Below are positions 1 through 64,000 of a stretch of 64,000 nucleotides of DNA, piece by piece. Origin of the DNA: an uncultured SAR86 cluster bacterium (GTDB lineage Bacteria > Pseudomonadota > Gammaproteobacteria > Magnimaribacterales > D2472); NCBI GenBank assembly GCA_902528215.1, contig CABZRR010000003.1:20954-84953 (forward strand), given 5' to 3'. Position numbers and translations under genes: made by a program. Each line of letters opens with the position of its first letter. Positions within the stretch are counted from its first letter, which is position 1. The notes beneath the pieces were generated by a model. The model was not told the origin of the DNA, searched no databases, and saw only the letters and a program-made list of their open reading frames with translations.

Positions 1-2
1 CT

Positions 3-695
3 CTTATCGAAGGAAATAGTGCAGTAATTAAACTAGACGTCTCTGGTCCATGTGAAGTTACAGCCAATTCATTTGAAGTCCCAGGAAACGTTGAATTGCC
101 AGACTCTGAGCATCATGTTGCATCTATAGTAGATAAAGTGAGCCTTTCACTAATTGCTACCGTAAAAACTGGCAGAGGTTATGAGCCTGCAGACGCCAGG
201 AGTGATGAGGAAACCGCAGTTGGAGCTTTGAAAGTAGATGCGTCTTTTAGTCCAGTTAGAAGGGTGGCTTATTCAGTTGAAAATGCAAGATTCGAAAAAA
301 GAACTGATTTAGATAAACTGATTGTTGAGTTGGAAACAAATGGAACACTTGATCCAAAGAAAGCCATAGAGCACGCTGCAACTATCATGCAACAGCAATT
401 AGCTGCGTTTGTAAATTTAGATGCAATTGCTGAACAAGAGGCTAAAAAAGATCAAAATGACTTTGATCCATTCTTAATGAGGTCAATTGAAGAGCTTGAA
501 TTAACTGTTAGATCCACGAACTGCTTGAAGGCAGAAAGCATCTTCTTGATAGGTGATCTATTGCAAAGAACAGAGTTTGATTTGTTAAAAACTCCGAATT
601 TAGGTAAAAAATCCTTAAATGAAATTAAGGATGTTCTTGCTTCAAAAGGTTTTTCTCTAGGTACAACATTAGAGAATTGGCCGCCAATGGGTTAA
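3..695 (+). CDS. rpoA: DNA-directed RNA polymerase alpha subunit, 3' part (gene starts upstream of the window)
   Basis: Frame 3 is open from base 3 ([19 protein letters not shown]...) into tracked ORF 96..695. It has the alpha-CTD helix-hairpin-helix region [15 protein letters not shown]...[13 protein letters not shown] and is followed by rplQ, as at the end of the alpha operon. Confidence 0.95.
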
Positions 696-700
696 TAAAA

Positions 701-1114
701 ATGAGACATAAAAAATCAGGCAGAAAATTAAATAGAAATTCTTCTCATCGAAAAGCTTTGATGAAGAACCTTGCTATAGCGTTTATTGAAAGGGAACTTA
801 TAAAAACTACTGTTCCTAAGGCTAAAGAATTAAGGTCTTTTATTGAGCCTTTAATCACAATGGCTAAAGTCGACTCTGTTGCAAATCGAAGAAGGGCTTT
901 TAATAAACTAAGACTCGATTCAGCTGTTAATAAACTTTTTACGGAAATTTCTATTAAGTCAAAAGATAGACCAGGCGGTTATTTAAGGATTATAAAAGCT
1001 GGATTCAGATCGGGAGATAAAGCTGACATGGCTTATGTTGAGTGGGTTGATAGAGACTTAGATGGCTCCACAGATGTGCCAGAGCCCGAGCTAAAAGAAG
1101 ATTCCGTAGCTTAA
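701..1114 (+). CDS. rplQ: 50S ribosomal protein L17
   Basis: ATG 701 gives the canonical L17 N-terminus [21 protein letters not shown]. The tracked start at 677 is an upstream in-frame codon overlapping rpoA. Confidence 0.95.
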
Positions 1115-3933
1115 CTTTTTAGAGCCTCTTTTAAATATTTGCCTGTGTAGGACTTTTTAGATTGCGCTACCTTGCTTGGGGCACCTTCTGCAATTATTAA
1201 TCCTCCATCGCTCCCTCCCTCTGGACCAAGATCAATAATCCAATCGCTTGATTTAATTACATCTAGATTATGCTCAATTACTACGACAGTATTTCCTTGA
1301 TCAGACAGCCTTTTTAAAACACCTAGTAACAATTCAATATCGTAAAAGTGAAGACCAGTAGTTGGTTCATCCAATATAAATAGTGTTTTCCCGGTGCTTC
1401 GCTTAGATAATTCTTTAGCAAGTTTAATTCTTTGTGCTTCCCCCCCAGATAATGTAGTTGCCGATTGACCGAGAGTTATATATGTTAGGCCTACATCTGC
1501 AAGCGTCTGTAGTTTATTTTTGATTGCTGGTATTGCTTGAAAGAATTCAAGAGCCTCTTCAACAGTCATGCTCAAAACTTCAGCAATATTCTTACCCTTG
1601 TACTTAACATCAAGAGTTTGCTCGTTATATCTTTTGCCGTCACAAATATCACACCTTACGTAGATATCAGCTAAAAAATGCATCTCAACTTTAATCATTC
1701 CATCCCCTTGACAGGCTTCACATCTTCCGCCTTTAACATTAAAGCTAAATCGACCAGGCTTATAACCCCTTGCTCTTGCCTCTTCAGATTGAGAGAATAA
1801 ATCTCTAATATGTGAAAAAAGACCTGTATAAGTTGCTGGATTAGACCTTGGTGTTCTTCCAATAGGAGATTGGTCTATTCCAATTACTTTATCTAAGTGC
1901 TCTAAACCTTTAATTTGTTTACATTTAATTTCTTTGTTTAGATTTGCTTTGTTAAGTAAAAAATTACTCATAGGCATCAAAGTTTGATTGATCAGTGAGG
2001 ATTTGCCTGAACCAGAAACTCCAGTTATACAAGTAAAAACACCAATGGGTATTTTTGCATTTACATTCTGCAAATTATTTTCAGATGCCTCAATGATCTC
2101 GATAAATCTATCTGGCTTTTTGGCGCTTTTAGGAAAATTAATTTTTCTTTTGCCAGAAAGGTAAGCTGCTGTCATTGATTCTTTACTTTTTAAGATATCA
2201 TTTAATGCTCCTTGAGCACATATCTCCCCACCATGCTTTCCAGCACCTGGACCGATATCAATAATATGATCTGCACATCTAATTGCTTCCTCATCGTGCT
2301 CTACAACTATTACAGTATTTCCAAGGCTTTTAAGGTGGTACAGAGTTTTAATAAGCTTTTCATTATCGCGTTGATGAAGTCCAATTGAAGGCTCGTCTAA
2401 AACATAAGTTACTCCTACAAGACCAGAACCAATTTGACTGGCCAGCCTAATTCTTTGAGCCTCGCCCCCAGATAGAGTGCCTGCACTTCGATCTAAAGTA
2501 AGATAATTCAGACCTACATCTTCAAGAAAGGTAAGGCGTTCCTTAATTTCTTTTAGAATCTTTTCAGCAATCATTGCTTGGGAACCATGAAGTTGAATAT
2601 TTTGAAAAAACAATAATGCATCAGATATTTTTTGATTTGTAATATTTTGAATAGGTGTTTCATTTATAAAAACATTCCTAGACTCTTTCTTTAATCTTGA
2701 CCCCCCACAAGCATCACAATGACTATCTGAAAGCATCTTTGCTAATTCATTTCTAATAAATTCAGAATCTGTCTCTTTAAAACGTCTTTCAGTATTAGGA
2801 ATAATGCCCTCAAAACGATGTTGTCTGACTATTTTACTTCCGCTTCTAAAGCTTTTTGAGAAGTTTATCTTATCCTTTGATCCCCATAAAAGAATGTTTT
2901 GAATTTCTTCAGAATAGGATTTCCATGGAGTATCTAAATCAAAATTATAATGCTTAGCTAAACATTTTAATTGATGAAAGTAGAATCTGTTTCTTCTATT
3001 CCATCCTTTAATAGCCCCTTCATTTATCGTTGCTGAGTCGTCTGAGATCAACTTCTTCTGATCGAAGTATTGAATGACTCCTAACCCATCACATTTTTCA
3101 CAGGCACCGAAAGGGTTATTAAATGAAAACATTCTTGGCTCTAATTCAGTTACTGAATAACCGCATTGAGAACATGAAAAATTTGAAGAAAAAAGTAGTA
3201 CTTCTGATTCCTGATCTAACACTTCTACCTGTATTAGACCATCAGATAAACTTAGTGCTGTATCAATTGATTCAGATAGCCGAGATCGATTGTCATCGTC
3301 TTTTTGTAATTTAAGCCTGTCAACAATAGCTGATATTTCATGTTTTTGATTTTTATTCAAGGCTGGAAATTCGTCTAATGGATAGACTACACCATTAATT
3401 TTTACTCTAACAAAACCCTCAGTTTTTAGGTCTTCATATATTCCAAGATGCTCTCCCTTTTTTCCTCTTACAATGGGAGCCATAATCATAATTTTTTTAC
3501 CATAGCCAAGCGAGTAAATCTCATCACATATCTCACTTACAGTTTTGGCAGAAAGCTCCTCATTATGATCTGGACAAATTGGAATGCCAATTCGTGCATA
3601 TAATAATCTTAGATAATCATAAATTTCAGTAACAGTTCCTACTGTTGATCTTGGATTATGAGAAGTAGATTTTTGTTCAATCGATATTGCAGGAGACAGC
3701 CCATCAATTTGATCGACATCCGGTTTTTCCATCATAGATAAAAACTGTCTCGCATATGCTGAAAGAGATTCAACATATCGTCTCTGACCCTCGGCATATA
3801 TAGTATCAAATGCAAGAGATGACTTACCTGATCCTGATAATCCAGTAATTACTATTAATTCTCCTCGAGGTATTTCAAGAGAAATATTTTTAAGGTTATG
3901 AGTCCTAGCTCCTTTTATAGAAATTTTTTCCAT
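1111..3933 (-). CDS. uvrA: excinuclease ABC subunit A
   Basis: 940 aa with two ABC ATPase modules ([23 protein letters not shown]; [10 protein letters not shown]; two LSGGEAQRI signatures) and zinc-finger Cys clusters ([16 protein letters not shown]). Confidence 0.97.
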
Positions 3934-4000
3934 TTATTTAAAGAATTTTAATCCAGCTGAATTGTTTCGAGTTAAACTTATCTAATTATAAGAGGTAATT

Positions 4001-4438
4001 ATGGCTAGAGGAGTAAATAAAGTAATTTTGGTAGGAAATTTAGGTCAAAAACCTGAAATACGATATACCCAAACAAATACAGCAGTTGCTACACTTTCTA
4101 TCGCGACTTCGGAATCCTGGAAAGATAAAGATAGTGGAGAGCAAAGAGAAAAAACTGAATGGCATAGGGTAGTATTTTTTGGCAAATTAGCAGAAATTGC
4201 AGAGCAATATCTAGATAAGGGATCACAACTATATGTTGAGGGAAAACTGCAGACAAGAAAGTGGCAAGATAAAGATGGCAATGATAAGTACACCACAGAA
4301 ATACTCGGCAATGAGATGAATATGCTTGGTGGGAGACAATCATCAGCTGATAGCGGAGAATTTGATCAATCGCAACCGGCTTTTCAGACTTCACAATCGC
4401 ATGATTCCCAGATCTCAGAGGAAGACATCCCTTTTTAA
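4001..4438 (+). CDS. ssb: single-stranded DNA-binding protein
   Basis: N-terminus [23 protein letters not shown], an OB fold, and an acidic C-terminal tip EEDIPF. It is divergent from uvrA, as in enterics. Confidence 0.95.
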
Positions 4439-4444
4439 ATTATA

Positions 4445-5302
4445 GTGGATTTCACTACCATTAAATTAGAGCGACATGAGAATCTTGCTGTTCTTTTATT
4501 AAATCGACCAGAAAAATTAAATGCTTTTACATTCTTGATGATGGAAGAGTTAATTTGTGCTCTCGATCTGATAGAGGAAGATGATACTTTAACTGCTGTA
4601 ATTATTTCCGGAATAGGTCGTGGGTTTTGTGCAGGAGCTGATTTAAGCAGCGGTAAAAATACATTTAATCCCTCTTTTGACAATTTTGCCGTACAAGAAG
4701 ATGATTTTAGAAGGGATTCAGGTGGCATCTTAACCTTGCGAATGTATAAATTTTTAAAGCCGATTATTTTTGCCTGTAATGGTCCTGCAGTGGGTATCGG
4801 AGCGTCAATGCAATTACCCGGAGATATTCGCATTGCTTCTGAGAATGCTCGATTTGGATTTGTCTTTAACAATCGAGGAATTGTTCCAGATGCTTGCAGT
4901 AGCTGGTTTCTTCCAAAGATTGTAGGAATTTCAAAAGCTTTAGATTTAACTTTCTCGGGTAGAATAATAGATTCTCAGGAAGCATTAGACATCGCATTAA
5001 TTTCAAGCATCCACAAGCCAGAAAATCTAATAAATGATGCAAAAAAAATTGCACAAGAATTAGTGGAGAAATCTGCGCCCATTTCAATAGCTATCACTAG
5101 ACAAATGTTATGGAGATCTTTTGGACAAGCAGATCCATATGAGGCTCATATAATTGAAAGTAAAGCAATTGACTCAAGAGGAGCATCAGATGATGCAAAA
5201 GAGGGCGTAAATTCATTCTTAGAGAAGCGGTCAGCAAAATTTAAAAATCTTATATCTTCTGACATGCCAGATTTTTTTCCATGGTGGGAGGATAGAAATT
5301 AA
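4445..5302 (+). CDS. enoyl-CoA hydratase/isomerase (crotonase) family protein
   Basis: GTG start. Crotonase signature LLLNRPEKLNAF ... GRGFCAGADL ... ACNGPAVGIGASM. Confidence 0.85.
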   Translation: MDFTTIKLERHENLAVLLLNRPEKLNAFTFLMMEELICALDLIEEDDTLTAVIISGIGRGFCAGADLSSGKNTFNPSFDNFAVQEDDFRRDSGGILTLRMYKFLKPIIFACNGPAVGIGASMQLPGDIRIASENARFGFVFNNRGIVPDACSSWFLPKIVGISKALDLTFSGRIIDSQEALDIALISSIHKPENLINDAKKIAQELVEKSAPISIAITRQMLWRSFGQADPYEAHIIESKAIDSRGASDDAKEGVNSFLEKRSAKFKNLISSDMPDFFPWWEDRN

Positions 5303-5653
5303 ATGAGAATCGAAATGAATGACTTAACCTGGAAAGAATTTGAGAAAGTGGATATTCGTGTTGGAACTATAATATCAGCTGAAAATTTTAAAGAAGCAAT
5401 TAAGCCTGCAATAAAGTTAACAATAGATTTTGGGGATGAAATAGGCATTAAAAAATCATCTGCACAAATCACTGATCACTATGACCCTCATAATTTGATA
5501 GGTATTCAAGTCGCTGCTGTTATTAATTTTCCAAGAAAGCAGATAGGACCTTTTATTTCCGAGTGTCTAGTAACGGGTTTCACCCAGCCTGACGGGAGTG
5601 TTATTTTAGCGACTCCAAATAAAGAAGCCGTTAATGGGTCTCGCTTAGCTTAA
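5303..5653 (+). CDS. csaA: CsaA-like tRNA-binding domain protein
   Basis: [17 protein letters not shown]...[23 protein letters not shown]...[15 protein letters not shown] closely resembles CsaA/YgjH OB-fold tRNA-binding proteins. Confidence 0.8.
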
Positions 5654-6858
5654 AATTTGCTGAAAATTAAACTTGCATTGGTTCCACCGAAACCAAATGA
5701 ATTACTCATAACAGCATTTAATTTCTGTTTCATCATTAATTGAGAAATATTAAGGCCTTCAGCTTCTTCAACTAGGGTATCTATATTAATCGATGGGGCA
5801 ATAAAGTCATTTTGCATCATGAGAATAGAGTAAATTGCCTCTTGTGCTCCGGTTGCACCTAAGGAGTGACCAGTCATAGATTTAGTTGATCCAATCACAG
5901 GTGCACTTTTCCCAAATACTTCCTTTATTGCATTAAGTTCAGCTAGATCCCCGACAGGTGTACTAGTCCCATGAGCGTTAATATAATTAACATCAGAACC
6001 ATATTCATCAATGGCCTGACTCATGCATCTTTGAGCTCCCTCTCCTGAAGGAGAAACCATATCATAGCCATCAGAGTTTGCAGAATAACCCTCTAATCTT
6101 GCTATGATTGGAACATTCCTCTTAATTGCATGCTCTTCTTCTTCCAAAACGAGCATGCCAGAACCTCCTGCTATTACAAAACCGTCTCTATTAATATCAA
6201 AGGGTCTAGAAGCCTTTTCAGGCTCATCATTATACTGTGATGAAAGTGCACCCATAGCATCAAACATAGATGATGAAGTCCAGTGTTCTTGTTCAGCCCC
6301 ACCTGCAATGACAATGTCTTGTTTACCTAATTGAATAAGCTCTGCTGCATGACCAATACAATGCGCACTAGTTGAGCAAGCGGATGAAATAGAATAATTG
6401 ACTCCCTGAAGTCTAAGAGTTGTTCCCAAAATAGCTGAAACAGTACTACCCATAGTTTTTGTAACAGCATATGGCCCAATTCTTTTAGGCCCTTTTTTTC
6501 TCGCTATGTCTGATGCATCTATTTGAGCAGCTGAGGATGCTCCACCTGATCCAGCCACTATACCAATTCTAGAGGAATCTATTTCGTTTAAATTAATTGA
6601 TGCATTCCTAATAGCCTCTTTTGCAGCTATGTAGCCAAAGCCAGAGGCCTCACTCATAAAACGAAGAGTTTTTCTATCAATTAATTCAGCTAAATTGATA
6701 TTTATGGAACCTGAAATATGACTCCTAAAACCCATTTCTTCATATTTGGCATTCTTAGTAATACCTGATTTTCCATCCTTTAGGCTCTTTAATACTTCTT
6801 GTAGATCTTTACCAATGCAAGAGACAATACCCATACCAGTAACAACTACATTTTTCAT
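5650..6858 (-). CDS. fabB: 3-oxoacyl-ACP synthase I (KAS I)
   Basis: Thiolase-fold condensing enzyme with active-site [23 protein letters not shown] and GHSLGATG. It lies directly downstream of fabA. Confidence 0.9.
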
Positions 6859-7379
6859 TAAAATTCGCTGGTATCCTTAAACAAACCTACTCTTAAACCA
6901 TCCGCTGAATATACATGTCTATCATCGACAAACATATTTCCATCTGCAAAGCCAACAACTGCTCCTCTATTAATAACTCGCTTAATATCAATTTCATACC
7001 TGACAAGCTTAGCACTAGGAGTAACCTGACCAAAAAACTTTACTTTATCTGAGCCCAATGCTCTCCCATATCCCGGTAACTCTAGCCAACAAAGATAAAA
7101 TCCTAATAATTGCCACATTGCATCTAAACCAAGGCATCCAGGCATGACCGGATCAGATTTAAAATGAACCTTAAAAAACCAAAGGCTTTCTTGAATGTTT
7201 AGATGAGCAATTACTTTACCCTTTGAGTATTTTCCTGAGGTTTGATCAATCTGATCAATTGAATCAAACATTAACATTTCATCGGCTGGGAGCCGACCAT
7301 TACTTGGCCCAAATAGATCTCCGTTTCCACAATTAATTAAATCTTCTTTTGTATAACTTGAAGCAGGTATAAATGTCAT
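6858..7379 (-). CDS. fabA: 3-hydroxydecanoyl-ACP dehydratase/isomerase
   Basis: HFKSDPVMPGCLGLDAMWQLLGFYL is the FabA active-site block. The protein is 173 aa and its stop overlaps the fabB start. Confidence 0.93.
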   Translation of the reverse strand: MTFIPASSYTKEDLINCGNGDLFGPSNGRLPADEMLMFDSIDQIDQTSGKYSKGKVIAHLNIQESLWFFKVHFKSDPVMPGCLGLDAMWQLLGFYLCWLELPGYGRALGSDKVKFFGQVTPSAKLVRYEIDIKRVINRGAVVGFADGNMFVDDRHVYSADGLRVGLFKDTSEF

Positions 7380-8344
7380 TTTTTCCTTACTTTTGAAAAG
7401 GTAATTAAGTTTAACATCTCATTGTAACAGGCATGATGTTTCAATTTATTTAAATGCTTGAGTGTCTCTTTTAAATACTTTTCTAGTAATGCATTTATTT
7501 CTTTTTGTGTTCCATCATTATGTATTAACTGGTAAATTTTGTTTTGATCTTTGTTTGTTATCTTTTTTGTACCCAATTTTTCTAATAGAAATTTTCTTTC
7601 CTTTGAGTCAGCATTTTGTATAGCAAAATATAATGGAAAAGTAATTTTCCCTTCTTTAAAGTCTTTGAAAGCAGGTTTACCTGTGTCAAATTTTATCGCT
7701 GCGTAGTCTAAAATATCATCCTGTATTTGGAAAGCAGTACCTAAAGACCTTCCAAATAATCCAAAGCTTTTAATTTCTTCTGATGATTTTTCTGCAAGCA
7801 TTGCTCCAGTTTTTGCAGACGCCTCAAAAAGCCTACCTGTTTTAAGATAGCTAACTTTCAATAATTCATTGAGCTTAATGGATTCTTTTTTTTCAGATAG
7901 CTCTAATTGAATAATTTCTCCCCTTGCTATGTCATTGGTCGCTTTAGCTAATTCATCTAAGATGGATGGAATGCCAAGCTTTACCATTAATATGAAGGCT
8001 TTTGAATAAATAAAATCACCTATTAATACACTGTATGAATTTGTCCATACTTGGTTTACTGACTTATTGCCTCGTCTGACCTCTGATTCGTCAACAACAT
8101 CATCATGAACTAATGTTGCAGTATGTAAAAGTTCAATAATGCTAGCTAAATCGATTCTTTGAGACGACTTTATTTTTGGCGATCTTGAAGACAATAAACT
8201 TAATAAAGCCCTTGTTTTTTTACCTTCTGTATTAAAAATGTATTCATAAATATCTTGAATGATTTTTTCACTAGCAAGTTCTTTTTTTAAAGCAGTTTGA
8301 ACTCTATTGAGCTCATTTTTTGTAGTTGGTTTTAGATAGTTCAT
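7376..8344 (-). CDS. ispB: octaprenyl-diphosphate synthase (trans-polyprenyl diphosphate synthase)
   Basis: Two Asp-rich motifs (LVHDDVVDES and FQIQDDILD). It is divergent from rplU, as in E. coli and Pseudomonas. The start is placed at the internal ATG (MNYLKPTT...) because the tracked start at 8416 would overlap the rplU promoter and start region. Confidence 0.88.
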   Translation of the reverse strand: MNYLKPTTKNELNRVQTALKKELASEKIIQDIYEYIFNTEGKKTRALLSLLSSRSPKIKSSQRIDLASIIELLHTATLVHDDVVDESEVRRGNKSVNQVWTNSYSVLIGDFIYSKAFILMVKLGIPSILDELAKATNDIARGEIIQLELSEKKESIKLNELLKVSYLKTGRLFEASAKTGAMLAEKSSEEIKSFGLFGRSLGTAFQIQDDILDYAAIKFDTGKPAFKDFKEGKITFPLYFAIQNADSKERKFLLEKLGTKKITNKDQNKIYQLIHNDGTQKEINALLEKYLKETLKHLNKLKHHACYNEMLNLITFSKVRKK

Positions 8345-8430
8345 CTTCAATTGTAAGAAGCCTAAAATTATACATAAGTATTGATAATTTCCTCTAGAAA
8401 GCGTATATTTTGCCACCTTTAGAGATATCT

Positions 8431-8748
8431 ATGTACGCAGTAATAGAAGCAGGTGGAAAACAACACAAAGTTGAGTTAGGTCAAGTCCTAGAGGTTGATC
8501 TTTTGCATGAAAAATCAGGGGTTGATTATGCTTTTGAAAATGTAATGCTCTATGTTGACGGTAATGATGTTCAAATTGGGCAACCTTACATAGAAAATGC
8601 TAAAGTTATTGCTGAAATAGTTGAGGAAGTAAAGGGTGATAAAGTTACTATTTTAAGATTCCGCAGAAGAAAACATAGCATGAGAAAAATAGGTCATAGA
8701 CAAAAATATACTCAAATAAAAATAAAAGAAATTAAAGTAGGTAAGTAG
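8431..8748 (+). CDS. rplU: 50S ribosomal protein L21
   Basis: [14 protein letters not shown] is the canonical L21 N-terminus, from ATG 8431. Confidence 0.95.
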
Positions 8749-8750
8749 AA

Positions 8751-9008
8751 ATGGCTCATAAGAAAGCAGGTGGTTCTAGTAAAAACGGCAGAGATTCTAA
8801 CTCAAAGAGACTGGGTGTAAAGCGCTTTGGTGGCCAAACTGTAAAATCTGGCGAAATCATAATTCGTCAACGCGGAACAAATACTCATCCTGGCAAAAAT
8901 GTTGGTATGGGAAGAGACCATACTTTGTTTGCTACTTCAGATGGACTGGTGCAGTTTACCTATAAGGGAATCAAGCAAAAAAAGACAGTCAACGTCATCT
9001 CACAGTAA
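8751..9008 (+). CDS. rpmA: 50S ribosomal protein L27
   Basis: [28 protein letters not shown] is the canonical L27 sequence. Confidence 0.97.
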
Positions 9009-9011
9009 ATC

Positions 9012-10031
9012 ATGAATTTCATCGATGAAGCTCTGTTAGAAGCAAGAGCTGGAAACGGTGGTGCAGGCTGTGTAAGTTTTAGAAGAGAAAAATTTATTCC
9101 TCGAGGCGGGCCTGATGGGGGCGATGGTGGCAAAGGAGGAGATATAATTTTTAAAGTAGATCCTAACCTCAATACCTTGGTAAATTTCCGTAATATAAAG
9201 TATTTAATTGCTGATAATGGGGGTGCTGGCGCAGGTAAAAAAAGAACAGGTCAAGATGCAAAAAATCTTATTGCTAAAGTACCAAAAGGCACTGTAATTC
9301 TTGATTCTTTATCAAACAAAATTATTTATGACTGCTGCGAAGAAGGTATTAATTATCTTGTTGCTAAAGGCGGAGAGGGAGGAGTGGGAAATTTTAGATT
9401 TAAATCTAGCATCAATCAGGCTCCAAGGCGTCATACTTCAGGTTGGCCTGGTGATGAAATTTCCATTAGATTAGAATTACGCTCTCTCGCTGACGTTGGG
9501 TTGGTTGGATTTCCAAATGCTGGAAAATCTACTTTCTTAAATAAAATATCAGCCGCTCGCCCTAAGATTGGAGACTACCCATTTACAACATTACGCCCAA
9601 ACTTAGGCACAGTTCAAATCTTTGATACTTCATTTATTATTGCTGATATTCCAGGTTTGATTGAGGGAGCATCTCAAGGAGCTGGTTTAGGTCTAAACTT
9701 TCTAAAACATATTTCCAGAACAGGCCATTTACTTATTTTGCTAGACCCTCAAAATATTGAAAGCTCAATTGAAGATCAGCTTAATATTTTATTAAAGGAG
9801 CTAAAAATATTTGATCCAAGTTTGCTCGACAAAAGTATATGGATTGCTATTAATAAAAAAGATACGATTACTAAGAAGATGCAGTCGAGCATCATCGAAC
9901 TTATAAGAAAAAAAATGTCATCTCTAAACCAAAAATATGAGGGGATAGAAATTATTTCGGGTTATACAGGTGACAACACAAGCAAATTGCTTGGAATGAT
10001 TGCGAACAAGTTGTCTGAAATTCAGAATTAA
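9012..10031 (+). CDS. obg: GTPase Obg/CgtA
   Basis: Glycine-rich Obg fold GNGGAGCVSFRREKFIPRGGPDGGDGGKGGD and the G1 motif GFPNAGKST. It sits in rplU-rpmA-obg synteny. Confidence 0.95.
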   Translation: MNFIDEALLEARAGNGGAGCVSFRREKFIPRGGPDGGDGGKGGDIIFKVDPNLNTLVNFRNIKYLIADNGGAGAGKKRTGQDAKNLIAKVPKGTVILDSLSNKIIYDCCEEGINYLVAKGGEGGVGNFRFKSSINQAPRRHTSGWPGDEISIRLELRSLADVGLVGFPNAGKSTFLNKISAARPKIGDYPFTTLRPNLGTVQIFDTSFIIADIPGLIEGASQGAGLGLNFLKHISRTGHLLILLDPQNIESSIEDQLNILLKELKIFDPSLLDKSIWIAINKKDTITKKMQSSIIELIRKKMSSLNQKYEGIEIISGYTGDNTSKLLGMIANKLSEIQN

Positions 10032-10291
10032 CTGATTGCTTTAACAGCCTTGACCAAACGGCTTTTTGTTCTAGCTGCAGCATTTTTATGAATCACTTTT
10101 TTAGAGGCAGCAGAATCTAATACTTTTTGGGCAGTTTGTAAAAGAGCAGATGCTGATTCTTTATTATTTTCAGCTATTGCATTTCTAACTGCTTTTACTG
10201 CTGTTCTAGCTTGAGATCTCTGAGAATGCTTAAGTTTGTACCTATCTGCATTCTGACGAGCTCTTTTAATTGCTTGTTTACTATTTGCCAT
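10028..10291 (-). CDS. rpsT: 30S ribosomal protein S20
   Basis: MANSKQAIKRARQNADRYKLKHSQRSQ, from the fourth codon of the tracked ORF. Confidence 0.93.
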   Translation of the reverse strand: MANSKQAIKRARQNADRYKLKHSQRSQARTAVKAVRNAIAENNKESASALLQTAQKVLDSAASKKVIHKNAAARTKSRLVKAVKAIS

Positions 10292-10395
10292 ATATATCAA
10301 GTTTGAGGCGCTAGTTTAATGATGAATTTAATATAAGTAAAGTAGCGAGTAATTTCATTTTTTGGAAAATCTAAAAATACTTAAAACTTCATGGA

Positions 10396-10745
10396 TGGTG
10401 GAGGCGGCGGGAATTGAACCCGCGTCCGCTAGTCCTTCAGCCTAACTTCTACATGCTTAGCTCATTCTTTTTGTTTCACCTTTATGACCCGAAGAGCAGG
10501 ATATTTGAGGCTAGTCTAAATTAGTTTTTATTTTACTGCGTTAAGACTCCACAATAAAACTAGTCTATGTAATTTGCCAATGCTTCAAACCATAGACAAT
10601 TTTTGCATTGGTTAGCTAATTAAGCAGCTAAAGCGTAGTTGTCGTTTTCTGCAACTAATTTTTTTGTAGTATGTTTTACAAGAGTTACCACATTCTTGGC
10701 ATGCGCTTTGGAATCCAATAAAAACGTCGAACCCAATTCGCCCCC
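10396..10745 (-). ncRNA. ssrA: transfer-messenger RNA (tmRNA, one-piece)
   Basis: - The minus-strand 5' end GGGGGCGAAUUGGGUUCGACG pairs with the 3' end CGCCUCC-A-CCA, giving a 7-bp acceptor stem that includes the G3:U alanine identity pair.
- The T-arm is GCGGG-UUCAAUU-CCCGC.
- An internal tag reading frame at 10652..10620, GCA GAA AAC GAC AAC UAC GCU UUA GCU GCU UAA, encodes AENDNYALAA. It is preceded by an A-rich ...AAAAAAAUUAGUU context like that of E. coli.
- The gene lies immediately downstream of smpB. Confidence 0.95.
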
Positions 10746-10774
10746 ACGGGGTGAGTGATTATATATTAAAATGG

Positions 10775-11239
10775 CTAACGATTTGAATTTTTCAGAAGTC
10801 TTTGTTTTTCCCGATTCCAGTCTCTTCGTTTGACATCTTCCCTTTGATCATAAGTTTTTTTACCTTTTCCGATAGCAATGTCACATTTAATTTTATTTTC
10901 CTTCCAATATAGAGAAGTCAAAACACATGTAAGGCCTTGCTGACTAATTGCATCGAGTATTCTATTAATTTCTTTTTTATTTAACAGTAATTTTCTTGAT
11001 CTAGTGGGATCAATATTTTCATTTTTTAATGATGCTGGAGCATCAATTTTCAAACCAATAATCCATGCTTCTTTGTTTCTTAATGCAACATATGAGTCCT
11101 TAACATCCACTTTTCCATTTCTTAAACCTTTTACTTCCCACCCCTCTAGCACTAATCCCGCTTGATATTTATCACTCAAGTGGTAATTTCTTGAAGCATT
11201 TTTATTCTTTACGATGATATTATTATTCTTAAGGTTCAT
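10775..11239 (-). CDS. smpB: SsrA-binding protein
   Basis: KNASRNYHLSDKYQAGLVLEGWEVKGLR ... a typical SmpB core and basic C-terminal tail. It is adjacent to ssrA. Confidence 0.95.
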   Translation of the reverse strand: MNLKNNNIIVKNKNASRNYHLSDKYQAGLVLEGWEVKGLRNGKVDVKDSYVALRNKEAWIIGLKIDAPASLKNENIDPTRSRKLLLNKKEINRILDAISQQGLTCVLTSLYWKENKIKCDIAIGKGKKTYDQREDVKRRDWNREKQRLLKNSNR

Positions 11240-11295
11240 AATGATCACCATAATTATGAATCTGTTAAAACTATTTGCAAATTTTGAGGCAGTAT

Positions 11296-11733
11296 ATGCA
11301 GGAGACTAAAGTAACACTTATATATTGGGGTTTGAGCTTATTTGTTTTTTTTGCCTTAATTCCGTGGATTGTTAATCCTAATTTAGCCACAAAATCCATC
11401 CAAGCTTTAGCAATTTATGGAGGCATTATTGTTGCTTTTTTAGGCGGCATAATCTGGGGCTGGAAAAATGAGCATGCCTCATCAAGAAATCTTTGGATTG
11501 CAATTGGTTTTTCTATCTTGGGCCTTGGAATAGCATTGACTTCATTTTTAAACCTTACTTCAAGTCTCGTATTGCTCATTGTATCACTTCATGCTTTTCT
11601 AAGATTTGAAAAACAAAATAGTGAATATTTTCAACTTAATATTAAATATGCAAACGCACGAAATTTAATAACAAACTTAGTTACAATATGTTGCATTACT
11701 TCAATCGCATTTTTAAATAATCCATATACATAA
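11296..11733 (+). CDS. small polytopic membrane protein, DUF3429-like
   Basis: 4-5 hydrophobic helices. The motif YGGIIVAFLGGIIWGW resembles the DUF3429 signature (from memory). The tracked ORF starts at TTG 11275; ATG 11296 was chosen. Confidence 0.5.
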   Translation: MQETKVTLIYWGLSLFVFFALIPWIVNPNLATKSIQALAIYGGIIVAFLGGIIWGWKNEHASSRNLWIAIGFSILGLGIALTSFLNLTSSLVLLIVSLHAFLRFEKQNSEYFQLNIKYANARNLITNLVTICCITSIAFLNNPYT

Positions 11734-11736
11734 AAT

Positions 11737-13095
11737 ATGAATATTAGCTCTTCGAAGAATATTTCTGAATCAGTCACTTGGGTTGGAAAGTGGACTTTTG
11801 TATTAGCAGCTGCTGGATCTGCAGTGGGTTTAGGGAATATATGGGGCTTTTCTTACAAAGTAGGAGAGGCTGGAGGTAGTGCTTTTGTTTTAATATATTT
11901 GGGCTGCATTTTGGTTGTTGGGCTTCCTATAATGATGGCTGAAATAATGATTGGACGATATTCTCAACACAGTCCTGTAAGTGCCATGAAAAAAGCTGCA
12001 ATTGATTCCGGTAAAACTGGTTACTGGCAATCGGTAGGGTGGACTGGATTATTTTCTGGGGTTTTAATTTTATCTTTTTATAGCGTACTTGCTGGAATTT
12101 GTATTAACTATATAGGAATCGCAGCTATGCCAAATACAGATATTTCATCTTTTGAGCAATACGCACAAGTAACAGGATCTCCGTCAACATTATTTTTCTG
12201 GCACTCAATTTTCATAGGAATGAACATTGCCATAATCGCATCAGGTGTTATTGCTGGTATTGAGAGAATGGTGCGTCTTTTAATGCCAATGTTATTTATC
12301 TTGATGATTGTCATGCTTATTAATGCGATGGTAAATGGAGATTTTAATGCAGGTTTAGCCTATCTTTTTACTCCAGATTTTTCAAAAGTCAGCCCAGAGA
12401 CTTTTTTAAGCGCAATGGGTCAAGCATTCTTCAGTCTGAGTTTAGGTATGGGTTCCATCATGTGTTATGGATCGTATATGCGAAAGTCAGAAGATATCTT
12501 TAAAACATCTTTAACTGTTGCTAGTTTGGATACACTGATTGCAATATTAGCTGGGCTTGCTATTTTTCCAATGATTTTCGCTTATGGTATGGAGCCTCAA
12601 CAAGGAACAGGGTTAGTATTTAAGAGCTTACTTACGATTTTTATCGAAATGCCTCTAGGAAACGTTATTGGCCCAGCTTTTTTTATGCTGCTTTCTATTG
12701 CCGCCCTAAGTAGTGCAATTTCTTTACTCGAGCCAAGTGTTGCATATTTTGAAGAGAATAAGATTGTTTCTAGATCTGCTGCAGCAATAATTCTTGGACT
12801 TATTATTTGGTTTGTTGGCATTGGAAGCATTTTGAGCATGAATAGTTGGGAAAAAGAGTACTTCCTTGGAGAAAGAAATTTTATGGACTCGATCATTTAT
12901 CTAACTTTCAATATATTGATGCCGCTTGGTGGAATGCTTGTAGCAATTTTTGCTGGATGGTTTTTTAAATCTCAGCTTGCTATGGAGGAGCTTTCACCAT
13001 CTAATCTGAGTATTTTTAGAATCTGGAGATTTTTTATAAAATTTGTTTCTCCTGTCCTTGTTGCAGCAGTTTTTGTATATCAAATACTTGGTTAA
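11737..13095 (+). CDS. sodium-dependent transporter, neurotransmitter:sodium symporter (SNF/NSS) family
   Basis: NSS N-terminal signature AAAGSAVGLGNIWGFSYKVGEAGGSAFVLIYL and about 11-12 predicted TM segments. Confidence 0.88.
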   Translation: MNISSSKNISESVTWVGKWTFVLAAAGSAVGLGNIWGFSYKVGEAGGSAFVLIYLGCILVVGLPIMMAEIMIGRYSQHSPVSAMKKAAIDSGKTGYWQSVGWTGLFSGVLILSFYSVLAGICINYIGIAAMPNTDISSFEQYAQVTGSPSTLFFWHSIFIGMNIAIIASGVIAGIERMVRLLMPMLFILMIVMLINAMVNGDFNAGLAYLFTPDFSKVSPETFLSAMGQAFFSLSLGMGSIMCYGSYMRKSEDIFKTSLTVASLDTLIAILAGLAIFPMIFAYGMEPQQGTGLVFKSLLTIFIEMPLGNVIGPAFFMLLSIAALSSAISLLEPSVAYFEENKIVSRSAAAIILGLIIWFVGIGSILSMNSWEKEYFLGERNFMDSIIYLTFNILMPLGGMLVAIFAGWFFKSQLAMEELSPSNLSIFRIWRFFIKFVSPVLVAAVFVYQILG

Positions 13096-13098
13096 AAA

Positions 13099-13533
13099 AT
13101 GTCGAGCAGCTTTGAGGGATCTGAAATATTTCAAGAATCACCAGAAAAAATTCTCTCTTTAATAAATAACTTTGAGGTTTATAAAGAGTTTTTGCCTGGA
13201 TGCATTGAATCATTAAGACTGCCATGTGATGAAGCTGGATCAGCAAAAGGGAGATTAGTTTTTTCATTAATAAATAAAACATACACATTTGAATCTTTAA
13301 ATAAAACTCATGGTTTTGATGTAAAAATTTCACAATTTCAAGGACCATTTACAGATTTCTCAGCAATTTGGAGTCTTGAAGTAATTGATTCCAAAAATAC
13401 AAAAGTAAAATTTTTGGCAAAATTTCAGTTACCTTTTTTTCTTAAGATTTTTGCAAAACAAAGCTTAGTAGAAAAAATTGGAACTAAATTTATGAAAGCA
13501 TTTGAAAAACAACTTAAAGCAGAAATTAATTAA
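13099..13533 (+). CDS. ratA: SRPBCC-fold protein, RatA/Coq10-like (ribosome association toxin / ubiquinone-binding family)
   Basis: The motif VYKEFLPGCIES matches the RatA/YfjG YPxFLPGC block. Its position between smpB and bamE is as in E. coli and Pseudomonas. Confidence 0.65.
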   Translation: MSSSFEGSEIFQESPEKILSLINNFEVYKEFLPGCIESLRLPCDEAGSAKGRLVFSLINKTYTFESLNKTHGFDVKISQFQGPFTDFSAIWSLEVIDSKNTKVKFLAKFQLPFFLKIFAKQSLVEKIGTKFMKAFEKQLKAEIN

Positions 13534-13561
13534 CTTTTTATTTTTTCATCGACTTGGAGAA

Positions 13562-13900
13562 CTAATCATTATCAAGAGTGCTTTCTTGAAGAGACCAAGT
13601 AGTTAATTTTCGATTCTCATCAAATAACAAAGAAAGCTTTTTCTCTCCGATTAATTGATCACCAATTGTTACAGAATATATATAATCCCATCTATCTGGA
13701 TGTAGTGGGCTATTAAGCATTGGCGTTCCAAGAAGGTATTGCACTTGATCTTTTGTTAGACCTACAGAAAGCTGCTCGACATCTTTTTCTTCAATTATAT
13801 TTCCTTGTAAGATAGGCACCTTATATGGAGATAAAGAAGAGCAACTAAATATCCCAAAAGATAAAAAGAATAATATATAAAGTCTTGGTAATTGCGTCAT
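13562..13900 (-). CDS. bamE: outer membrane protein assembly factor BamE (SmpA/OmlA lipoprotein)
   Basis: Lipobox FGIFSC followed by YKVPILQGNII...GLTKDQVQYLLGTPML..P..PDRWDYIY. It is divergent from fur, like the Pseudomonas omlA-fur arrangement. Confidence 0.88.
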   Translation of the reverse strand: MTQLPRLYILFFLSFGIFSCSSLSPYKVPILQGNIIEEKDVEQLSVGLTKDQVQYLLGTPMLNSPLHPDRWDYIYSVTIGDQLIGEKKLSLLFDENRKLTTWSLQESTLDND

Positions 13901-13944
13901 TAGGTTAATTGATTATACTTTGTGAAGTAAAGATTGGAAAATGC

Positions 13945-14370
13945 ATGAGTAAAGAAAATAATGAGTTAAAAAAAGCTGGCTTAAAGGCTACGCTTCCCAG
14001 GATAAGAATTTTAGAGGCTTTGGAGTCTCATGGAAAAGAGAGAATCAATAGTGGACATCATTTAAGTGCAGAGGACATATATAAACAGCTTATTAGCTCC
14101 GGAGATGACGTAGGATTAGCGACTGTATATAGAGTACTAACTCAATTTGAGACAGCCGGGATAGTGAAGCGACATAACTTTGAAGATGGACATTCTGTTT
14201 ATGAGATTGCTGAAGATGAGCATCATGACCATATGATTTGCCTTGAAAGTGGAACTGTCAATGAGTTCAACGACGAAATAATTGAGCAGCGGCAAAAAGA
14301 TATTGCTGAAGAATTCGGTTATGAGTTAGTTGATCATACGATGGTTCTCTTCGTAAAACCTAAGAAATAA
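13945..14370 (+). CDS. fur: ferric uptake regulator
   Basis: LKKAGLKATLPRIRILEAL ... ATVYRVLTQFETAGIV ... the metal site HHDHMIC. The start is taken at ATG 13945 (MSKENNE...). Confidence 0.93.
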   Translation: MSKENNELKKAGLKATLPRIRILEALESHGKERINSGHHLSAEDIYKQLISSGDDVGLATVYRVLTQFETAGIVKRHNFEDGHSVYEIAEDEHHDHMICLESGTVNEFNDEIIEQRQKDIAEEFGYELVDHTMVLFVKPKK

Positions 14371-14383
14371 ATCTATATTTAAG

Positions 14384-14414
14384 CCCTTGAACTCATCTAG
14401 GGTCACCCCTATAT
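14384..14414 (+). promoter_or_regulatory. sigma-32 (RpoH) heat-shock promoter for grpE-dnaK-dnaJ
   Basis: CCCTTGAAC (14384-14392), a 13-bp spacer, then CCCCTATAT (14406-14414). The enterobacterial sigma-32 consensus is CCCTTGAAA-N13/14-CCCCATNT. It lies 22 nt upstream of the grpE ATG. Confidence 0.75.
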
Positions 14415-14435
14415 ATTTAAAATAGGGGTTGATAG

Positions 14436-15005
14436 ATGGCAAAAAAGCAAAAAATAAAAGACAAATCTAACTCTGAAGATGCATCTGTTACATCAAAAGA
14501 AATTGTTGATGATGAAGAAATTCAAGAAGAAGCTACTGATTCAATCGATAAAGATGTTGATGCGGCTGAAAACGAAGAGGAAAGGATACAAGAACTTGAA
14601 GAAGCTCTTCTTAGATCAAGAGCTGAGCTTGATAATGCTTTTAAAAGAAATACTGCTGACATTGAAAAAGCACATAAATATGGCGTTGAGAGATTGCTAA
14701 ATGAATTATTACCTGTAGTCGACAATTTAGAGCACGCACTTAATAACTTTTCCAATGATTCATCAAAAGAAGATAAAAAGGGAGTAGAACTTACTCTTAA
14801 ATCTTTTGAATCTGCCCTTGATAAATTTGGTATTAGACCCATCTATCCAATTAATGAACAGTTTGATCCTGTAAAACATGAGGCTGTAATGACTTCAAAG
14901 GATCCAAAAAAAGAAAATAACGAAATTGAAAATATATTTCAAAGGGGTTGGGAGCTCCATGATAGGGTCGTTAGACCTGCCAGAGTTTCCGTAATAAAAA
15001 ATTAG
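14436..15005 (+). CDS. grpE: nucleotide exchange factor GrpE
   Basis: Acidic N-terminus, a coiled coil, and the C-terminal block GFRPIYP...FDPVKHEAV...[14 protein letters not shown]. Confidence 0.95.
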
Positions 15006-15022
15006 GAAATAGAGAAATTGAT

Positions 15023-16933
15023 ATGTCAAAAATTATAGGAATTGATTTAGGTACAACTAACAGCTGTTTAGCAGTTGTAGAGGGACAACAACCTAAGGTA
15101 ATTGAAAATGCAGAGGGAGGGAGAACTACCCCCTCAGTGATTGGTTACTCTGACGAGAGCGAAATTTTAGTTGGAACACCTGCTAAAAGACAAGCTGTAA
15201 CTAATCCAGAGAAAACTTTATACGCAATTAAAAGATTGATTGGAAGAAGGTTTGATGATGACGTTGTTAAAAAGGATATGGACATGGTTCCCTATGAAAT
15301 TATCAAGGCTGATAATGGAGACGCTTGGGTTAAAGTTGATGATAAAAAATTAGCTCCTCCTCAGATTTCAGCAGAGGTTTTGAAGAAGCTTAAAAAGACC
15401 GCAGAAGAGTATCTTGGTCATGAAGTTAAAGAGGCTGTTATTACAGTTCCAGCTTATTTTAATGACTCCCAAAGGCAAGCAACTAAGGATGCGGGTAAAA
15501 TCGCTGGTCTAGAGGTAAAGAGAATAATTAATGAGCCTACAGCTGCAGCCCTTGCTTATGGACTAGATAAACATAAAGGTGATTCGGTTGTTGCTGTTTA
15601 TGATCTCGGAGGCGGTACATTTGATATTTCTATTATAGAGATTTCTGAGGTTGATGGAGAACACCAATTTGAAGTTTTATCAACCAATGGTGATACTTTT
15701 TTAGGTGGTGAAGATTTTGATCTTAAGTTAATTGATTATTTTGTTGATGAATTCAAGAAAGAATCTGGATTTGATTTAAAAAGTGATCCGATGGCTCTCC
15801 AACGTCTTAAAGAAGCAGCAGAAAAAGCAAAAATCGAACTTTCCTCATCAGATCAAACAGAGATAAACCTTCCGTATATAACTGCCGATAGTTCCGGACC
15901 AAAACATTTTGTTCATAAAATAACTCGAGCAAAACTTGAGTCTCTGGTTGAAGATTTAGTAGATAGAAGCCTTGCTCCATTAAAACTTGCTTTGGAAGAT
16001 GCCAAACTTAGTATTGGAGACATTAACGAAATATTGCTTGTTGGTGGACAGACTCGAATGCCAATGGTACAACAGAAAGTAAAAGATTTTTTTGGTAAAG
16101 AACCAAGGAAGGATCTTAATCCTGACGAAGCTGTTGCAGTTGGTGCTGCAATTCAAGGATCAGTTTTGTCCGGTGATACAAAAGATGTGCTCTTACTTGA
16201 TGTAACACCCCTAACTTTGGGAATTGAAACCCTAGGAGGTATTGCGACACCCTTGATTGAGAAGAATACAACAATTCCTACTCAAAAATCTCAAGTCTTT
16301 TCAACAGCGGAAGATAATCAATCAGCCGTAACTGTTCATGTTATTCAGGGTGAAAGAAAGCAAGCAGCTCAAAACAAATCTTTGGGCCAATTCAATTTAA
16401 CCGATATACCACCAGCTGCAAGAGGAACTCCTCAAATTGAAGTTTCATTTGATTTGGACGCAAATGGTATTCTTAATGTTGCCGCTAAGGATAAAAATAC
16501 TGGCAAGGAGCAATCTATAGTTATTAAAGCTTCAAGTGGACTATCTGATGATGATATTGAAAAAATGGTCAAAGATGCTGAAGCAAATGCGGAAGATGAT
16601 AAAAAGTTCGAGAGTCTTGTGCAAGCAAAAAATAATGCCGATATGCTTGTTCATGCCACCAGAAAGTCAATCTTAGAAGCTGGAGATAGGCTAAGTGAAG
16701 AAGAAAAAGATTCTGTAGAAACCTCCACAGTTAATCTAGAGGAGGCAATCAAACAAGACAGCCTAGAAGCCATAGAAGAAGCCACAAAAAATCTAAATGA
16801 GGTATTAACTCCATTAACCCAAAAACTTTATCCTCAAGCAGAGGATGCTTCTTCTGAAACTTCTGATGAAAACTCTGGTGATGAGAATACGGTTGATGCA
16901 GAGTTTGAAGAAGTTAAAGAAGAAGAAAAATAA
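15023..16933 (+). CDS. dnaK: molecular chaperone DnaK (Hsp70)
   Basis: [25 protein letters not shown], and 636 aa of full-length Hsp70 architecture. Confidence 0.98.
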
Positions 16934-16936
16934 ATA

Positions 16937-18046
16937 ATGTCACAGAGAGACTATTACGAGGTCTTGGGTGTCTCTCGAAGTGCTTCAGATGCTGAATTAA
17001 AAAAAGCATTTAAGAAATTAGCTATGAAATATCATCCGGATAGAAATCCAGATGATCCATCTGCCAACGAAAAATTTAAAGAGGCCGCAGAGGCCTATGA
17101 AATACTTTCTGATTCAGAAAAAAAATCAGCATATGATCAATTTGGCCATGCCGGTGTCCAGGGTATGGGAGGTGGTCAAGGTGGAGGGTTTCAAGATTTT
17201 AATTTTGGAGATATATTTGGAGACATATTTGGAGATGTATTTGGAGGACGTACTTCTTCCAGAAGACAAGCAAGGGGCCAAGATCTTCAGTACAACATAG
17301 AGCTTTCCTTAAAGGAAGCAATCCTTGGGGTCAAAAAGACAATTAAGATACCTGTAGATAAAATATGTGTTGAATGTTCAGGATCTGGCGCTAAACCAGG
17401 TTCAGCTCCTGTTACCTGCAGTCAATGTAATGGTGCTGGCCAAGTTAGAATGCAACAAGGTTTCTTTTCAGTTCAACAGACATGTAATGTATGTGGAGGA
17501 GAAGGCAGCATTATTAAAGATCATTGTAATGTCTGTAGGGGAGCTGGGGTTATTCAAGAGACTAAATCACTATCCGTAAGTATCCCCCCCGGTGTAGATA
17601 ATGGAGATAAAGTTAGGCTTTCTGGAGAGGGCAGTGCTTCAAGAGGTGGCCGCACCGGAGATTTATATGTCGCTATTAGGATTGCTCAAAATGAAATCTT
17701 CGAAAGAGAAGGTAAAGATCTTTACTTTGAAGCCCCTATTCCTTTTGAAATTGCAGTTTTAGGAGGAACCATCAATGTTCCTGGATTGGAATCAAAAATT
17801 GCACTAAAAATACCAGCTTACACTCAAACAGGGAGAATTTTTAGAATTAAAGGTAAAGGTGCTGCTTCAGTTCGTGACTCAAGAAGAGGCGATCTTTTGT
17901 GCAGAGTAGTAGTTGAAACTCCAGTAAATCTTTCAAAGGCTCAAATTAAGATTTTCGAAGAATTTGCTAAATCAATTGCTGGTGATAAACATCATCCAAT
18001 AAAGCAATCTTTCAAAAACGCCTCGAATCAATTTCACAATAAATAG
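16937..18046 (+). CDS. dnaJ: molecular chaperone DnaJ (Hsp40)
   Basis: J domain DYYEVLGV...KYHPDRNP, a G/F region, and four CxxCxGxG zinc motifs. Confidence 0.97.
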
Positions 18047-18050
18047 AAAA

Positions 18051-18725
18051 TTGCATATATTAATAAATGGCTTCAATGGAAATATGGGTCGGGCAATTCA
18101 AGCTCAATGTAAAAAACTATCTAATACTTATATTAGTGATTTCCATATAAAAGATTTTGACTCAAATAACATATCTGCATTAATAGATTTTTCTGCCCCT
18201 GATGGTTTCACTGAAGCTTTAAGGTTTTGCAAAGAAAATAAGATTCCTTTTATATCAGGAACAACAGGATTAACTGCAAAACATTTAGAAGACGTAACAG
18301 CTGCAAAAAAATTTATTCCGATATTAATAGCATCAAATATGTCCCTTGGTATTGCAAATTTAAAAACTTCAATAGAGAAGTATCTAATTTCAATCAATAC
18401 ATCAGTTAAATGTAAAATTGTTGAAATTCATCATACAAAGAAAAAAGATTCTCCATCTGGAACGGCATTAGAAATTGTTAAATTTCTACAAAATTTTCAT
18501 GCAAACAAAATAGAAGGTTTGATTGACGTCAAGTCTTACAGAATTGGGAATATCTTTGGAATTCATAGAATTGAATTTAAAAGCGATGAGGGAATTACAA
18601 ATTTTCAGCATATTGCAAGCAGTAGAGACGTATTTGCAATAGGAGCTTTGCAGGCAGCAAGGTCAATTAATTCAATGGAAATCGGAGAATATAGCTTTGC
18701 TGACTTCATAAATAAAAAGCTTTAA
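18051..18725 (+). CDS. dapB: 4-hydroxy-tetrahydrodipicolinate reductase (short form, 224 aa)
   Basis: TTG start. Contains NGFNGNMGRAI (Rossmann motif) and the catalytic block EIHHTKKKDSPSGTA. It follows dnaJ as in Pseudomonas. Confidence 0.85.
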   Translation: MHILINGFNGNMGRAIQAQCKKLSNTYISDFHIKDFDSNNISALIDFSAPDGFTEALRFCKENKIPFISGTTGLTAKHLEDVTAAKKFIPILIASNMSLGIANLKTSIEKYLISINTSVKCKIVEIHHTKKKDSPSGTALEIVKFLQNFHANKIEGLIDVKSYRIGNIFGIHRIEFKSDEGITNFQHIASSRDVFAIGALQAARSINSMEIGEYSFADFINKKL

Positions 18726-18854
18726 TCTGCTTTAACTTTTATATAAAATACACAAACTTTAAATCCCGAAGGTGCCAAAAATGATTATCGTTGGGGTGCT
18801 CAAAAATTTGAGTCAACTATATGAGGTATCGGAGAATAACCCCCGGAGGAAATT
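18726..18854 (+). promoter_or_regulatory. rpsB promoter plus long untranslated leader (possible S2 autoregulatory element)
   Basis: At 129 nt this is one of the longest non-coding gaps in the window. It contains G/C-rich islands (TCCCGAAGGTGCC, GGGGTGCTC, ACCCCCGGAGG) in an otherwise AT-rich context, and the last island overlaps the Shine-Dalgarno sequence. Gammaproteobacterial rpsB-tsf operons are known to be S2-autoregulated through the 5' UTR. The structure was not folded here. Confidence 0.3.
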
Positions 18855-19817
18855 GTGAGTATTGTTTCTATAAAAGACCTGTTAAATGCAGGAGTTCATT
18901 TTGGTCATCAACAACGGTTTTGGAATCCTAAAATGGAATCTTTTATCTTTGATACTAGAAAAAAAATCAGCATTATTGATCTTGAGATGACTCAAGAGTG
19001 CTTAAATGCTGCTGCATCGAAAGCTGAAGAGATTTGTTCAAAGGGAAATAGAATTTTGTTCGTTGGCACAAAACGCTCAGCTTCAAAAATCATAAAAGAG
19101 TCTGCTTCTACGATCGGCTTGCCATATATTGACAAAAGGTGGCTAGGGGGCACTTTAACTAACTGGAAGACAATTAGGGGTTCAATTAGACGACTTTTAG
19201 ACATAGAAGAGCTTCATTCATCTGGGAGAATTAATAAACTTTCAAAGAAAGAAGCCGTAGATATTACCAAAGAGTATGAAAAACTAGATGCAAGCGTTGG
19301 GGGAATCAAGGACATGAAAGGTCTTCCCGATGCACTGTTTGTTGTGGACGTTGCATATGAAAAAATAGCAGTTACTGAAGCTAAAAAAATGGGTATCCCA
19401 ATCATTGCTTTGGTTGACACTAATTCGAATCCAGAAGGCATTGATCATATTATCCCAGGTAATGATGATGCAATTAGATCAATTCGATTGATAACAAAAG
19501 TAATAAGTGATGCTTGTGCCAGAGGTCTAGCATCTTCAAAAGGAGGAACTGTAAATGTCCAATCTGATGATGACGCTCCAGCAGTAAAAATTAAAAAAGC
19601 TTCAGTAACATCTGGAAAAGCTTTAAACCTTGTCAAAGAAGCAGAATTGAGTGAGACAGAAGAAGTTTTGTCAATTGATCAAGAAGAGCCTAGTTATGAA
19701 ACTTATGACGATTCTGTTGATCAAAATGATGAATCACTAGATCAGAGCATTGAAGTTACCTCTTCAGATTTGAATGAATCTAATGGTCATGATGAAGATC
19801 CTAGGGAAGAAAAATGA
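18855..19817 (+). CDS. rpsB: 30S ribosomal protein S2 with an about 80-aa acidic C-terminal extension
   Basis: GTG start. LLNAGVHFGHQQRFWNPKM is the canonical S2 N-terminus, and the S2 core runs to about aa 230. The tail is rich in D/E/S. Confidence 0.95.
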   Translation: MSIVSIKDLLNAGVHFGHQQRFWNPKMESFIFDTRKKISIIDLEMTQECLNAAASKAEEICSKGNRILFVGTKRSASKIIKESASTIGLPYIDKRWLGGTLTNWKTIRGSIRRLLDIEELHSSGRINKLSKKEAVDITKEYEKLDASVGGIKDMKGLPDALFVVDVAYEKIAVTEAKKMGIPIIALVDTNSNPEGIDHIIPGNDDAIRSIRLITKVISDACARGLASSKGGTVNVQSDDDAPAVKIKKASVTSGKALNLVKEAELSETEEVLSIDQEEPSYETYDDSVDQNDESLDQSIEVTSSDLNESNGHDEDPREEK

Positions 19818-20671
19818 GTATTTCAGCAAGTCAAGTTAAAGAGTTAAGAGAAATCTCTGGTGTTGGTATGATGGAATGTAAAAAAGCGTTGGTTGAAACT
19901 GATGGTAATATACAAAAAGCTTTAGATCTTCTCAGAGCAAATAGTTCTCTGAAAGCAGAGAAAAAGGCCTCTAGAGTCGCAGCTGATGGTGCAGTAATGA
20001 TTGCAGACAATTCTGCATATTGTAGTCTTGTAGAAATTAACTCAGAAACAGATTTTGCAGCAAAAGACTCTCAGTTTAAAGATTTTGCAATTGATGTTGC
20101 AAATTACTTATCTAACAATCAAGTTAATGATATAGGGGATTTAAGAACTGAATTTGAGGGAAAAAGACAATCCCTTATTCAATCAATTGGAGAGAATATC
20201 CAACTGAGAAGATTAGCAACACTTGAAGTACCATCAAATGGTTGCATTGGAGCATATGTTCATTTAGACGGAAGACTTGCCGCGATTGTTTCTATTGATA
20301 CAGAAAATAAAGATTTAGCTAAAGATTTAGCCATGCACGTATCTGCTACTAATCCTAGTTGCCTTAAATCTGAAGATATTAACCCTGAATTACTTGAAAG
20401 AGAAAGGTCAATATTTTTGGCTCAAGCAAAGAATTCTGGAAAAGACTCATCCATAATGGAAAAAATGGTAGAGGGTAAGGTAAAGAGATTTTTGTCAGAA
20501 GTAACTTTGCTTTCTCAAAGCTTTGTTAAAGATCCAGATCAATCAATTGAAGAGCTTTTAGTTGATAATAATGCGTCAATTATATCCTTTGCTCGCTTTA
20601 AGGTTGGTGAGGGCATCGAAGTTGAGGTAAAAGACTTTGCAGCAGAGGTAGCTGAACAACTTCAACAATGA
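19814..20671 (+). CDS. tsf: translation elongation factor Ts
   Basis: [24 protein letters not shown] is the UBA-like N-terminus. An ATGA overlap links it to rpsB. Confidence 0.96.
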
Positions 20672-21381
20672 CCACACTTGATTATAAACGACTTCTCGTA
20701 AAATTTAGTGGAGAAGCTGTTGCAGGAGAAGATGATCAAGGCATAGATCCAAAAATATTAGATCGTATGGCTCAATCTGTAAAAGATTGTAAAGGTCTTG
20801 GTGCTGAAATTGGAATCGTAATAGGCGGGGGAAATCTTTTTAGAGGTGAGAAATTAAGTAAAGCTGGGATGGATAGGGTTGCAGGGGACCATATGGGCAT
20901 GCTTGCAACCGTTATGAACGGGATCGCCTTGAGAGATGCCCTGGAAAGAGCTGGCGTTAAAACTAGAGTCATGTCAGCCATATCAATGTCTGGTGTTGCA
21001 GAGCATTATGATAGACGTTTAGCAATACAACTTTTAGCCAATGATTTTGTTGTAATTTTTACGGCTGGAACTGGTAATCCATTTTTTACGACCGATACTG
21101 CAGGATGTTTAAGAGCGATAGAGACTCAAGCAGATATTATGCTTAAGGCAACTAGAGTCGATGGAGTGTATTCAGCTGATCCTGAAAAAGATAAAAATGC
21201 TATTTTTTATCCTTCACTCTCTTTTGATGACGCAATCCAACAAAATCTTAAGGTTATGGACGCAACGGCCTTAACTCTAGCAAGGGATCATAGTTTGCCC
21301 TTAAAAGTTTTTAACTTTAATCAAGATGATGCCTTAAAAAGAATTGCTTGCGGTGAGGAAATTGGAACATTAATATCATAG
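20668..21381 (+). CDS. pyrH: UMP kinase
   Basis: [12 protein letters not shown]...[10 protein letters not shown]...FTTDTAA-like block. Confidence 0.96.
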
Positions 21382-21383
21382 TT

Positions 21384-21938
21384 ATGAACGAAATTATTGA
21401 CAAAATCAAACCAAAGATGCAGAAAGCTATAGATTCTCTAACTTATGAGTTTAATAAAATCAGGACTGGCAGAGCTAATCCAAGTATTCTTGATTCTGTA
21501 AAAATTGATTATTATGGAAACCTCACTCCCATTAATCAGGCTGCAAATATATCAGTTGAAGAAGGAAGAACATTGACTATCTCTCCATGGGATAAATCTT
21601 TAATAGCTGAGATAGAAAAAGCAATTATGGCATCTGATTTAGGTTTAAATCCAAGTACAAGTGGAGATTTAATTAGATTGACAATGCCTGCATTAACAGA
21701 AGAGACTCGCCAAGAGTATATAAAACAAGCAAGAAATGAGGCAGAAAATTCTAGAATTTCAATTAGAAACACCCGCAGAGATGCAAACAATGCAGCAAAA
21801 GATCAACAAAAGGCTGGAGATTTTTCTGAGGACGACCTTAAGCGAATTGAAGGCTTGGTTCAAAAGGAAACTGATCACTTTATTGGACTTATCGATGCAG
21901 AACTTAAACAAAAAGAACAAGATCTTATAGAGATTTAG
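21384..21938 (+). CDS. frr: ribosome recycling factor
   Basis: 184 aa; FNKIRTGRANPSILD...ISPWDKS...GLNP. Confidence 0.96.
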   Translation: MNEIIDKIKPKMQKAIDSLTYEFNKIRTGRANPSILDSVKIDYYGNLTPINQAANISVEEGRTLTISPWDKSLIAEIEKAIMASDLGLNPSTSGDLIRLTMPALTEETRQEYIKQARNEAENSRISIRNTRRDANNAAKDQQKAGDFSEDDLKRIEGLVQKETDHFIGLIDAELKQKEQDLIEI

Positions 21939-21958
21939 TTATTCCGTATCCAGCCATA

Positions 21959-22690
21959 ATGGCAGAAAATAAAAACTCATCACTCAATCTTCCTGGAATA
22001 AATGCCGCAATCATAATGGACGGTAATGGAAGATGGGCAAAAAAAAATGCCTTAAATGTAACTTCGGGTCATGAAAGGGGTGTTGAAGTTGTAAAAAAGA
22101 TTGTTGAGTCTGCTGCAAAAGCTAAGTTAGAGTCTCTTAGTTTGTATGCATTTAGTACTGAAAACTGGTCGCGTCCAAAAAAAGAAATTTTAGGTATAAA
22201 GAAACTTATTATCAAAGCAATAAACTCCCAATTACCAGAATTAATCCAGCAAGAAGTAGGATTAAATTTTTTTGGAGATTATTCTTCATTTGGAAAAACG
22301 GTGGTTGATGCCATACTTTATGCTGAGAGATCAACTGCATTTAAAGATCCAAAGCTAAAATTAAATATTGCCCTTGGTTATGGAGGTCGAGCAGACATTA
22401 TTCAGGCAACAAAACTAATAGCTAATGAAATCAAACTGGATAAACTTTCGCCAGGGGATATTTCAGATGAAACTATTTTTAAATATTTAAAAGCTCCAAT
22501 TAATGATTTAGATTTGCTTATTAGAACTGGTGGTGATCAAAGAATTAGCAATTTTTTGCTATATCATTTAGCTTATTCTGAGATCCAATTCACTGAAACA
22601 CTTTGGCCAGAATTTACTGAAGAAGAATTTCTAAAATGCTTAGAAGCATTTTCAAATACGGAGAGGCGTTTTGGTAAAAGAACTATATAA
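21959..22690 (+). CDS. uppS: ditrans,polycis-undecaprenyl-diphosphate synthase
   Basis: IIMDGNGRWAKK, FSTENWSRP, and the C-terminal ERRFG. Confidence 0.95.
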   Translation: MAENKNSSLNLPGINAAIIMDGNGRWAKKNALNVTSGHERGVEVVKKIVESAAKAKLESLSLYAFSTENWSRPKKEILGIKKLIIKAINSQLPELIQQEVGLNFFGDYSSFGKTVVDAILYAERSTAFKDPKLKLNIALGYGGRADIIQATKLIANEIKLDKLSPGDISDETIFKYLKAPINDLDLLIRTGGDQRISNFLLYHLAYSEIQFTETLWPEFTEEEFLKCLEAFSNTERRFGKRTI

Positions 22691-23483
22691 AAATATCCTG
22701 CAAAGATTGCCCGCTGCATTAATTTTAGCTATTTGTTTATTTGGAATTATTTACTTGCAAAATACTATTCTTATTCTGATTATTATCTTAGCCGTTGGAT
22801 TGCTTCTAATTAAAGAATGGTTGATGCTCTCTGATTCAAAAATTGATTTTAAACAAATAATATTTTTTTTGGCTCTAATCATGCTGCCTATTTTTTTTGC
22901 AGAAAGCTTCCTTGAATTATTCATTGGAATAACCGCAATATTTTGGTTTGCATATACTTTCTGCTTGATTCTAAAGATAACTCCTTCTTATATAAGCTTT
23001 CAAAATAATTATTTGGGCGCTTTTGTCATAATAGGTTTTTTGTATGGCTTAATCTATTTGATTTTATTTTCAGAATTCTTAGACATTAATAAATATTTTT
23101 TACTTTTTGTTATTTTATTCAATACTATATTAGCTGATGTTGGAGCCTATCTTGTTGGAAGCAGCATTGGTAAGACTCCCTTATTTCAAGAAATTAGCCC
23201 AAATAAAACTATTGAGGGTTTCATTGGCGGGGTAGGATTTGTTTTAATTTTTTTATCAGTAATTTTTTTCTATAACTTTATTTCATTAGATCTGATTATA
23301 GCTTCGTTGTTAAGTTTGCCATTCGCATTTATTGGCGACTATTTTGAAAGTCAGCTAAAAAGAAATAAATCAATCAAAGACAGCGGATCACTAATTCCTG
23401 GACATGGTGGTATCTGGGATCGTTTAGATTCACATATTGCCGTAGTGCCAATTTTTATGTTAATAACAAATTTAATAATATGA
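22671..23483 (+). CDS. cdsA: phosphatidate cytidylyltransferase
   Basis: Polytopic membrane protein with the C-terminal CdsA signature SQLKRNKSIKDSGSLIPGHGGIWDRLDS. The TTG start overlaps uppS by 20 nt, so the start is uncertain. Confidence 0.9.
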   Translation: MVKELYKNILQRLPAALILAICLFGIIYLQNTILILIIILAVGLLLIKEWLMLSDSKIDFKQIIFFLALIMLPIFFAESFLELFIGITAIFWFAYTFCLILKITPSYISFQNNYLGAFVIIGFLYGLIYLILFSEFLDINKYFLLFVILFNTILADVGAYLVGSSIGKTPLFQEISPNKTIEGFIGGVGFVLIFLSVIFFYNFISLDLIIASLLSLPFAFIGDYFESQLKRNKSIKDSGSLIPGHGGIWDRLDSHIAVVPIFMLITNLII

Positions 23484-24631
23484 AGAATATTGTTCTTTTA
23501 GGAGCTACTGGCAGCATAGGAAAAAGTTGTCTAAGTGTGATAAGGCAAAATAAAGAGCATTTTCATTTATTTGGCATTGGATTTGGGAGCAACTTAGACA
23601 AGGCTCAAGAAATTGTGCAAGAATTTAATCCAGAGCATATTTTTGTTGCTCAATCTGAAACTGATAAATCGCATAATTTTTGGAAAATTAATTCGAACAC
23701 ACTAGGTAGTGAAGATGAATTACAAGGACTTATTCAAGATCCAAATGTAGATATAGTCATTTCAGCTATTTCAGGATTTGCTGGATTGAAAGCAAGTTTC
23801 TTTGCCATCGAAGCTGGCAAAACAATTCTTGTTGCTAATAAAGAAAGTATTGTAGCTGCTGGAGATATTTTAATGCCGCTTGCTGAGATGAAAGACTCAG
23901 AAATTATTCCTGTTGATAGTGAGCATAATGCTTTATATCAATGTCTTCCTAGTGAAAGAAATCTCGATGAAATTTCTAAAATATTAATTACTGCTTCAGG
24001 AGGTCCTTTTAGAGAAAAGTCTTTGATTGATTTAAAGGGAGTATCCGTTGACGATGCTTTAAAGCATCCCACATGGAGCATGGGAGCTAAAATTACAATT
24101 GATTCATCAACTCTTGTAAATAAATGTTTAGAATTAATTGAAGCACATTATCTCTTTAACATACCTGAATATCAAATTGAAATTGTAGTTCATCCTCAAA
24201 GTATTATTCATTCAATGATTACTTTTATTGATGGATCAACCATTGCTCAAATGAGCAATCCAAGCATGGAAGTTCCGATCTCCAATGCATTGGGAATGGG
24301 GGTGAGACTGCCAATAAATTTTAAAGAGATTGATTTTTCTGAGTTAAATCTATCATTTGAACCTGTTGCTAATGACCGAGAGATAATTTTCGATATGGCC
24401 AGGGAAGTATGCAATAAGAAAGGAAATCTAGGAGCGATCTTTAATGCCTCTAATGAGATAGCTGTAGATGCCTTTATAAATAAAAAAATTGATTTCATTG
24501 ATATTTATGAGGTTATTCAAAGAACTTTTGATTACTTTTCATGTTCTAAGGTAATTACAATAGATGAAATTTTCGAATATGACAAAGAAGCACGCATTCA
24601 AGCAGAGAAGGTGATAAAATCCTTAAACTAA
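23480..24631 (+). CDS. dxr: 1-deoxy-D-xylulose 5-phosphate reductoisomerase
   Basis: LLGATGSIGKS, LVANKES, PVDSEHNA, HPTWSMG. Confidence 0.96.
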   Translation: MKNIVLLGATGSIGKSCLSVIRQNKEHFHLFGIGFGSNLDKAQEIVQEFNPEHIFVAQSETDKSHNFWKINSNTLGSEDELQGLIQDPNVDIVISAISGFAGLKASFFAIEAGKTILVANKESIVAAGDILMPLAEMKDSEIIPVDSEHNALYQCLPSERNLDEISKILITASGGPFREKSLIDLKGVSVDDALKHPTWSMGAKITIDSSTLVNKCLELIEAHYLFNIPEYQIEIVVHPQSIIHSMITFIDGSTIAQMSNPSMEVPISNALGMGVRLPINFKEIDFSELNLSFEPVANDREIIFDMAREVCNKKGNLGAIFNASNEIAVDAFINKKIDFIDIYEVIQRTFDYFSCSKVITIDEIFEYDKEARIQAEKVIKSLN

Positions 24632-24644
24632 TTTTTTCAGTATT

Positions 24645-25988
24645 ATGATTTATCTAATTTCAGCAATAGTATTACTAGGTGTTTTGATTGCTATCCATGA
24701 ATTTGGACATTTTATTGTTGGAAGAATCTTTAATATTCACATCTATCGTTTCTCTATAGGCATGGGACCAGTTATCTACAAAAAATTAGATAGGCACGGA
24801 ACTGAATTTGCTATTTCTGCACTTCCTTTGGGAGGGTATGTTGCTTTTCATACTGAAAAAGTAGTAGTGGAAGAATTAGACCTTTTGCAGCCGTTAACAA
24901 CCGAGCAAAACAAAAATACTTTTGAAAGCAAACCAAGGTGGCAAAGAGCACTTGTAATGCTAGCAGGGCCTGTAGCAAATTTTATTCTTGCTATAGGGAT
25001 TCTTTCTACTATCTTTGTTAATTCTGTTGAGCGTCAATTTATTCCAGAAGTATTTTCAGTATCCTCAGAATTCCTTCAGAGCAATTCTGCTCTTAAATCA
25101 GGGGACATCTTGACTGCAATTAATGAAAAAAAAGTCTCAAGCCTTCAAGACATTCGATTAGAGCTCCTTTCTTTGTCGGGAACAAATGGAATCATAAATT
25201 TTACTTTTCTAAGTGGTGATCAACAAATTGAATATGACGTTGCTGTTCCTGTAAGTGATTATCTTTCAGATCCAAATGAACAAAATGTACCAGAAAATTT
25301 TATGGGTTTTGAATTATCTATGAAATTGCAACCCACGGTGGGTTTAATCGCCAAAGATAGCAATGCTTCTAAAAGTGAATTGAAGGTCAATGATAGAATT
25401 CTAGAAGCTAATAGTCAGCCTATACAATCCTTTGAGGATTTAAGAATAATCATACAGGACTATCAGGGATCTGATATAAATTTTAAAGTTCAGAGAGATC
25501 AACAGATCATTTATCTCAATGTGCCCCTTAGCACCAGAAAAAATGCTGAAGGAAATGAAGAAAAATATATCGGAATAATGCCAGGTTTAAAAAGGTCATT
25601 TTTTTCTTCTCTGTTTAAAGGAACATATGAAACATATAACCTCAGTATTAAAACTTTGACTTTTGTTGGCAAGATGATTACCAGAGATTTAGGCACGCAA
25701 AATCTCAGTGGTCCAATCGGAATTGTACAGATGGCAGGTGATACAGCTAAAGCTGGTTTTATGCCATTCTTATATCTCATGGCTCTATTAAGCATTAGTT
25801 TAGGTGTATTGAATCTCCTTCCAATTCCAGTTTTAGATGGCGGTCAATTGGTTATGCTTGCTATAGAAGCAGTGCGTGGATCGCCAATGCCAGAAAAAAT
25901 GGAAAACTTTTTTTATATGTCTGGCTGGGTTGCAGTAGGATGTCTTATGATCTTTGCAGTATTTAATGACATCTCTAAATTTCTTTAA
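24645..25988 (+). CDS. rseP: RIP zinc metalloprotease RseP
   Basis: HEFGHF in the first TM segment, central PDZ region(s), and the C-terminal LNLLPIPVLDGG. Confidence 0.94.
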   Translation: MIYLISAIVLLGVLIAIHEFGHFIVGRIFNIHIYRFSIGMGPVIYKKLDRHGTEFAISALPLGGYVAFHTEKVVVEELDLLQPLTTEQNKNTFESKPRWQRALVMLAGPVANFILAIGILSTIFVNSVERQFIPEVFSVSSEFLQSNSALKSGDILTAINEKKVSSLQDIRLELLSLSGTNGIINFTFLSGDQQIEYDVAVPVSDYLSDPNEQNVPENFMGFELSMKLQPTVGLIAKDSNASKSELKVNDRILEANSQPIQSFEDLRIIIQDYQGSDINFKVQRDQQIIYLNVPLSTRKNAEGNEEKYIGIMPGLKRSFFSSLFKGTYETYNLSIKTLTFVGKMITRDLGTQNLSGPIGIVQMAGDTAKAGFMPFLYLMALLSISLGVLNLLPIPVLDGGQLVMLAIEAVRGSPMPEKMENFFYMSGWVAVGCLMIFAVFNDISKFL

Positions 25989-25996
25989 AATTTTTG

Positions 25997-28408
25997 ATGA
26001 AAAAAATTGCGCTCTATTTCCTCGCTTTTATATCACTTTCAACATCAGCATTTGACGAATTTTTAATTACAGATATAAGAATAATAGGCTTACAGCGTGT
26101 TTCTATAGGAAGCATTTTTACTGCAATTCCGGTAAGTGTTGGAGATAAGATGAGTCAGGCGAAAGTCAGAGAAATTTCAAAAGCTTTATTTGCTACTGCA
26201 CAGTTTAATGATATCCAAATAGCCAAAGATGGAAATGCATTAATCATTAGCTTGCTCGAAAGACCATCAATATCCTCCATAGAGTTAGAGGGCAATAAAG
26301 CACTTAAATCTGAGGACTTATTGAAAGGTCTTGAGGGTGCCGGGATTGCTGAAGGGCAGGTTTATAAGCGATCCACTTTGAATGGAATGAAAAGCGAATT
26401 AGTTCGTCAATATTCATCCCAGGGTAGGTATGGTGCAAGCGTAAATATTGAAACTGAAGACAGACCAAGAAATACATTAGCCTTAAAAATAATTATTGAC
26501 GAGGGTAAAAGTGCAAAAATTAAAAAGGTTAATATAATTGGAAACAAATTATTTACTGACGAAGAGCTAATGACTGGATTTGAGCTTCAAGAGGGTAAAT
26601 GGTACACATTTTTATCAAATAAGGATAAGTACTCAAAAGAAAAGCTCGAAGGAGACATAGAAAACTTAGAGTCATTTTATTTAGATAGGGGCTATCTAAA
26701 ATTTTCTATTGAATCTTCTCAGGTTTCAGTTTCAAAAAATAAAGAAGATGTTTTTATTACTCTTAGCATCTCAGAGGGAGAGCAATATAAAATAGATGAT
26801 GTCAGCGTAATTGGTGACATGCCTCTGGATGAAGCTCTCTATAATCCAATTGTAGATAGCCAAAAGAATAAAATTTATTCTCAAGCTCAAATTACTCAAA
26901 TAGAGGAATATTTTGTAAATCTTTTAGGAAATGAAGGTTACACCTTCGCAGAAGTTTCCGGAAATCCTGAAATTAATCAAGAAAATAAAACCGTATCATT
27001 ATTATTTCTGGTTCAACCAGGTAATAGGACATATGCAAGAAAAATACTTTTTTCAGGAAACTATTTAACTAATGACGAGGTTTTAAGAAGAGAAATGCGT
27101 CAATTTGAGGGAGCATGGGCTTCAGATAACTTAATTGAAGGATCTAAGGTTCGTCTTGAAAGGCTTGGATTTTTTAAAGAAGTAAATGTTGAGACCATCC
27201 CAGTACCCGGTACTGAAGATCAGGTAGATATTGAATTTACAGTTGAAGAAGAAAGCACATCCTCCATAGGGGGTTCAATAGGATATAGTGACTTTGGAAT
27301 GAATATCGGGCTGAATCTTTCTGATAATAATTATCTTGGTTCTGGCAATCGATTTATTTTTGGGATTAATAAAAGTATCTACCAAGAATCATATAATGTT
27401 TCATTTTTTGATCCATATTTCACAATGGATGGAGTCAGTAGAGGCTACAGCATTTACTTTAGAGAGACAGATTACGGCGAATACAACATTGCAAATTACT
27501 TAACAAATTCTCAAGGACTTGGAGTGCAATTTGGATATCCAATTAGTGATACGCAAAGAATTGGTTTAAACGTTAATTTCGATAATACGGATATTGATTC
27601 TGGTTCTTTACCATCTCGTGAAATTTCAGATTTTTTATCCTCTGAGGGTAATGTTTTTGATGTTTTAAAGGCACAGGCGGTATGGTCAAGAGTCACTCTA
27701 AATAGAGGCATGTTTCCCACTTATGGATCATCAACTGATGTAATGCTTCAAGTTACAGTTCCTGGAAGTGACTTAACCTACTACAAAACCAATTTACGGC
27801 AAAAGTTCTACCGACCACTTGGCTTTTCTAATCTTGTTTTTGGATTTGATGGAGAGCTTGGATACATAGGAGCTTATGGGGATACTGAGAAAACACCATT
27901 TTTCGAAAATTTTTATTCTGGTGGCCCTAGATCCATACGAGGTTTTGAATCTAATACACTTGGCCCAAGAGTCACTCCATCACCGTGCTATAACTTTGAT
28001 CCGGTTACTGAAGAGTGTCCATTAATCGTTGATTCAGATTTTGATGGAATCCCTGATTCAATAGCTCAAAACCCATACCTTTATCAGCAAAGAAGAGATC
28101 CAATTGGTGGCAATCTCTTAATTGAGGGCAGTCTTCAATTAATTTTTAAACTGCCAATGATAGAGGATCAAAGATCGATGAGATCAGCGTTCTTTTTGGA
28201 TTTTGGAAACGTTTTCTCTACTGATTGTCAGGATTATCAGATTAATTGTTTTGAGCCATCAGTCGATGAACTGCGTTATTCTATTGGAGTGGGCGTTACA
28301 TGGATTACTGGCTTTGGGCCAATGAGTTTTAGCTTTTCGCAACCATTTAATGATGGGATTTATGATAGAACAGAAGAATTCCAGTTCACTATCGGAACCG
28401 TATTTTAA
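25997..28408 (+). CDS. bamA: outer membrane protein assembly factor BamA
   Basis: Signal peptide, POTRA repeats, and an Omp85 barrel ending in ...FQFTIGTVF with a C-terminal Phe. The neighbours are rseP-bamA-skp. Confidence 0.95.
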   Translation: MKKIALYFLAFISLSTSAFDEFLITDIRIIGLQRVSIGSIFTAIPVSVGDKMSQAKVREISKALFATAQFNDIQIAKDGNALIISLLERPSISSIELEGNKALKSEDLLKGLEGAGIAEGQVYKRSTLNGMKSELVRQYSSQGRYGASVNIETEDRPRNTLALKIIIDEGKSAKIKKVNIIGNKLFTDEELMTGFELQEGKWYTFLSNKDKYSKEKLEGDIENLESFYLDRGYLKFSIESSQVSVSKNKEDVFITLSISEGEQYKIDDVSVIGDMPLDEALYNPIVDSQKNKIYSQAQITQIEEYFVNLLGNEGYTFAEVSGNPEINQENKTVSLLFLVQPGNRTYARKILFSGNYLTNDEVLRREMRQFEGAWASDNLIEGSKVRLERLGFFKEVNVETIPVPGTEDQVDIEFTVEEESTSSIGGSIGYSDFGMNIGLNLSDNNYLGSGNRFIFGINKSIYQESYNVSFFDPYFTMDGVSRGYSIYFRETDYGEYNIANYLTNSQGLGVQFGYPISDTQRIGLNVNFDNTDIDSGSLPSREISDFLSSEGNVFDVLKAQAVWSRVTLNRGMFPTYGSSTDVMLQVTVPGSDLTYYKTNLRQKFYRPLGFSNLVFGFDGELGYIGAYGDTEKTPFFENFYSGGPRSIRGFESNTLGPRVTPSPCYNFDPVTEECPLIVDSDFDGIPDSIAQNPYLYQQRRDPIGGNLLIEGSLQLIFKLPMIEDQRSMRSAFFLDFGNVFSTDCQDYQINCFEPSVDELRYSIGVGVTWITGFGPMSFSFSQPFNDGIYDRTEEFQFTIGTVF

Positions 28409-28472
28409 CTGCCTAAGTAGTGTTTTTTATCATAATTACTATAGAATATAACAACCATTTAAGGGGAGAAAA

Positions 28473-29006
28473 ATGAAAAAATTACAATTTGTACCTTTCT
28501 TTCTTACATCGCTACTTTTTGCAATTCCTTCATTGGCTATGGAAGGAGTAGGTGTAATCAATATGAGGGATGCTGTCTTAGGCACTCAAGTTGCTCAGGA
28601 TGTTTTAAAGGCCTTGTCTGAAGAAACTGATTATGCTGCCAATATTGAAAAAGCAACTCTTCTCCAAACTGAAAGACAAGCTTTGGCTGAAAAGTTGCAA
28701 AAAGATGGAGAAACTCTTGCTCAAGATGAAATAGTGGATATGCAAAGAGATATTCAAGAAAAAGGTCAGGACATTGAATTTATTATTGGCAAGGTTCAAG
28801 CTAAGCAAAATCAAACAGTTGAAAAGATTTTTGCAGATATCAATCCCACTCTTCAAAAAATTCTTTCAGAGCTTATAGCAGCTAAAGAAGTAAAACTTCT
28901 TCTTTCACAAGAAAATGTTCTTTTTTCTGATCCTGCTTTGGTTTTGACTGATGATGTAACTTCATTGCTAGACGTTGCCTTAGCTGAAGGACAAAACGAA
29001 CAATAA
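28473..29006 (+). CDS. skp: periplasmic chaperone Skp (OmpH)
   Basis: Signal peptide plus a coiled-coil-rich 177-aa protein. It sits between bamA and lpxD. Confidence 0.85.
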   Translation: MKKLQFVPFFLTSLLFAIPSLAMEGVGVINMRDAVLGTQVAQDVLKALSEETDYAANIEKATLLQTERQALAEKLQKDGETLAQDEIVDMQRDIQEKGQDIEFIIGKVQAKQNQTVEKIFADINPTLQKILSELIAAKEVKLLLSQENVLFSDPALVLTDDVTSLLDVALAEGQNEQ

Positions 29007-29008
29007 AT

Positions 29009-29938
29009 TTGTCAGGGCAATCTTATAGCCTTAATGAGTTAGCTAAGAAGGTTAATGGAGAGTTGATTGGAGATTCCAGCCTCCAGATCTCGTCAATTGG
29101 CACAATTCAACATTCATCTTCAGGGTGCATTACATTTTTAGCAAATCGTAAGTATAAGAAATATCTAAATAAAACTTCTGCATCTGCGATTATTGTTAGT
29201 CCAGAATTCAGAGATAAAATTAAGTCAGGAATTGTAGTTAATGACCCATATTTAGCATATGCAAAGATATCTTCTTTGTATCAAAAATATCCAAATCCAT
29301 ACGATTCAAATCAGCCTTCCTATTTTATCCATGAAAGTTCTGATGTTGATGAATCAGTTATTATTGGGCCAAATGTATTTATTGGTCCTGATTGTAAGAT
29401 CGGCCAAGATTCAGTCATTCATGCAAATGCTTCATTGGTAATGAATGTTGAGATTGGAAAGAACTCAACTGTGCATTTCAATTCAGTATTAGGCTCAGAT
29501 GGTTTTGGTTATGCGCCTCATAAAAATGGATACACTAAGATTGAGCAGCTAGGAAAGTTAATTATTGGTGATAATGTTGAAATTGGAGCTGGATGCACTA
29601 TTGACAGAGGAGCAATTGAAAATACTGAAATTCATAATGGTGTGAAGTTAGATAATCTTGTTCATATTGCGCATAATGTTATTCTAGGAGAAAACTCTGC
29701 AATTGCTGCTTCCTGTGCAATAGCTGGATCAACAATTATAGGAAAAAACCTCCAAATGGGTGGTCTATCTGGCATATTGGGGCATTTAGAGATAGCCGAC
29801 GATGTTTCAATTGGCGCCCATACTCTTATAACCAAGAGCATTAATGATTCTGGAAATTATGTCGGTATAATGCCAGCTCAAGAGTACAGAGATTGGGCAA
29901 AGTCATCAGTTTTTTTAAAGAGAAGGATTACAAAATGA
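29009..29938 (+). CDS. lpxD: UDP-3-O-(3-hydroxyacyl)glucosamine N-acyltransferase
   Basis: TTG start. The N-terminal domain (LAKKVNGELIGD...) is followed by left-handed beta-helix hexapeptide repeats. Synteny is skp-lpxD-fabZ. Confidence 0.92.
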   Translation: MSGQSYSLNELAKKVNGELIGDSSLQISSIGTIQHSSSGCITFLANRKYKKYLNKTSASAIIVSPEFRDKIKSGIVVNDPYLAYAKISSLYQKYPNPYDSNQPSYFIHESSDVDESVIIGPNVFIGPDCKIGQDSVIHANASLVMNVEIGKNSTVHFNSVLGSDGFGYAPHKNGYTKIEQLGKLIIGDNVEIGAGCTIDRGAIENTEIHNGVKLDNLVHIAHNVILGENSAIAASCAIAGSTIIGKNLQMGGLSGILGHLEIADDVSIGAHTLITKSINDSGNYVGIMPAQEYRDWAKSSVFLKRRITK

Positions 29939-30375
29939 GTTTTGAATTTTCAGATATCCTTAAACATCTGCCTCATAGACATCCATTCTTATTTGTCGAT
30001 AAGATAATATCTGTTGAGCTAGGCAAAAAAATTCATGCTCAGAAGAATGTCTCAATCAATGAAGATTTTTTCAATGGACATTTTCCTAACAAAGCAGTTA
30101 TGCCAGGTGTTTTGATAATCGAAGCGCTTGCTCAAGCAGCTGGAATTCTGGGCTTTATGACTATGAACAAGACTCCTGAAGAAGGAAGTATTTATTACTT
30201 TGCTGGTGTTGATAATGTGAGATTTAAAAATCCTGTCATTCCAGGAGAGGTAATAGATTTGCATGCAACAATCCGTTCTGAAAAAAAAGGTATTTGGAAG
30301 TTTGATTGTAAGGCCGAGGTTAGTAATAAAAATGTCTGTGAAGCAACAATCCTTTGTGCAGATAGGCTAAAGTAA
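29935..30375 (+). CDS. fabZ: 3-hydroxyacyl-ACP dehydratase
   Basis: ILKHLPHRHPFLFVDKI...GHFPNKAVMPGVLIIEALAQ. ATG 29935 forms an ATGA overlap with the lpxD stop. Confidence 0.95.
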   Translation: MSFEFSDILKHLPHRHPFLFVDKIISVELGKKIHAQKNVSINEDFFNGHFPNKAVMPGVLIIEALAQAAGILGFMTMNKTPEEGSIYYFAGVDNVRFKNPVIPGEVIDLHATIRSEKKGIWKFDCKAEVSNKNVCEATILCADRLK

Positions 30376-30377
30376 AT

Positions 30378-31145
30378 ATGACTAATTCAATAATTGATTC
30401 TTCCGCAAAAATTGATAAATCAGTCAAAATTGGACCTTTTTGCCTAATTGGACCTGATGTTGAAATTGGTCCTGACTGTATTCTGCACTCACATGTTGTT
30501 ATTAAGGGACCAACAAAAATTGGAAAAGGAAACAGCTTTTTTCAATTTTCAACAGTTGGGGAAGATACTCCTGACAAAAAATATGCAGGAGAAGTAACTA
30601 CTTTAGAAATAGGAGATAACAATATTTTTAGAGAGGGAGTTACTGTACATCGAGGAACTGTTCAGGATCAATCTAAAACTACAATAGGCAACGAAAATCT
30701 TTTTATGGCATATGCCCACATAGCCCATGATTGTATTGTTGGTAATAATAATGTATTTGCTAATGCTACTTGTTTGGCAGGACATGTGAAGATAGGAAAT
30801 CATGTAGTTCTGGGTGGAGTTACTCTTGTGCATCAATTTTGTTCTCTTGGAGATCACTCATTTACTGGAATTAACACAATTATTACAATGGATGTCCCTG
30901 CATTTGTAAAAGTTGCTGCTAATCCAGCTCGGCCAATAGGCCTAAACACAGTTGGAATGCAGAGAAATGACTTCGATAATGAGTCGATAAACATTATTAA
31001 AAAAGCCTACAGAATCATCTACAGAAAAGGCTACTCATTTAATGATGCGATTAAGCAACTTCATGCATTGAATAAAGACCCAAATCTAGCTCTTGAAACT
31101 TTTATTTCCTCTATTGAAAGGTCTGAAAGAGGCTTACTTCGATAG
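30378..31145 (+). CDS. lpxA: acyl-ACP--UDP-N-acetylglucosamine O-acyltransferase
   Basis: Hexapeptide-repeat beta-helix plus the LpxA helical C-terminal domain, in conserved position. Confidence 0.94.
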   Translation: MTNSIIDSSAKIDKSVKIGPFCLIGPDVEIGPDCILHSHVVIKGPTKIGKGNSFFQFSTVGEDTPDKKYAGEVTTLEIGDNNIFREGVTVHRGTVQDQSKTTIGNENLFMAYAHIAHDCIVGNNNVFANATCLAGHVKIGNHVVLGGVTLVHQFCSLGDHSFTGINTIITMDVPAFVKVAANPARPIGLNTVGMQRNDFDNESINIIKKAYRIIYRKGYSFNDAIKQLHALNKDPNLALETFISSIERSERGLLR

Positions 31146-32270
31146 GTGGCAAAAGATAGATTAAAAGTTGGTATCATTGCTGCAGAGCACTCAGGTGATA
31201 GACTTGGTGCAAAAATTATTACCTCATTGCAGGAGATGTTTGAAGTTAATTTATATGGTTTAGGTGGCCCTGAACTCAACACTTACTCAATCATTACACC
31301 TTCTGGAATTGACTATCATGATCTTCATGTTATGGGTCTTATTGATCCACTAATTAACCTTCCAAAAATTTTAGTTAATAGAAGAAAACTTTTAAAGCTT
31401 TTTATTTCTAGTGATATAGATATTTTTATTGGCGTTGATTCGCCTGACTTCAATATTTATTTTCATAAAAAACTTAAATCAAACAATGTTAAAACAATTC
31501 AAGTTGTAAGCCCCTCAGTTTGGGCATGGAGAGAAAATAGAATAAAAGCTATTAAAGCATATATAGATTTAACAATGTGTTTATTTAAGTTTGAGTGCGA
31601 TTTTTATGCAAAAAAAAACATGCAAAGCTTTTTTTTGGGGCATCCATTTAATCAACTAAAACCAAAAAATAGAGAAGACATTATAAAAAGGCATAACTTG
31701 GAAGCATCAAATAATTTTATTAGTATTTTGCCAGGAAGTAGGGCAAGTGAAATATCAGAATTAATGCCAGTTTATATTACGGCTGCAAAAAAATTACTCA
31801 ATCAAGATCCAAATGCATATTTTTTAATACCTGCTGCAAATAAAAAATTAGCCTTAAGAATTGAATCAATAAAAGGCATTGATAAAATTCCCCATAAATT
31901 GTCTCTTGACTCTGCGCAGGACTTCCTTGCGCTATCTCCAATTTCAATTGTTACTTCTGGCACAGCCACTCTTGAAGCAGCAGTACTAGGCTCAGTACCT
32001 ATTATTTGCTACAAAACTGACAAGCTTAGCTATGTAATTTTGAGTCGATTGATTAACACACCATTTGTTGGGCTTCCCAATCTATTACTTCAAAAGCAAA
32101 TCTTTCCTGAGTTAATTCAATATAATTTAACACCCGAGTCAATTGTTAAAAGCTATTCAAAAATACTCTCTAAGCCGGAACAATATCAATCTTATATGTC
32201 AGATATAAATGATGCCATGACTGGAAAAGGTTTTGAAATTGCGGCTAGAGAAATAAAGAATTTATTGTGA
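31146..32270 (+). CDS. lpxB: lipid-A-disaccharide synthase
   Basis: GTG start. VGIIAAEHSGDRLGA is the LpxB N-terminus. 374 aa. Confidence 0.93.
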   Translation: MAKDRLKVGIIAAEHSGDRLGAKIITSLQEMFEVNLYGLGGPELNTYSIITPSGIDYHDLHVMGLIDPLINLPKILVNRRKLLKLFISSDIDIFIGVDSPDFNIYFHKKLKSNNVKTIQVVSPSVWAWRENRIKAIKAYIDLTMCLFKFECDFYAKKNMQSFFLGHPFNQLKPKNREDIIKRHNLEASNNFISILPGSRASEISELMPVYITAAKKLLNQDPNAYFLIPAANKKLALRIESIKGIDKIPHKLSLDSAQDFLALSPISIVTSGTATLEAAVLGSVPIICYKTDKLSYVILSRLINTPFVGLPNLLLQKQIFPELIQYNLTPESIVKSYSKILSKPEQYQSYMSDINDAMTGKGFEIAAREIKNLL

Positions 32271-32812
32271 TAATTGCTGGAGTTGATGAGGTTGGAAGAG
32301 GTTGCTTAGCTGGCCCTGTAACAGCAGCAGCAGTAATTTTAAATAAATCTATTTCAGGATTAACAGACTCTAAGAAAATTTCTCGTGCAAAAAGAGAAAG
32401 CCTAGCTCAGAAAATTAGAGAGCAATCTATTTTTAGTTTTGCAAGTATTTCAAATGATAAAATTGATGAAATAAATATTCATCAGGCAACATTGCTTGCC
32501 ATGCAAGAAGCTATAATGAATTTAACTATTACTCCAGATTTAGTTTACGTTGATGGAAAATTTACTCCAGACATTGAAGTAAATTGCAAGGCTGTGATAG
32601 GAGGTGATAAGCTAATTTCAGAAATTTCAGCAGCCTCAATTATTGCTAAAGTACATAGAGATGATCTTATGAATAAGCTTAATAAACAATATCCCAAATA
32701 TGATTTTGCAAACAATAAGGGCTATGGCACTGCACATCACTTAAATGTTCTAAAAGAATCTGGTTATACACCTTGGCACCGAAAATCATTTAAAGGTGTT
32801 ATTGTTTCATGA
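32267..32812 (+). CDS. rnhB: ribonuclease HII
   Basis: IAGVDEVGRGCLAGPV contains the catalytic DEVGRG motif. Confidence 0.94.
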   Translation: MIIAGVDEVGRGCLAGPVTAAAVILNKSISGLTDSKKISRAKRESLAQKIREQSIFSFASISNDKIDEINIHQATLLAMQEAIMNLTITPDLVYVDGKFTPDIEVNCKAVIGGDKLISEISAASIIAKVHRDDLMNKLNKQYPKYDFANNKGYGTAHHLNVLKESGYTPWHRKSFKGVIVS

Positions 32813-35800
32813 TGCAAACTTCCTTTGTTCATCTTCGAGTCTCCTCTGAATTTAGCATCTCTAGAGGCTTGCTTAGAATCAATGAAATTATTGAAAATGC
32901 CCAAAAATTAAAAATGCCATCTGTTGCATTAACGGATTTAAATAATATGTTTGGCATGGTCAAATTTTTTCAAAAGGCAGAGGCTGCAGGAATAAAACCT
33001 ATTGCAGGGACTATCCTAAATTTAGCATCACCTACTGGCGAATTGGGTGAAATTTTGTGCCTTGCAAAAAATAACGATGGCTTAAAACTATTGATGGGAA
33101 TCATCTCAAAATCTCAACTTAAGCAAGAAAATGGTAATATTTCTATATCCTTTGATGATATTAGAAGTTGCGCAGGTAATATCATAGTAATTTCAGGAGG
33201 ACCATCATCTTCAATTTTCAATCTTGTTAAGCATCAGAAAATTCAAGATCTTAAAACAGAATTACTCTCTTTTAAGGAAACTTTTAAAAATGATTTTATT
33301 GTCGAAATTCAAAGATTAGGTAAAATTTTTGAGGAAGAATTTATTCAATGTATTTTGCCAATAGCATCCGAATTTTCAATTCCAGTCATTGCATCAAACG
33401 ACACAATGTTCTCTCAAAAAGAAGATTTTGATACTCATGAGACTAAAGTTTGCATAAATACAGGCAAGACATTAAATGACTCAAATCGAGAAAGACTTTT
33501 TACTTCTGAGCAATATTTTAAATCTACGAAAGACATCTTCACCTTGTTTAGGGATTGCGACCCAGATACTCTAATAAATAATTCGCTTACAATTGCACAA
33601 AAATGTAATGTAACTCTAACAACAGATCAGTACTTTCTTCCAGAATATCCTGTTCCCAAGGAACATGACTTTGATTCATTTCTGTCAGAGCTATCTAATT
33701 CTAAATTGTATGAAATTATAAAATTTTATTCGAAAGAAGATAAACTAATCTATCAAAAACGACTTGATTACGAACTAGCTCAAATCCATGCAACTGGGTT
33801 CTCAAGTTATTTTTTAATAGTTGCAGATTTTATTCAATGGTCTAAAGACAATGATGTACCAGTTGGTCCTGGCAGAGGCTCAGGAGCAGGATCATTAGTC
33901 GCTTTTGCTTTGGGAATTACAGCTCTTGATCCACTGGAGCATAACCTTCTTTTTGAAAGATTTATTAATCCAGAGCGAATATCTATGCCAGATTTTGATA
34001 TTGATTTTTGCATGGATAAAAGAGATTTGGTAATTGATTATGTGGCACAAAAATATGGAAAGTCTGCTGTATCTCAGATTGCAACATTTGGGACTATGGC
34101 TGCTAGGGCTGTAGTCAGGGATGTGGCTAGAGCTCTAGGCAGACCATATGCTTTAGGCGATCGAATTTCAAAGATGATTCCGTTCATTCCAGGCATGACT
34201 CTAGAAAAAGCTATTAATTCTCAGCCAATATTTAAAAAAATGATTCAAGACGAGGATGAAGTGTCTGAAATAATAGATTTAGCTTATAAACTCGAGGGAA
34301 TAGCGAGGAATGTTGGCAAACATGCTGGCGGAATAGTGATTGCACCCGGCTCAATTGCAGATTTTTGTCCAACTTATTTCGATCCGCAATCGAGCTCTTT
34401 GATGACTCAATTTGACAAAGACGATGTTGAGACTATCGGGCTAGTTAAATTTGATTTTTTGGGACTGAGGACTCTTACAGTGATAGATCGTGCGGTAAAG
34501 ACTATTAACGAATATTTAACTCAGCAAAATAAAGAGACATTAGATTTAAATACCTTAACCTTAGATGATCCTAAGGTTTTTGATTTACTTGCCTCTGGAA
34601 GAACCACTGCTGTGTTCCAACTAGAGTCAACAGGCATGAGAGAGTTGATTCGAAGATTAAAACCAACAAAATTTGAAGAAATTGTCGCTTTACTAGCTTT
34701 ATATAGACCAGGTCCTTTGGAATCAGGTATGCATGATGAGTTTGTTAATAGAAAGCATGGAAAGAGTAAAGTAACTTTTCCTCATGAACTACTTGCACCA
34801 GTATTATCAGAGACCTATGGAGTAATTTTGTATCAAGAACAAGTCATGCAAGCCGCACAGGTTTTAGCAGGCTACTCTCTTGGTCAGGCAGATATTTTAC
34901 GCAGAGCCATGGGTAAGAAAAAAGTTGAAGAGATGGAACAGCAAAGACAAATATTTGTGGATGGTTGCTCAAAAAATGATATTAAAAAAGCTACCGCAGA
35001 AAAAATATTTGACCTTATTGAAAAGTTTGCAGGATATGGTTTTAATAAATCTCATTCTGCTGCTTACGCAATGCTTTCATACCAAACTGCGTATTTAAAG
35101 ACATATTTTCCTGAACACTTTATGGCAGCTGTTCTTTCTACAGAATTAGGCAACACGGACAAAATCAGCACTCTCATTAATGAATGCAATGAAATGCAAA
35201 TAAGGGTATTAACCCCAGATATTAAAACATGTAATAAGCATTTCAATGTCAATGCAGATCTGCATATTAAATATGGCCTTGGTGCAATTAAGGGCGTGGC
35301 AGATTCTTTTATTGACCATTTGATTGATGTTCGAGAAAATTATTCATTCAAAGATCTTTTTGATCTTACTAAAAAAGTAAATATACGATTAGGCGGCAAA
35401 AAATCCATTGAAGCTCTTACCAAGGCAGGAGCATTTGATGAGTTAGCTCCATCAAGGTCCATTGCATTGGCTTGCATGGAGGATATGCTCAGAGAGGGGC
35501 AAAAGAATAGTTCTCAAATGGCTGGAACATCTGATCTTTTTGCCTCTATAGATGAAACATTTGATCCATATGAGAAATATCTTAATGTGAAAGATTTATC
35601 TAAAGAAGATCTGCTTAATCATGAAAGAGATGCTCTTGGATATTACTTTTCAGGTCATCCAGTGATTGCAATTGAGAATATGATTGAGAATTTGAGATCT
35701 CACAAAATTAGTGAAGTTACTGATGATGTAAGCAGAGCAAAAATAGTTGGCTTATTAAATTCTTATAGGCAGATAAGAGATAGATCAAATAAACAAATTG

Positions 35801-36264
35801 CCTTTATTAGCTTTGATGACGGCACAGGAACAATGGAAGGAACCATTAATACAGATGTGTTAGAGAGGCACCACTTGTTATTAAAAACAAATGCTATTCT
35901 TATTTTTGCAGGTTCCCTTGAGATTGATGATTACAAATCCAAAGAATTAAATCGGAAAATGTATAAGATGAAAGTTGGATCCGTAATCTCTATAGAATCA
36001 CAAATGAGTCAGGGTAATAACTCCATTATGATAGATGCAAGAAATTTACCAAATGATTCAATACAATCAAATATGGCTCATTTAAAGAATTTAAATGGAG
36101 ATTTTTGGAAGCACGGAAGTTGTAAAATACACATCAAAATTATACATGAGGACTCTGAGGTTATAATAGAACTCGGTGATGAATTTAAACTTATGCCTTC
36201 ATCTGAAAACATAAAAATACTTAAGGATATGTTTGGGGATGAGGCAATTAAATTAAATAAATGA
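32809..36264 (+). CDS. dnaE: DNA polymerase III alpha subunit
   Basis: 1151 aa with the PHP N-terminus FVHLRVSSEFS, the palm motif PDFDIDF, and GYGFNKSHSAAY. Confidence 0.98.
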   Translation: MMQTSFVHLRVSSEFSISRGLLRINEIIENAQKLKMPSVALTDLNNMFGMVKFFQKAEAAGIKPIAGTILNLASPTGELGEILCLAKNNDGLKLLMGIISKSQLKQENGNISISFDDIRSCAGNIIVISGGPSSSIFNLVKHQKIQDLKTELLSFKETFKNDFIVEIQRLGKIFEEEFIQCILPIASEFSIPVIASNDTMFSQKEDFDTHETKVCINTGKTLNDSNRERLFTSEQYFKSTKDIFTLFRDCDPDTLINNSLTIAQKCNVTLTTDQYFLPEYPVPKEHDFDSFLSELSNSKLYEIIKFYSKEDKLIYQKRLDYELAQIHATGFSSYFLIVADFIQWSKDNDVPVGPGRGSGAGSLVAFALGITALDPLEHNLLFERFINPERISMPDFDIDFCMDKRDLVIDYVAQKYGKSAVSQIATFGTMAARAVVRDVARALGRPYALGDRISKMIPFIPGMTLEKAINSQPIFKKMIQDEDEVSEIIDLAYKLEGIARNVGKHAGGIVIAPGSIADFCPTYFDPQSSSLMTQFDKDDVETIGLVKFDFLGLRTLTVIDRAVKTINEYLTQQNKETLDLNTLTLDDPKVFDLLASGRTTAVFQLESTGMRELIRRLKPTKFEEIVALLALYRPGPLESGMHDEFVNRKHGKSKVTFPHELLAPVLSETYGVILYQEQVMQAAQVLAGYSLGQADILRRAMGKKKVEEMEQQRQIFVDGCSKNDIKKATAEKIFDLIEKFAGYGFNKSHSAAYAMLSYQTAYLKTYFPEHFMAAVLSTELGNTDKISTLINECNEMQIRVLTPDIKTCNKHFNVNADLHIKYGLGAIKGVADSFIDHLIDVRENYSFKDLFDLTKKVNIRLGGKKSIEALTKAGAFDELAPSRSIALACMEDMLREGQKNSSQMAGTSDLFASIDETFDPYEKYLNVKDLSKEDLLNHERDALGYYFSGHPVIAIENMIENLRSHKISEVTDDVSRAKIVGLLNSYRQIRDRSNKQIAFISFDDGTGTMEGTINTDVLERHHLLLKTNAILIFAGSLEIDDYKSKELNRKMYKMKVGSVISIESQMSQGNNSIMIDARNLPNDSIQSNMAHLKNLNGDFWKHGSCKIHIKIIHEDSEVIIELGDEFKLMPSSENIKILKDMFGDEAIKLNK

Positions 36265-37205
36265 CTGTTAATATTTTAGAATTTGAGAAACCAATAGCAG
36301 AAGTTGCAGAGAAAATTGCAGCATTGCAATTGGCTGCATCAGATAATCCAGAACTTTTACCTCAAATAGATAAGTTAAAGTCAAAAAAAGCGGCACTGAC
36401 AAAAAAAATATATTCTAAATTGACTATCTGGGAAAAAGTGCAGGTTGCTCGCCATCCAGCAAGGCCGCATACACTTGATTTTATTGAGAGAATCTTTGAT
36501 GAATTCGAGGAACTTCATGGTGACCGTCAATTTGCAGACGATGCCTCATTAGTTGGAGGCATCGCAAAATTAGAAGGTATGTCTGTCATGATTATCGGTC
36601 ACGAAAAGGGTCGAGATACGGAAGAAAAAATTCGAAGAAACTTTGGAATGCCTCAACCAGAAGGTTACAGAAAAGCTAAAAGATTAATGCAACTTGCAGA
36701 GCAATTTAATATGCCAGTCATTACTTTTATCGATACTGCGGGAGCTTATCCAGGTGTAGAGGGCGAGGAAAGGGGACAAAGTGAAGCAATTGCCAGAAAC
36801 CTAGCTGTCATGTCTAGTTTGAAAACTAAAATTTTAGTTGTTGTTTCAGGTGAAGGTGGATCAGGAGGAGCTTTAGCATTGGGTGTAGGCGATCATGTTG
36901 CTATTTTAGAGTACGGTACCTATTCAGTTGCATCACCTGAGGCATGTGCGTCAATAGTTTGGCGAGAATCAGACAAAGCTCCTGAAGCAGCTGAAGCCAT
37001 GAAGGTGGGAGCAAATGATCTTAAAAAAATTGGTATAGTCGACGAGATAATTACCGAGCCTATTGGAGGAGCTCACCAAGATTACGATACGATTTCTGCA
37101 AGTATTAAACTATCATTATTAACAAATATATCTGAGTTATCGAAATTCTCACAAGAGGAGTTACTTCAAAGACGTTATCAACGTTTGCTTAAAATCGGAG
37201 CTTGA
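36261..37205 (+). CDS. accA: acetyl-CoA carboxylase carboxyltransferase alpha subunit
   Basis: LEFEKPI...ARHPARPHTLD...FIDTAGAYPG...GEGGSGGALA. Confidence 0.96.
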   Translation: MTVNILEFEKPIAEVAEKIAALQLAASDNPELLPQIDKLKSKKAALTKKIYSKLTIWEKVQVARHPARPHTLDFIERIFDEFEELHGDRQFADDASLVGGIAKLEGMSVMIIGHEKGRDTEEKIRRNFGMPQPEGYRKAKRLMQLAEQFNMPVITFIDTAGAYPGVEGEERGQSEAIARNLAVMSSLKTKILVVVSGEGGSGGALALGVGDHVAILEYGTYSVASPEACASIVWRESDKAPEAAEAMKVGANDLKKIGIVDEIITEPIGGAHQDYDTISASIKLSLLTNISELSKFSQEELLQRRYQRLLKIGA

Positions 37206-37206
37206 T

Positions 37207-38172
37207 TTGTTTGATCCAGAATCTTTTTTTGATCTAGTAGATCGTAACAAAAATGTAATAGTTGCCTTTAGTGGAGGCGGAGATTCCTCTGCGCTTTTAC
37301 ATTTTTGTTATAAGTTAAATCTCGAAGAGCACTTCCATGCTAGGCTTTCTGCAATTCATGTAAATCATTCGTTAAATAAAGACTCTGATTTATGGGAAGA
37401 TCATTGCAGAAAATTCTGCAAAGACAGAAATATTAATTTTCAAAGCCACGTCGTAGATATAAATACAAAAAAATCTGGTCTTGAATCAGCTGCACGAAAT
37501 GCAAGATATAGTATTTTTAAGACAGTCCTTAAAAAAAATGATCAATTATTAATGGCTCATCATGCAGATGATGTTGCTGAAACAGTTTTATATCGACTTT
37601 TTCGAGGAACTGGACTTGACGGCCTACAAGGCCCAGTTAAAAAACGCACCTTAGGAAAAGGCACGCTTTTAAGACCGTGGCTAGGCTACACTAAATCTCA
37701 ACTATCTGAATATTTATCTTTTCATAATATTGACTTTGTGACTGATAATAGTAACTTTGTGGCCAATCAGGATCGCAATTTTATTCGCCATGAACTTCTT
37801 AAAACAACTTTAAGTCGATGGCCTAATGCAAGCACACAAATTCAAAAAACAGCTGCCTTAGTTGCAAAACATAAGCTCGCTAATGATTATTTAATCAAGA
37901 AACAATTTGGAGAAAATATTAAAGGTCCTAAATTAGAGAGAAAATTCTTGTTAGATCTAGATGAAGAAATTTGTATAGAAATTATCAGATTCTGGATTAA
38001 AGCAAATAATTTTGCCATGCCAAATAAAAAGATAACTGGAGAAATTTTAAAAGCATTTATTTTTTCAAATCCAAGCCCAACGACTCAGGTTCATTGGTCA
38101 AGAGCAGATAATGATCAAAAGAGTGCTTTTTTAACTTTTTCTGATGGCGATTTAATCTTAAATGAGAAATAA
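37207..38172 (+). CDS. tilS: tRNA(Ile)-lysidine synthase (short, 321 aa)
   Basis: TTG start. PP-loop VAFSGGGDSSALL. It follows accA as in Pseudomonas. Confidence 0.88.
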   Translation: MFDPESFFDLVDRNKNVIVAFSGGGDSSALLHFCYKLNLEEHFHARLSAIHVNHSLNKDSDLWEDHCRKFCKDRNINFQSHVVDINTKKSGLESAARNARYSIFKTVLKKNDQLLMAHHADDVAETVLYRLFRGTGLDGLQGPVKKRTLGKGTLLRPWLGYTKSQLSEYLSFHNIDFVTDNSNFVANQDRNFIRHELLKTTLSRWPNASTQIQKTAALVAKHKLANDYLIKKQFGENIKGPKLERKFLLDLDEEICIEIIRFWIKANNFAMPNKKITGEILKAFIFSNPSPTTQVHWSRADNDQKSAFLTFSDGDLILNEK

Positions 38173-38193
38173 TTAATCAATCAGGAGAAAAGT

Positions 38194-38967
38194 ATGAGTT
38201 ATGAAACCATTAGTTTAGAAGTTGAAAATAGAGTAGCAACACTCACTATCAATCGACCAAAAATGATGAATGCTTTCAATGAGCAGCTTGTGTGGGATAT
38301 GGGAGATGCTACTGAAAAGGTAAAAAATGACTCTCAAATTAGAGTTTTAGTTATAACTGGTGAAGGTAGAGGTTTTTCTGCCGGTGCCGACTTAACTGAA
38401 AGAGATGCGTCCTGGTCTGATACCAAAGATGCCTTGTTACGAGGCTATTATCCATTTTTAAAGAACATTATTGAAATGCCAAAACCAGTCATTGGCTCAA
38501 TAAATGGTGCTGCTGCGGGTATCGGTGCCGCATTGGCTATGGCATGTGACTTGAGAATCATGGCCAAAGACTCATATATCATGTCTGTATTCAGCAACAT
38601 TGCATTAGTTCCAGATGGCGGACTCAGTTTTTTATTAACAAGAGCTATTGGATATGCAAGAGCTTTAGAATTTGCAATTGAAGCAAAAAAAATATCTTCT
38701 GCTGATTGTTTGAGCATGGGTATTGCTAACAAGGTAGTGGAATTAGATGCATTATCATCTGAGACAAAAAAATGGGCAGAGCATTTATCCAAGCGTTCAC
38801 CTCAGGCATTATCGCTCACAAAAAAACTTATGAATGATTCAATTACGCAATCATATGATGAAACATTTAAAGCTGAGGCAGAGGCTCAAAATAATATTTT
38901 TGGATCTGATGAAAACATGGAGGGCGTTAAAGCTTTCTTAGAAAAGCGTGAACCTAACTTTAAGTAA
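38194..38967 (+). CDS. enoyl-CoA hydratase/isomerase family protein
   Basis: LTINRPKMMNAF...GEGRGFSAGADL...INGAAAGIGAALA. It is a paralog of 4445..5302. Confidence 0.88.
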   Translation: MSYETISLEVENRVATLTINRPKMMNAFNEQLVWDMGDATEKVKNDSQIRVLVITGEGRGFSAGADLTERDASWSDTKDALLRGYYPFLKNIIEMPKPVIGSINGAAAGIGAALAMACDLRIMAKDSYIMSVFSNIALVPDGGLSFLLTRAIGYARALEFAIEAKKISSADCLSMGIANKVVELDALSSETKKWAEHLSKRSPQALSLTKKLMNDSITQSYDETFKAEAEAQNNIFGSDENMEGVKAFLEKREPNFK

Positions 38968-40630
38968 TTAGCTTGTTTAGCCCTGAGATAATGGCTTGAA
39001 AAGAAGCTTTTGTTGTATTGCCATCGATACCTGCACCCCACTCATTCTTTCCATCCATAGTAAGCTCAATAAATGCAGCAGCTTTTGCGTCAGCACCAGA
39101 GGTAACTGATTGCTGGTGATAGTCTGAAACAGAAATAGATGCTGAAAAGTACTTATTAATTGAGGATATAAAAGCCTCAATTGGACCTCCACCCATAGCT
39201 GAAAGATTAACTTTTTTATTTTTATCTTCTAAAGATATCTCAACTTGATCTGAAGTATTGCCAGATGAGTCCTCAGTTGATGATAGGGCATAATTTAGGA
39301 GCTTGAGTCTACCAGAAACAGAAATATAATTTTCTTCAAATACTTTCCATATGTCTCTAGACATAACTTCCTTGCCAGTATCCTCAGCTACTTTTTGTAC
39401 TTTTTGACTCAGGTTGATTTGCAGTCTTCTTGGAAGAGAGACACCATGATCCTTTTCAAGGATAAAAGAAACTCCACCCTTTCCTGATTGAGAATTTATT
39501 CTTACAACGGCTTCATATGATCTTCCAAGATCTGCAGGATCAATAGGGAGATAAGGCACTTCCCACTCTAGTTGGTTTGACTTCTCTAGAGCACTTAAAC
39601 CTTTTTTAATCGCATCTTGATGAGATCCCGAAAAGGCTGTAAAAACTAAATCACCGGCATATGGATGTCTTGGATGAACAGGAAGTTGATTGCAGTACTC
39701 AACCTCTCTAATCACAGAGTTAATGTCCGAAAAATTAAGCTCAGGATCAATGCCTTGAGTAAGCAGGTTAAGTGCAATAGTGACAATATCAACGTTGCCA
39801 GTTCTTTCTCCATTACCAAATAACGTCCCCTCAACTCTATCAGCTCCTGCCATTAACCCAAATTCAGAAGCTGCAACTGCAGTTCCGCGATCATTATGAG
39901 GATGTAAAGAGAGACAAATACTTTCACGATTTTTTAAATTTTCATTCATCCATTCAATTTGGTCGCCGTATACGTTTGGTGTTGCCATCTCGACTGTTGC
40001 TGGAAGATTGATAATGATTTTTTCAGATGTTGCATCTTTTAAAATATCGACTACAGAATCGCAAACCTCTGCAGCATAATCAAGCTCAGTACCTGTAAAG
40101 CTTTCTGGAGAGTATTCAAAAGACCATTTTGTTTCACTCTGACCCATTGCAAGTTTTTTTATGAGTTGTGCACCGTTGGTTGCTATTTTTTTTATTCCAG
40201 ACTTATCTTGATGAAAAACTACTTTTCTTTGCAACGTGGAAGTCGAGTTATAAAAATGCACTATAGCTTGTGATGCCCCCTCAAGTGATTCAAAAGTTCT
40301 TTCTATAATGTGATCCCTTGCTTGAGTTAAAACTTGTATTGTGACATCTGAAGGAATTTGTTTTTCTTCAATTAACCATCTTACAAATTCAAAGTCAGTT
40401 TCAGATGCAGCCGGAAAACCTACCTCAATTTCTTTGAATCCAAGATCACACAAAAGTTTAAACATTCGTTTTTTTCTCTCATGACCCATGGGTTCAATGA
40501 GGGCTTGATTTCCATCGCGAAGATCCACTGAGCACCAACGTGGTGCTGCTTGAATAACCTTATTTGGCCACTGCCTTCCTTTTAATGGAATAGGCTCAAA
40601 TGGTTTGTATTTTTTTATCAAATCTTTCAT
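38960..40630 (-). CDS. leuA: 2-isopropylmalate synthase (long actinobacterial/pseudomonad type)
   Basis: 556 aa; APRWCSVDLRDGNQAL, LHPHNDRGTAVA, and a C-terminal regulatory domain. Confidence 0.94.
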   Translation of the reverse strand: MKDLIKKYKPFEPIPLKGRQWPNKVIQAAPRWCSVDLRDGNQALIEPMGHERKKRMFKLLCDLGFKEIEVGFPAASETDFEFVRWLIEEKQIPSDVTIQVLTQARDHIIERTFESLEGASQAIVHFYNSTSTLQRKVVFHQDKSGIKKIATNGAQLIKKLAMGQSETKWSFEYSPESFTGTELDYAAEVCDSVVDILKDATSEKIIINLPATVEMATPNVYGDQIEWMNENLKNRESICLSLHPHNDRGTAVAASEFGLMAGADRVEGTLFGNGERTGNVDIVTIALNLLTQGIDPELNFSDINSVIREVEYCNQLPVHPRHPYAGDLVFTAFSGSHQDAIKKGLSALEKSNQLEWEVPYLPIDPADLGRSYEAVVRINSQSGKGGVSFILEKDHGVSLPRRLQINLSQKVQKVAEDTGKEVMSRDIWKVFEENYISVSGRLKLLNYALSSTEDSSGNTSDQVEISLEDKNKKVNLSAMGGGPIEAFISSINKYFSASISVSDYHQQSVTSGADAKAAAFIELTMDGKNEWGAGIDGNTTKASFQAIISGLNKLIT

Positions 40631-40643
40631 GATTGTTATTGCG

Positions 40644-41078
40644 ATGCTATCAAATAAATCTCAATATATTTTATCTAAAATTGGCATTCCTCTTTTTGGA
40701 AATGCAAATAATCCCCAAATTAATGATGAAACAAGAATCTTCTTCTTTCAAAAGGACAATATTCTAACACTACATGCAAATTCTGTAGATGATTACTCTG
40801 AAAAAGAAATGAAGTTGCTTGAAGCTATAGTTGAATCTATTCGTGGACCAAGTGCCTCAGTAACAACTGGAACTCTTTTCACCTCCAATAAGCAGCCAAT
40901 AGAAATTCGTCAATTTTCTGAGATTGAAAACTTAAAGGCAATCATAATATTTTCAAGTTCAATAGAATCTTATATAAAACTAAATGCTATAACCTCTCCT
41001 TCACTAGAAGAGATGCTCATTGATCCAAGTATAAAAAAAAATCTTTGGCAAAAACTTAAGCCTTTGCAAGCAACCTAA
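40644..41078 (+). CDS. holD: hypothetical protein; candidate DNA polymerase III psi subunit
   Basis: - About 144 aa, directly upstream of rimI with a TAATG overlap. This is the conserved holD-rimI arrangement.
- A weak N-terminal resemblance (SQYILSKIGIPLF) and a C-terminal block SPSLEEMLIDPSIKKNLWQKL resemble the psi motif (SP.L..L...P..K..LW).
- The assignment is from memory and is weak. Confidence 0.45.
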   Translation: MLSNKSQYILSKIGIPLFGNANNPQINDETRIFFFQKDNILTLHANSVDDYSEKEMKLLEAIVESIRGPSASVTTGTLFTSNKQPIEIRQFSEIENLKAIIIFSSSIESYIKLNAITSPSLEEMLIDPSIKKNLWQKLKPLQAT

Positions 41079-41518
41079 TGCAAACCAAAATTAGACCTGC
41101 AAGTTCGGATGATATTGAATCTATTGTAGAGATTGAAAATTCTACTAACCTTATGCCGTGGACAAAAGCCCAATTTATTTCATCCATGGAGATTGGACAT
41201 TATTCAACAGTGCTTGAGCATGCTGAGTCAATAATAGGTTTTGCTATCTATTCACCAGTAATTCCTGAATCACATTTACTAAATATCGCAATTGATCCTG
41301 CATATCATCGAAGAGGCCTGGGCGACAAACTTTTAAAACAAGTTATTCTTCAAAATAAAGCTATAGGGGTAAAAGTCATCACCCTCGAGGTGAGAGTTTC
41401 AAATTTAGTTGCTATTAATTTATACAAAAAAAATGGATTTTATAAAGACGCCATTCGACAGGATTACTATAGTAGGCCTTCAAAAGAGGACGCTCTTTTG
41501 ATGAGTATAAAAATTTAA
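41078..41518 (+). CDS. rimI: ribosomal-protein-alanine N-acetyltransferase
   Basis: GNAT fold with IAIDPAYHRRGLGDKLL (acetyl-CoA site) and ...YYSRPSKEDALLM. Confidence 0.85.
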   Translation: MQTKIRPASSDDIESIVEIENSTNLMPWTKAQFISSMEIGHYSTVLEHAESIIGFAIYSPVIPESHLLNIAIDPAYHRRGLGDKLLKQVILQNKAIGVKVITLEVRVSNLVAINLYKKNGFYKDAIRQDYYSRPSKEDALLMSIKI

Positions 41519-41519
41519 C

Positions 41520-41999
41520 TTATAAGATTTTTTGTAATTCAGATTCAATCTCTGATTCGCCGTCTTTGGGAGCAAATCTCTTAACTACCTGACCATCTTT
41601 ATTAACGAGGAATTTAGTAAAATTCCATTTAATTGCTTCTGTGCCCATGATTCCAGGAGATTCATGTTTAAGAAATTTAAATAAAGGGCTAGCATCTGAT
41701 CCGTTTACATCAATTTTATCGAACATCTTGAATGAAACACTGTAATTAAGATCACAAAATGATTTCACTTCTTCATTCGTACCAGGCTCTTGAGCGCCAA
41801 ATTGATTACATGGGAAGCCAAAAACTTCTAATCCTTGATCTTGATATTTTTCATATAAGTTTTGTAAATCTTTATATTGAGGAGTAAAGCCGCATTTACT
41901 AGCTACATTGACAATTAATAATGTTTTGCCTTCATAGGAACTTAAATCAACTAAATTCATATCTATGTCTTTGACACTTATGTTGTATAACTCACTCAT
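41520..41999 (-). CDS. glutathione peroxidase (Cys type)
   Basis: NVASKCGFTPQY, FPCNQFGAQEPG, WNFTKFLV. The catalytic residue is encoded as Cys, not by TGA. Confidence 0.93.
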   Translation of the reverse strand: MSELYNISVKDIDMNLVDLSSYEGKTLLIVNVASKCGFTPQYKDLQNLYEKYQDQGLEVFGFPCNQFGAQEPGTNEEVKSFCDLNYSVSFKMFDKIDVNGSDASPLFKFLKHESPGIMGTEAIKWNFTKFLVNKDGQVVKRFAPKDGESEIESELQKIL

Positions 42000-42055
42000 A
42001 TTAATCTCCTCTTTTGAGTTAAGATTATACGCAATAAAACCAATATAATCTCAGC

Positions 42056-43357
42056 ATGGAATTTAAATGGAAATCATACTCTGCTCTTACGAAACAAGAG
42101 CTATATGAACTATTGAATCTTCGTCAGCAAGTTTTTGTTGTTGAGCAAGATTGTCCATTTATTGATGCCGATTTTAAAGATCAAGATAGTGATCATCTAC
42201 TTGCATATCAAGATTCTGAACTAGTCGGCTATTTGAGAGTTGGTAAACCTGATCAGAGATATGATGGTCCTGAAATTGGGAGAGTTTTAACTAAAGAGAG
42301 TAGCAGAGGAGAAGGTTTAGGCAAAATTCTTACTAAGAAGGCCATTGATTTTTGTTCTTTAAAGTATCCTAAATATGATATCAGTCTTTCAGCACAATAT
42401 AGATTATTAAATTTTTATAAAGAACTTGGGTTTGAGTCAATTGGAGAAGTTTATTTAGAGGATGATATTGACCATATAAAGATGACTTTAACACCAAAAG
42501 AAAAAACTAAATATTTTTTTCAGTGGAAATTTGATATCCACCCTTTGATTATTCTTGGTGGAATTATTTCTATTTTGATAATTGGATCGAGTTTTATTAA
42601 AGAGGTTGATATCACTCAATTGAATTGGGTAGCTAAAATTGATGAGAGAGCAATCTCGAAAGAGAAATATCAGTCGTATTTAGAATCAATAGCTCAATCA
42701 AGAAAGGCAGGTTTGATAGATTCTGATCCTGAAAATATCCTTGAAAGAATGATAGATGAGGAACTACTTATTCAAAGGGGTATTGATCTTGGAATGATTG
42801 AGAATGATTCTGAGATTCGAAGCATGATCATACAAAAGATGATCAGTTCGATTATTTCAGATGCAAATGATTTAACAATTTCTCAGAATGATTTAGAAAA
42901 TTTTTATTCACTTAACGAAGATCTTTTTACTCCAAGCCCAAAGCTCCATCTTATAAAGTTAAGTTTTAAATCCAACAAAAAAGAGCTTGCAATTAAGGCA
43001 AGAGATTTATTAATTGCAGGAGATTTTGCAAACGCAAAATCTCTTGCTGAAAATGAAGTGATTACACTGCCAAATACTATATTGCCTACTATGAAAATCA
43101 GAGAATACATAGGACCCACTTTAACTCAAGTTGCTTTAGGCCTTGAGGAGGGTGAAGTCAGTGAATTGATAGAGTTTGATGAACGAGCTCATATTTTGAT
43201 ACTAATCAAAAAGATAATTTCAAGCGCTCCTCCATTTGGTGATGTTTCAAAAGAAGTAAAATCAGAATATATTCGTTATCAAGGAGAGCAAATGCTTGAT
43301 GAATATTTAGAAGATCTAAGAAATTGGTACGATGTTGTAAAAGCGAATGAATTATAA
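42056..43357 (+). CDS. fusion protein: ElaA-type GNAT acetyltransferase + TM helix + SurA-N/parvulin-like (PpiC-type) domain
   Basis: - aa 1-150 align along their full length with ElaA (LYELLNLRQQVFVVEQDCPFIDAD...LLNFYKELGFESIGEVYLEDDIDHIKM).
- aa about 160-182 form a hydrophobic helix (HPLIILGGIISILIIGSSF).
- The remainder resembles the 59046..59846 parvulin-like protein (EELLIQRGIDLGM...KLHLIKLSF...ERAHILILIKK). Confidence 0.7.
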   Translation: MEFKWKSYSALTKQELYELLNLRQQVFVVEQDCPFIDADFKDQDSDHLLAYQDSELVGYLRVGKPDQRYDGPEIGRVLTKESSRGEGLGKILTKKAIDFCSLKYPKYDISLSAQYRLLNFYKELGFESIGEVYLEDDIDHIKMTLTPKEKTKYFFQWKFDIHPLIILGGIISILIIGSSFIKEVDITQLNWVAKIDERAISKEKYQSYLESIAQSRKAGLIDSDPENILERMIDEELLIQRGIDLGMIENDSEIRSMIIQKMISSIISDANDLTISQNDLENFYSLNEDLFTPSPKLHLIKLSFKSNKKELAIKARDLLIAGDFANAKSLAENEVITLPNTILPTMKIREYIGPTLTQVALGLEEGEVSELIEFDERAHILILIKKIISSAPPFGDVSKEVKSEYIRYQGEQMLDEYLEDLRNWYDVVKANEL

Positions 43358-44534
43358 AAAAATATTTATCGTATTTTTTCTTATTTTGCTTCCCTCGCTG
43401 GAAGCTCATAATCGAAGTGAGTCGTATTCCAAATTCCAATTTCTTAATGTTGAGGAAGGGGTTGAAATAAAAGTTACCGGAACTATTAAACAAAGCATTT
43501 TTAGGCTTTTAAGGCCTGATACAAAATATAGATCATATTCAGAATTTATAACTTATCTTCAAAATTCAATTGATTTGGGAGATCAGTGTCAGATTCAAGA
43601 ATCAGTAACATTCAATGAAAATAATGCAGCTGGGGTCTTAAAGTTTTTTTGGGATTTCAAATGCGTGGAAATGCCATCGCAGGTATCTATTTCTCTATTT
43701 CAAGATTTAGGCCTAACTCATACACATATTGCAAGAGGATTAATAGATGAAGAAACAATTCCTGAATTTATGTTTGCTAATTCATCTGATGTCTGGTTTG
43801 TTAATTCCTTGTCAGAATCAAAGAAGAACCAAAGTTCTTACCTAAGTTATTTATTTTCTGGAATTGAACATATTTTGGGTGGTTGGGATCATCTTGTTTT
43901 TTTGCTAGGCCTGTTATTATTGTATAAAGGTAGACTCTTAATAATTGCAATTACTGGATTTACCATTGGCCATAGCTTAACTTTGGGATTTGGTGCAATG
44001 AATGTTTTAAGAGTTCATTCAGTGATGGTAGAAATCCTAATTGGATTTTCGATATTACTTTTGGCCTTAGAGAAGTTTTTTAAACAAAATTATGAATTTG
44101 ACAGATTCATAAAAAATTTCATCTTTGCAGTTTTAGCATTTACTCCTCTAGTAATTTTTGGAACTTTAGACCCTATGTTAATTTTTGGTTTAGCCTTATT
44201 TTTAACTATTTATCTGAGCTTGACTATGCATTATAACTCTCTATACCTGCCACTATTGATAACTGTATTTTTTGGATTAATTCATGGATTGGGATTTGCA
44301 GGAGCTATATCTGAAGTCGGTTTACCTCAAGATAAATTGTTACCAATTATTTTAAGTTTTAATATCGGCGTTGAGATTGGTCAACTTGCAGTTGCATTTG
44401 GAATCTTGGGCATATTAGCTCTAACAAAAAGGTATCTTTCAAATGTCTATTTTAATTCTATTCATAATTTTGCAGGTGTTGTAGTATTCTCTATGGGAAC
44501 TTTTTGGTTTATTACTAGGGCAATAGGAATATGA
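43347..44534 (+). CDS. HupE/UreJ-like membrane protein with an about 150-aa periplasmic N-domain (copy 1)
   Basis: Signal peptide with predicted cleavage SLEA/HNRSE (N-terminal His), a Cys-containing soluble domain, then a membrane core with GIEHILGGWDHLVFLLGLLLL and LIHGLGFAGAISE. It overlaps the upstream gene by 11 nt. Confidence 0.7.
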   Translation: MNYKKIFIVFFLILLPSLEAHNRSESYSKFQFLNVEEGVEIKVTGTIKQSIFRLLRPDTKYRSYSEFITYLQNSIDLGDQCQIQESVTFNENNAAGVLKFFWDFKCVEMPSQVSISLFQDLGLTHTHIARGLIDEETIPEFMFANSSDVWFVNSLSESKKNQSSYLSYLFSGIEHILGGWDHLVFLLGLLLLYKGRLLIIAITGFTIGHSLTLGFGAMNVLRVHSVMVEILIGFSILLLALEKFFKQNYEFDRFIKNFIFAVLAFTPLVIFGTLDPMLIFGLALFLTIYLSLTMHYNSLYLPLLITVFFGLIHGLGFAGAISEVGLPQDKLLPIILSFNIGVEIGQLAVAFGILGILALTKRYLSNVYFNSIHNFAGVVVFSMGTFWFITRAIGI

Positions 44535-45403
44535 AATTTGCAATACCTTTATCAATTTTACCAATGGATGAAATTAAACCATTGGGGATTGCTGCAGATG
44601 AAATTGGTTATGATTTTCTTGCGGTCTCAGATCATTTAATTCACCCAGAAACATTTTCTGTACCATATCCATACACTGATGATGGAAGTGTAAGATGGGA
44701 GCAGGGTACCGATTGGCCTGATCCTGTTAGCACTCTATCTTTTTTAGCTGGAGCAACTAAAAACATTAGATTTTATACTAGTGTATATGTTCTACCGGCA
44801 AGGAATCCACTAAGGGTTGCAAAAGAGGTCTCAACTCTCGATATAGTTTCCAATGGCAGATTTGATCTTGGTGTTGGCATGGGCTGGATGCCTGAAGAAT
44901 TTGAGGCTGGTGGACAAGAATTTAGGCGAAGAGGCGCAAGAGCAGATGAAATGCTTGAGATTATGAAATTACTTTGGTCTGGGAAAATGGTAGATTTTAA
45001 AGGGAAATTTTTTAACTTTAAAAAATTAGAAATGCTTCCTGCTCCAAAGAATGATATACCAATTTATGTGGGAGGTTTTTCAGAACCAGCAATAAAAAGA
45101 GCTGCAAGTCATGATGGATGGATTTCAGATATGCACAGTTTAAGTGAGCTAGAAGAATTAATGAACAAAGTTAACTTAAAAAGAAAAGAGTTTCCAGATA
45201 AGGAAAACTACGAATATATTTGTTTTACTTGTTGGGATGCCTTTAGTAAGGATGGCTTCAAGAAGATGAAAGATTTAGGTGTCACAACCATGACAACTTA
45301 TCCATGGATGTTATATGGAATTATGAATGATGCTCCTATAGAGCAAAAGATAGAAGGCATGCAAAAATTTTATAACGAAATTGTTTGCGAGCTTCGTCAT
45401 TAG
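44531..45403 (+). CDS. luciferase-like (LLM class) flavin/F420-type oxidoreductase
   Basis: AVSDHLIHP..., GRFDLGVGMGWMPEEFEA, IPIYVGGFSEPAIKRAA. It resembles the Rv2161c-type LLM subfamily. An ATGA overlap links it to the upstream gene. Confidence 0.75.
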   Translation: MKFAIPLSILPMDEIKPLGIAADEIGYDFLAVSDHLIHPETFSVPYPYTDDGSVRWEQGTDWPDPVSTLSFLAGATKNIRFYTSVYVLPARNPLRVAKEVSTLDIVSNGRFDLGVGMGWMPEEFEAGGQEFRRRGARADEMLEIMKLLWSGKMVDFKGKFFNFKKLEMLPAPKNDIPIYVGGFSEPAIKRAASHDGWISDMHSLSELEELMNKVNLKRKEFPDKENYEYICFTCWDAFSKDGFKKMKDLGVTTMTTYPWMLYGIMNDAPIEQKIEGMQKFYNEIVCELRH

Positions 45404-45457
45404 TCCTTTTTAGCGTTAATAGAACTCTCAAAAACCTATAATTGTTATAATAAGCTC

Positions 45458-46462
45458 ATGAAGCTAGTTAGACTTGTAAAAAGCTCAGACTTAAAAAACG
45501 TTGAGCATTTAATCAAGAATTCTGGCGCAGGCATGACCACTATGCCTAAAACAAGTAAAGAAATAAAAAAGAGATTACTTTGGTCCGAAAGATCTCAGAA
45601 AAAGAATATTAAAAAACCCAATCATGATAGCTACTTATTTGTTCTGGAGGATAATAATAAGATTGTAGGACTATCAGCAATTTACACTTCGGTTTCTAAA
45701 AAAAAACCTTCAGTTTTTTTTAAGAAATCAAATTTAACACTCAAATCTAATTCCTTAAACTTTAGTAAAGATCTAGATGTCCTTTCAATGTATTTGTATA
45801 AAAAACCCTACACAGAGATAGGGACTTTATTTCTAAAGCCAGCTTTTCGGGGCAAAGGAGGAGGTTCATTACTTTCATATGCAAGATTTATTTTTATGTC
45901 AATAGATCAGAAGAGATTTGATAAAACTGCTTTTGTTGAAATAAGAGGTTTTAAAAATAATCAAGGAGAGTCTTATTTTTGGAGTTTATTTAGCAAAACC
46001 TTCTTTAATCTAGATTTTTTTGATGCCGATCAGATAAGTTACATAGATAATCATTTTGTTATGGAGTCAATTCCCATGCATCCTTTTATCATTGAGCATA
46101 TGCCTCAAAAACTGCAAAGAGTTATTGGAAAGCCTCACCCTAATGCTTTGCCAGCATATTCTTTATTGGCTAAACAGAACTTTGAGGCCAATGGTTTGAT
46201 TGATGTTCTATATGGTGGGCCATGCCTTGAAACAAAGATTGAAAATATACCCATAGTTAAATCAGCAAAATTATATTCCGTTGAAATAAAGCGTAATATT
46301 GATCTTAATTCTTTTGGTCTTGTAGCAAATCCATCAATCAAAAACTTTGCAGTAGTTAGGGAAAACTACGCCCTTAGTGAAGATAAGAAAAAAATATTTA
46401 TTACAAAAAAAGTAGCTAATGCTTTAAGACTAAACTCAGGATCATTAGCTCTAGTTAATTAG
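45458..46462 (+). CDS. astA: arginine N-succinyltransferase (AstA) family protein
   Basis: Collinear with AstA: VRLVKSSDL...GAGMTTMP...YLFVLED...GTLFLKPAFRGKGGGSLLSYARFIFM...FVEIRGF...PFW...GGPCLE. Confidence 0.75.
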   Translation: MKLVRLVKSSDLKNVEHLIKNSGAGMTTMPKTSKEIKKRLLWSERSQKKNIKKPNHDSYLFVLEDNNKIVGLSAIYTSVSKKKPSVFFKKSNLTLKSNSLNFSKDLDVLSMYLYKKPYTEIGTLFLKPAFRGKGGGSLLSYARFIFMSIDQKRFDKTAFVEIRGFKNNQGESYFWSLFSKTFFNLDFFDADQISYIDNHFVMESIPMHPFIIEHMPQKLQRVIGKPHPNALPAYSLLAKQNFEANGLIDVLYGGPCLETKIENIPIVKSAKLYSVEIKRNIDLNSFGLVANPSIKNFAVVRENYALSEDKKKIFITKKVANALRLNSGSLALVN

Positions 46463-46523
46463 CACCTTAAATTCTAAGATATAGTTTCAAAGTTCGAAAA
46501 GATATTTGATAGAATCTTCTTTT

Positions 46524-46541
46524 ATCTATATAAATATAGAT
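46524..46541. repeat. perfect 8-2-8 inverted repeat ATCTATAT-AA-ATATAGAT (candidate operator upstream of the acyl-CoA synthetase gene)
   Basis: Read directly from the sequence. It lies 26 nt upstream of ATG 46567, in a 104-nt intergenic gap. Confidence 0.6.
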
Positions 46542-46566
46542 CTAATTTCATTTTTTTGGGGAAAAA

Positions 46567-48375
46567 ATGCTTAATCAGATTAAAGAATTTTTCAGAGTTT
46601 TGGGTGAGCTAAAATATCTTATTCCAGTCCTTAGATATAAATTTCCTGATCCTGAGGATAATGCTTCCTTAGCACACTCTTTTCAAGACACTTCAGACAG
46701 ATTTTCGGATAGGCCATTTTTGTACTTTGAAAATGAGGATTGGACCTATGGCCAAACGAATAAAGCTGCTAATGCTCTAGCAAGATATCTAAAAAAAACA
46801 GGAGTCAATCATGGCGACAGAATTGTTCTGTTCATGGAAAATAGACCAAGCTTTGTTGTTTCTTTGTTAGCCTTAAATAAGATTGGAGCAATAGCCGTCT
46901 TAATTAATACGAGTTTAACTGGTGATCCATTAATTCATTGCATAAATTCATCTGATTCAATTAAATGTATTTTTGGTGCGGAGCGTTCACAACCACTGGA
47001 GGATGTTTTAGACAAGATTAATATTTCCAAGCAAGAAGATTTTTTATGGGTTGAAGATACTTCAAAATATTCTTTACCAAATTGGGCTATGGATTTAAAC
47101 ACTGCTGTAGATCTCAATAATGATCAGAACCTTGATGAAACTAATTTTGTAAAAGCAAAAGATGTAGCATGCTATATCTTTACTTCTGGCACTACAGGAG
47201 TACCAAAAGCGGCAATTTGTCCTAATCAAAAACTTTTGGCAGCTTCTATAAATATAAAAATGGCTGGTTATCGCATTGATGAAAATGATTGTATGCACAA
47301 CAGCCTTCCTCTCTATCATTCAACTGGTCTTTTGTTAGGCCTTTGTGCTGTTATCCAAGCTGGCGCATCCACTTTTATAAAAAGAAAATTTTCTGCGTCT
47401 ACTTTTTGGGAAGAAGTTCAAAAGTATAATACTACTGCTCTTGTATACATAGGTGAGCTTTGTAGATACCTGGCTAATCATGATCCATCTCCAGCTGAGC
47501 TCAATAATCCTTTAAAAGTAATGGTTGGTAATGGTCTTAGACCAGATGTTTGGGATACGTTTAAAGATAGATTCGCAGTTGAAAGAATTATCGAGATTTA
47601 TGGAGCAAGTGAGGGAAATGCGTTATTCATGAATCTCTTAAATAAGGACAAAACTATTGGAATGACCAATGCCGATGTTGCTTTAATTGAGTATGATGTT
47701 GCCGAAGACAATATTCTGAAAGGTGCTGATGGTTTTTGTATAAAGATAATTACGCATGATCCTGGTTTGCTGATTGTAAGGATTGGCCCTAATGCAGTTT
47801 TTAATGGTTATACAGATGCTCAAGCCACTGAAAAAAAGATATTAAGAGATGTATTTGAAGAAGATGATGCTTGGTTTAATACTGGCGATTTAATTAAAAC
47901 TGTTGATGTAGGCTATGCGTTGGGTAAAACTCATTACCAATTTGTAGATAGGGTTGGCGATACATTTAGATGGAAGTCGGAAAATGTTTCTACCAATGAG
48001 GTAGGAGAGATTCTAAATGGTTTTCAAGATGTCAATATGTCAAATGTTTACGGGGTTAAGATTCCTGGGTGTGAAGGCAGGGCAGGCATGGCAGCTTTTA
48101 GTCTTGAGGATTCTGTAAGCTTCGATTGGCAAGCTTTTTCAGAATATGTTGAAAATAGCCTACCTAAATATGCACGCCCTCTTTTTATAAGAATTATTCA
48201 GGAAATGGATACAACTGGAACTTTTAAGCTGAAGAAAAATGATTTAAGAAATGAAGCTTTTGATATTAGAAAAGTCACAGATCCAATTTACTGTTTGAAA
48301 CCTAATTCTGGTAATTATGAGGTTTTAGATATTGAATGGCTGCAAACAATCAATTCTGAGCAAGCGGGATACTGA
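46567..48375 (+). CDS. long/very-long-chain acyl-CoA synthetase (FATP-like, AMP-binding superfamily)
   Basis: YIFTSGTTGVPKAA (AMP motif), GELCRYL, and TGDL...DRVGDTFRWKSENVST, which is typical of the fatty-acid transport protein subfamily. Confidence 0.85.
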   Translation: MLNQIKEFFRVLGELKYLIPVLRYKFPDPEDNASLAHSFQDTSDRFSDRPFLYFENEDWTYGQTNKAANALARYLKKTGVNHGDRIVLFMENRPSFVVSLLALNKIGAIAVLINTSLTGDPLIHCINSSDSIKCIFGAERSQPLEDVLDKINISKQEDFLWVEDTSKYSLPNWAMDLNTAVDLNNDQNLDETNFVKAKDVACYIFTSGTTGVPKAAICPNQKLLAASINIKMAGYRIDENDCMHNSLPLYHSTGLLLGLCAVIQAGASTFIKRKFSASTFWEEVQKYNTTALVYIGELCRYLANHDPSPAELNNPLKVMVGNGLRPDVWDTFKDRFAVERIIEIYGASEGNALFMNLLNKDKTIGMTNADVALIEYDVAEDNILKGADGFCIKIITHDPGLLIVRIGPNAVFNGYTDAQATEKKILRDVFEEDDAWFNTGDLIKTVDVGYALGKTHYQFVDRVGDTFRWKSENVSTNEVGEILNGFQDVNMSNVYGVKIPGCEGRAGMAAFSLEDSVSFDWQAFSEYVENSLPKYARPLFIRIIQEMDTTGTFKLKKNDLRNEAFDIRKVTDPIYCLKPNSGNYEVLDIEWLQTINSEQAGY

Positions 48376-48401
48376 TTCAATAATTTTAAAGGGAGGGTCT
48401 T

Positions 48402-49571
48402 ATGAGTAATAAGAATTTTGATATCGTTATATATGGAGCTTCTGGCTTTACCGGAAAGCTGGTCGCTGAATACATGCATAAGCAATACGGTCAAGATACA
48501 AGCATTTCATGGGCAATTGCAGGAAGATCTAAAGAAAAGTTGATGGCAGTTAAAGAAACAATAGGCATATCTCATGACGTACCTTTATTAATTGTTGATA
48601 GTAATAATGAATCTAGTATTGCTGACATGGTTCAACAAACAGAGTGCGTTCTCACAACCGTGGGTCCATATCAGCTGTATGGTCTAAATATTATTAAACA
48701 ATGTGCTATGCAGGGAACTGATTATGTTGATCTTTGCGGTGAGCCTGGTTGGATGCATGAGATGATCAATAAATATTCTGCTCAAGCTCAAGAAACTGGT
48801 TCGAGGATAGTTTTTTCTTGTGGTTTTGACAGCATACCTTTTGATTTAGGAGTCTATTTTCTGCAAAAAGAAGTAATTTCTCAACATGGTAAACCTGCTT
48901 TGAACATAAGAGGAAGAGTGCGGGCAATGAATGGTGAGTTTTCTGGAGGTACTGCAGCTTCCTTAATCGCAACCATGGCTTCGCTCAAAAAGAAGCCTGA
49001 ATTGTTTGAAGTGCTTGCAAACCCCTTTGCTTTATCAAATGGATATGCAGGACCTGAACAACCTCGAGATAATAAGCCTTTATACGACGACAAGTTAGAA
49101 ACTTGGGTAGCCCCTTTTTTTATGGCGCCCATAAATACTAAGAATATTCATAGATCTAATGCCTTGATGGGACATATGTATGGAGAAAATTTTTGTTATA
49201 ACGAAATGTGGATTCAAGGCTCAGGTGAAGAAGGTAAAGCGGCAGCAGATTTTGTTAGTAAAATGAATCCTTTGGCTGATGCACCCGAGCCCGGAAAAGG
49301 GCCATCAAGAGAATCAATTGAGAATGGTAATTACGATGTTTTATTTTGCGCTGATTTAGATGATGATTCTGTGATGCATGCTTCTGTCAAAGGGGATTTA
49401 GATCCAGGCTATGGATCTACTTCTAAGATGATCACTGAAAGTGCAATTTGTTTAATCAAAGAATGTTCTAACCTAGATGGAGGTATATATACTCCTGCAC
49501 CTTCAATGGGAGAAAATTTAATTGCTAGGTTGGAAGCTAATGCAGGACTAGAATTTAATCTGGAAAATTAA
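48402..49571 (+). CDS. saccharopine dehydrogenase-like NAD(P)-binding oxidoreductase (trans-acting enoyl reductase-like)
   Basis: FDIVIYGASGFTGKLVAEY Rossmann motif; 389 aa with family-typical length and layout. Confidence 0.7.
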   Translation: MSNKNFDIVIYGASGFTGKLVAEYMHKQYGQDTSISWAIAGRSKEKLMAVKETIGISHDVPLLIVDSNNESSIADMVQQTECVLTTVGPYQLYGLNIIKQCAMQGTDYVDLCGEPGWMHEMINKYSAQAQETGSRIVFSCGFDSIPFDLGVYFLQKEVISQHGKPALNIRGRVRAMNGEFSGGTAASLIATMASLKKKPELFEVLANPFALSNGYAGPEQPRDNKPLYDDKLETWVAPFFMAPINTKNIHRSNALMGHMYGENFCYNEMWIQGSGEEGKAAADFVSKMNPLADAPEPGKGPSRESIENGNYDVLFCADLDDDSVMHASVKGDLDPGYGSTSKMITESAICLIKECSNLDGGIYTPAPSMGENLIARLEANAGLEFNLEN

Positions 49572-49575
49572 TTTG

Positions 49576-50499
49576 ATGAATAGAGTTACAAAAATTTTAG
49601 GTGTTAAATATCCAATTATCCAAGCACCAATGGGATGGATTGCAAGAAGTCAGTTAGCAGCAGCTGTTTCAAATGCAGGCGGATTTGGCATTATTGAAAC
49701 TTCATCGGGTGAAACTGAAAATTGTAAGGCAGAGATTTTAGCTATGTCAAAACTAACTGATAAACCTTTTGGTGTTAATTTACCTCTTTTATTTTTAAGA
49801 GATGAGAGCATGATTGAATTAGTGCTTGAGCAAGGGATCAAATTTGTTACAACCTCTGCTGGAGATCCTGGTAAATATATTCATATCTTAAAAGATGCTG
49901 GCGTAAAAGTTTTTCATGCTGTACCAAGCGTAGCTGGTGCCATAAAGGCCGTGGATGCAGGAGTTGATGGTCTGGTTATTGAGGGAACTGAAGGAGGTGG
50001 ATTTAAAAGTCCAGAGGAAGTAGGTTTAATAGTTTTAATTCAAGCAATCAGAAAACATACAGATTTGCCAATCATTGCTGCGGGAGGAATAGCAGACGGA
50101 GTAGGAATGGCTGCTGCATTTGCTGCTGGAGCTGAAGGCATCCAAATGGGAACAAGGTTTGTTTCTTCGAAAGAGAGTCCAGTTCACGAAAATTTTAAGA
50201 ATTCTATTCTTGACTCTAATGAGCAGGGAACTTGGATTCTTAACAAAAAATCTAAGCCATGTATTCGTGCTTTAAAGACTGAATTTACTGAAATAATTCA
50301 TGAGGCTGGAGTTATGGAAATGACAGATATGATGAAGATTCAAGATCTATATTTTGGGGGCGATATGAACGCCGCACCAGCGCTGACTGGACAATCAGCA
50401 GGTTTAATTGATCAAATTAAACCCGTGTCACAAATAATTGAAGAAACTATTTTGGAATTCAATCAGACTTGTAAAAAAATGTCTTCCCAGACATTTTGA
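49576..50499 (+). CDS. nitronate monooxygenase / FMN-dependent enoyl reductase family (NMO copy 1)
   Basis: YPIIQAPMGWIA...LAAAVSNAGGFG...AAGGIADG...GAEGIQMGTRF. Confidence 0.85.
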   Translation: MNRVTKILGVKYPIIQAPMGWIARSQLAAAVSNAGGFGIIETSSGETENCKAEILAMSKLTDKPFGVNLPLLFLRDESMIELVLEQGIKFVTTSAGDPGKYIHILKDAGVKVFHAVPSVAGAIKAVDAGVDGLVIEGTEGGGFKSPEEVGLIVLIQAIRKHTDLPIIAAGGIADGVGMAAAFAAGAEGIQMGTRFVSSKESPVHENFKNSILDSNEQGTWILNKKSKPCIRALKTEFTEIIHEAGVMEMTDMMKIQDLYFGGDMNAAPALTGQSAGLIDQIKPVSQIIEETILEFNQTCKKMSSQTF

Positions 50500-50501
50500 T
50501 T

Positions 50502-51551
50502 ATGAAAAGCCTAAATCCTATCCCGGTAGCAGGCAATCCAGCATCGCCTTATACCAGAAAGATGCTTGCATTAATGAGGTATCGAAGAATTTGTTACACA
50601 GTTGAGTGGGGAGATCCTCGAAACTTAATCAAAAAGATGAAATTAGAAGAACCAAAGCCAATGCTATTGCCAGTAATTATATTTAATGTTGATGGTCAGA
50701 ATAAGGCTATTACAGATTCAACTCCAATTATTCGTCATCTAGAAAATGAATTTACTTTAAGGAGCGTAATTCCCTCTGATCCAAAATTAAATTTTTTAAA
50801 TTATGTTCTTGAAGATTTTGGTGATGAGTGGGTAACTAAATACATGTTCCATTATCGATGGCATTTTTCAAATGATATAGAGAAGGCGGGGACTATTTTG
50901 CCACTTATGCATGATGTAAGTCTAGACGATGCGAGCCACCTGGAATTTAAAAAATATTTTTCTGAATTGCAGACAAGTCGTTTAAGGGTTGTCGGTTCCA
51001 ATCAAAAAACCGCTCCTATAATTGAAGCAAGTTATAAAAGGTTTTTAAAAAAACTTGATTATTGTTTGTCACTTAATCCATATTTGTTTGGCAAACGTCC
51101 TTCATCATCAGATTATGCAATTTATGGACAGCTTACCCAATTAGTTGGTTTTGATCCTACATCTAGTAATATCGCGCATGCCGTGTCTCCTCGAGTTATT
51201 GCTTGGGTCGATCAAATGGAGGACATGAGTGGGATAGACGTTCATCAGGAAGATTGGATAAATTTTGAGGATGTTGAAAACAATTTGTCTGGTCTTTTTC
51301 AAGAAATAGGCAAAGTTTACATTCCTGCACTTCTGGCAAATTCTAATGCTATTGATGCAAAAGAAAAAATTTGGAAAACTAATATTGATGGCACTGAATG
51401 GGAGCAGCAAAGCTTTCCCTATCAAGCAAAATGCTTGAAATGGATTAACGATGAGTTTAGCGCTTTAAATGAAGATGACCAAAAACAAATAAAAAGTTTT
51501 TTAGAGAAGACTGGATGTGAGAATTTAATTGTAAGGAGCAAAAATGATTGA
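50502..51551 (+). CDS. glutathione S-transferase-like protein (extended, about 350 aa)
   Basis: Thioredoxin-like N-domain ([11 protein letters not shown]...[12 protein letters not shown]) and a GST-C-like helical domain ([18 protein letters not shown]). The subfamily is uncertain. Confidence 0.6.
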
Positions 51552-52227
51552 TTTTTATACAGCCCCAACCCCCAACGGTCATAAAGTTTCATGCACTCTG
51601 GAAGCCATGGGATTAGATTATGAAACCCATATTATTAATTTATCCAAGAATGAGCAAAAGGAGCCTGATTTCCTTGCAATTAGTCCTAATGGAAGAATTC
51701 CTGCAATTGTGGACAGGGATGCAAACAATTTAGCTATTTTTGAATCAGGAGCCATTATGATTTATCTTGCAGAAAAGACTGGGAAGCTCATGCCAAGTGA
51801 TCTAAATGAAAAAGCAAAAGTTCTAGAATGGTTGATGTTTCAGATGGGCGGAGTTGGACCTATGATGGGCCAAGCAAATGTCTTTTTTCGGTATTTTCCA
51901 GAAAAAATACAGCCAGCGATAGATCGATATCAAAATGAAGGCAGAAGATTATTCGAAGTGCTTGACAACCATTTAGCTAGACAGGAATGGCTTGCAACAG
52001 ACTACTCAATAGCAGATATTGCTAATTGGTGTTGGGTGAGAACACACAAATGGTCAGGAATTTCAGTTGATGGACTAGATCACCTTGAGCGATGGAGAAA
52101 AGCAATGTATAAGCAGCCTGGAATGCTTGAAGGTATTGCAGTTCCTGTAAAGATTGAAAAACTTCTAGATAACGATGAAAAAATGAAAGAGTTTACAAAG
52201 AATGCCGAAAAAATGGTGAAAAAATAA
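51544..52227 (+). CDS. yfcG: glutathione S-transferase, YfcG/Nu-class-like
   Basis: [20 protein letters not shown]...[14 protein letters not shown]...[15 protein letters not shown]...[15 protein letters not shown] is near-collinear with E. coli YfcG. Confidence 0.8.
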
Positions 52228-52241
52228 AAAAGGAGGAAGAA

Positions 52242-52856
52242 ATGTTAAAAGTACATTTTGTTGCTGGAACTAGATCGGGAAGAGTAGTTTGGCTTTTAGA
52301 GGAGTTAGGTTTGGAATATGAGGTAAATATTATGCCATTCACCAAAGAAGGCCTGAAATCACCTGAGCATAGATCAAGACATGCATTAGGAAGAGTTCCA
52401 GTATTAGAGGATGGCGATATTTCAATTTTTGAATCTGGCGCAATTATTGATTATGTTCTTGAGAGACATAAAAATGGAGGTTTGAAGCCTAATTCAGATG
52501 CTCCTGAATTTCCTTTTTATCTTCAGTGGTATCACTACTGTGAGGGTATGGTCATGCCTCCTATGAATCAAATTGTAGTTCAAACAGTTTTATTACCACC
52601 TGATAGAAGAGATGAAGTTGTATTAAATCAAGCGAAAAACCTACTAACAAAATCTTTAGCTCCAGTTAATGAAAATCTTGCAGATAAAGATTATTTAATT
52701 GGAGACTTTTCTGCTGCAGATTTGATGCTCGGACATTCGTGTTTTATGGCAAACAGACTTGGTTGCGTAAGTGATGAGATGCAAAATATCAAAGATTATG
52801 TTGCAAGGATTGCTGATAGACCTGCATTCAAAAAAGCTATCACCATGGGAGAGTGA
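52242..52856 (+). CDS. glutathione S-transferase family protein
   Basis: GRVPVLEDGDISIFESGAIIDYV (G-site) and a C-terminal helical domain with FSAADLML. Confidence 0.8.
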   Translation: MLKVHFVAGTRSGRVVWLLEELGLEYEVNIMPFTKEGLKSPEHRSRHALGRVPVLEDGDISIFESGAIIDYVLERHKNGGLKPNSDAPEFPFYLQWYHYCEGMVMPPMNQIVVQTVLLPPDRRDEVVLNQAKNLLTKSLAPVNENLADKDYLIGDFSAADLMLGHSCFMANRLGCVSDEMQNIKDYVARIADRPAFKKAITMGE

Positions 52857-53272
52857 CAATGAAAGTTAAAAATATGCTAACGCCTAATCAGGAGCAAATG
52901 GATGGATTCCTTGAGGGCGATAGTGACTCACCAATATCAATGGTAAATCTTCTAAAGTTTAAAGATAAAGCAGAGTATGCAGATGGTAGAGATTCAAAGC
53001 TTTCTGGCAGGGAGGCATATTTTATTTATGCAACTGAAGTAAAAGAACATTTAAAAAAAGTTGGAGCTGAGATAATCTTTGGTGGAGATGTAAGCCGATT
53101 AATGCTCGGTGAGGTTGAGGATTTATGGGACAGTGTTGCGATTGCTAGATACCCTAGTAGAAAAGCTATGCTAGAAATGATGATGGATAAAGATTATCAA
53201 GAAAGTGAAAAACGTAGATCTGCAGGGTTGCTTGGGCAATTAAATATAGAAACAAAAGAAGGTGTTATGTAG
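52853..53272 (+). CDS. DUF1330 domain protein
   Basis: 139 aa with VNLLKFKDKAEY...WDSVAIARYPSRKAMLEMM...Y, which fits the dimeric alpha/beta-barrel-like DUF1330 pattern (from memory). Confidence 0.6.
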   Translation: MTMKVKNMLTPNQEQMDGFLEGDSDSPISMVNLLKFKDKAEYADGRDSKLSGREAYFIYATEVKEHLKKVGAEIIFGGDVSRLMLGEVEDLWDSVAIARYPSRKAMLEMMMDKDYQESEKRRSAGLLGQLNIETKEGVM

Positions 53273-53739
53273 TGTTTAACAAAATCTTTCCCCTGGTGGC
53301 TGACAATAACTTTAATGGCAATAAGATCGCTCTTTGGGGATTCATTTTATTCACACTCTTGATGACATGGAGATCAATCATTCATATGCTTTTTGAGAAA
53401 TATGGATTTCATGAAATAGGAAATTTTATATCCATTGAAGGTAACGCTGACCCTATGGTGTTAATCTATAGATTTTTTTCCCTATGGGGTTTTGCGCAGT
53501 TAATAATTTGTCTTATTTGCTGGATTGTTATTTTTCGATACAGAGCACTCATTCCATTAATGTATTTACTATGGTTATTTGAATGGAGTTTTAGAGCATT
53601 TGGATATCCATTGATAAGGGAAGACATTACAATTCAAGGGATTTATACAGTTGGCGCTACTCCCGGTGAAGTCGGTGCTCCTTTTGCAGCTTTTCTTTTA
53701 ATGACACTTTTCAGTCTTTCACTGATACAAAAAAAATAA
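53272..53739 (+). CDS. hypothetical integral membrane protein
   Basis: GTG start overlapping the upstream stop. It has 3-4 hydrophobic helices, and I recognise no family. Confidence 0.5.
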   Translation: MFNKIFPLVADNNFNGNKIALWGFILFTLLMTWRSIIHMLFEKYGFHEIGNFISIEGNADPMVLIYRFFSLWGFAQLIICLICWIVIFRYRALIPLMYLLWLFEWSFRAFGYPLIREDITIQGIYTVGATPGEVGAPFAAFLLMTLFSLSLIQKK

Positions 53740-53754
53740 TATTGGGATAATACC

Positions 53755-54873
53755 GTGAATCAATTTCAAACTTTAAAATCTGACTTAACACAATCAAGAA
53801 TCATAGATATTGATTCAACTGTGATTGATGATGACGAGATTATTGTCAAGATTGAAAGTTATGCTTTTACAGCAAATAACGTTACTTATGGAGTAGCTGG
53901 CGATACCATTGGATATTGGAAATTTTTTCCAGCAGGGTATGACGAAAAAAATGAATGGGGCTGTATACCTGTGTGGGGATTTGCAGAAATTACTGATTCA
54001 AATGTCGAGGGTTTAAATATTGGAGAGCGACTGTTTGGTTATTTTCCAGCTGCAAACTCACTAACTTTAAAGCCAACTAAAATTTCAAATCAAAGTTTTA
54101 CTGATGGCAAAGAGCATCGAAAAGAATTACCGTCTGTTTATAATAATTACATCAGACTTGATGGAGATCAAAACTATGATGCATCGATGGATGCAATCAG
54201 AGCACTTTTATTCCCACTGCATATTACAGCATTTTGTTTATGCGACGCTTTAGCAGAAGATGCCTATTTTGGAGCATCTCAAATAATTATTATTAGCGCT
54301 TCAAGCAAAACAGCAATTGGTCTGGCTCAAGGCTTAGCCGATAAAGATAATTCGCCAAAAATTGTTGGCTTAACATCTGCCAGAAATACAAAATTTACAG
54401 AAAGTTTGGGCTGTTATGATCAGGTAGTTTCATACGATGAGCTTAAGAATATAGATTATTCTGCTGGCTCTATAATGGTTGATATGGCTGGCAACATAGA
54501 AATATTAGGAAAACTTCACGGAGAGCTTGGGGATAAAATGATAAAGTGCTTAACTGTTGGCATGACTCATTGGGACAATGGAACCACTGCAGATGATGCT
54601 TTAGGGCAAGTGATGCTAAGAGAAAGAACAGAATTCTTTTTCGCTCCAACGCACATTCAAAAGCGAATTGAAGACTGGGGACATGATGTTTATGCAAAAA
54701 AAACAAATTCCTTCATGGCTGCTAGAGCGCTGCAAAGTAAAATGTGGATGCAGATCAAGGAAATTGATGGGTTAGAAAACTTTACCAGTACTTACAAAGA
54801 AATGGTTGAAGGAAAAATCAATCCTAGCGAAGGAATAATCGTAAACTTAATTGACATAAGGAGAATTAGATGA
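53755..54873 (+). CDS. DUF2855 family protein (MDR-like fold, function unknown)
   Basis: 372 aa. The N-terminal block FTANNVTYGVAGDTIGYWKFFP...WGCIPVWGFAEI...GERLFGYFP matches my recollection of DUF2855. Confidence 0.5.
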   Translation: MNQFQTLKSDLTQSRIIDIDSTVIDDDEIIVKIESYAFTANNVTYGVAGDTIGYWKFFPAGYDEKNEWGCIPVWGFAEITDSNVEGLNIGERLFGYFPAANSLTLKPTKISNQSFTDGKEHRKELPSVYNNYIRLDGDQNYDASMDAIRALLFPLHITAFCLCDALAEDAYFGASQIIIISASSKTAIGLAQGLADKDNSPKIVGLTSARNTKFTESLGCYDQVVSYDELKNIDYSAGSIMVDMAGNIEILGKLHGELGDKMIKCLTVGMTHWDNGTTADDALGQVMLRERTEFFFAPTHIQKRIEDWGHDVYAKKTNSFMAARALQSKMWMQIKEIDGLENFTSTYKEMVEGKINPSEGIIVNLIDIRRIR

Positions 54874-55247
54874 AAAACGTGTTGAGAATAGTCGCGGGCC
54901 TTTTTGGATTCTTTTTTTTAATAAATGGAATCCAGTGGATTGTTAATCCAGCAAGTATTGCCGAGCAATTAGGCATGCCCTTGTTAGAGGGTGCTGGGCT
55001 GAGCACACAAATTGGTGATATAGGAAGTTTCTTTATCACAGTTGGGGTATTGACATTAGTTGGAGTGATTACAACAACACGTCACTGGTTTTATGCACCT
55101 TCAATGCTTTTATTGATAGCAGCTATATATAGAACCCTTTCAACTTTAATTTACGATGCACCATTCGTAATGTCAGCAATTGTTGTAGAGGTAGTTGTAG
55201 GTTTATTTTTAATCTTTGTTGGTTCGCGGATTTCAACACAAGATTAA
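54870..55247 (+). CDS. small 4-TM membrane protein (possibly DUF4345-like)
   Basis: 125 aa with four hydrophobic segments. An ATGA overlap links it to the upstream gene. Confidence 0.45.
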   Translation: MKNVLRIVAGLFGFFFLINGIQWIVNPASIAEQLGMPLLEGAGLSTQIGDIGSFFITVGVLTLVGVITTTRHWFYAPSMLLLIAAIYRTLSTLIYDAPFVMSAIVVEVVVGLFLIFVGSRISTQD

Positions 55248-55251
55248 AATT

Positions 55252-56304
55252 ATGAAACTCCTTAAATATATATCAATTTTTGCTTTAACTTGCTTTATCT
55301 TGGTGTCTGTTTTAACGAGAGTTCCAGCTGTCCAAGATCGTCTAATGCTAAGATTTGCTCAAACTTTGGGGAGCACAACGGCTGATTTAAATGATAATTC
55401 ATTATCCGCTGTTGTTTGTGGCTCTAGATCTCCACTTCCATCTCCAGGAAGGGCGCAAACATGTATTTTGGTGAATGCAGGAGGTAATTACTATGTTGTT
55501 GATATTGGAGATGGGAGTGCCGCAAATCTAGGTAATTGGAGAATAGATGCAAATAAGATTCGTGCTACTCTACTAACTCATCTTCACTCTGATCATATCT
55601 CTGATCTTGCAGATCTCCATTTAATGACATGGATTAATACCTCTCACACGAAGCCCATGGATGTTTATGGTCCTGAAGGTGTTGAAGTAGTAACTCAAGG
55701 TTTTGAGGATGCATATCAGTTGGACTATCAATACAGATATGAGCATCATGGTAATGAAATAGCGCCAAAAGATATTGCTGGTTTTAACACCTTTACGATA
55801 GATTTATCATACCCTGTAATTATTAATGAAGATGGTTTAAAAGTAACGGCCTTCAAGGTAACTCATGAGCCAGTTGATCCCGCTTTAGGATTTCGTTTTG
55901 ATTATAAGGGGAGATCAATTGTTATTAGTGGAGATACTATTTACGACGAAAATGTAATTAAACATGCAAAAGATGCGGATGTTTTATTTCATGAGGCGCA
56001 AGCAAATCATCAATTGGATATTATGAGAAAAGCTTTAGAAAGCAATAAAGGATTAGTTACAATTTTAAATGATATTGAGACGTATCATACAACACCTATA
56101 GAAGCTGCTAAGGTTGCAAACTTGGCTAACGTTGGCCATTTATTTTTTTATCATTTAACTCCAGCACCAAGAAATAATTTAACAGAAAGAATGTTTTTTC
56201 GAGGAGTCAATGATATAAGGAAAAAATGGAGTTCCACAAAAGATGGCACTATGGTTATTTTGCCATTAGACTCAGATGAAATAATAATTACAGATATAAA
56301 TTAA
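55252..56304 (+). CDS. MBL-fold metallo-hydrolase with an N-terminal signal/anchor
   Basis: HxHxDH motif LLTHLHSDHISDL, and downstream ISGDT and FHEA blocks. The start is taken at ATG 55252 (MKLLKYISIFALTCF...). Confidence 0.8.
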   Translation: MKLLKYISIFALTCFILVSVLTRVPAVQDRLMLRFAQTLGSTTADLNDNSLSAVVCGSRSPLPSPGRAQTCILVNAGGNYYVVDIGDGSAANLGNWRIDANKIRATLLTHLHSDHISDLADLHLMTWINTSHTKPMDVYGPEGVEVVTQGFEDAYQLDYQYRYEHHGNEIAPKDIAGFNTFTIDLSYPVIINEDGLKVTAFKVTHEPVDPALGFRFDYKGRSIVISGDTIYDENVIKHAKDADVLFHEAQANHQLDIMRKALESNKGLVTILNDIETYHTTPIEAAKVANLANVGHLFFYHLTPAPRNNLTERMFFRGVNDIRKKWSSTKDGTMVILPLDSDEIIITDIN

Positions 56305-57092
56305 TGGATGTAAAAAATAAAAGAGTTATTGTCACCGGTGCAGCAAGTGGCATTGGTAAGGCTCTATGCGAAGCTTTTCATCAAGCAGGAGCTAAATCAG
56401 TAATTGCTGTAGATATAAATCTCGATGGCGCACAAGAAACAGCTGATTCAGTCGACGGTATTGCTGTTCAAGCGAACGTTGGAAGTGAAAAGGATATTAT
56501 CAATCTGATTGAAAAGGCAAATGAGCATGTTGGCGGCATTGATATTTTTTGTTCTAATGCAGGAATTGGTGGGGTACCAGGATTTTTTGAAGTTGAGGCA
56601 TCGGATTGGCAGAATATTTGGGATGTGAATGTTCAATCTCATATCTTTGCAGCTAAACATGTTCTACCTCAGATGATTGAAAGAGGAGAAGGCTATCTAG
56701 TTAATACTTCATCAGCAGCCGGGCTTCTGACGCAGTTAGGAGCAGCAGGCTATTCAGTTACTAAAGCAGCTGCAGTTAGTTTTGCTGAGTGGGTCAAGAT
56801 AACCTATGGAGAAAAGGGTATTGGTGTTTCTTGTCTTTGTCCTCAGGCAGTTAGAACAGCAATGACTGCTCAAGGTCCTGGTGTTGCTGGTGTAGATGGA
56901 ATGATGGAGCCAGATGAAGTTGCTCAAGAAGTTTTAAAATGCATTGCAGAAGAAAAATTTTTAGTATTACCTCATATAGAAGTAGCTGAGTATGTTTCTA
57001 GAAAGGGTAATGATAGGGACAGATGGATATCTGGAATGCAGAGACTTCAAAAGCAATTTGAAGATTTCTTAACCCCAGTTGATATGAAGTAA
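56304..57092 (+). CDS. SDR family oxidoreductase
   Basis: VIVTGAASGIGKAL (TGxxxGxG), NAG, and the catalytic YSVTKAA (YxxxK). Confidence 0.88.
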   Translation: MDVKNKRVIVTGAASGIGKALCEAFHQAGAKSVIAVDINLDGAQETADSVDGIAVQANVGSEKDIINLIEKANEHVGGIDIFCSNAGIGGVPGFFEVEASDWQNIWDVNVQSHIFAAKHVLPQMIERGEGYLVNTSSAAGLLTQLGAAGYSVTKAAAVSFAEWVKITYGEKGIGVSCLCPQAVRTAMTAQGPGVAGVDGMMEPDEVAQEVLKCIAEEKFLVLPHIEVAEYVSRKGNDRDRWISGMQRLQKQFEDFLTPVDMK

Positions 57093-57107
57093 AAAAAAGG
57101 AGAAAAC

Positions 57108-58076
57108 ATGAAAACAAAAATTACAGAGTTATTTGGTATAGAGCATCCTATTATTCAGGGTGGAATGCATCATGTAGGATTTGCTGAGTTAGCCGCAGCA
57201 GTATCAAATGCAGGCGGTCTTGGAACTATAACGGGTCTAACTCAAGGAACGCCTGAAAAGCTTGCAAATGAGATAGCTCGATGTAAGGAGATGACCGACA
57301 AACCCTTTGCAGTGAATCTTACATTTTTACCTTCATTAACGCCTCCAGATTATCCTGGATTGGTCGATGTAATTATTGGTGGAGATGTTCCCATCGTTGA
57401 AACAGCTGGAAGAAATCCTGCTGAATATTTGCCTGCTTTAAAAGATGCAGGAATTAAAATTATTCATAAGTGCACCTCGGTAAGACATTCATTAAAAGCA
57501 CAATCAATAGGATGTGATGCCGTCTCGGTTGATGGTTTTGAATGCGGCGGTCATCCTGGTGAAGATGATATTCCTAATTTTATTCTTTTGCCTAGGGCAG
57601 CTGATGAACTTGAAATTCCATTTGTTGCCTCAGGGGGGATGGCTGATGCAAGAAGTTTAGTTGCAGCCATGGCTCTTGGAGCAGAAGGTATGAATATGGG
57701 CACGAGATTTATAGCAACTCAAGAAGCGCCAGTGCATCAAAATGTTAAAGATTCAATAGTTAATGCTTCTGAATTAGATACTAGATTAATTATGCGTTCT
57801 TTAAGAAACACCGAAAGGGTTCTTAATAATGAAGCAGTAGAGCGTCTTATGGAAAAGGAAAATGCCTTAGGGGATCAACTTACTTTCCAAGATATAGCTG
57901 ATGAGGTTGCTGGAGTTTATCCAAAGATTATGCATGAAGGGACTATGGAGGCTGGTGCTTGGTCTTGTGGAATGGTTGCGGGTCTGGTAAATGATATACC
58001 AACAGTTAAAGAGTTAATCGACGGAATTATGAATGAAGCTGATAGTATTATTGAAAAGAGATTAAGCAATTTTTAA
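57108..58076 (+). CDS. nitronate monooxygenase family (NMO copy 2)
   Basis: HPIIQGGMHHVG..LAAAVSNAGGLG...ASGGMADA...GAEGMNMGTRF. It is a paralog of 49576..50499. Confidence 0.85.
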   Translation: MKTKITELFGIEHPIIQGGMHHVGFAELAAAVSNAGGLGTITGLTQGTPEKLANEIARCKEMTDKPFAVNLTFLPSLTPPDYPGLVDVIIGGDVPIVETAGRNPAEYLPALKDAGIKIIHKCTSVRHSLKAQSIGCDAVSVDGFECGGHPGEDDIPNFILLPRAADELEIPFVASGGMADARSLVAAMALGAEGMNMGTRFIATQEAPVHQNVKDSIVNASELDTRLIMRSLRNTERVLNNEAVERLMEKENALGDQLTFQDIADEVAGVYPKIMHEGTMEAGAWSCGMVAGLVNDIPTVKELIDGIMNEADSIIEKRLSNF

Positions 58077-58092
58077 TTCTTAAATTCTGATC

Positions 58093-59046
58093 TTATATTA
58101 ATATCCCATTTACTCTGTCGATCAACCAGAAAAAGCCCATGCCACCTAAAATTAACGAGGTAAAAGTGGCTGATTGTTTATAAAAGTTAAATTTGTGCGA
58201 AAGCCAGATAACTGATCCAAATATAGGGATCAGCAGAAGCTGACCTGCTTCAATGCCCAGGTTAAAGAATAGTAAAGAAAGTAGCAGCTGCTCATTGTCG
58301 ATACCAATTCCAGTTAGGGCATTAGCAAAACCCAGCCCGTGCAACAACCCAAAGCCAAAAGCAACAAGCCAAGGTGTAGATTGATATTTTTTACTTTCAC
58401 TGACCTCTAAACCAAGGTAAATGATAGTAAGCGCAATAATTGCCTCTACAGTTGCTTGCGGTATTGAGACTAGCTCAAATACTGATAAACCTAAGGTAAT
58501 GCTATGTGCAAGAGTAAATGCAGTGATTGTTTTTACTGCATTGAAAAAACCTGAAATTAAAAAAAGTAGCCCTAAGATGAAAAGGATATGATCATTTCCA
58601 CTCATAAGATGATCAATGCCTAGAGTTAAATATCCCATTGGATAAACTTGCTTTTGAAAAGGAATCTCTATCGATGATCTTTTAAGGTTCATAAGGCCTT
58701 CAAATACCTCTCCGTTAGCATGGGTAATTGTTACTAAGGCATCTGTGAGCACACTCAAATTATTTACTGAAATTATTTGGCCTTTTAGAGAGCTTTCACA
58801 ATTGAGGGATATTCTTTCAACCAAATACTTTCCCTTTTGACTGGGAAGTTGGCTATTTCTTTCACAATCATCAGGGAAAAAAACTTCTGCTCTTGCACCA
58901 ATGTTTTTTATTGGATACATCCAACTCACTTGATACTCATTATCATTAAGCTCATCCACAACCAAGTGAGCCGGATTAAACTCATGAGAGAATAATGCAG
59001 TTGAACAAACAAGAATGACTAATGTTTTAACAAGCTTGTAAACCAT
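58093..59046 (-). CDS. HupE/UreJ-like membrane protein with a periplasmic N-domain (copy 2)
   Basis: Signal peptide with predicted cleavage ALFS/HEFNPAHL, a Cys-containing soluble domain of about 140 aa, then GIDHLMSGNDHILFILGLLFL and LLHGLGFANAL. Its ATG overlaps the upstream stop (TGATG). Confidence 0.7.
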   Translation of the reverse strand: MVYKLVKTLVILVCSTALFSHEFNPAHLVVDELNDNEYQVSWMYPIKNIGARAEVFFPDDCERNSQLPSQKGKYLVERISLNCESSLKGQIISVNNLSVLTDALVTITHANGEVFEGLMNLKRSSIEIPFQKQVYPMGYLTLGIDHLMSGNDHILFILGLLFLISGFFNAVKTITAFTLAHSITLGLSVFELVSIPQATVEAIIALTIIYLGLEVSESKKYQSTPWLVAFGFGLLHGLGFANALTGIGIDNEQLLLSLLFFNLGIEAGQLLLIPIFGSVIWLSHKFNFYKQSATFTSLILGGMGFFWLIDRVNGILI

Positions 59047-59846
59047 CAAAACTTATAATCTGGATCGATGACGACCCTATATTGAGATCTTATTTCATTA
59101 ATATATTTAGCAATAGCCTTATCTTGAGCCTCTGAAAGATAGTCTTGCTGAACTTTTATTAGAACCTTTTCAAGAGGGGGCGAAAATCCAGCTTTAACTT
59201 CTTTCAACATTATTATGTGATATCCATAGGTAGATTCATGCGGCCCAGACCACTCATTTACAGGAAGGTTTTTAATCGAAGAGAAAAATAATTCTCCAAA
59301 ATTTTTTTTAATTTCATTTGCAGTATTTTGATAAAAGTTTTTTCCTAAAAAAAATGGATCGCCCTTTAATTCATCTTCATTGGTTTGATAATCGTTAAAA
59401 GCTTTGGTTGCTCTTTCCTTTGCACTAGATTCTTTTGAATAGTAGTGATGAGAGAACGAATAGGTTGCAGGAACAAAGTAGTTACCTTTATTTTGTTGAA
59501 AAAATCCTTTTAATTCCTCTTGTGATGGATCTTCTGGAACAGTTTCTTGTTTTAAGAAAGTAATTTTTTGCGCTAATCTTCTTTTAATAATTCGATCTTC
59601 CTCATCTAAATTTAAAAGCAATGCTTCTCTGTATAAAATCTCCTCTTGAACAAAGTTATTTATAATATTTACAATTTCTTCATCATTTGGAGGTCTTCCA
59701 ACTTGTGACTGCCATGCTGAAAGCAAACTAGTTAATTCTTGGTCTGATATATAAATAACTTTTGAGTTTTTTTCAGAACTAAACGCAACATCAAGTATGA
59801 AAATTAATAAGCCAATTAAAAAAAATACAATTATCCTGAGTCTCAC
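59046..59846 (-). CDS. membrane-anchored parvulin-like (PpiC-type) peptidyl-prolyl isomerase / SurA-N-like chaperone
   Basis: N-terminal TM helix (IIVFFLIGLLIFILDVAF), helical region EEILYREALLLNLDEEDRIIKRRLAQKI, and parvulin blocks YSFSHHYY and STYGYHIIMLKE. Confidence 0.7.
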   Translation of the reverse strand: MRLRIIVFFLIGLLIFILDVAFSSEKNSKVIYISDQELTSLLSAWQSQVGRPPNDEEIVNIINNFVQEEILYREALLLNLDEEDRIIKRRLAQKITFLKQETVPEDPSQEELKGFFQQNKGNYFVPATYSFSHHYYSKESSAKERATKAFNDYQTNEDELKGDPFFLGKNFYQNTANEIKKNFGELFFSSIKNLPVNEWSGPHESTYGYHIIMLKEVKAGFSPPLEKVLIKVQQDYLSEAQDKAIAKYINEIRSQYRVVIDPDYKF

Positions 59847-59861
59847 TGCAAATCCTTAACT

Positions 59862-61958
59862 TTATAACGGGATTATCTCTAAATCGCTCGAGTCAGGTAT
59901 ATACCAAATTGGGGAGGACCACGCCCGCTCTTGAATTGTTTCATGCAGATCGGGCCTTGGTTTTACTCCAGCTTTCAATGCATCCCAAGTAGACCACCTG
60001 CAAGTCGGATTTTCTAGAACTCGAACATAGTAAAAAGCCTTTACGGCTGGATCAAAGTCTGGATCTGCCCAAGTAGTTTTGAGCTCTCCTGCTCCAACAT
60101 CATTGGAAATAGAGCAATCATTAATATTTACTCTTGCTCCATTATCAGGACAGCGATTAGTTATAGGATCTGCTACTAGGCCATCCGAACATGCAACATC
60201 GTAAATCTTTTCTTTTGGAGTACCAGAGGCAGTTTCAACCCACCCCTTGATAATTTGAACCCTTTGGAGAGGTGCTCCTAATTTATCCCGTTGAGCCCAT
60301 ACTAAAAATTGAGGAGTCTGATTAGCTTGACTGAATAAATCAGCGCCCATGGTAACCCCTTTTGCATATGCATTTTTAATCATATCTTCAGAATTCAAAT
60401 CAATTGATTCCATATCAAAGCCAGCAAAGAACCTTACTGCTATTCTAGTTCCTGTTGTTGCAAATGTTTCTTTTCTTTTAAATGCTTGAAAAATAGAATC
60501 TCGAGTATTTTCTTCAGCCCAAGCTACTGCCAATCCTGATGCACCCCATTGATCAAAGCCGACATCAGCATAAGTTTTGCCTTCAATTTCTTTTGTGCTC
60601 AGTGGCTGATTGAAGTCTAATGAATATTGTGTGAGTTGATCAATTCTATCCTGTGATAGAGGTACGCTTCCTCTTCCCATATCTGTACCATCAAGAACAC
60701 CAACTTTAGACCAATAATTATTTTCATCGAATGCACCTGCTCCAGTATGCGTATCACTTGAACCTATTAAGCCAAATTTATATGGGTTACCACGGCCTTC
60801 CCACTCTAAAGTTAAACCTCTTAGAAAAGCATCTCTAACATAGCCACCTTGGGGCATGCTATAAGTTGGTGGCCTGCTACCGACTCTTTTATCCATGATT
60901 TCAAAATCAGCCCATTCATCATCCGGAGAGAGTAAGGGATGAGTGTCGGATGTTCCTTTGACCTGAGTCATTTCAACAACAGGCTCATTTCTCATTCTCT
61001 TTTCTGAATATTCTTTACTCATAGGATTTCCTCTATATGTCTCTACCTCAAACATTTGACCATTTGAGCCATTGCTATTGTGAGGCATAGCCAAAGAATC
61101 AACACCTTTGTCTCTTAAGCTGTCCATCCATGTCCAAAGATCTTCTGGGTTAAGAGAATCAATTCTTGTCCAAGGCCTAATTGGAGCATTGGAAGAATTA
61201 AAAATAACATTTCGATGCAAATTACCGCCTTCTACCTCTGTTGAGGTCGTATACTCATAACCAATGAAGGTTGTGAAATTTCCTGGATCATTGAATTCTT
61301 CTGCGGCTTTCGCTACATCTGCCCATGCAGACTTGTGAACATCATAATCAAATGAGGTTAAAGCAAGTTGAATATTATTTGTTAGCCATGCTCCTAAATA
61401 GTTTGGATGCCACCAAGGGTAAGGTTTATTAATAATTTCTCTACTTAATACAGAGCTAAATAAATCAGCTCGCTCTCCAGTTGATTCAACGGTTACATTC
61501 TCAGGCCTATTTATATTATGAATAGGTTTTGTCCACTCATTTTTAGACATCTTTGACGAAGTATCAGCATAATTTTCAATCATACCCATATAAAAACCAT
61601 GATCAGTCACCGCATAAAAATCCAATGGCTCTTTCAATTTCATATCAAAGCCTAAGGGATGTTTAATTGCTTCACCAGTAGCAAACCTATATGCATCATA
61701 TGGAGTTGCAGTTACTCCAAAAATATATGCATCAAATGAATACTTAGTATGAACATGCAAATCACCATAGTACGGATTTCTGTATGGATTAGATGGAATA
61801 TCAGTATCGACTGAAGAATTTTCGATTGAGAAATCTACTATCTCTAAAGCCGATTCTCTCTGGAATATACTAAAGGAGTTAGTTGCATATAGATAAAATA
61901 TAAAGGAGACAATAATTAATCCAATAGAAGATTTGCTAAGTTTCATTTTTCCCACCAT
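59862..61958 (-). CDS. DUF3604 family protein (exported, PHP-like His-rich motifs), copy 1
   Basis: 698 aa with an N-terminal hydrophobic segment, plus YYGDLHVHTKYSFDAY, FYAVTDHG and the C-terminal ERAWSSPIWY. The alternative start ATG 61946 (MKLSK) is preceded by GGTGGG. Confidence 0.7.
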   Translation of the reverse strand: MVGKMKLSKSSIGLIIVSFIFYLYATNSFSIFQRESALEIVDFSIENSSVDTDIPSNPYRNPYYGDLHVHTKYSFDAYIFGVTATPYDAYRFATGEAIKHPLGFDMKLKEPLDFYAVTDHGFYMGMIENYADTSSKMSKNEWTKPIHNINRPENVTVESTGERADLFSSVLSREIINKPYPWWHPNYLGAWLTNNIQLALTSFDYDVHKSAWADVAKAAEEFNDPGNFTTFIGYEYTTSTEVEGGNLHRNVIFNSSNAPIRPWTRIDSLNPEDLWTWMDSLRDKGVDSLAMPHNSNGSNGQMFEVETYRGNPMSKEYSEKRMRNEPVVEMTQVKGTSDTHPLLSPDDEWADFEIMDKRVGSRPPTYSMPQGGYVRDAFLRGLTLEWEGRGNPYKFGLIGSSDTHTGAGAFDENNYWSKVGVLDGTDMGRGSVPLSQDRIDQLTQYSLDFNQPLSTKEIEGKTYADVGFDQWGASGLAVAWAEENTRDSIFQAFKRKETFATTGTRIAVRFFAGFDMESIDLNSEDMIKNAYAKGVTMGADLFSQANQTPQFLVWAQRDKLGAPLQRVQIIKGWVETASGTPKEKIYDVACSDGLVADPITNRCPDNGARVNINDCSISNDVGAGELKTTWADPDFDPAVKAFYYVRVLENPTCRWSTWDALKAGVKPRPDLHETIQERAWSSPIWYIPDSSDLEIIPL

Positions 61959-62054
61959 TTATATCTATGAAGCCCAATTATTATGTCAATTGTAGGACTA
62001 AAAATGCAAGAATGCTTATACTAGGTTTTAAAAAATTTAGAGAAAAATCTTAAA

Positions 62055-63398
62055 ATGATTAAATATTTCAGAAATTTTATGGCAAGGCGAACGTTAGGTG
62101 CAAACTTACGAAATAAAATAATGAATACATTTTCCAGTTATGAAATTTTTAAAGATACTAGAGCAAAAGCAGAAGCTTCGAGACAAAATGATCAAAGGTC
62201 TCATGAAGTTTTATATTTTCATAAAGTTGATGATCCTTATTCGCATCTAACGATTCAATCGATTAATAAGCTTCAAGCATCGTTTGATATTGAGTTGAAG
62301 CCAGTATTGGTAGGTGAAGAAAGTTTGGAGGCACTGCATGAACCGACTTTATACAATTATTACTGTCTTCAAGATGTCCAACGAATTGCACCATTTTATG
62401 ACATTGAATTTCCAGCAAAATCCTATCCAGCTAGAGAACTCGTCATCATAGCTAACTCAATTCTGTCCGCAGTTGACGAACAAAATTTTGTGGATATAGC
62501 TACCCAAGTAAGTTTTGCTCTGTGGAGTGGAGATTCTGAAAAACTTGATGCTATTTCTTCCACCTACTTTGCGACATCAGGCCAAATTAAGGAAAAGTTA
62601 AACAATGGCAACGAAATTAGAAATGGAAAAGGTTATTATTTTGGTTCAGCTTTTTATTATGAAAAAGAACTATATTGGGGCTTAGATCGACTACCATATT
62701 TAGAAGAAAGACTGACTGAGCTTGGTGCAAGAAAAAAATCTGAAAACAATGAAATCTACCCTCTGAAACTAAAAGCTCCCAAAACATTAATTTCTGAAAA
62801 AAAAGTTAATCTTTATTACTATCCCTCATTAAATAGCCCTTATACCTTTGTTAGTACAAAAAGAATAAGAGAGATTCGAGATGAGTATCCTATTAATTTA
62901 CATATGAAACCAGTTTTACCTATGCTTATGAGGATGATGAATATACCAACTAACAAAGCAAAATATATTCTCTCAGATGCTGCAAGAGAAGGAAGAAAAT
63001 ATGCACATGAAATGAAAACTATTTATTCTCCAATTGGAAAACCAGCAAGAAAGTCATATTCACTGTTTCCAGCAATTGATAAGGATGGAAAAGGCTTTGA
63101 ATATATTGAAGCTTTGCTTAAAGCTTCCTTTCAAGATGGAATAAACATTGGCGATGATAATTTTTTAGAACAACTGGTTATAGATTTAGGTCTTGATTGG
63201 ACAATGATAAGCAAAGATCTAAATTCAAAACACTGGAAAAAAATACTCAATGATAACGTTGAAGATATGTACTCAGGAAATTGCTGGGGTGTTCCAAGTT
63301 TTAAAATTACCAATGAGGATGGCACTGATCCATTTTATGTCTGGGGTCAGGATAGAATTTGGTTATTAAAAGAGGAGATCGCTAGGCGTTTGTCATAA
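62055..63398 (+). CDS. tandem DsbA-like / 2-hydroxychromene-2-carboxylate isomerase (kappa-GST-like) domain protein
   Basis: Two repeats, each with beta1 plus (D/S)PY(S/T) in place of CxxC (FHKVDDPYSH; YPSLNSPYTF). Each ends in a (Y/V)WG(L/Q)DR(L/I) block (LYWGLDRLPYLE; YVWGQDRIWLLKE). The second also has CWGVPSF. There is no signal peptide, and the exact start is uncertain. Confidence 0.65.
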   Translation: MIKYFRNFMARRTLGANLRNKIMNTFSSYEIFKDTRAKAEASRQNDQRSHEVLYFHKVDDPYSHLTIQSINKLQASFDIELKPVLVGEESLEALHEPTLYNYYCLQDVQRIAPFYDIEFPAKSYPARELVIIANSILSAVDEQNFVDIATQVSFALWSGDSEKLDAISSTYFATSGQIKEKLNNGNEIRNGKGYYFGSAFYYEKELYWGLDRLPYLEERLTELGARKKSENNEIYPLKLKAPKTLISEKKVNLYYYPSLNSPYTFVSTKRIREIRDEYPINLHMKPVLPMLMRMMNIPTNKAKYILSDAAREGRKYAHEMKTIYSPIGKPARKSYSLFPAIDKDGKGFEYIEALLKASFQDGINIGDDNFLEQLVIDLGLDWTMISKDLNSKHWKKILNDNVEDMYSGNCWGVPSFKITNEDGTDPFYVWGQDRIWLLKEEIARRLS

Positions 63399-63405
63399 GA
63401 CTATT

Positions 63406-64000
63406 ATGAAAATCAAAGAAATTTATTTTATTTTGTCTTTTTTTCTAGTAGCAGCATGTTCTGATTCAAGTAACTCAAAAAATATAATTAAACCTATAGA
63501 AGTTAAGCCCATAGTGGAAAAACTCAATATTGTTAGGCCTTTACCTAATCCAAATAAAAATGCTTATTTTGGTGATCTACATGTTCACACTGGAAATTCA
63601 TTTGACGCTTACACTTTTGGAACAATCAATACTCCAAAAGATGCTTACAAATATGCTCGAGGCCATGCAATAGTCCATCCAAGTGGGTATTTGATTCAAC
63701 TAAGCAGACCTTTAGATTTTTATGCTGTAACTGATCATGGAATTTTTATGGGATTAATGAAAGTTGCAGCAGATACGACATCTGAGTTCTCAAAATATGA
63801 ATTTACCAAGCCTTTACATAATCTGAATGAATCCGTGGATACCGGTATTATTTCCTTGATTAAAAGAGGAAATATTTTCAGACCCTTTTATAGAAAAGTT
63901 ACCGAGGGACTAGAGGATGGATCAATTGATGGCTCGCTAATAGAAAAAGTCGAAAGATCAGTATGGCAACAAACCATTGAAGCTGCAGACAATGCTTATA
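63406..64000 (+). CDS. DUF3604 family lipoprotein, copy 2 (5' part; continues past the window end)
   Basis: This ORF is not in the supplied track because it has no stop in the window. I translated it by hand from ATG 63406: MKIKEIYFILSFFLVAACSDS (lipobox LVAAC) ...AYFGDLHVHTGNSFDAY...LDFYAVTDHGIFMG... It stays open to base 64000. In a hand count, 41 of 63 aligned residues are identical to copy 1. Confidence 0.8.
   Translation, partial: MKIKEIYFILSFFLVAACSDSSNSKNIIKPIEVKPIVEKLNIVRPLPNPNKNAYFGDLHVHTGNSFDAYTFGTINTPKDAYKYARGHAIVHPSGYLIQLSRPLDFYAVTDHGIFMGLMKVAADTTSEFSKYEFTKPLHNLNESVDTGIISLIKRGNIFRPFYRKVTEGLEDGSIDGSLIEKVERSVWQQTIEAADNAY

Follow-up and report, generated by a model that had tools for sequence, protein, structure and literature searches.

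The window analysed here, a 64,000-nt stretch of SAR86 DNA, carries three genes that lie head to tail on the minus strand (61958..58093) and encode a DUF3604 protein (D), a parvulin-like protein (P) and a HupE-like protein (H). The features of the locus are as follows:

61958..59862, minus strand: D, DUF3604 protein, ORF of 698 aa
59846..59046, minus strand: P, membrane-anchored parvulin-like protein, ORF of 266 aa with a GTG start
59046..58093, minus strand: H, anglerase-like HupE/UreJ-2 protein, ORF of 317 aa from ATG
61959..62054, no strand: divergent intergenic region of 96 nt between the trio and the operon of a DsbA-like gene and a second DUF3604 gene
63406..64000, plus strand: D2, second DUF3604 paralog, partial translation of 198 N-terminal codons that leaves the end of the window

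The initial annotation had placed three minus-strand ORFs at the coordinates of D, P and H, and all of them are present, with the junctions that it described. D and P lie 15 nt apart, an AAGGA Shine-Dalgarno sequence precedes the GTG of P, and at the P/H junction the A of the TGA stop codon of P is also the A of the ATG of H (1-nt overlap). The ORF call for H runs one codon past this ATG to an in-frame TTG (59049..58093, 318 aa). For D, the second ATG at 61946 (694 aa) is more likely to be the start than 61958, because many near-identical database proteins have 694 aa. The motifs that had been quoted (YYGDLHVHTKYSFDAY, FYAVTDHG, ERAWSSPIWY, LFS/HEFNPAH, GIDHLMSGNDH and LLHGLGFANAL) are found in the translations. 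The 96-nt region is presumed to be the promoter region, and its direct reading reveals TTGACA at 61989..61984 on the minus strand, followed 16–17 nt on by an A/T-rich TAGATAT. In a consensus scan of 61959..62054 no significant promoter was detected and promoter-like sites occurred at chance level, so that the TTGACA/TAGATAT pair is treated as a candidate only.

The second DUF3604 paralog, D2, did not figure in the earlier account of the locus. It begins at 63406 on the plus strand, downstream of the DsbA-like gene, with a lipobox N-terminus (MKIKEIYFILSFFLVAAC, LVAAC), shares the HxH and TDHG motifs of D and is 50% identical to D over the common part (E 1e-40). SAR86 relatives (L001-L006) have a full-length orthologue of 656 aa at the same place. 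P and H may have D2 as a second client.

The assignment of D to DUF3604 was confirmed by Pfam, in which PF12228 matches over the full length with E 3.4e-225. The AF2 model (pLDDT 88.9, pTM 0.90) comprises an N-terminal transmembrane anchor (residues ∼9–36), a PHP-like barrel with large insertions, one of them a helical insert of low confidence (residues ∼140–200), and a C-terminal β-sandwich with four conserved Cys. The best Foldseek match of the model, and the only significant one, is the PHP-like phosphoesterase 3E38 (E 4.8e-5), with a modest TM-score of 0.46 on the target; the C-terminal β-sandwich weakly matches the lipid-binding Unc119/RhoGDI folds (E 0.02–0.1). At the sequence level, the Pfam PHP model reaches D with E 0.057, under its threshold and in motif 1 only, and a search of the PDB with the D profile gave no match. 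In 96 diverse homologues the columns of H68, H70, D76, H120, E235, H248, H293, D402 and H404 are invariant, as are many Arg, and the four Cys are conserved. These nine residues are putative metal ligands and correspond to the nine ligands of YcdX, four by hhalign alignment (H68/H70/D76/H120 fall on H7/H9/H15/H40, with Asp at the position of the His15 ligand) and five by motif order. As judged from sequence and model, D is thus a diverged PHP-fold hydrolase that keeps counterparts to nine PHP metal-ligand positions, in line with the earlier suggestion of a PHP-type metal site. By analogy its substrate is probably a phosphoester: all characterised PHP-family enzymes known to us are phosphoesterases (histidinol phosphatase, YcdX, CpsB, the PHP domains of PolX and DnaE, TrpH and Cv1693).

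SAR86 D itself has an N-terminal membrane anchor, and most of its relatives have a lipoprotein or Sec signal. Among 83 D-family N-termini, 43 contain a lipobox, and a further 35 begin with a signal peptide or anchor; an RR dipeptide precedes the hydrophobic core in nine, and the full Tat consensus was found in none of the 83. Since the family is mainly exported as lipoproteins or by Sec, D probably gains its metals outside the cytoplasm.

P consists of a single N-terminal transmembrane helix, a helical region and a periplasmic Rotamase_2 domain (PF13145, residues 107–228, E 1.5e-12). The NCBIfam peptidylprolyl isomerase model PRK00059 matches with E 4.5e-9, under its cut-off, and the motifs F.H and G.H are conserved in 34 homologues. 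PPIase activity is often missing in Rotamase_2 domains, for example in PpiD. The transmembrane helix and parvulin core of the initial annotation were therefore borne out, but not its SurA-N-like helices, as no HMM supports a SurA-N domain in P and the SurA-like PDB chaperones PEB4 and Cj1289 are weak matches (E 0.03–0.15).

H belongs to the HupE/UreJ-type proteins, as had been proposed, with matches to PF13795 (HupE_UreJ_2, E 2e-42) and PF04955 (HupE_UreJ, E 1.7e-7, above cut-off). Its layout comprises a signal peptide, a mature N-terminus at His21 (H-E-x-x-P), a periplasmic β-sandwich (residues 26–127) with Cys61 and Cys83, and six transmembrane helices, the first of which bears the motif H146-x3-G-x-D152-H153, invariant in 75 homologues. 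In the same set A20 and H21 are at least 90% conserved, which agrees with the predicted signal cleavage that leaves an N-terminal His. In Foldseek searches with the AF2 model (pLDDT 88.2), the β-sandwich matched Zn-bound ZrgA (8F1B, E 9.4e-4) and Cu-bound Ang-1 (9GCE, probability 0.84, TM-score 0.32). From sequence and model, H has the "anglerase" architecture (N-terminal His, β-sandwich, HupE/UreJ-2 permease) with a different capture domain.

The trio forms a conserved unit in bacteria from ocean to soil, rhizobia among them. Both P and H lie near D in 25 of 59 species-level DUF3604 loci with sufficient flank, and with one exception the two are present together or absent together. The gene order is D>P>H or D>D>P>H on one strand at 25/32 loci, and P and H typically overlap by 4 nt (range 1–4 nt). 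In the reciprocal scan from H, whose loci come from soil, sediment, freshwater and marine samples, P is directly upstream in 56/58 metagenome loci, and 10 of the 11 loci with full flanks also have D. Among complete replicons, rhizobial or marine, D and H share a strand and are no more than 2.9 kb apart in 40/40 cases. The co-localisation thus extends beyond this genome, and the arrangement is far beyond chance: the probability of at least 25/59 loci is about 4e-41 if one HupE_UreJ_2 gene per 3000-gene genome is assumed, and about 9e-20 if the density is raised to 5 per 2000 genes. R. leguminosarum, S. meliloti, Pseudoalteromonas and SAR86 have different genes beside the trio, which argues that it is a self-contained module. 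P-H linkage is scattered over many DUF3604 clades, D>D>P>H tandems exist, and one Hyphomonas genome has one linked and one unlinked D copy; this fits accessory factors that serve several paralogs. At 33/59 loci there is no P-H within 8 kb, so D presumably also works without an adjoining pair.

We tentatively read the trio as a metalloenzyme that works outside the cytoplasm and a pair of proteins dedicated to chaperoning it and loading its metal, a reading to which we give slightly less than an even chance. D would leave the cytoplasm unfolded, and P would hold or fold it on the periplasmic side of the inner membrane. H would capture the right divalent metal with its N-terminal His domain, drawing it from the periplasm or, via the facilitator core, from the cytoplasm, and would load it into the multinuclear site of D; a single P-H pair could serve several D paralogs. 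Holo-D would then hydrolyse an anionic ester, which by comparison with characterised PHP enzymes is most likely a phosphoester, and in many lineages the substrate may enter via an adjoining TonB-dependent receptor. Linkage and topology support the earlier proposal that P and H service D, and it is from these that we infer the servicing role. The accompanying view of HupE/UreJ proteins as permeases that feed metalloenzymes needs qualification, because D is mostly Sec/Lol-exported and simple metal import into the cytoplasm would not feed it. Counting against the preferred reading, metal hand-off to a periplasmic enzyme is without precedent among HupE/UreJ proteins, which are known as cytoplasmic importers; anglerases are proposed to feed uptake; and sequence-only methods barely recognise D as a PHP protein.

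The roles could also be reversed, in that a TonB-dependent receptor imports a metal on an organic, possibly phosphorylated chelator, periplasmic D hydrolyses the chelator, H captures the freed metal by its N-terminal His domain and imports it through the HupE/UreJ-2 core, and P merely assists the folding of D or H. Anglerases and HupE/UreJ proteins are described as uptake devices, and published Ang-1 neighbourhoods contain the Ni-binding DUF4198, whose own neighbourhoods contain TonB receptors. Such receptors are commoner at trio loci (9/32 versus 2/48, Fisher p 0.005), a comparison that ignores kinship and includes several Hyphomonas and Parasphingorhabdus loci. A receptor directly adjoins the trio in L020, L052, L066, L057 and L070, H is followed by one in L113, and P-H stands beside an ExbB/ExbD/TonB-type cluster in L134. 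However, the order receptor>D>D without P-H in L025 ties the receptor to D and not to metal capture. The D loci that lack a nearby P-H pair and the size of this multi-paralog family (8,723 clusters at 50% identity) are typical of catabolic enzymes and not of one uptake step, and it is not obvious what a dedicated membrane foldase would do in an uptake route. We regard this reversal as unlikely.

Still less probable, in our estimate, is that P-H does no more than import a trace metal and is co-expressed because D consumes much of that metal, as with hupE/ureJ in hydrogenase and urease clusters, and that the metal reaches D indirectly, via the cytoplasm for Tat forms or through a raised envelope pool. 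A permease gene inside the cluster of its client is classical HupE/UreJ logic, and the nine RR dipeptides could point to Tat export of proteins already metallated in the cytoplasm. Yet with lipobox or Sec-type signals in 78/83 D proteins and no full Tat consensus, cytoplasmic metal cannot reach most of the family, and the near-obligate, translationally coupled pairing of P and H would be left unexplained. A comparably low probability attaches to a module that works as proposed with a D that is no phosphoesterase, its PHP-like site having been recruited for other hydrolysis, for example of sulfate, carboxyl or amide esters of lipids or xenobiotics. D has diverged so far from PHP that HMMs make no connection, has D76 in place of a His ligand, and ends in a β-sandwich that weakly resembles Unc119/RhoGDI; its neighbours are SDRs, BVMOs, acyl-CoA dehydrogenases, enoyl-CoA hydratases, sulfatases and GSTs, not pho genes. 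No Pho box was found upstream of the module in Rhizobium, which leaves a phosphate-scavenging role without regulatory backing. The retained counterparts of the nine ligand positions, the many invariant Arg, the uniform phosphoesterase activity of the PHP enzymes known to us and the PAP2 phosphatase, GDPD and HAD phosphatase genes that adjoin some modules argue the other way.

The trio offers a testable handle on DUF3604, a very large uncharacterised enzyme family. Compared with the PHP trinuclear metallo-phosphoesterases (E. coli YcdX, 1M65; Bacteroides BVU_3505, 3E38), D has the same order of ligand motifs (HxH, (H/D), H, E, H, H, DxH) and near-identical motifs (DLHVHT/DLHMHT, AVTDHG/AITDHG, SSDTHT/GSDSHT), and 3E38 also combines a PHP barrel with a C-terminal β-sandwich. 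In contrast, D is 2–3 times larger, with long insertions, is rich in Cys and leaves the cytoplasm as a lipoprotein or anchored protein, whereas the characterised PHP enzymes known to us are cytoplasmic. YcdX requires the operon-encoded chaperone YcdY for metal (Zn) insertion, and the operon contains the membrane protein gene ycdZ (PMC4464133). E. coli ycdX-ycdY(-ycdZ) therefore resembles the trio in joining a PHP-type metalloenzyme, a dedicated chaperone that is needed to insert Zn and the gene of an inner-membrane protein, but YcdY is a cytoplasmic TorD/DmsD-family chaperone and no parvulin, YcdZ is a DUF1097 protein and not HupE/UreJ, and the YcdX system is wholly cytoplasmic.

Like P, the lipase-specific foldase Lif, PrsA, PpiD and PEB4 are N-terminally anchored, periplasm-facing chaperones whose genes adjoin that of their exported client, and PrsA, PpiD and PEB4 also have a parvulin domain within a helical chaperone region. 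Unlike P, Lif has no parvulin domain, and PrsA and PpiD are general and not client-specific; we know of none of the four that is coupled to a metal-transport protein.

Classical HupE/UreJ proteins share with H six transmembrane helices, an HPxxGxDH-type motif in the first of them (HLMSGNDH in H) and a gene inside the cluster of the metalloenzyme client. Their clients are cytoplasmic, or Tat-exported after cytoplasmic metallation, whereas that of H would be mostly Sec/Lol-exported; H also has an extra periplasmic domain of ∼105 residues and PF13795 as its primary match, versus PF04955. The trio as a unit is not described in the searched literature. The statement that no experimental description is known is now true only in part, as the architecture of H was characterised by experiment in the Ang-1 and Ang-2 anglerase-HupE/UreJ-2 capture/permease unit in 2025 (Nat Commun, PMC12537917; PDB 9GCE) and its anglerase domains bind Cu/Ni via His1. 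That study concerned other subfamilies, and a link to DUF3604 or parvulins was not drawn (PMC12537917). Anglerases share with H a signal cleaved to leave His1, a periplasmic β-sandwich capture domain and a C-terminal PF13795 core; no sequence-level match of H to Ang-1 was found, and the capture domain of H is shorter (∼105 versus ∼165 residues) and closer to ZrgA. Published anglerase neighbourhoods contain DUF4198, indigoidine-A-like, PfkB and metallophosphatase genes, with Rotamase_2 minor, and not DUF3604 (PMC12537917), whereas the subfamily of H is distinguished by its near-obligate pairing with a parvulin and DUF3604.

Three tightly packed genes on the minus strand, lying exactly at the positions called in the initial annotation, are the subject of this part of the analysis. 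They and the neighboring features of the window are as follows:

61958..59862 (-), D, the DUF3604 gene, 698 aa
59846..59046 (-), P, the parvulin-like Rotamase_2 gene, 266 aa, GTG start
59046..58093 (-), H, the HupE-like gene, 317 aa from the ATG (the ORF listing adds one in-frame TTG codon, giving 318 aa)
51544-58076 (+), in gene order: two GSTs, DUF1330-like small proteins, DUF2855-like, metallo-beta-lactamase-fold, SDR, NMO/FabK-like oxidoreductase
62055-63398 (+), divergent from the trio, a 447-aa DsbA-like protein
63406-64000 (+), a second DUF3604 paralog, cut by the window end

The stop codon of D is followed by AGTTAAGGATTTGCA and then by the GTG of P; an AAGGA ribosome-binding site is located in this gap of 15 nt, and at the P/H junction the A of the TGA stop of P is the first base of the ATG of H. 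The gap and the 1-nt TGATG overlap are thus present in the sequence as originally read. Since many near-identical database proteins are 694 aa long, the second ATG, at 61946, is the more likely true start of D. All three family assignments made by eye exceeded the Pfam gathering scores. D matches PF12228 (DUF3604) over profile positions 2-591 of 591 (E 3.4e-225, 749.4 bits vs a cut-off of 20.4), residues 107-228 of P match positions 1-119 of 121 of PF13145 (Rotamase_2; E 1.5e-12, 48.8 bits vs 27), and H matches both PF13795 (HupE_UreJ_2; E 2e-42, 145 bits vs 24.5) and PF04955 (HupE_UreJ; E 1.7e-7, 31.3 bits vs 23). NCBIfam contained no model for D or for H. The window comes from a gammaproteobacterium of the SAR86 clade, and its best database matches are 86-97% identical proteins from marine metagenomes and MAGs named SAR86; in SAR86 relatives the trio is syntenic together with its entire neighborhood. 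A horizontal-transfer island was ruled out, as the GC content of the trio is continuous with its flanks and the whole neighborhood shares this synteny. A scan of the operon for promoters and terminators gave signals no better than chance level.

The linkage of D, P, and H extends far beyond this genome. When a diverse DUF3604 profile was run against genomes sampled at one per species, it picked up 80 D loci, in Gamma- and Alphaproteobacteria, Acidobacteriota, Binatia, and other groups; P and H were sought there with HMMs built from the window proteins. Both were found at 32 of the 80 loci, and at 25 of the 59 loci flanked by 2.5 kb or more on each side; with one exception, they were either both present or both absent. 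In 25 of the 32 trio loci the genes are arranged on a single strand in the order D>P>H or D>D>P>H, and the P/H overlap is typically 4 nt across loci. The probability of 25/59 under generous null models is about 1e-19 to 1e-41, and chance adjacency is excluded by the linkage counts and these probabilities. Metagenomes were also scanned in the reciprocal direction, starting from an H profile, and 80 loci were obtained, distributed over soil, sediment, freshwater, and marine samples. P lies directly upstream of H in 56 of the 58 loci with enough upstream sequence, and D is present in 26 of the 32 with at least 1.4 kb upstream; where the flanks are complete, P is found in 11/11 loci and D in 10/11, the lone locus without D being one in which the P-H pair adjoins an ExbB/TonB-type cluster (L134). 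In a plasmid/chromid collection, 80 records contained D and 70 contained full-length H, the two sets agreeing in their genus counts; in 40/40 records that appear in both listings, D and H share a strand and are at most 2.9 kb apart, separated by a median gap of 931 nt, which is the size of P. The enriched co-localization on which the original proposal depended is therefore seen from the side of D, from the side of H, where it is near-obligate, and across replicons.

The same operon was found in Rhizobium leguminosarum, S. meliloti, S. fredii, Pseudoalteromonas, Ruegeria, and Hyphomonas. In R. leguminosarum, Pseudoalteromonas, and S. meliloti, PGAP already labels D as 'DUF3604 domain-containing protein', P as 'peptidylprolyl isomerase', and H as 'HupE/UreJ family protein', and the genes that flank the trio differ between these three bacteria. 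Given the linkage counts and the differing flanks, the trio is a self-contained, ancient, and mobile module. In a neighbor-joining tree, the P-H linkage is scattered over many DUF3604 clades, and the idea of a special D subfamily that needs helpers was dropped on this ground. The scattered linkage, the occurrence of tandem D>D>P>H arrangements, and the coexistence of a linked (L060) and an unlinked (L069) D copy in a single Hyphomonas genome fit one P-H pair serving several D paralogs.

DUF3604 is a large family (8,723 clusters at 50% identity, E<1e-3), present in SAR86, rhizobial chromids, and soil Acidobacteriota. Searches of PDB sequences with D as a single sequence or as a family profile detected no solved structure. 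Across 96 diverse homologues, residues H68, H70, D76, H120, E235, H248, H293, D402, and H404 of D are invariant, as are many Arg residues, and four Cys residues are conserved in the C-terminal part. An AlphaFold2 model based on the same alignment (pLDDT 88.9, pTM 0.90) had a sole significant Foldseek neighbor in the PDB, 3E38 (E 4.8e-5, prob 1.0), a Bacteroides 'two-domain protein containing predicted PHP-like metal-dependent phosphoesterase'. The TM-score was 0.25 relative to the query and 0.46 relative to the target, with a high rmsd due to large insertions; the distorted (beta/alpha)7 barrel of the PHP superfamily is accordingly a tentative assignment for D. The C-terminal beta-sandwich of the model gave weak Ig-like, Unc119, and RhoGDI matches. 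The Pfam PHP profile (PF02811) remained below threshold for D (E 0.057, 14.2 bits vs 26.4) and covered the HxH motif only. When the DUF3604 family profile was aligned by hhalign with the E. coli PHP enzyme YcdX, whose sequence was checked to be identical to PDB 1M65, H68/H70/D76/H120 paired with the ligands H7/H9/H15/H40, D76 standing where the PHP ligand order has His. The last five positions (E235, H248, H293, D402, H404) were assigned by inspection from motif order alone, as the local D/YcdX motifs follow the PHP order (GYE/GIE, LH/FH, PHNSN/SHPGN, SSDTHT/GSDSHT). Counterparts to the PHP ligand order HxH, H, H, E, H, H, DxH are thereby kept. Judged from alignment and predicted model, D is probably a strongly diverged PHP-fold protein, with invariant counterparts to the whole multinuclear ligand set, and the putative metal site first suspected from its His-rich motifs is supported by these nine positions (four aligned by hhalign, five by motif order).

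Export signals are widespread in the family: among 83 DUF3604 N-termini, 43 carry a lipobox, 35 a signal peptide or anchor, and 5 no detectable signal. An RR dipeptide precedes the hydrophobic core in 9/83, and the full Tat consensus occurs in 0/83. The window protein has an N-terminal transmembrane (TM) helix that looks uncleaved (helix 9-36 of the model). From these lipobox and Sec-type signals and the lack of a full Tat consensus, it follows that most D proteins probably cross the membrane unfolded and acquire their metals outside the cytoplasm.

P consists of one N-terminal TM helix and the Rotamase_2 domain. Among 34 homologues, its F131-x-H133 motif is at least 70% conserved and G207-x-H209 at least 90% conserved; we take this His pair to correspond to the catalytic histidines of Par10 and Pin1. 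P is a putative prolyl isomerase or a chaperone only, its sequence being compatible with either. The SurA-N-like helices ascribed to it initially found no HMM support: no SurA_N domain was matched in Pfam at E<=0.01, and similarity to SurA-like chaperones in the PDB was weak (PEB4, E 0.034; Cj1289, E 0.15).

In H, the residues of the predicted signal-peptidase site, Ala20-His21, reach at least 90% conservation in each of two alignments made independently, one of 33 and one of 75 sequences, in agreement with the N-terminal His noted earlier; with cleavage at this predicted site, the mature protein would begin H-E-x-(R)-P. Cys61 and Cys83 are conserved. TM1 contains H146-L-M-S-G150-N-D152-H153, in which G150, D152, and H153 are invariant and H146 is at least 90% conserved (75 sequences), Pro being replaced by Leu/Ile; H181, E201, E214, H236, N262, E266, and Q269 are further conserved residues. 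The AlphaFold2 model (pLDDT 88.2) comprises a beta-sandwich at residues 26-127 and, beyond residue 136, six long helices. By Foldseek, the periplasmic domain is nearest to zinc-bound ZrgA from Vibrio cholerae (8F1B; E 9.4e-4, prob 1.0), and the anglerase Ang-1 (9GCE) ranks second (E 0.08, prob 0.84, TM 0.32). In phmmer and hmmsearch comparisons, H matched none of the PDB sequences, and thus not 9GCE either.

Apart from P and H, the genes found most often near D are SDRs (13 loci) and TonB-dependent receptors (11), followed by acyl-CoA dehydrogenases, BVMOs, and enoyl-CoA hydratases (7 loci each) and sulfatases (6). The only one of these neighbors whose presence goes with the trio is the TonB-dependent receptor, at 9/32 trio loci against 2/48 others (Fisher p 0.005, uncorrected for phylogeny). 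It immediately adjoins the module in L020, L052, L066, L057, and L070, and in L025 it precedes two D genes that have no P-H pair. In L113 (430-3473), H is followed by a TonB-dependent receptor, and in L134 (5133-7975) the P-H pair stands beside DUF3450/ExbB/TPR (TonB-system) genes and a HAD hydrolase gene, with no DUF3604 within 7 kb. A contig labelled Acidimicrobiaceae UBA9040 (L020, DMOB01000329.1) has the receptor directly upstream of P>H>D>D, and in the tree its two D genes fall closest to the D genes from a Halieaceae MAG (L025). Because such a receptor is implausible in an actinobacterium, the contig is probably mis-binned, and it was left out as evidence for the trio in Actinomycetota.

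PAP2, GDPD, and HAD phosphatase genes lie near some modules. On plasmid p_2 of R. leguminosarum RCAM1365 (L167, 4843-6659), a divergent PAP2-family phosphatase gene is immediately upstream of the trio, as is a gene for a 262-aa signal-peptide protein that ends in ...IRF and resembles an outer-membrane beta-barrel; in L130 (156-3233), H is followed by a membrane-bound glycerophosphodiester phosphodiesterase. Phosphate regulation of the module has no support. Upstream of the Rhizobium operon there were 0 matches to a Pho box with up to 3 mismatches allowed, and the SAR86 divergent intergenic region had no Pho box by eye. A single CTGTCAT half-site, not part of a full Pho box, occurs about 70 nt before the D start in L167. 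On a plasmid of Pseudoalteromonas sp. JSTW (L168, 4936-6571, minus strand), a second, short (231-aa) classical HupE/UreJ gene is divergent from the trio, with a hypothetical gene and then a DUF6488 gene after it; this locus thus has two HupE-type genes.

In the window, the 447-aa protein has no obvious signal peptide and contains a DSBA-like thioredoxin domain (PF01323, E 7e-15, residues 256-442). The second DUF3604 paralog, which has a lipoprotein signal, begins 7 nt after it. This pair is conserved in the SAR86 relatives L001-L006 and L039, DsbA-like genes are also found near DUF3604 in L027 and L035, and the arrangement may represent a second, different partnership for DUF3604. The run at 51544-58076 is dense in detoxification/catabolism-type genes and syntenic with SAR86 relatives, from which its Pfam labels were taken, except for NMO, which comes from the window protein. 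In L001, L002, and L006 a 548-aa sulfatase gene lies between the DUF2855 gene and a small ORF (about 17077-18723); it is absent in L003-L005 and, by ORF layout, in the window (about 54870-55250). The sulfatase gene beside the module is thus a strain-level presence/absence polymorphism in SAR86. In some long ENA contigs (L002, L004, and L006), several neighboring genes (SDR, epimerase, MBL-fold) are split in two ORFs (e.g. L002, 3853-5670) that are intact in other, otherwise near-identical contigs; the splits are most likely long-read assembly frameshift errors and not pseudogenes.

Our leading, still tentative reading, which we hold with slightly less than even confidence, is that D is an envelope PHP-type multinuclear metallohydrolase and that P and H are its dedicated maturation pair. 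The three proteins would cooperate physically: P would hold or fold Sec-exported apo-D at the membrane surface, H would deliver the right metal to it via its N-terminal His domain and perhaps also its facilitator core, and D would hydrolyze a phosphoester whose uptake may be linked to a TonB-dependent receptor. In a bolder form of this proposal, which we regard as doubtful, P-H would be a dedicated periplasmic metallation station, a kind of envelope machinery not recognized before. A HupE-type facilitator would act as metal donor via its N-terminal His 'fishing' domain, possibly conducting outward from the cytoplasm, and together with the membrane-anchored parvulin it would supply a multinuclear hydrolase exported by Sec with a metal otherwise outcompeted by Zn or Cu in the periplasm.

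Metal could also flow the other way. D would then destroy a metal chelate imported through a TonB-dependent receptor, the neighbor that tracks the trio, and H would take up the freed metal; we consider this reversal of roles unlikely. Alternatively, P-H could be a conventional uptake unit with no tie to D beyond co-expression, an account that we judge improbable. To a module that works as proposed, with D acting on something other than phosphoesters, we likewise assign a low probability.

DUF3604 is a very large family without assigned function. Among searchable papers it appears in a single one, as a row, without function, in a Chlamydia transposon table, where the 622-aa C. trachomatis protein CT_425/CTL0684 tolerated insertion (PMC11925237); the gene is thus also present in an obligate intracellular bacterium. 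Among searchable papers, we found none on PF12228, PF13795, HupE_UreJ_2, or IPR022028, none that links an anglerase-type protein to a specific client enzyme, and no description of the three-gene module, which leaves the suggested novelty of the trio standing. Its parts are of known kinds (PHP hydrolases, parvulin chaperones, and HupE/UreJ-2 'anglerase' permeases), and an accessory chaperone or a permease in a metalloenzyme cluster is already a familiar idea; their mechanism here is one that we infer. The trio gives DUF3604 a probable fold and chemistry (PHP-type metal hydrolase), a location in the envelope, and two genetic partners, and the presence of the operon in hosts such as R. leguminosarum and S. 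meliloti turns a DUF into an experimentally tractable system. The module occurs both in bacteria that are abundant but uncultured, SAR86 being one of the most abundant marine heterotroph lineages, and in others that can be manipulated genetically. For the recently described anglerase/HupE-UreJ-2 proteins, which so far have only a proposed physiological role, it provides a candidate client enzyme, and it bears on how enzymes exported by Sec come by the correct metal once they have left the cytoplasm. Should the substrate prove to be an organophosphate, the family would be relevant to phosphorus cycling in ocean and soil. If P-H is indeed a metallation station, DUF3604 would represent a major and hitherto overlooked class of extracytoplasmic phosphoesterases among abundant bacteria of the ocean (SAR86) and soil (rhizobia, Acidobacteriota).

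A precedent for a PHP enzyme with an operon-encoded metal-insertion chaperone is YcdX, which needs YcdY for metal insertion and has the membrane protein gene ycdZ alongside (PMC4464133). The published signature of HupE/UreJ proteins is a set of six TM helices, the first of which bears HPxxGxDH (PMC7689651); like these permeases, H has six TM helices and a G-x-D-H preceded by His in TM1, but unlike the published signature, H and its relatives carry Leu/Ile in place of Pro. Anglerases, defined in 2025 in the one searchable paper that treats them, are N-terminal-His capture domains fused to PF13795 permeases; they bind Cu and Ni with Kd values of 74 and 220 nM, and their domains are proposed to fish for metal and feed the permease (PMC12537917). 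H resembles them in its N-terminal His and in a non-cytoplasmic beta-sandwich fused N-terminally to the PF13795 core, whereas its capture domain is shorter than that of Ang-1 and appears to differ from it. As H has no sequence match to 9GCE and a better Foldseek match to 8F1B, it is, by sequence and model, of anglerase architecture and not a demonstrated Ang-1 member. Published anglerase neighborhoods contain DUF4198, indigoidine-A-like proteins, PfkB kinases, and metallophosphatases; DUF3604 is absent from that account, and the rows covered of the source tables include Rotamase_2 three times and no DUF3604 (PMC12537917). Compared with published anglerases, H therefore has a different and much tighter genomic partnership.
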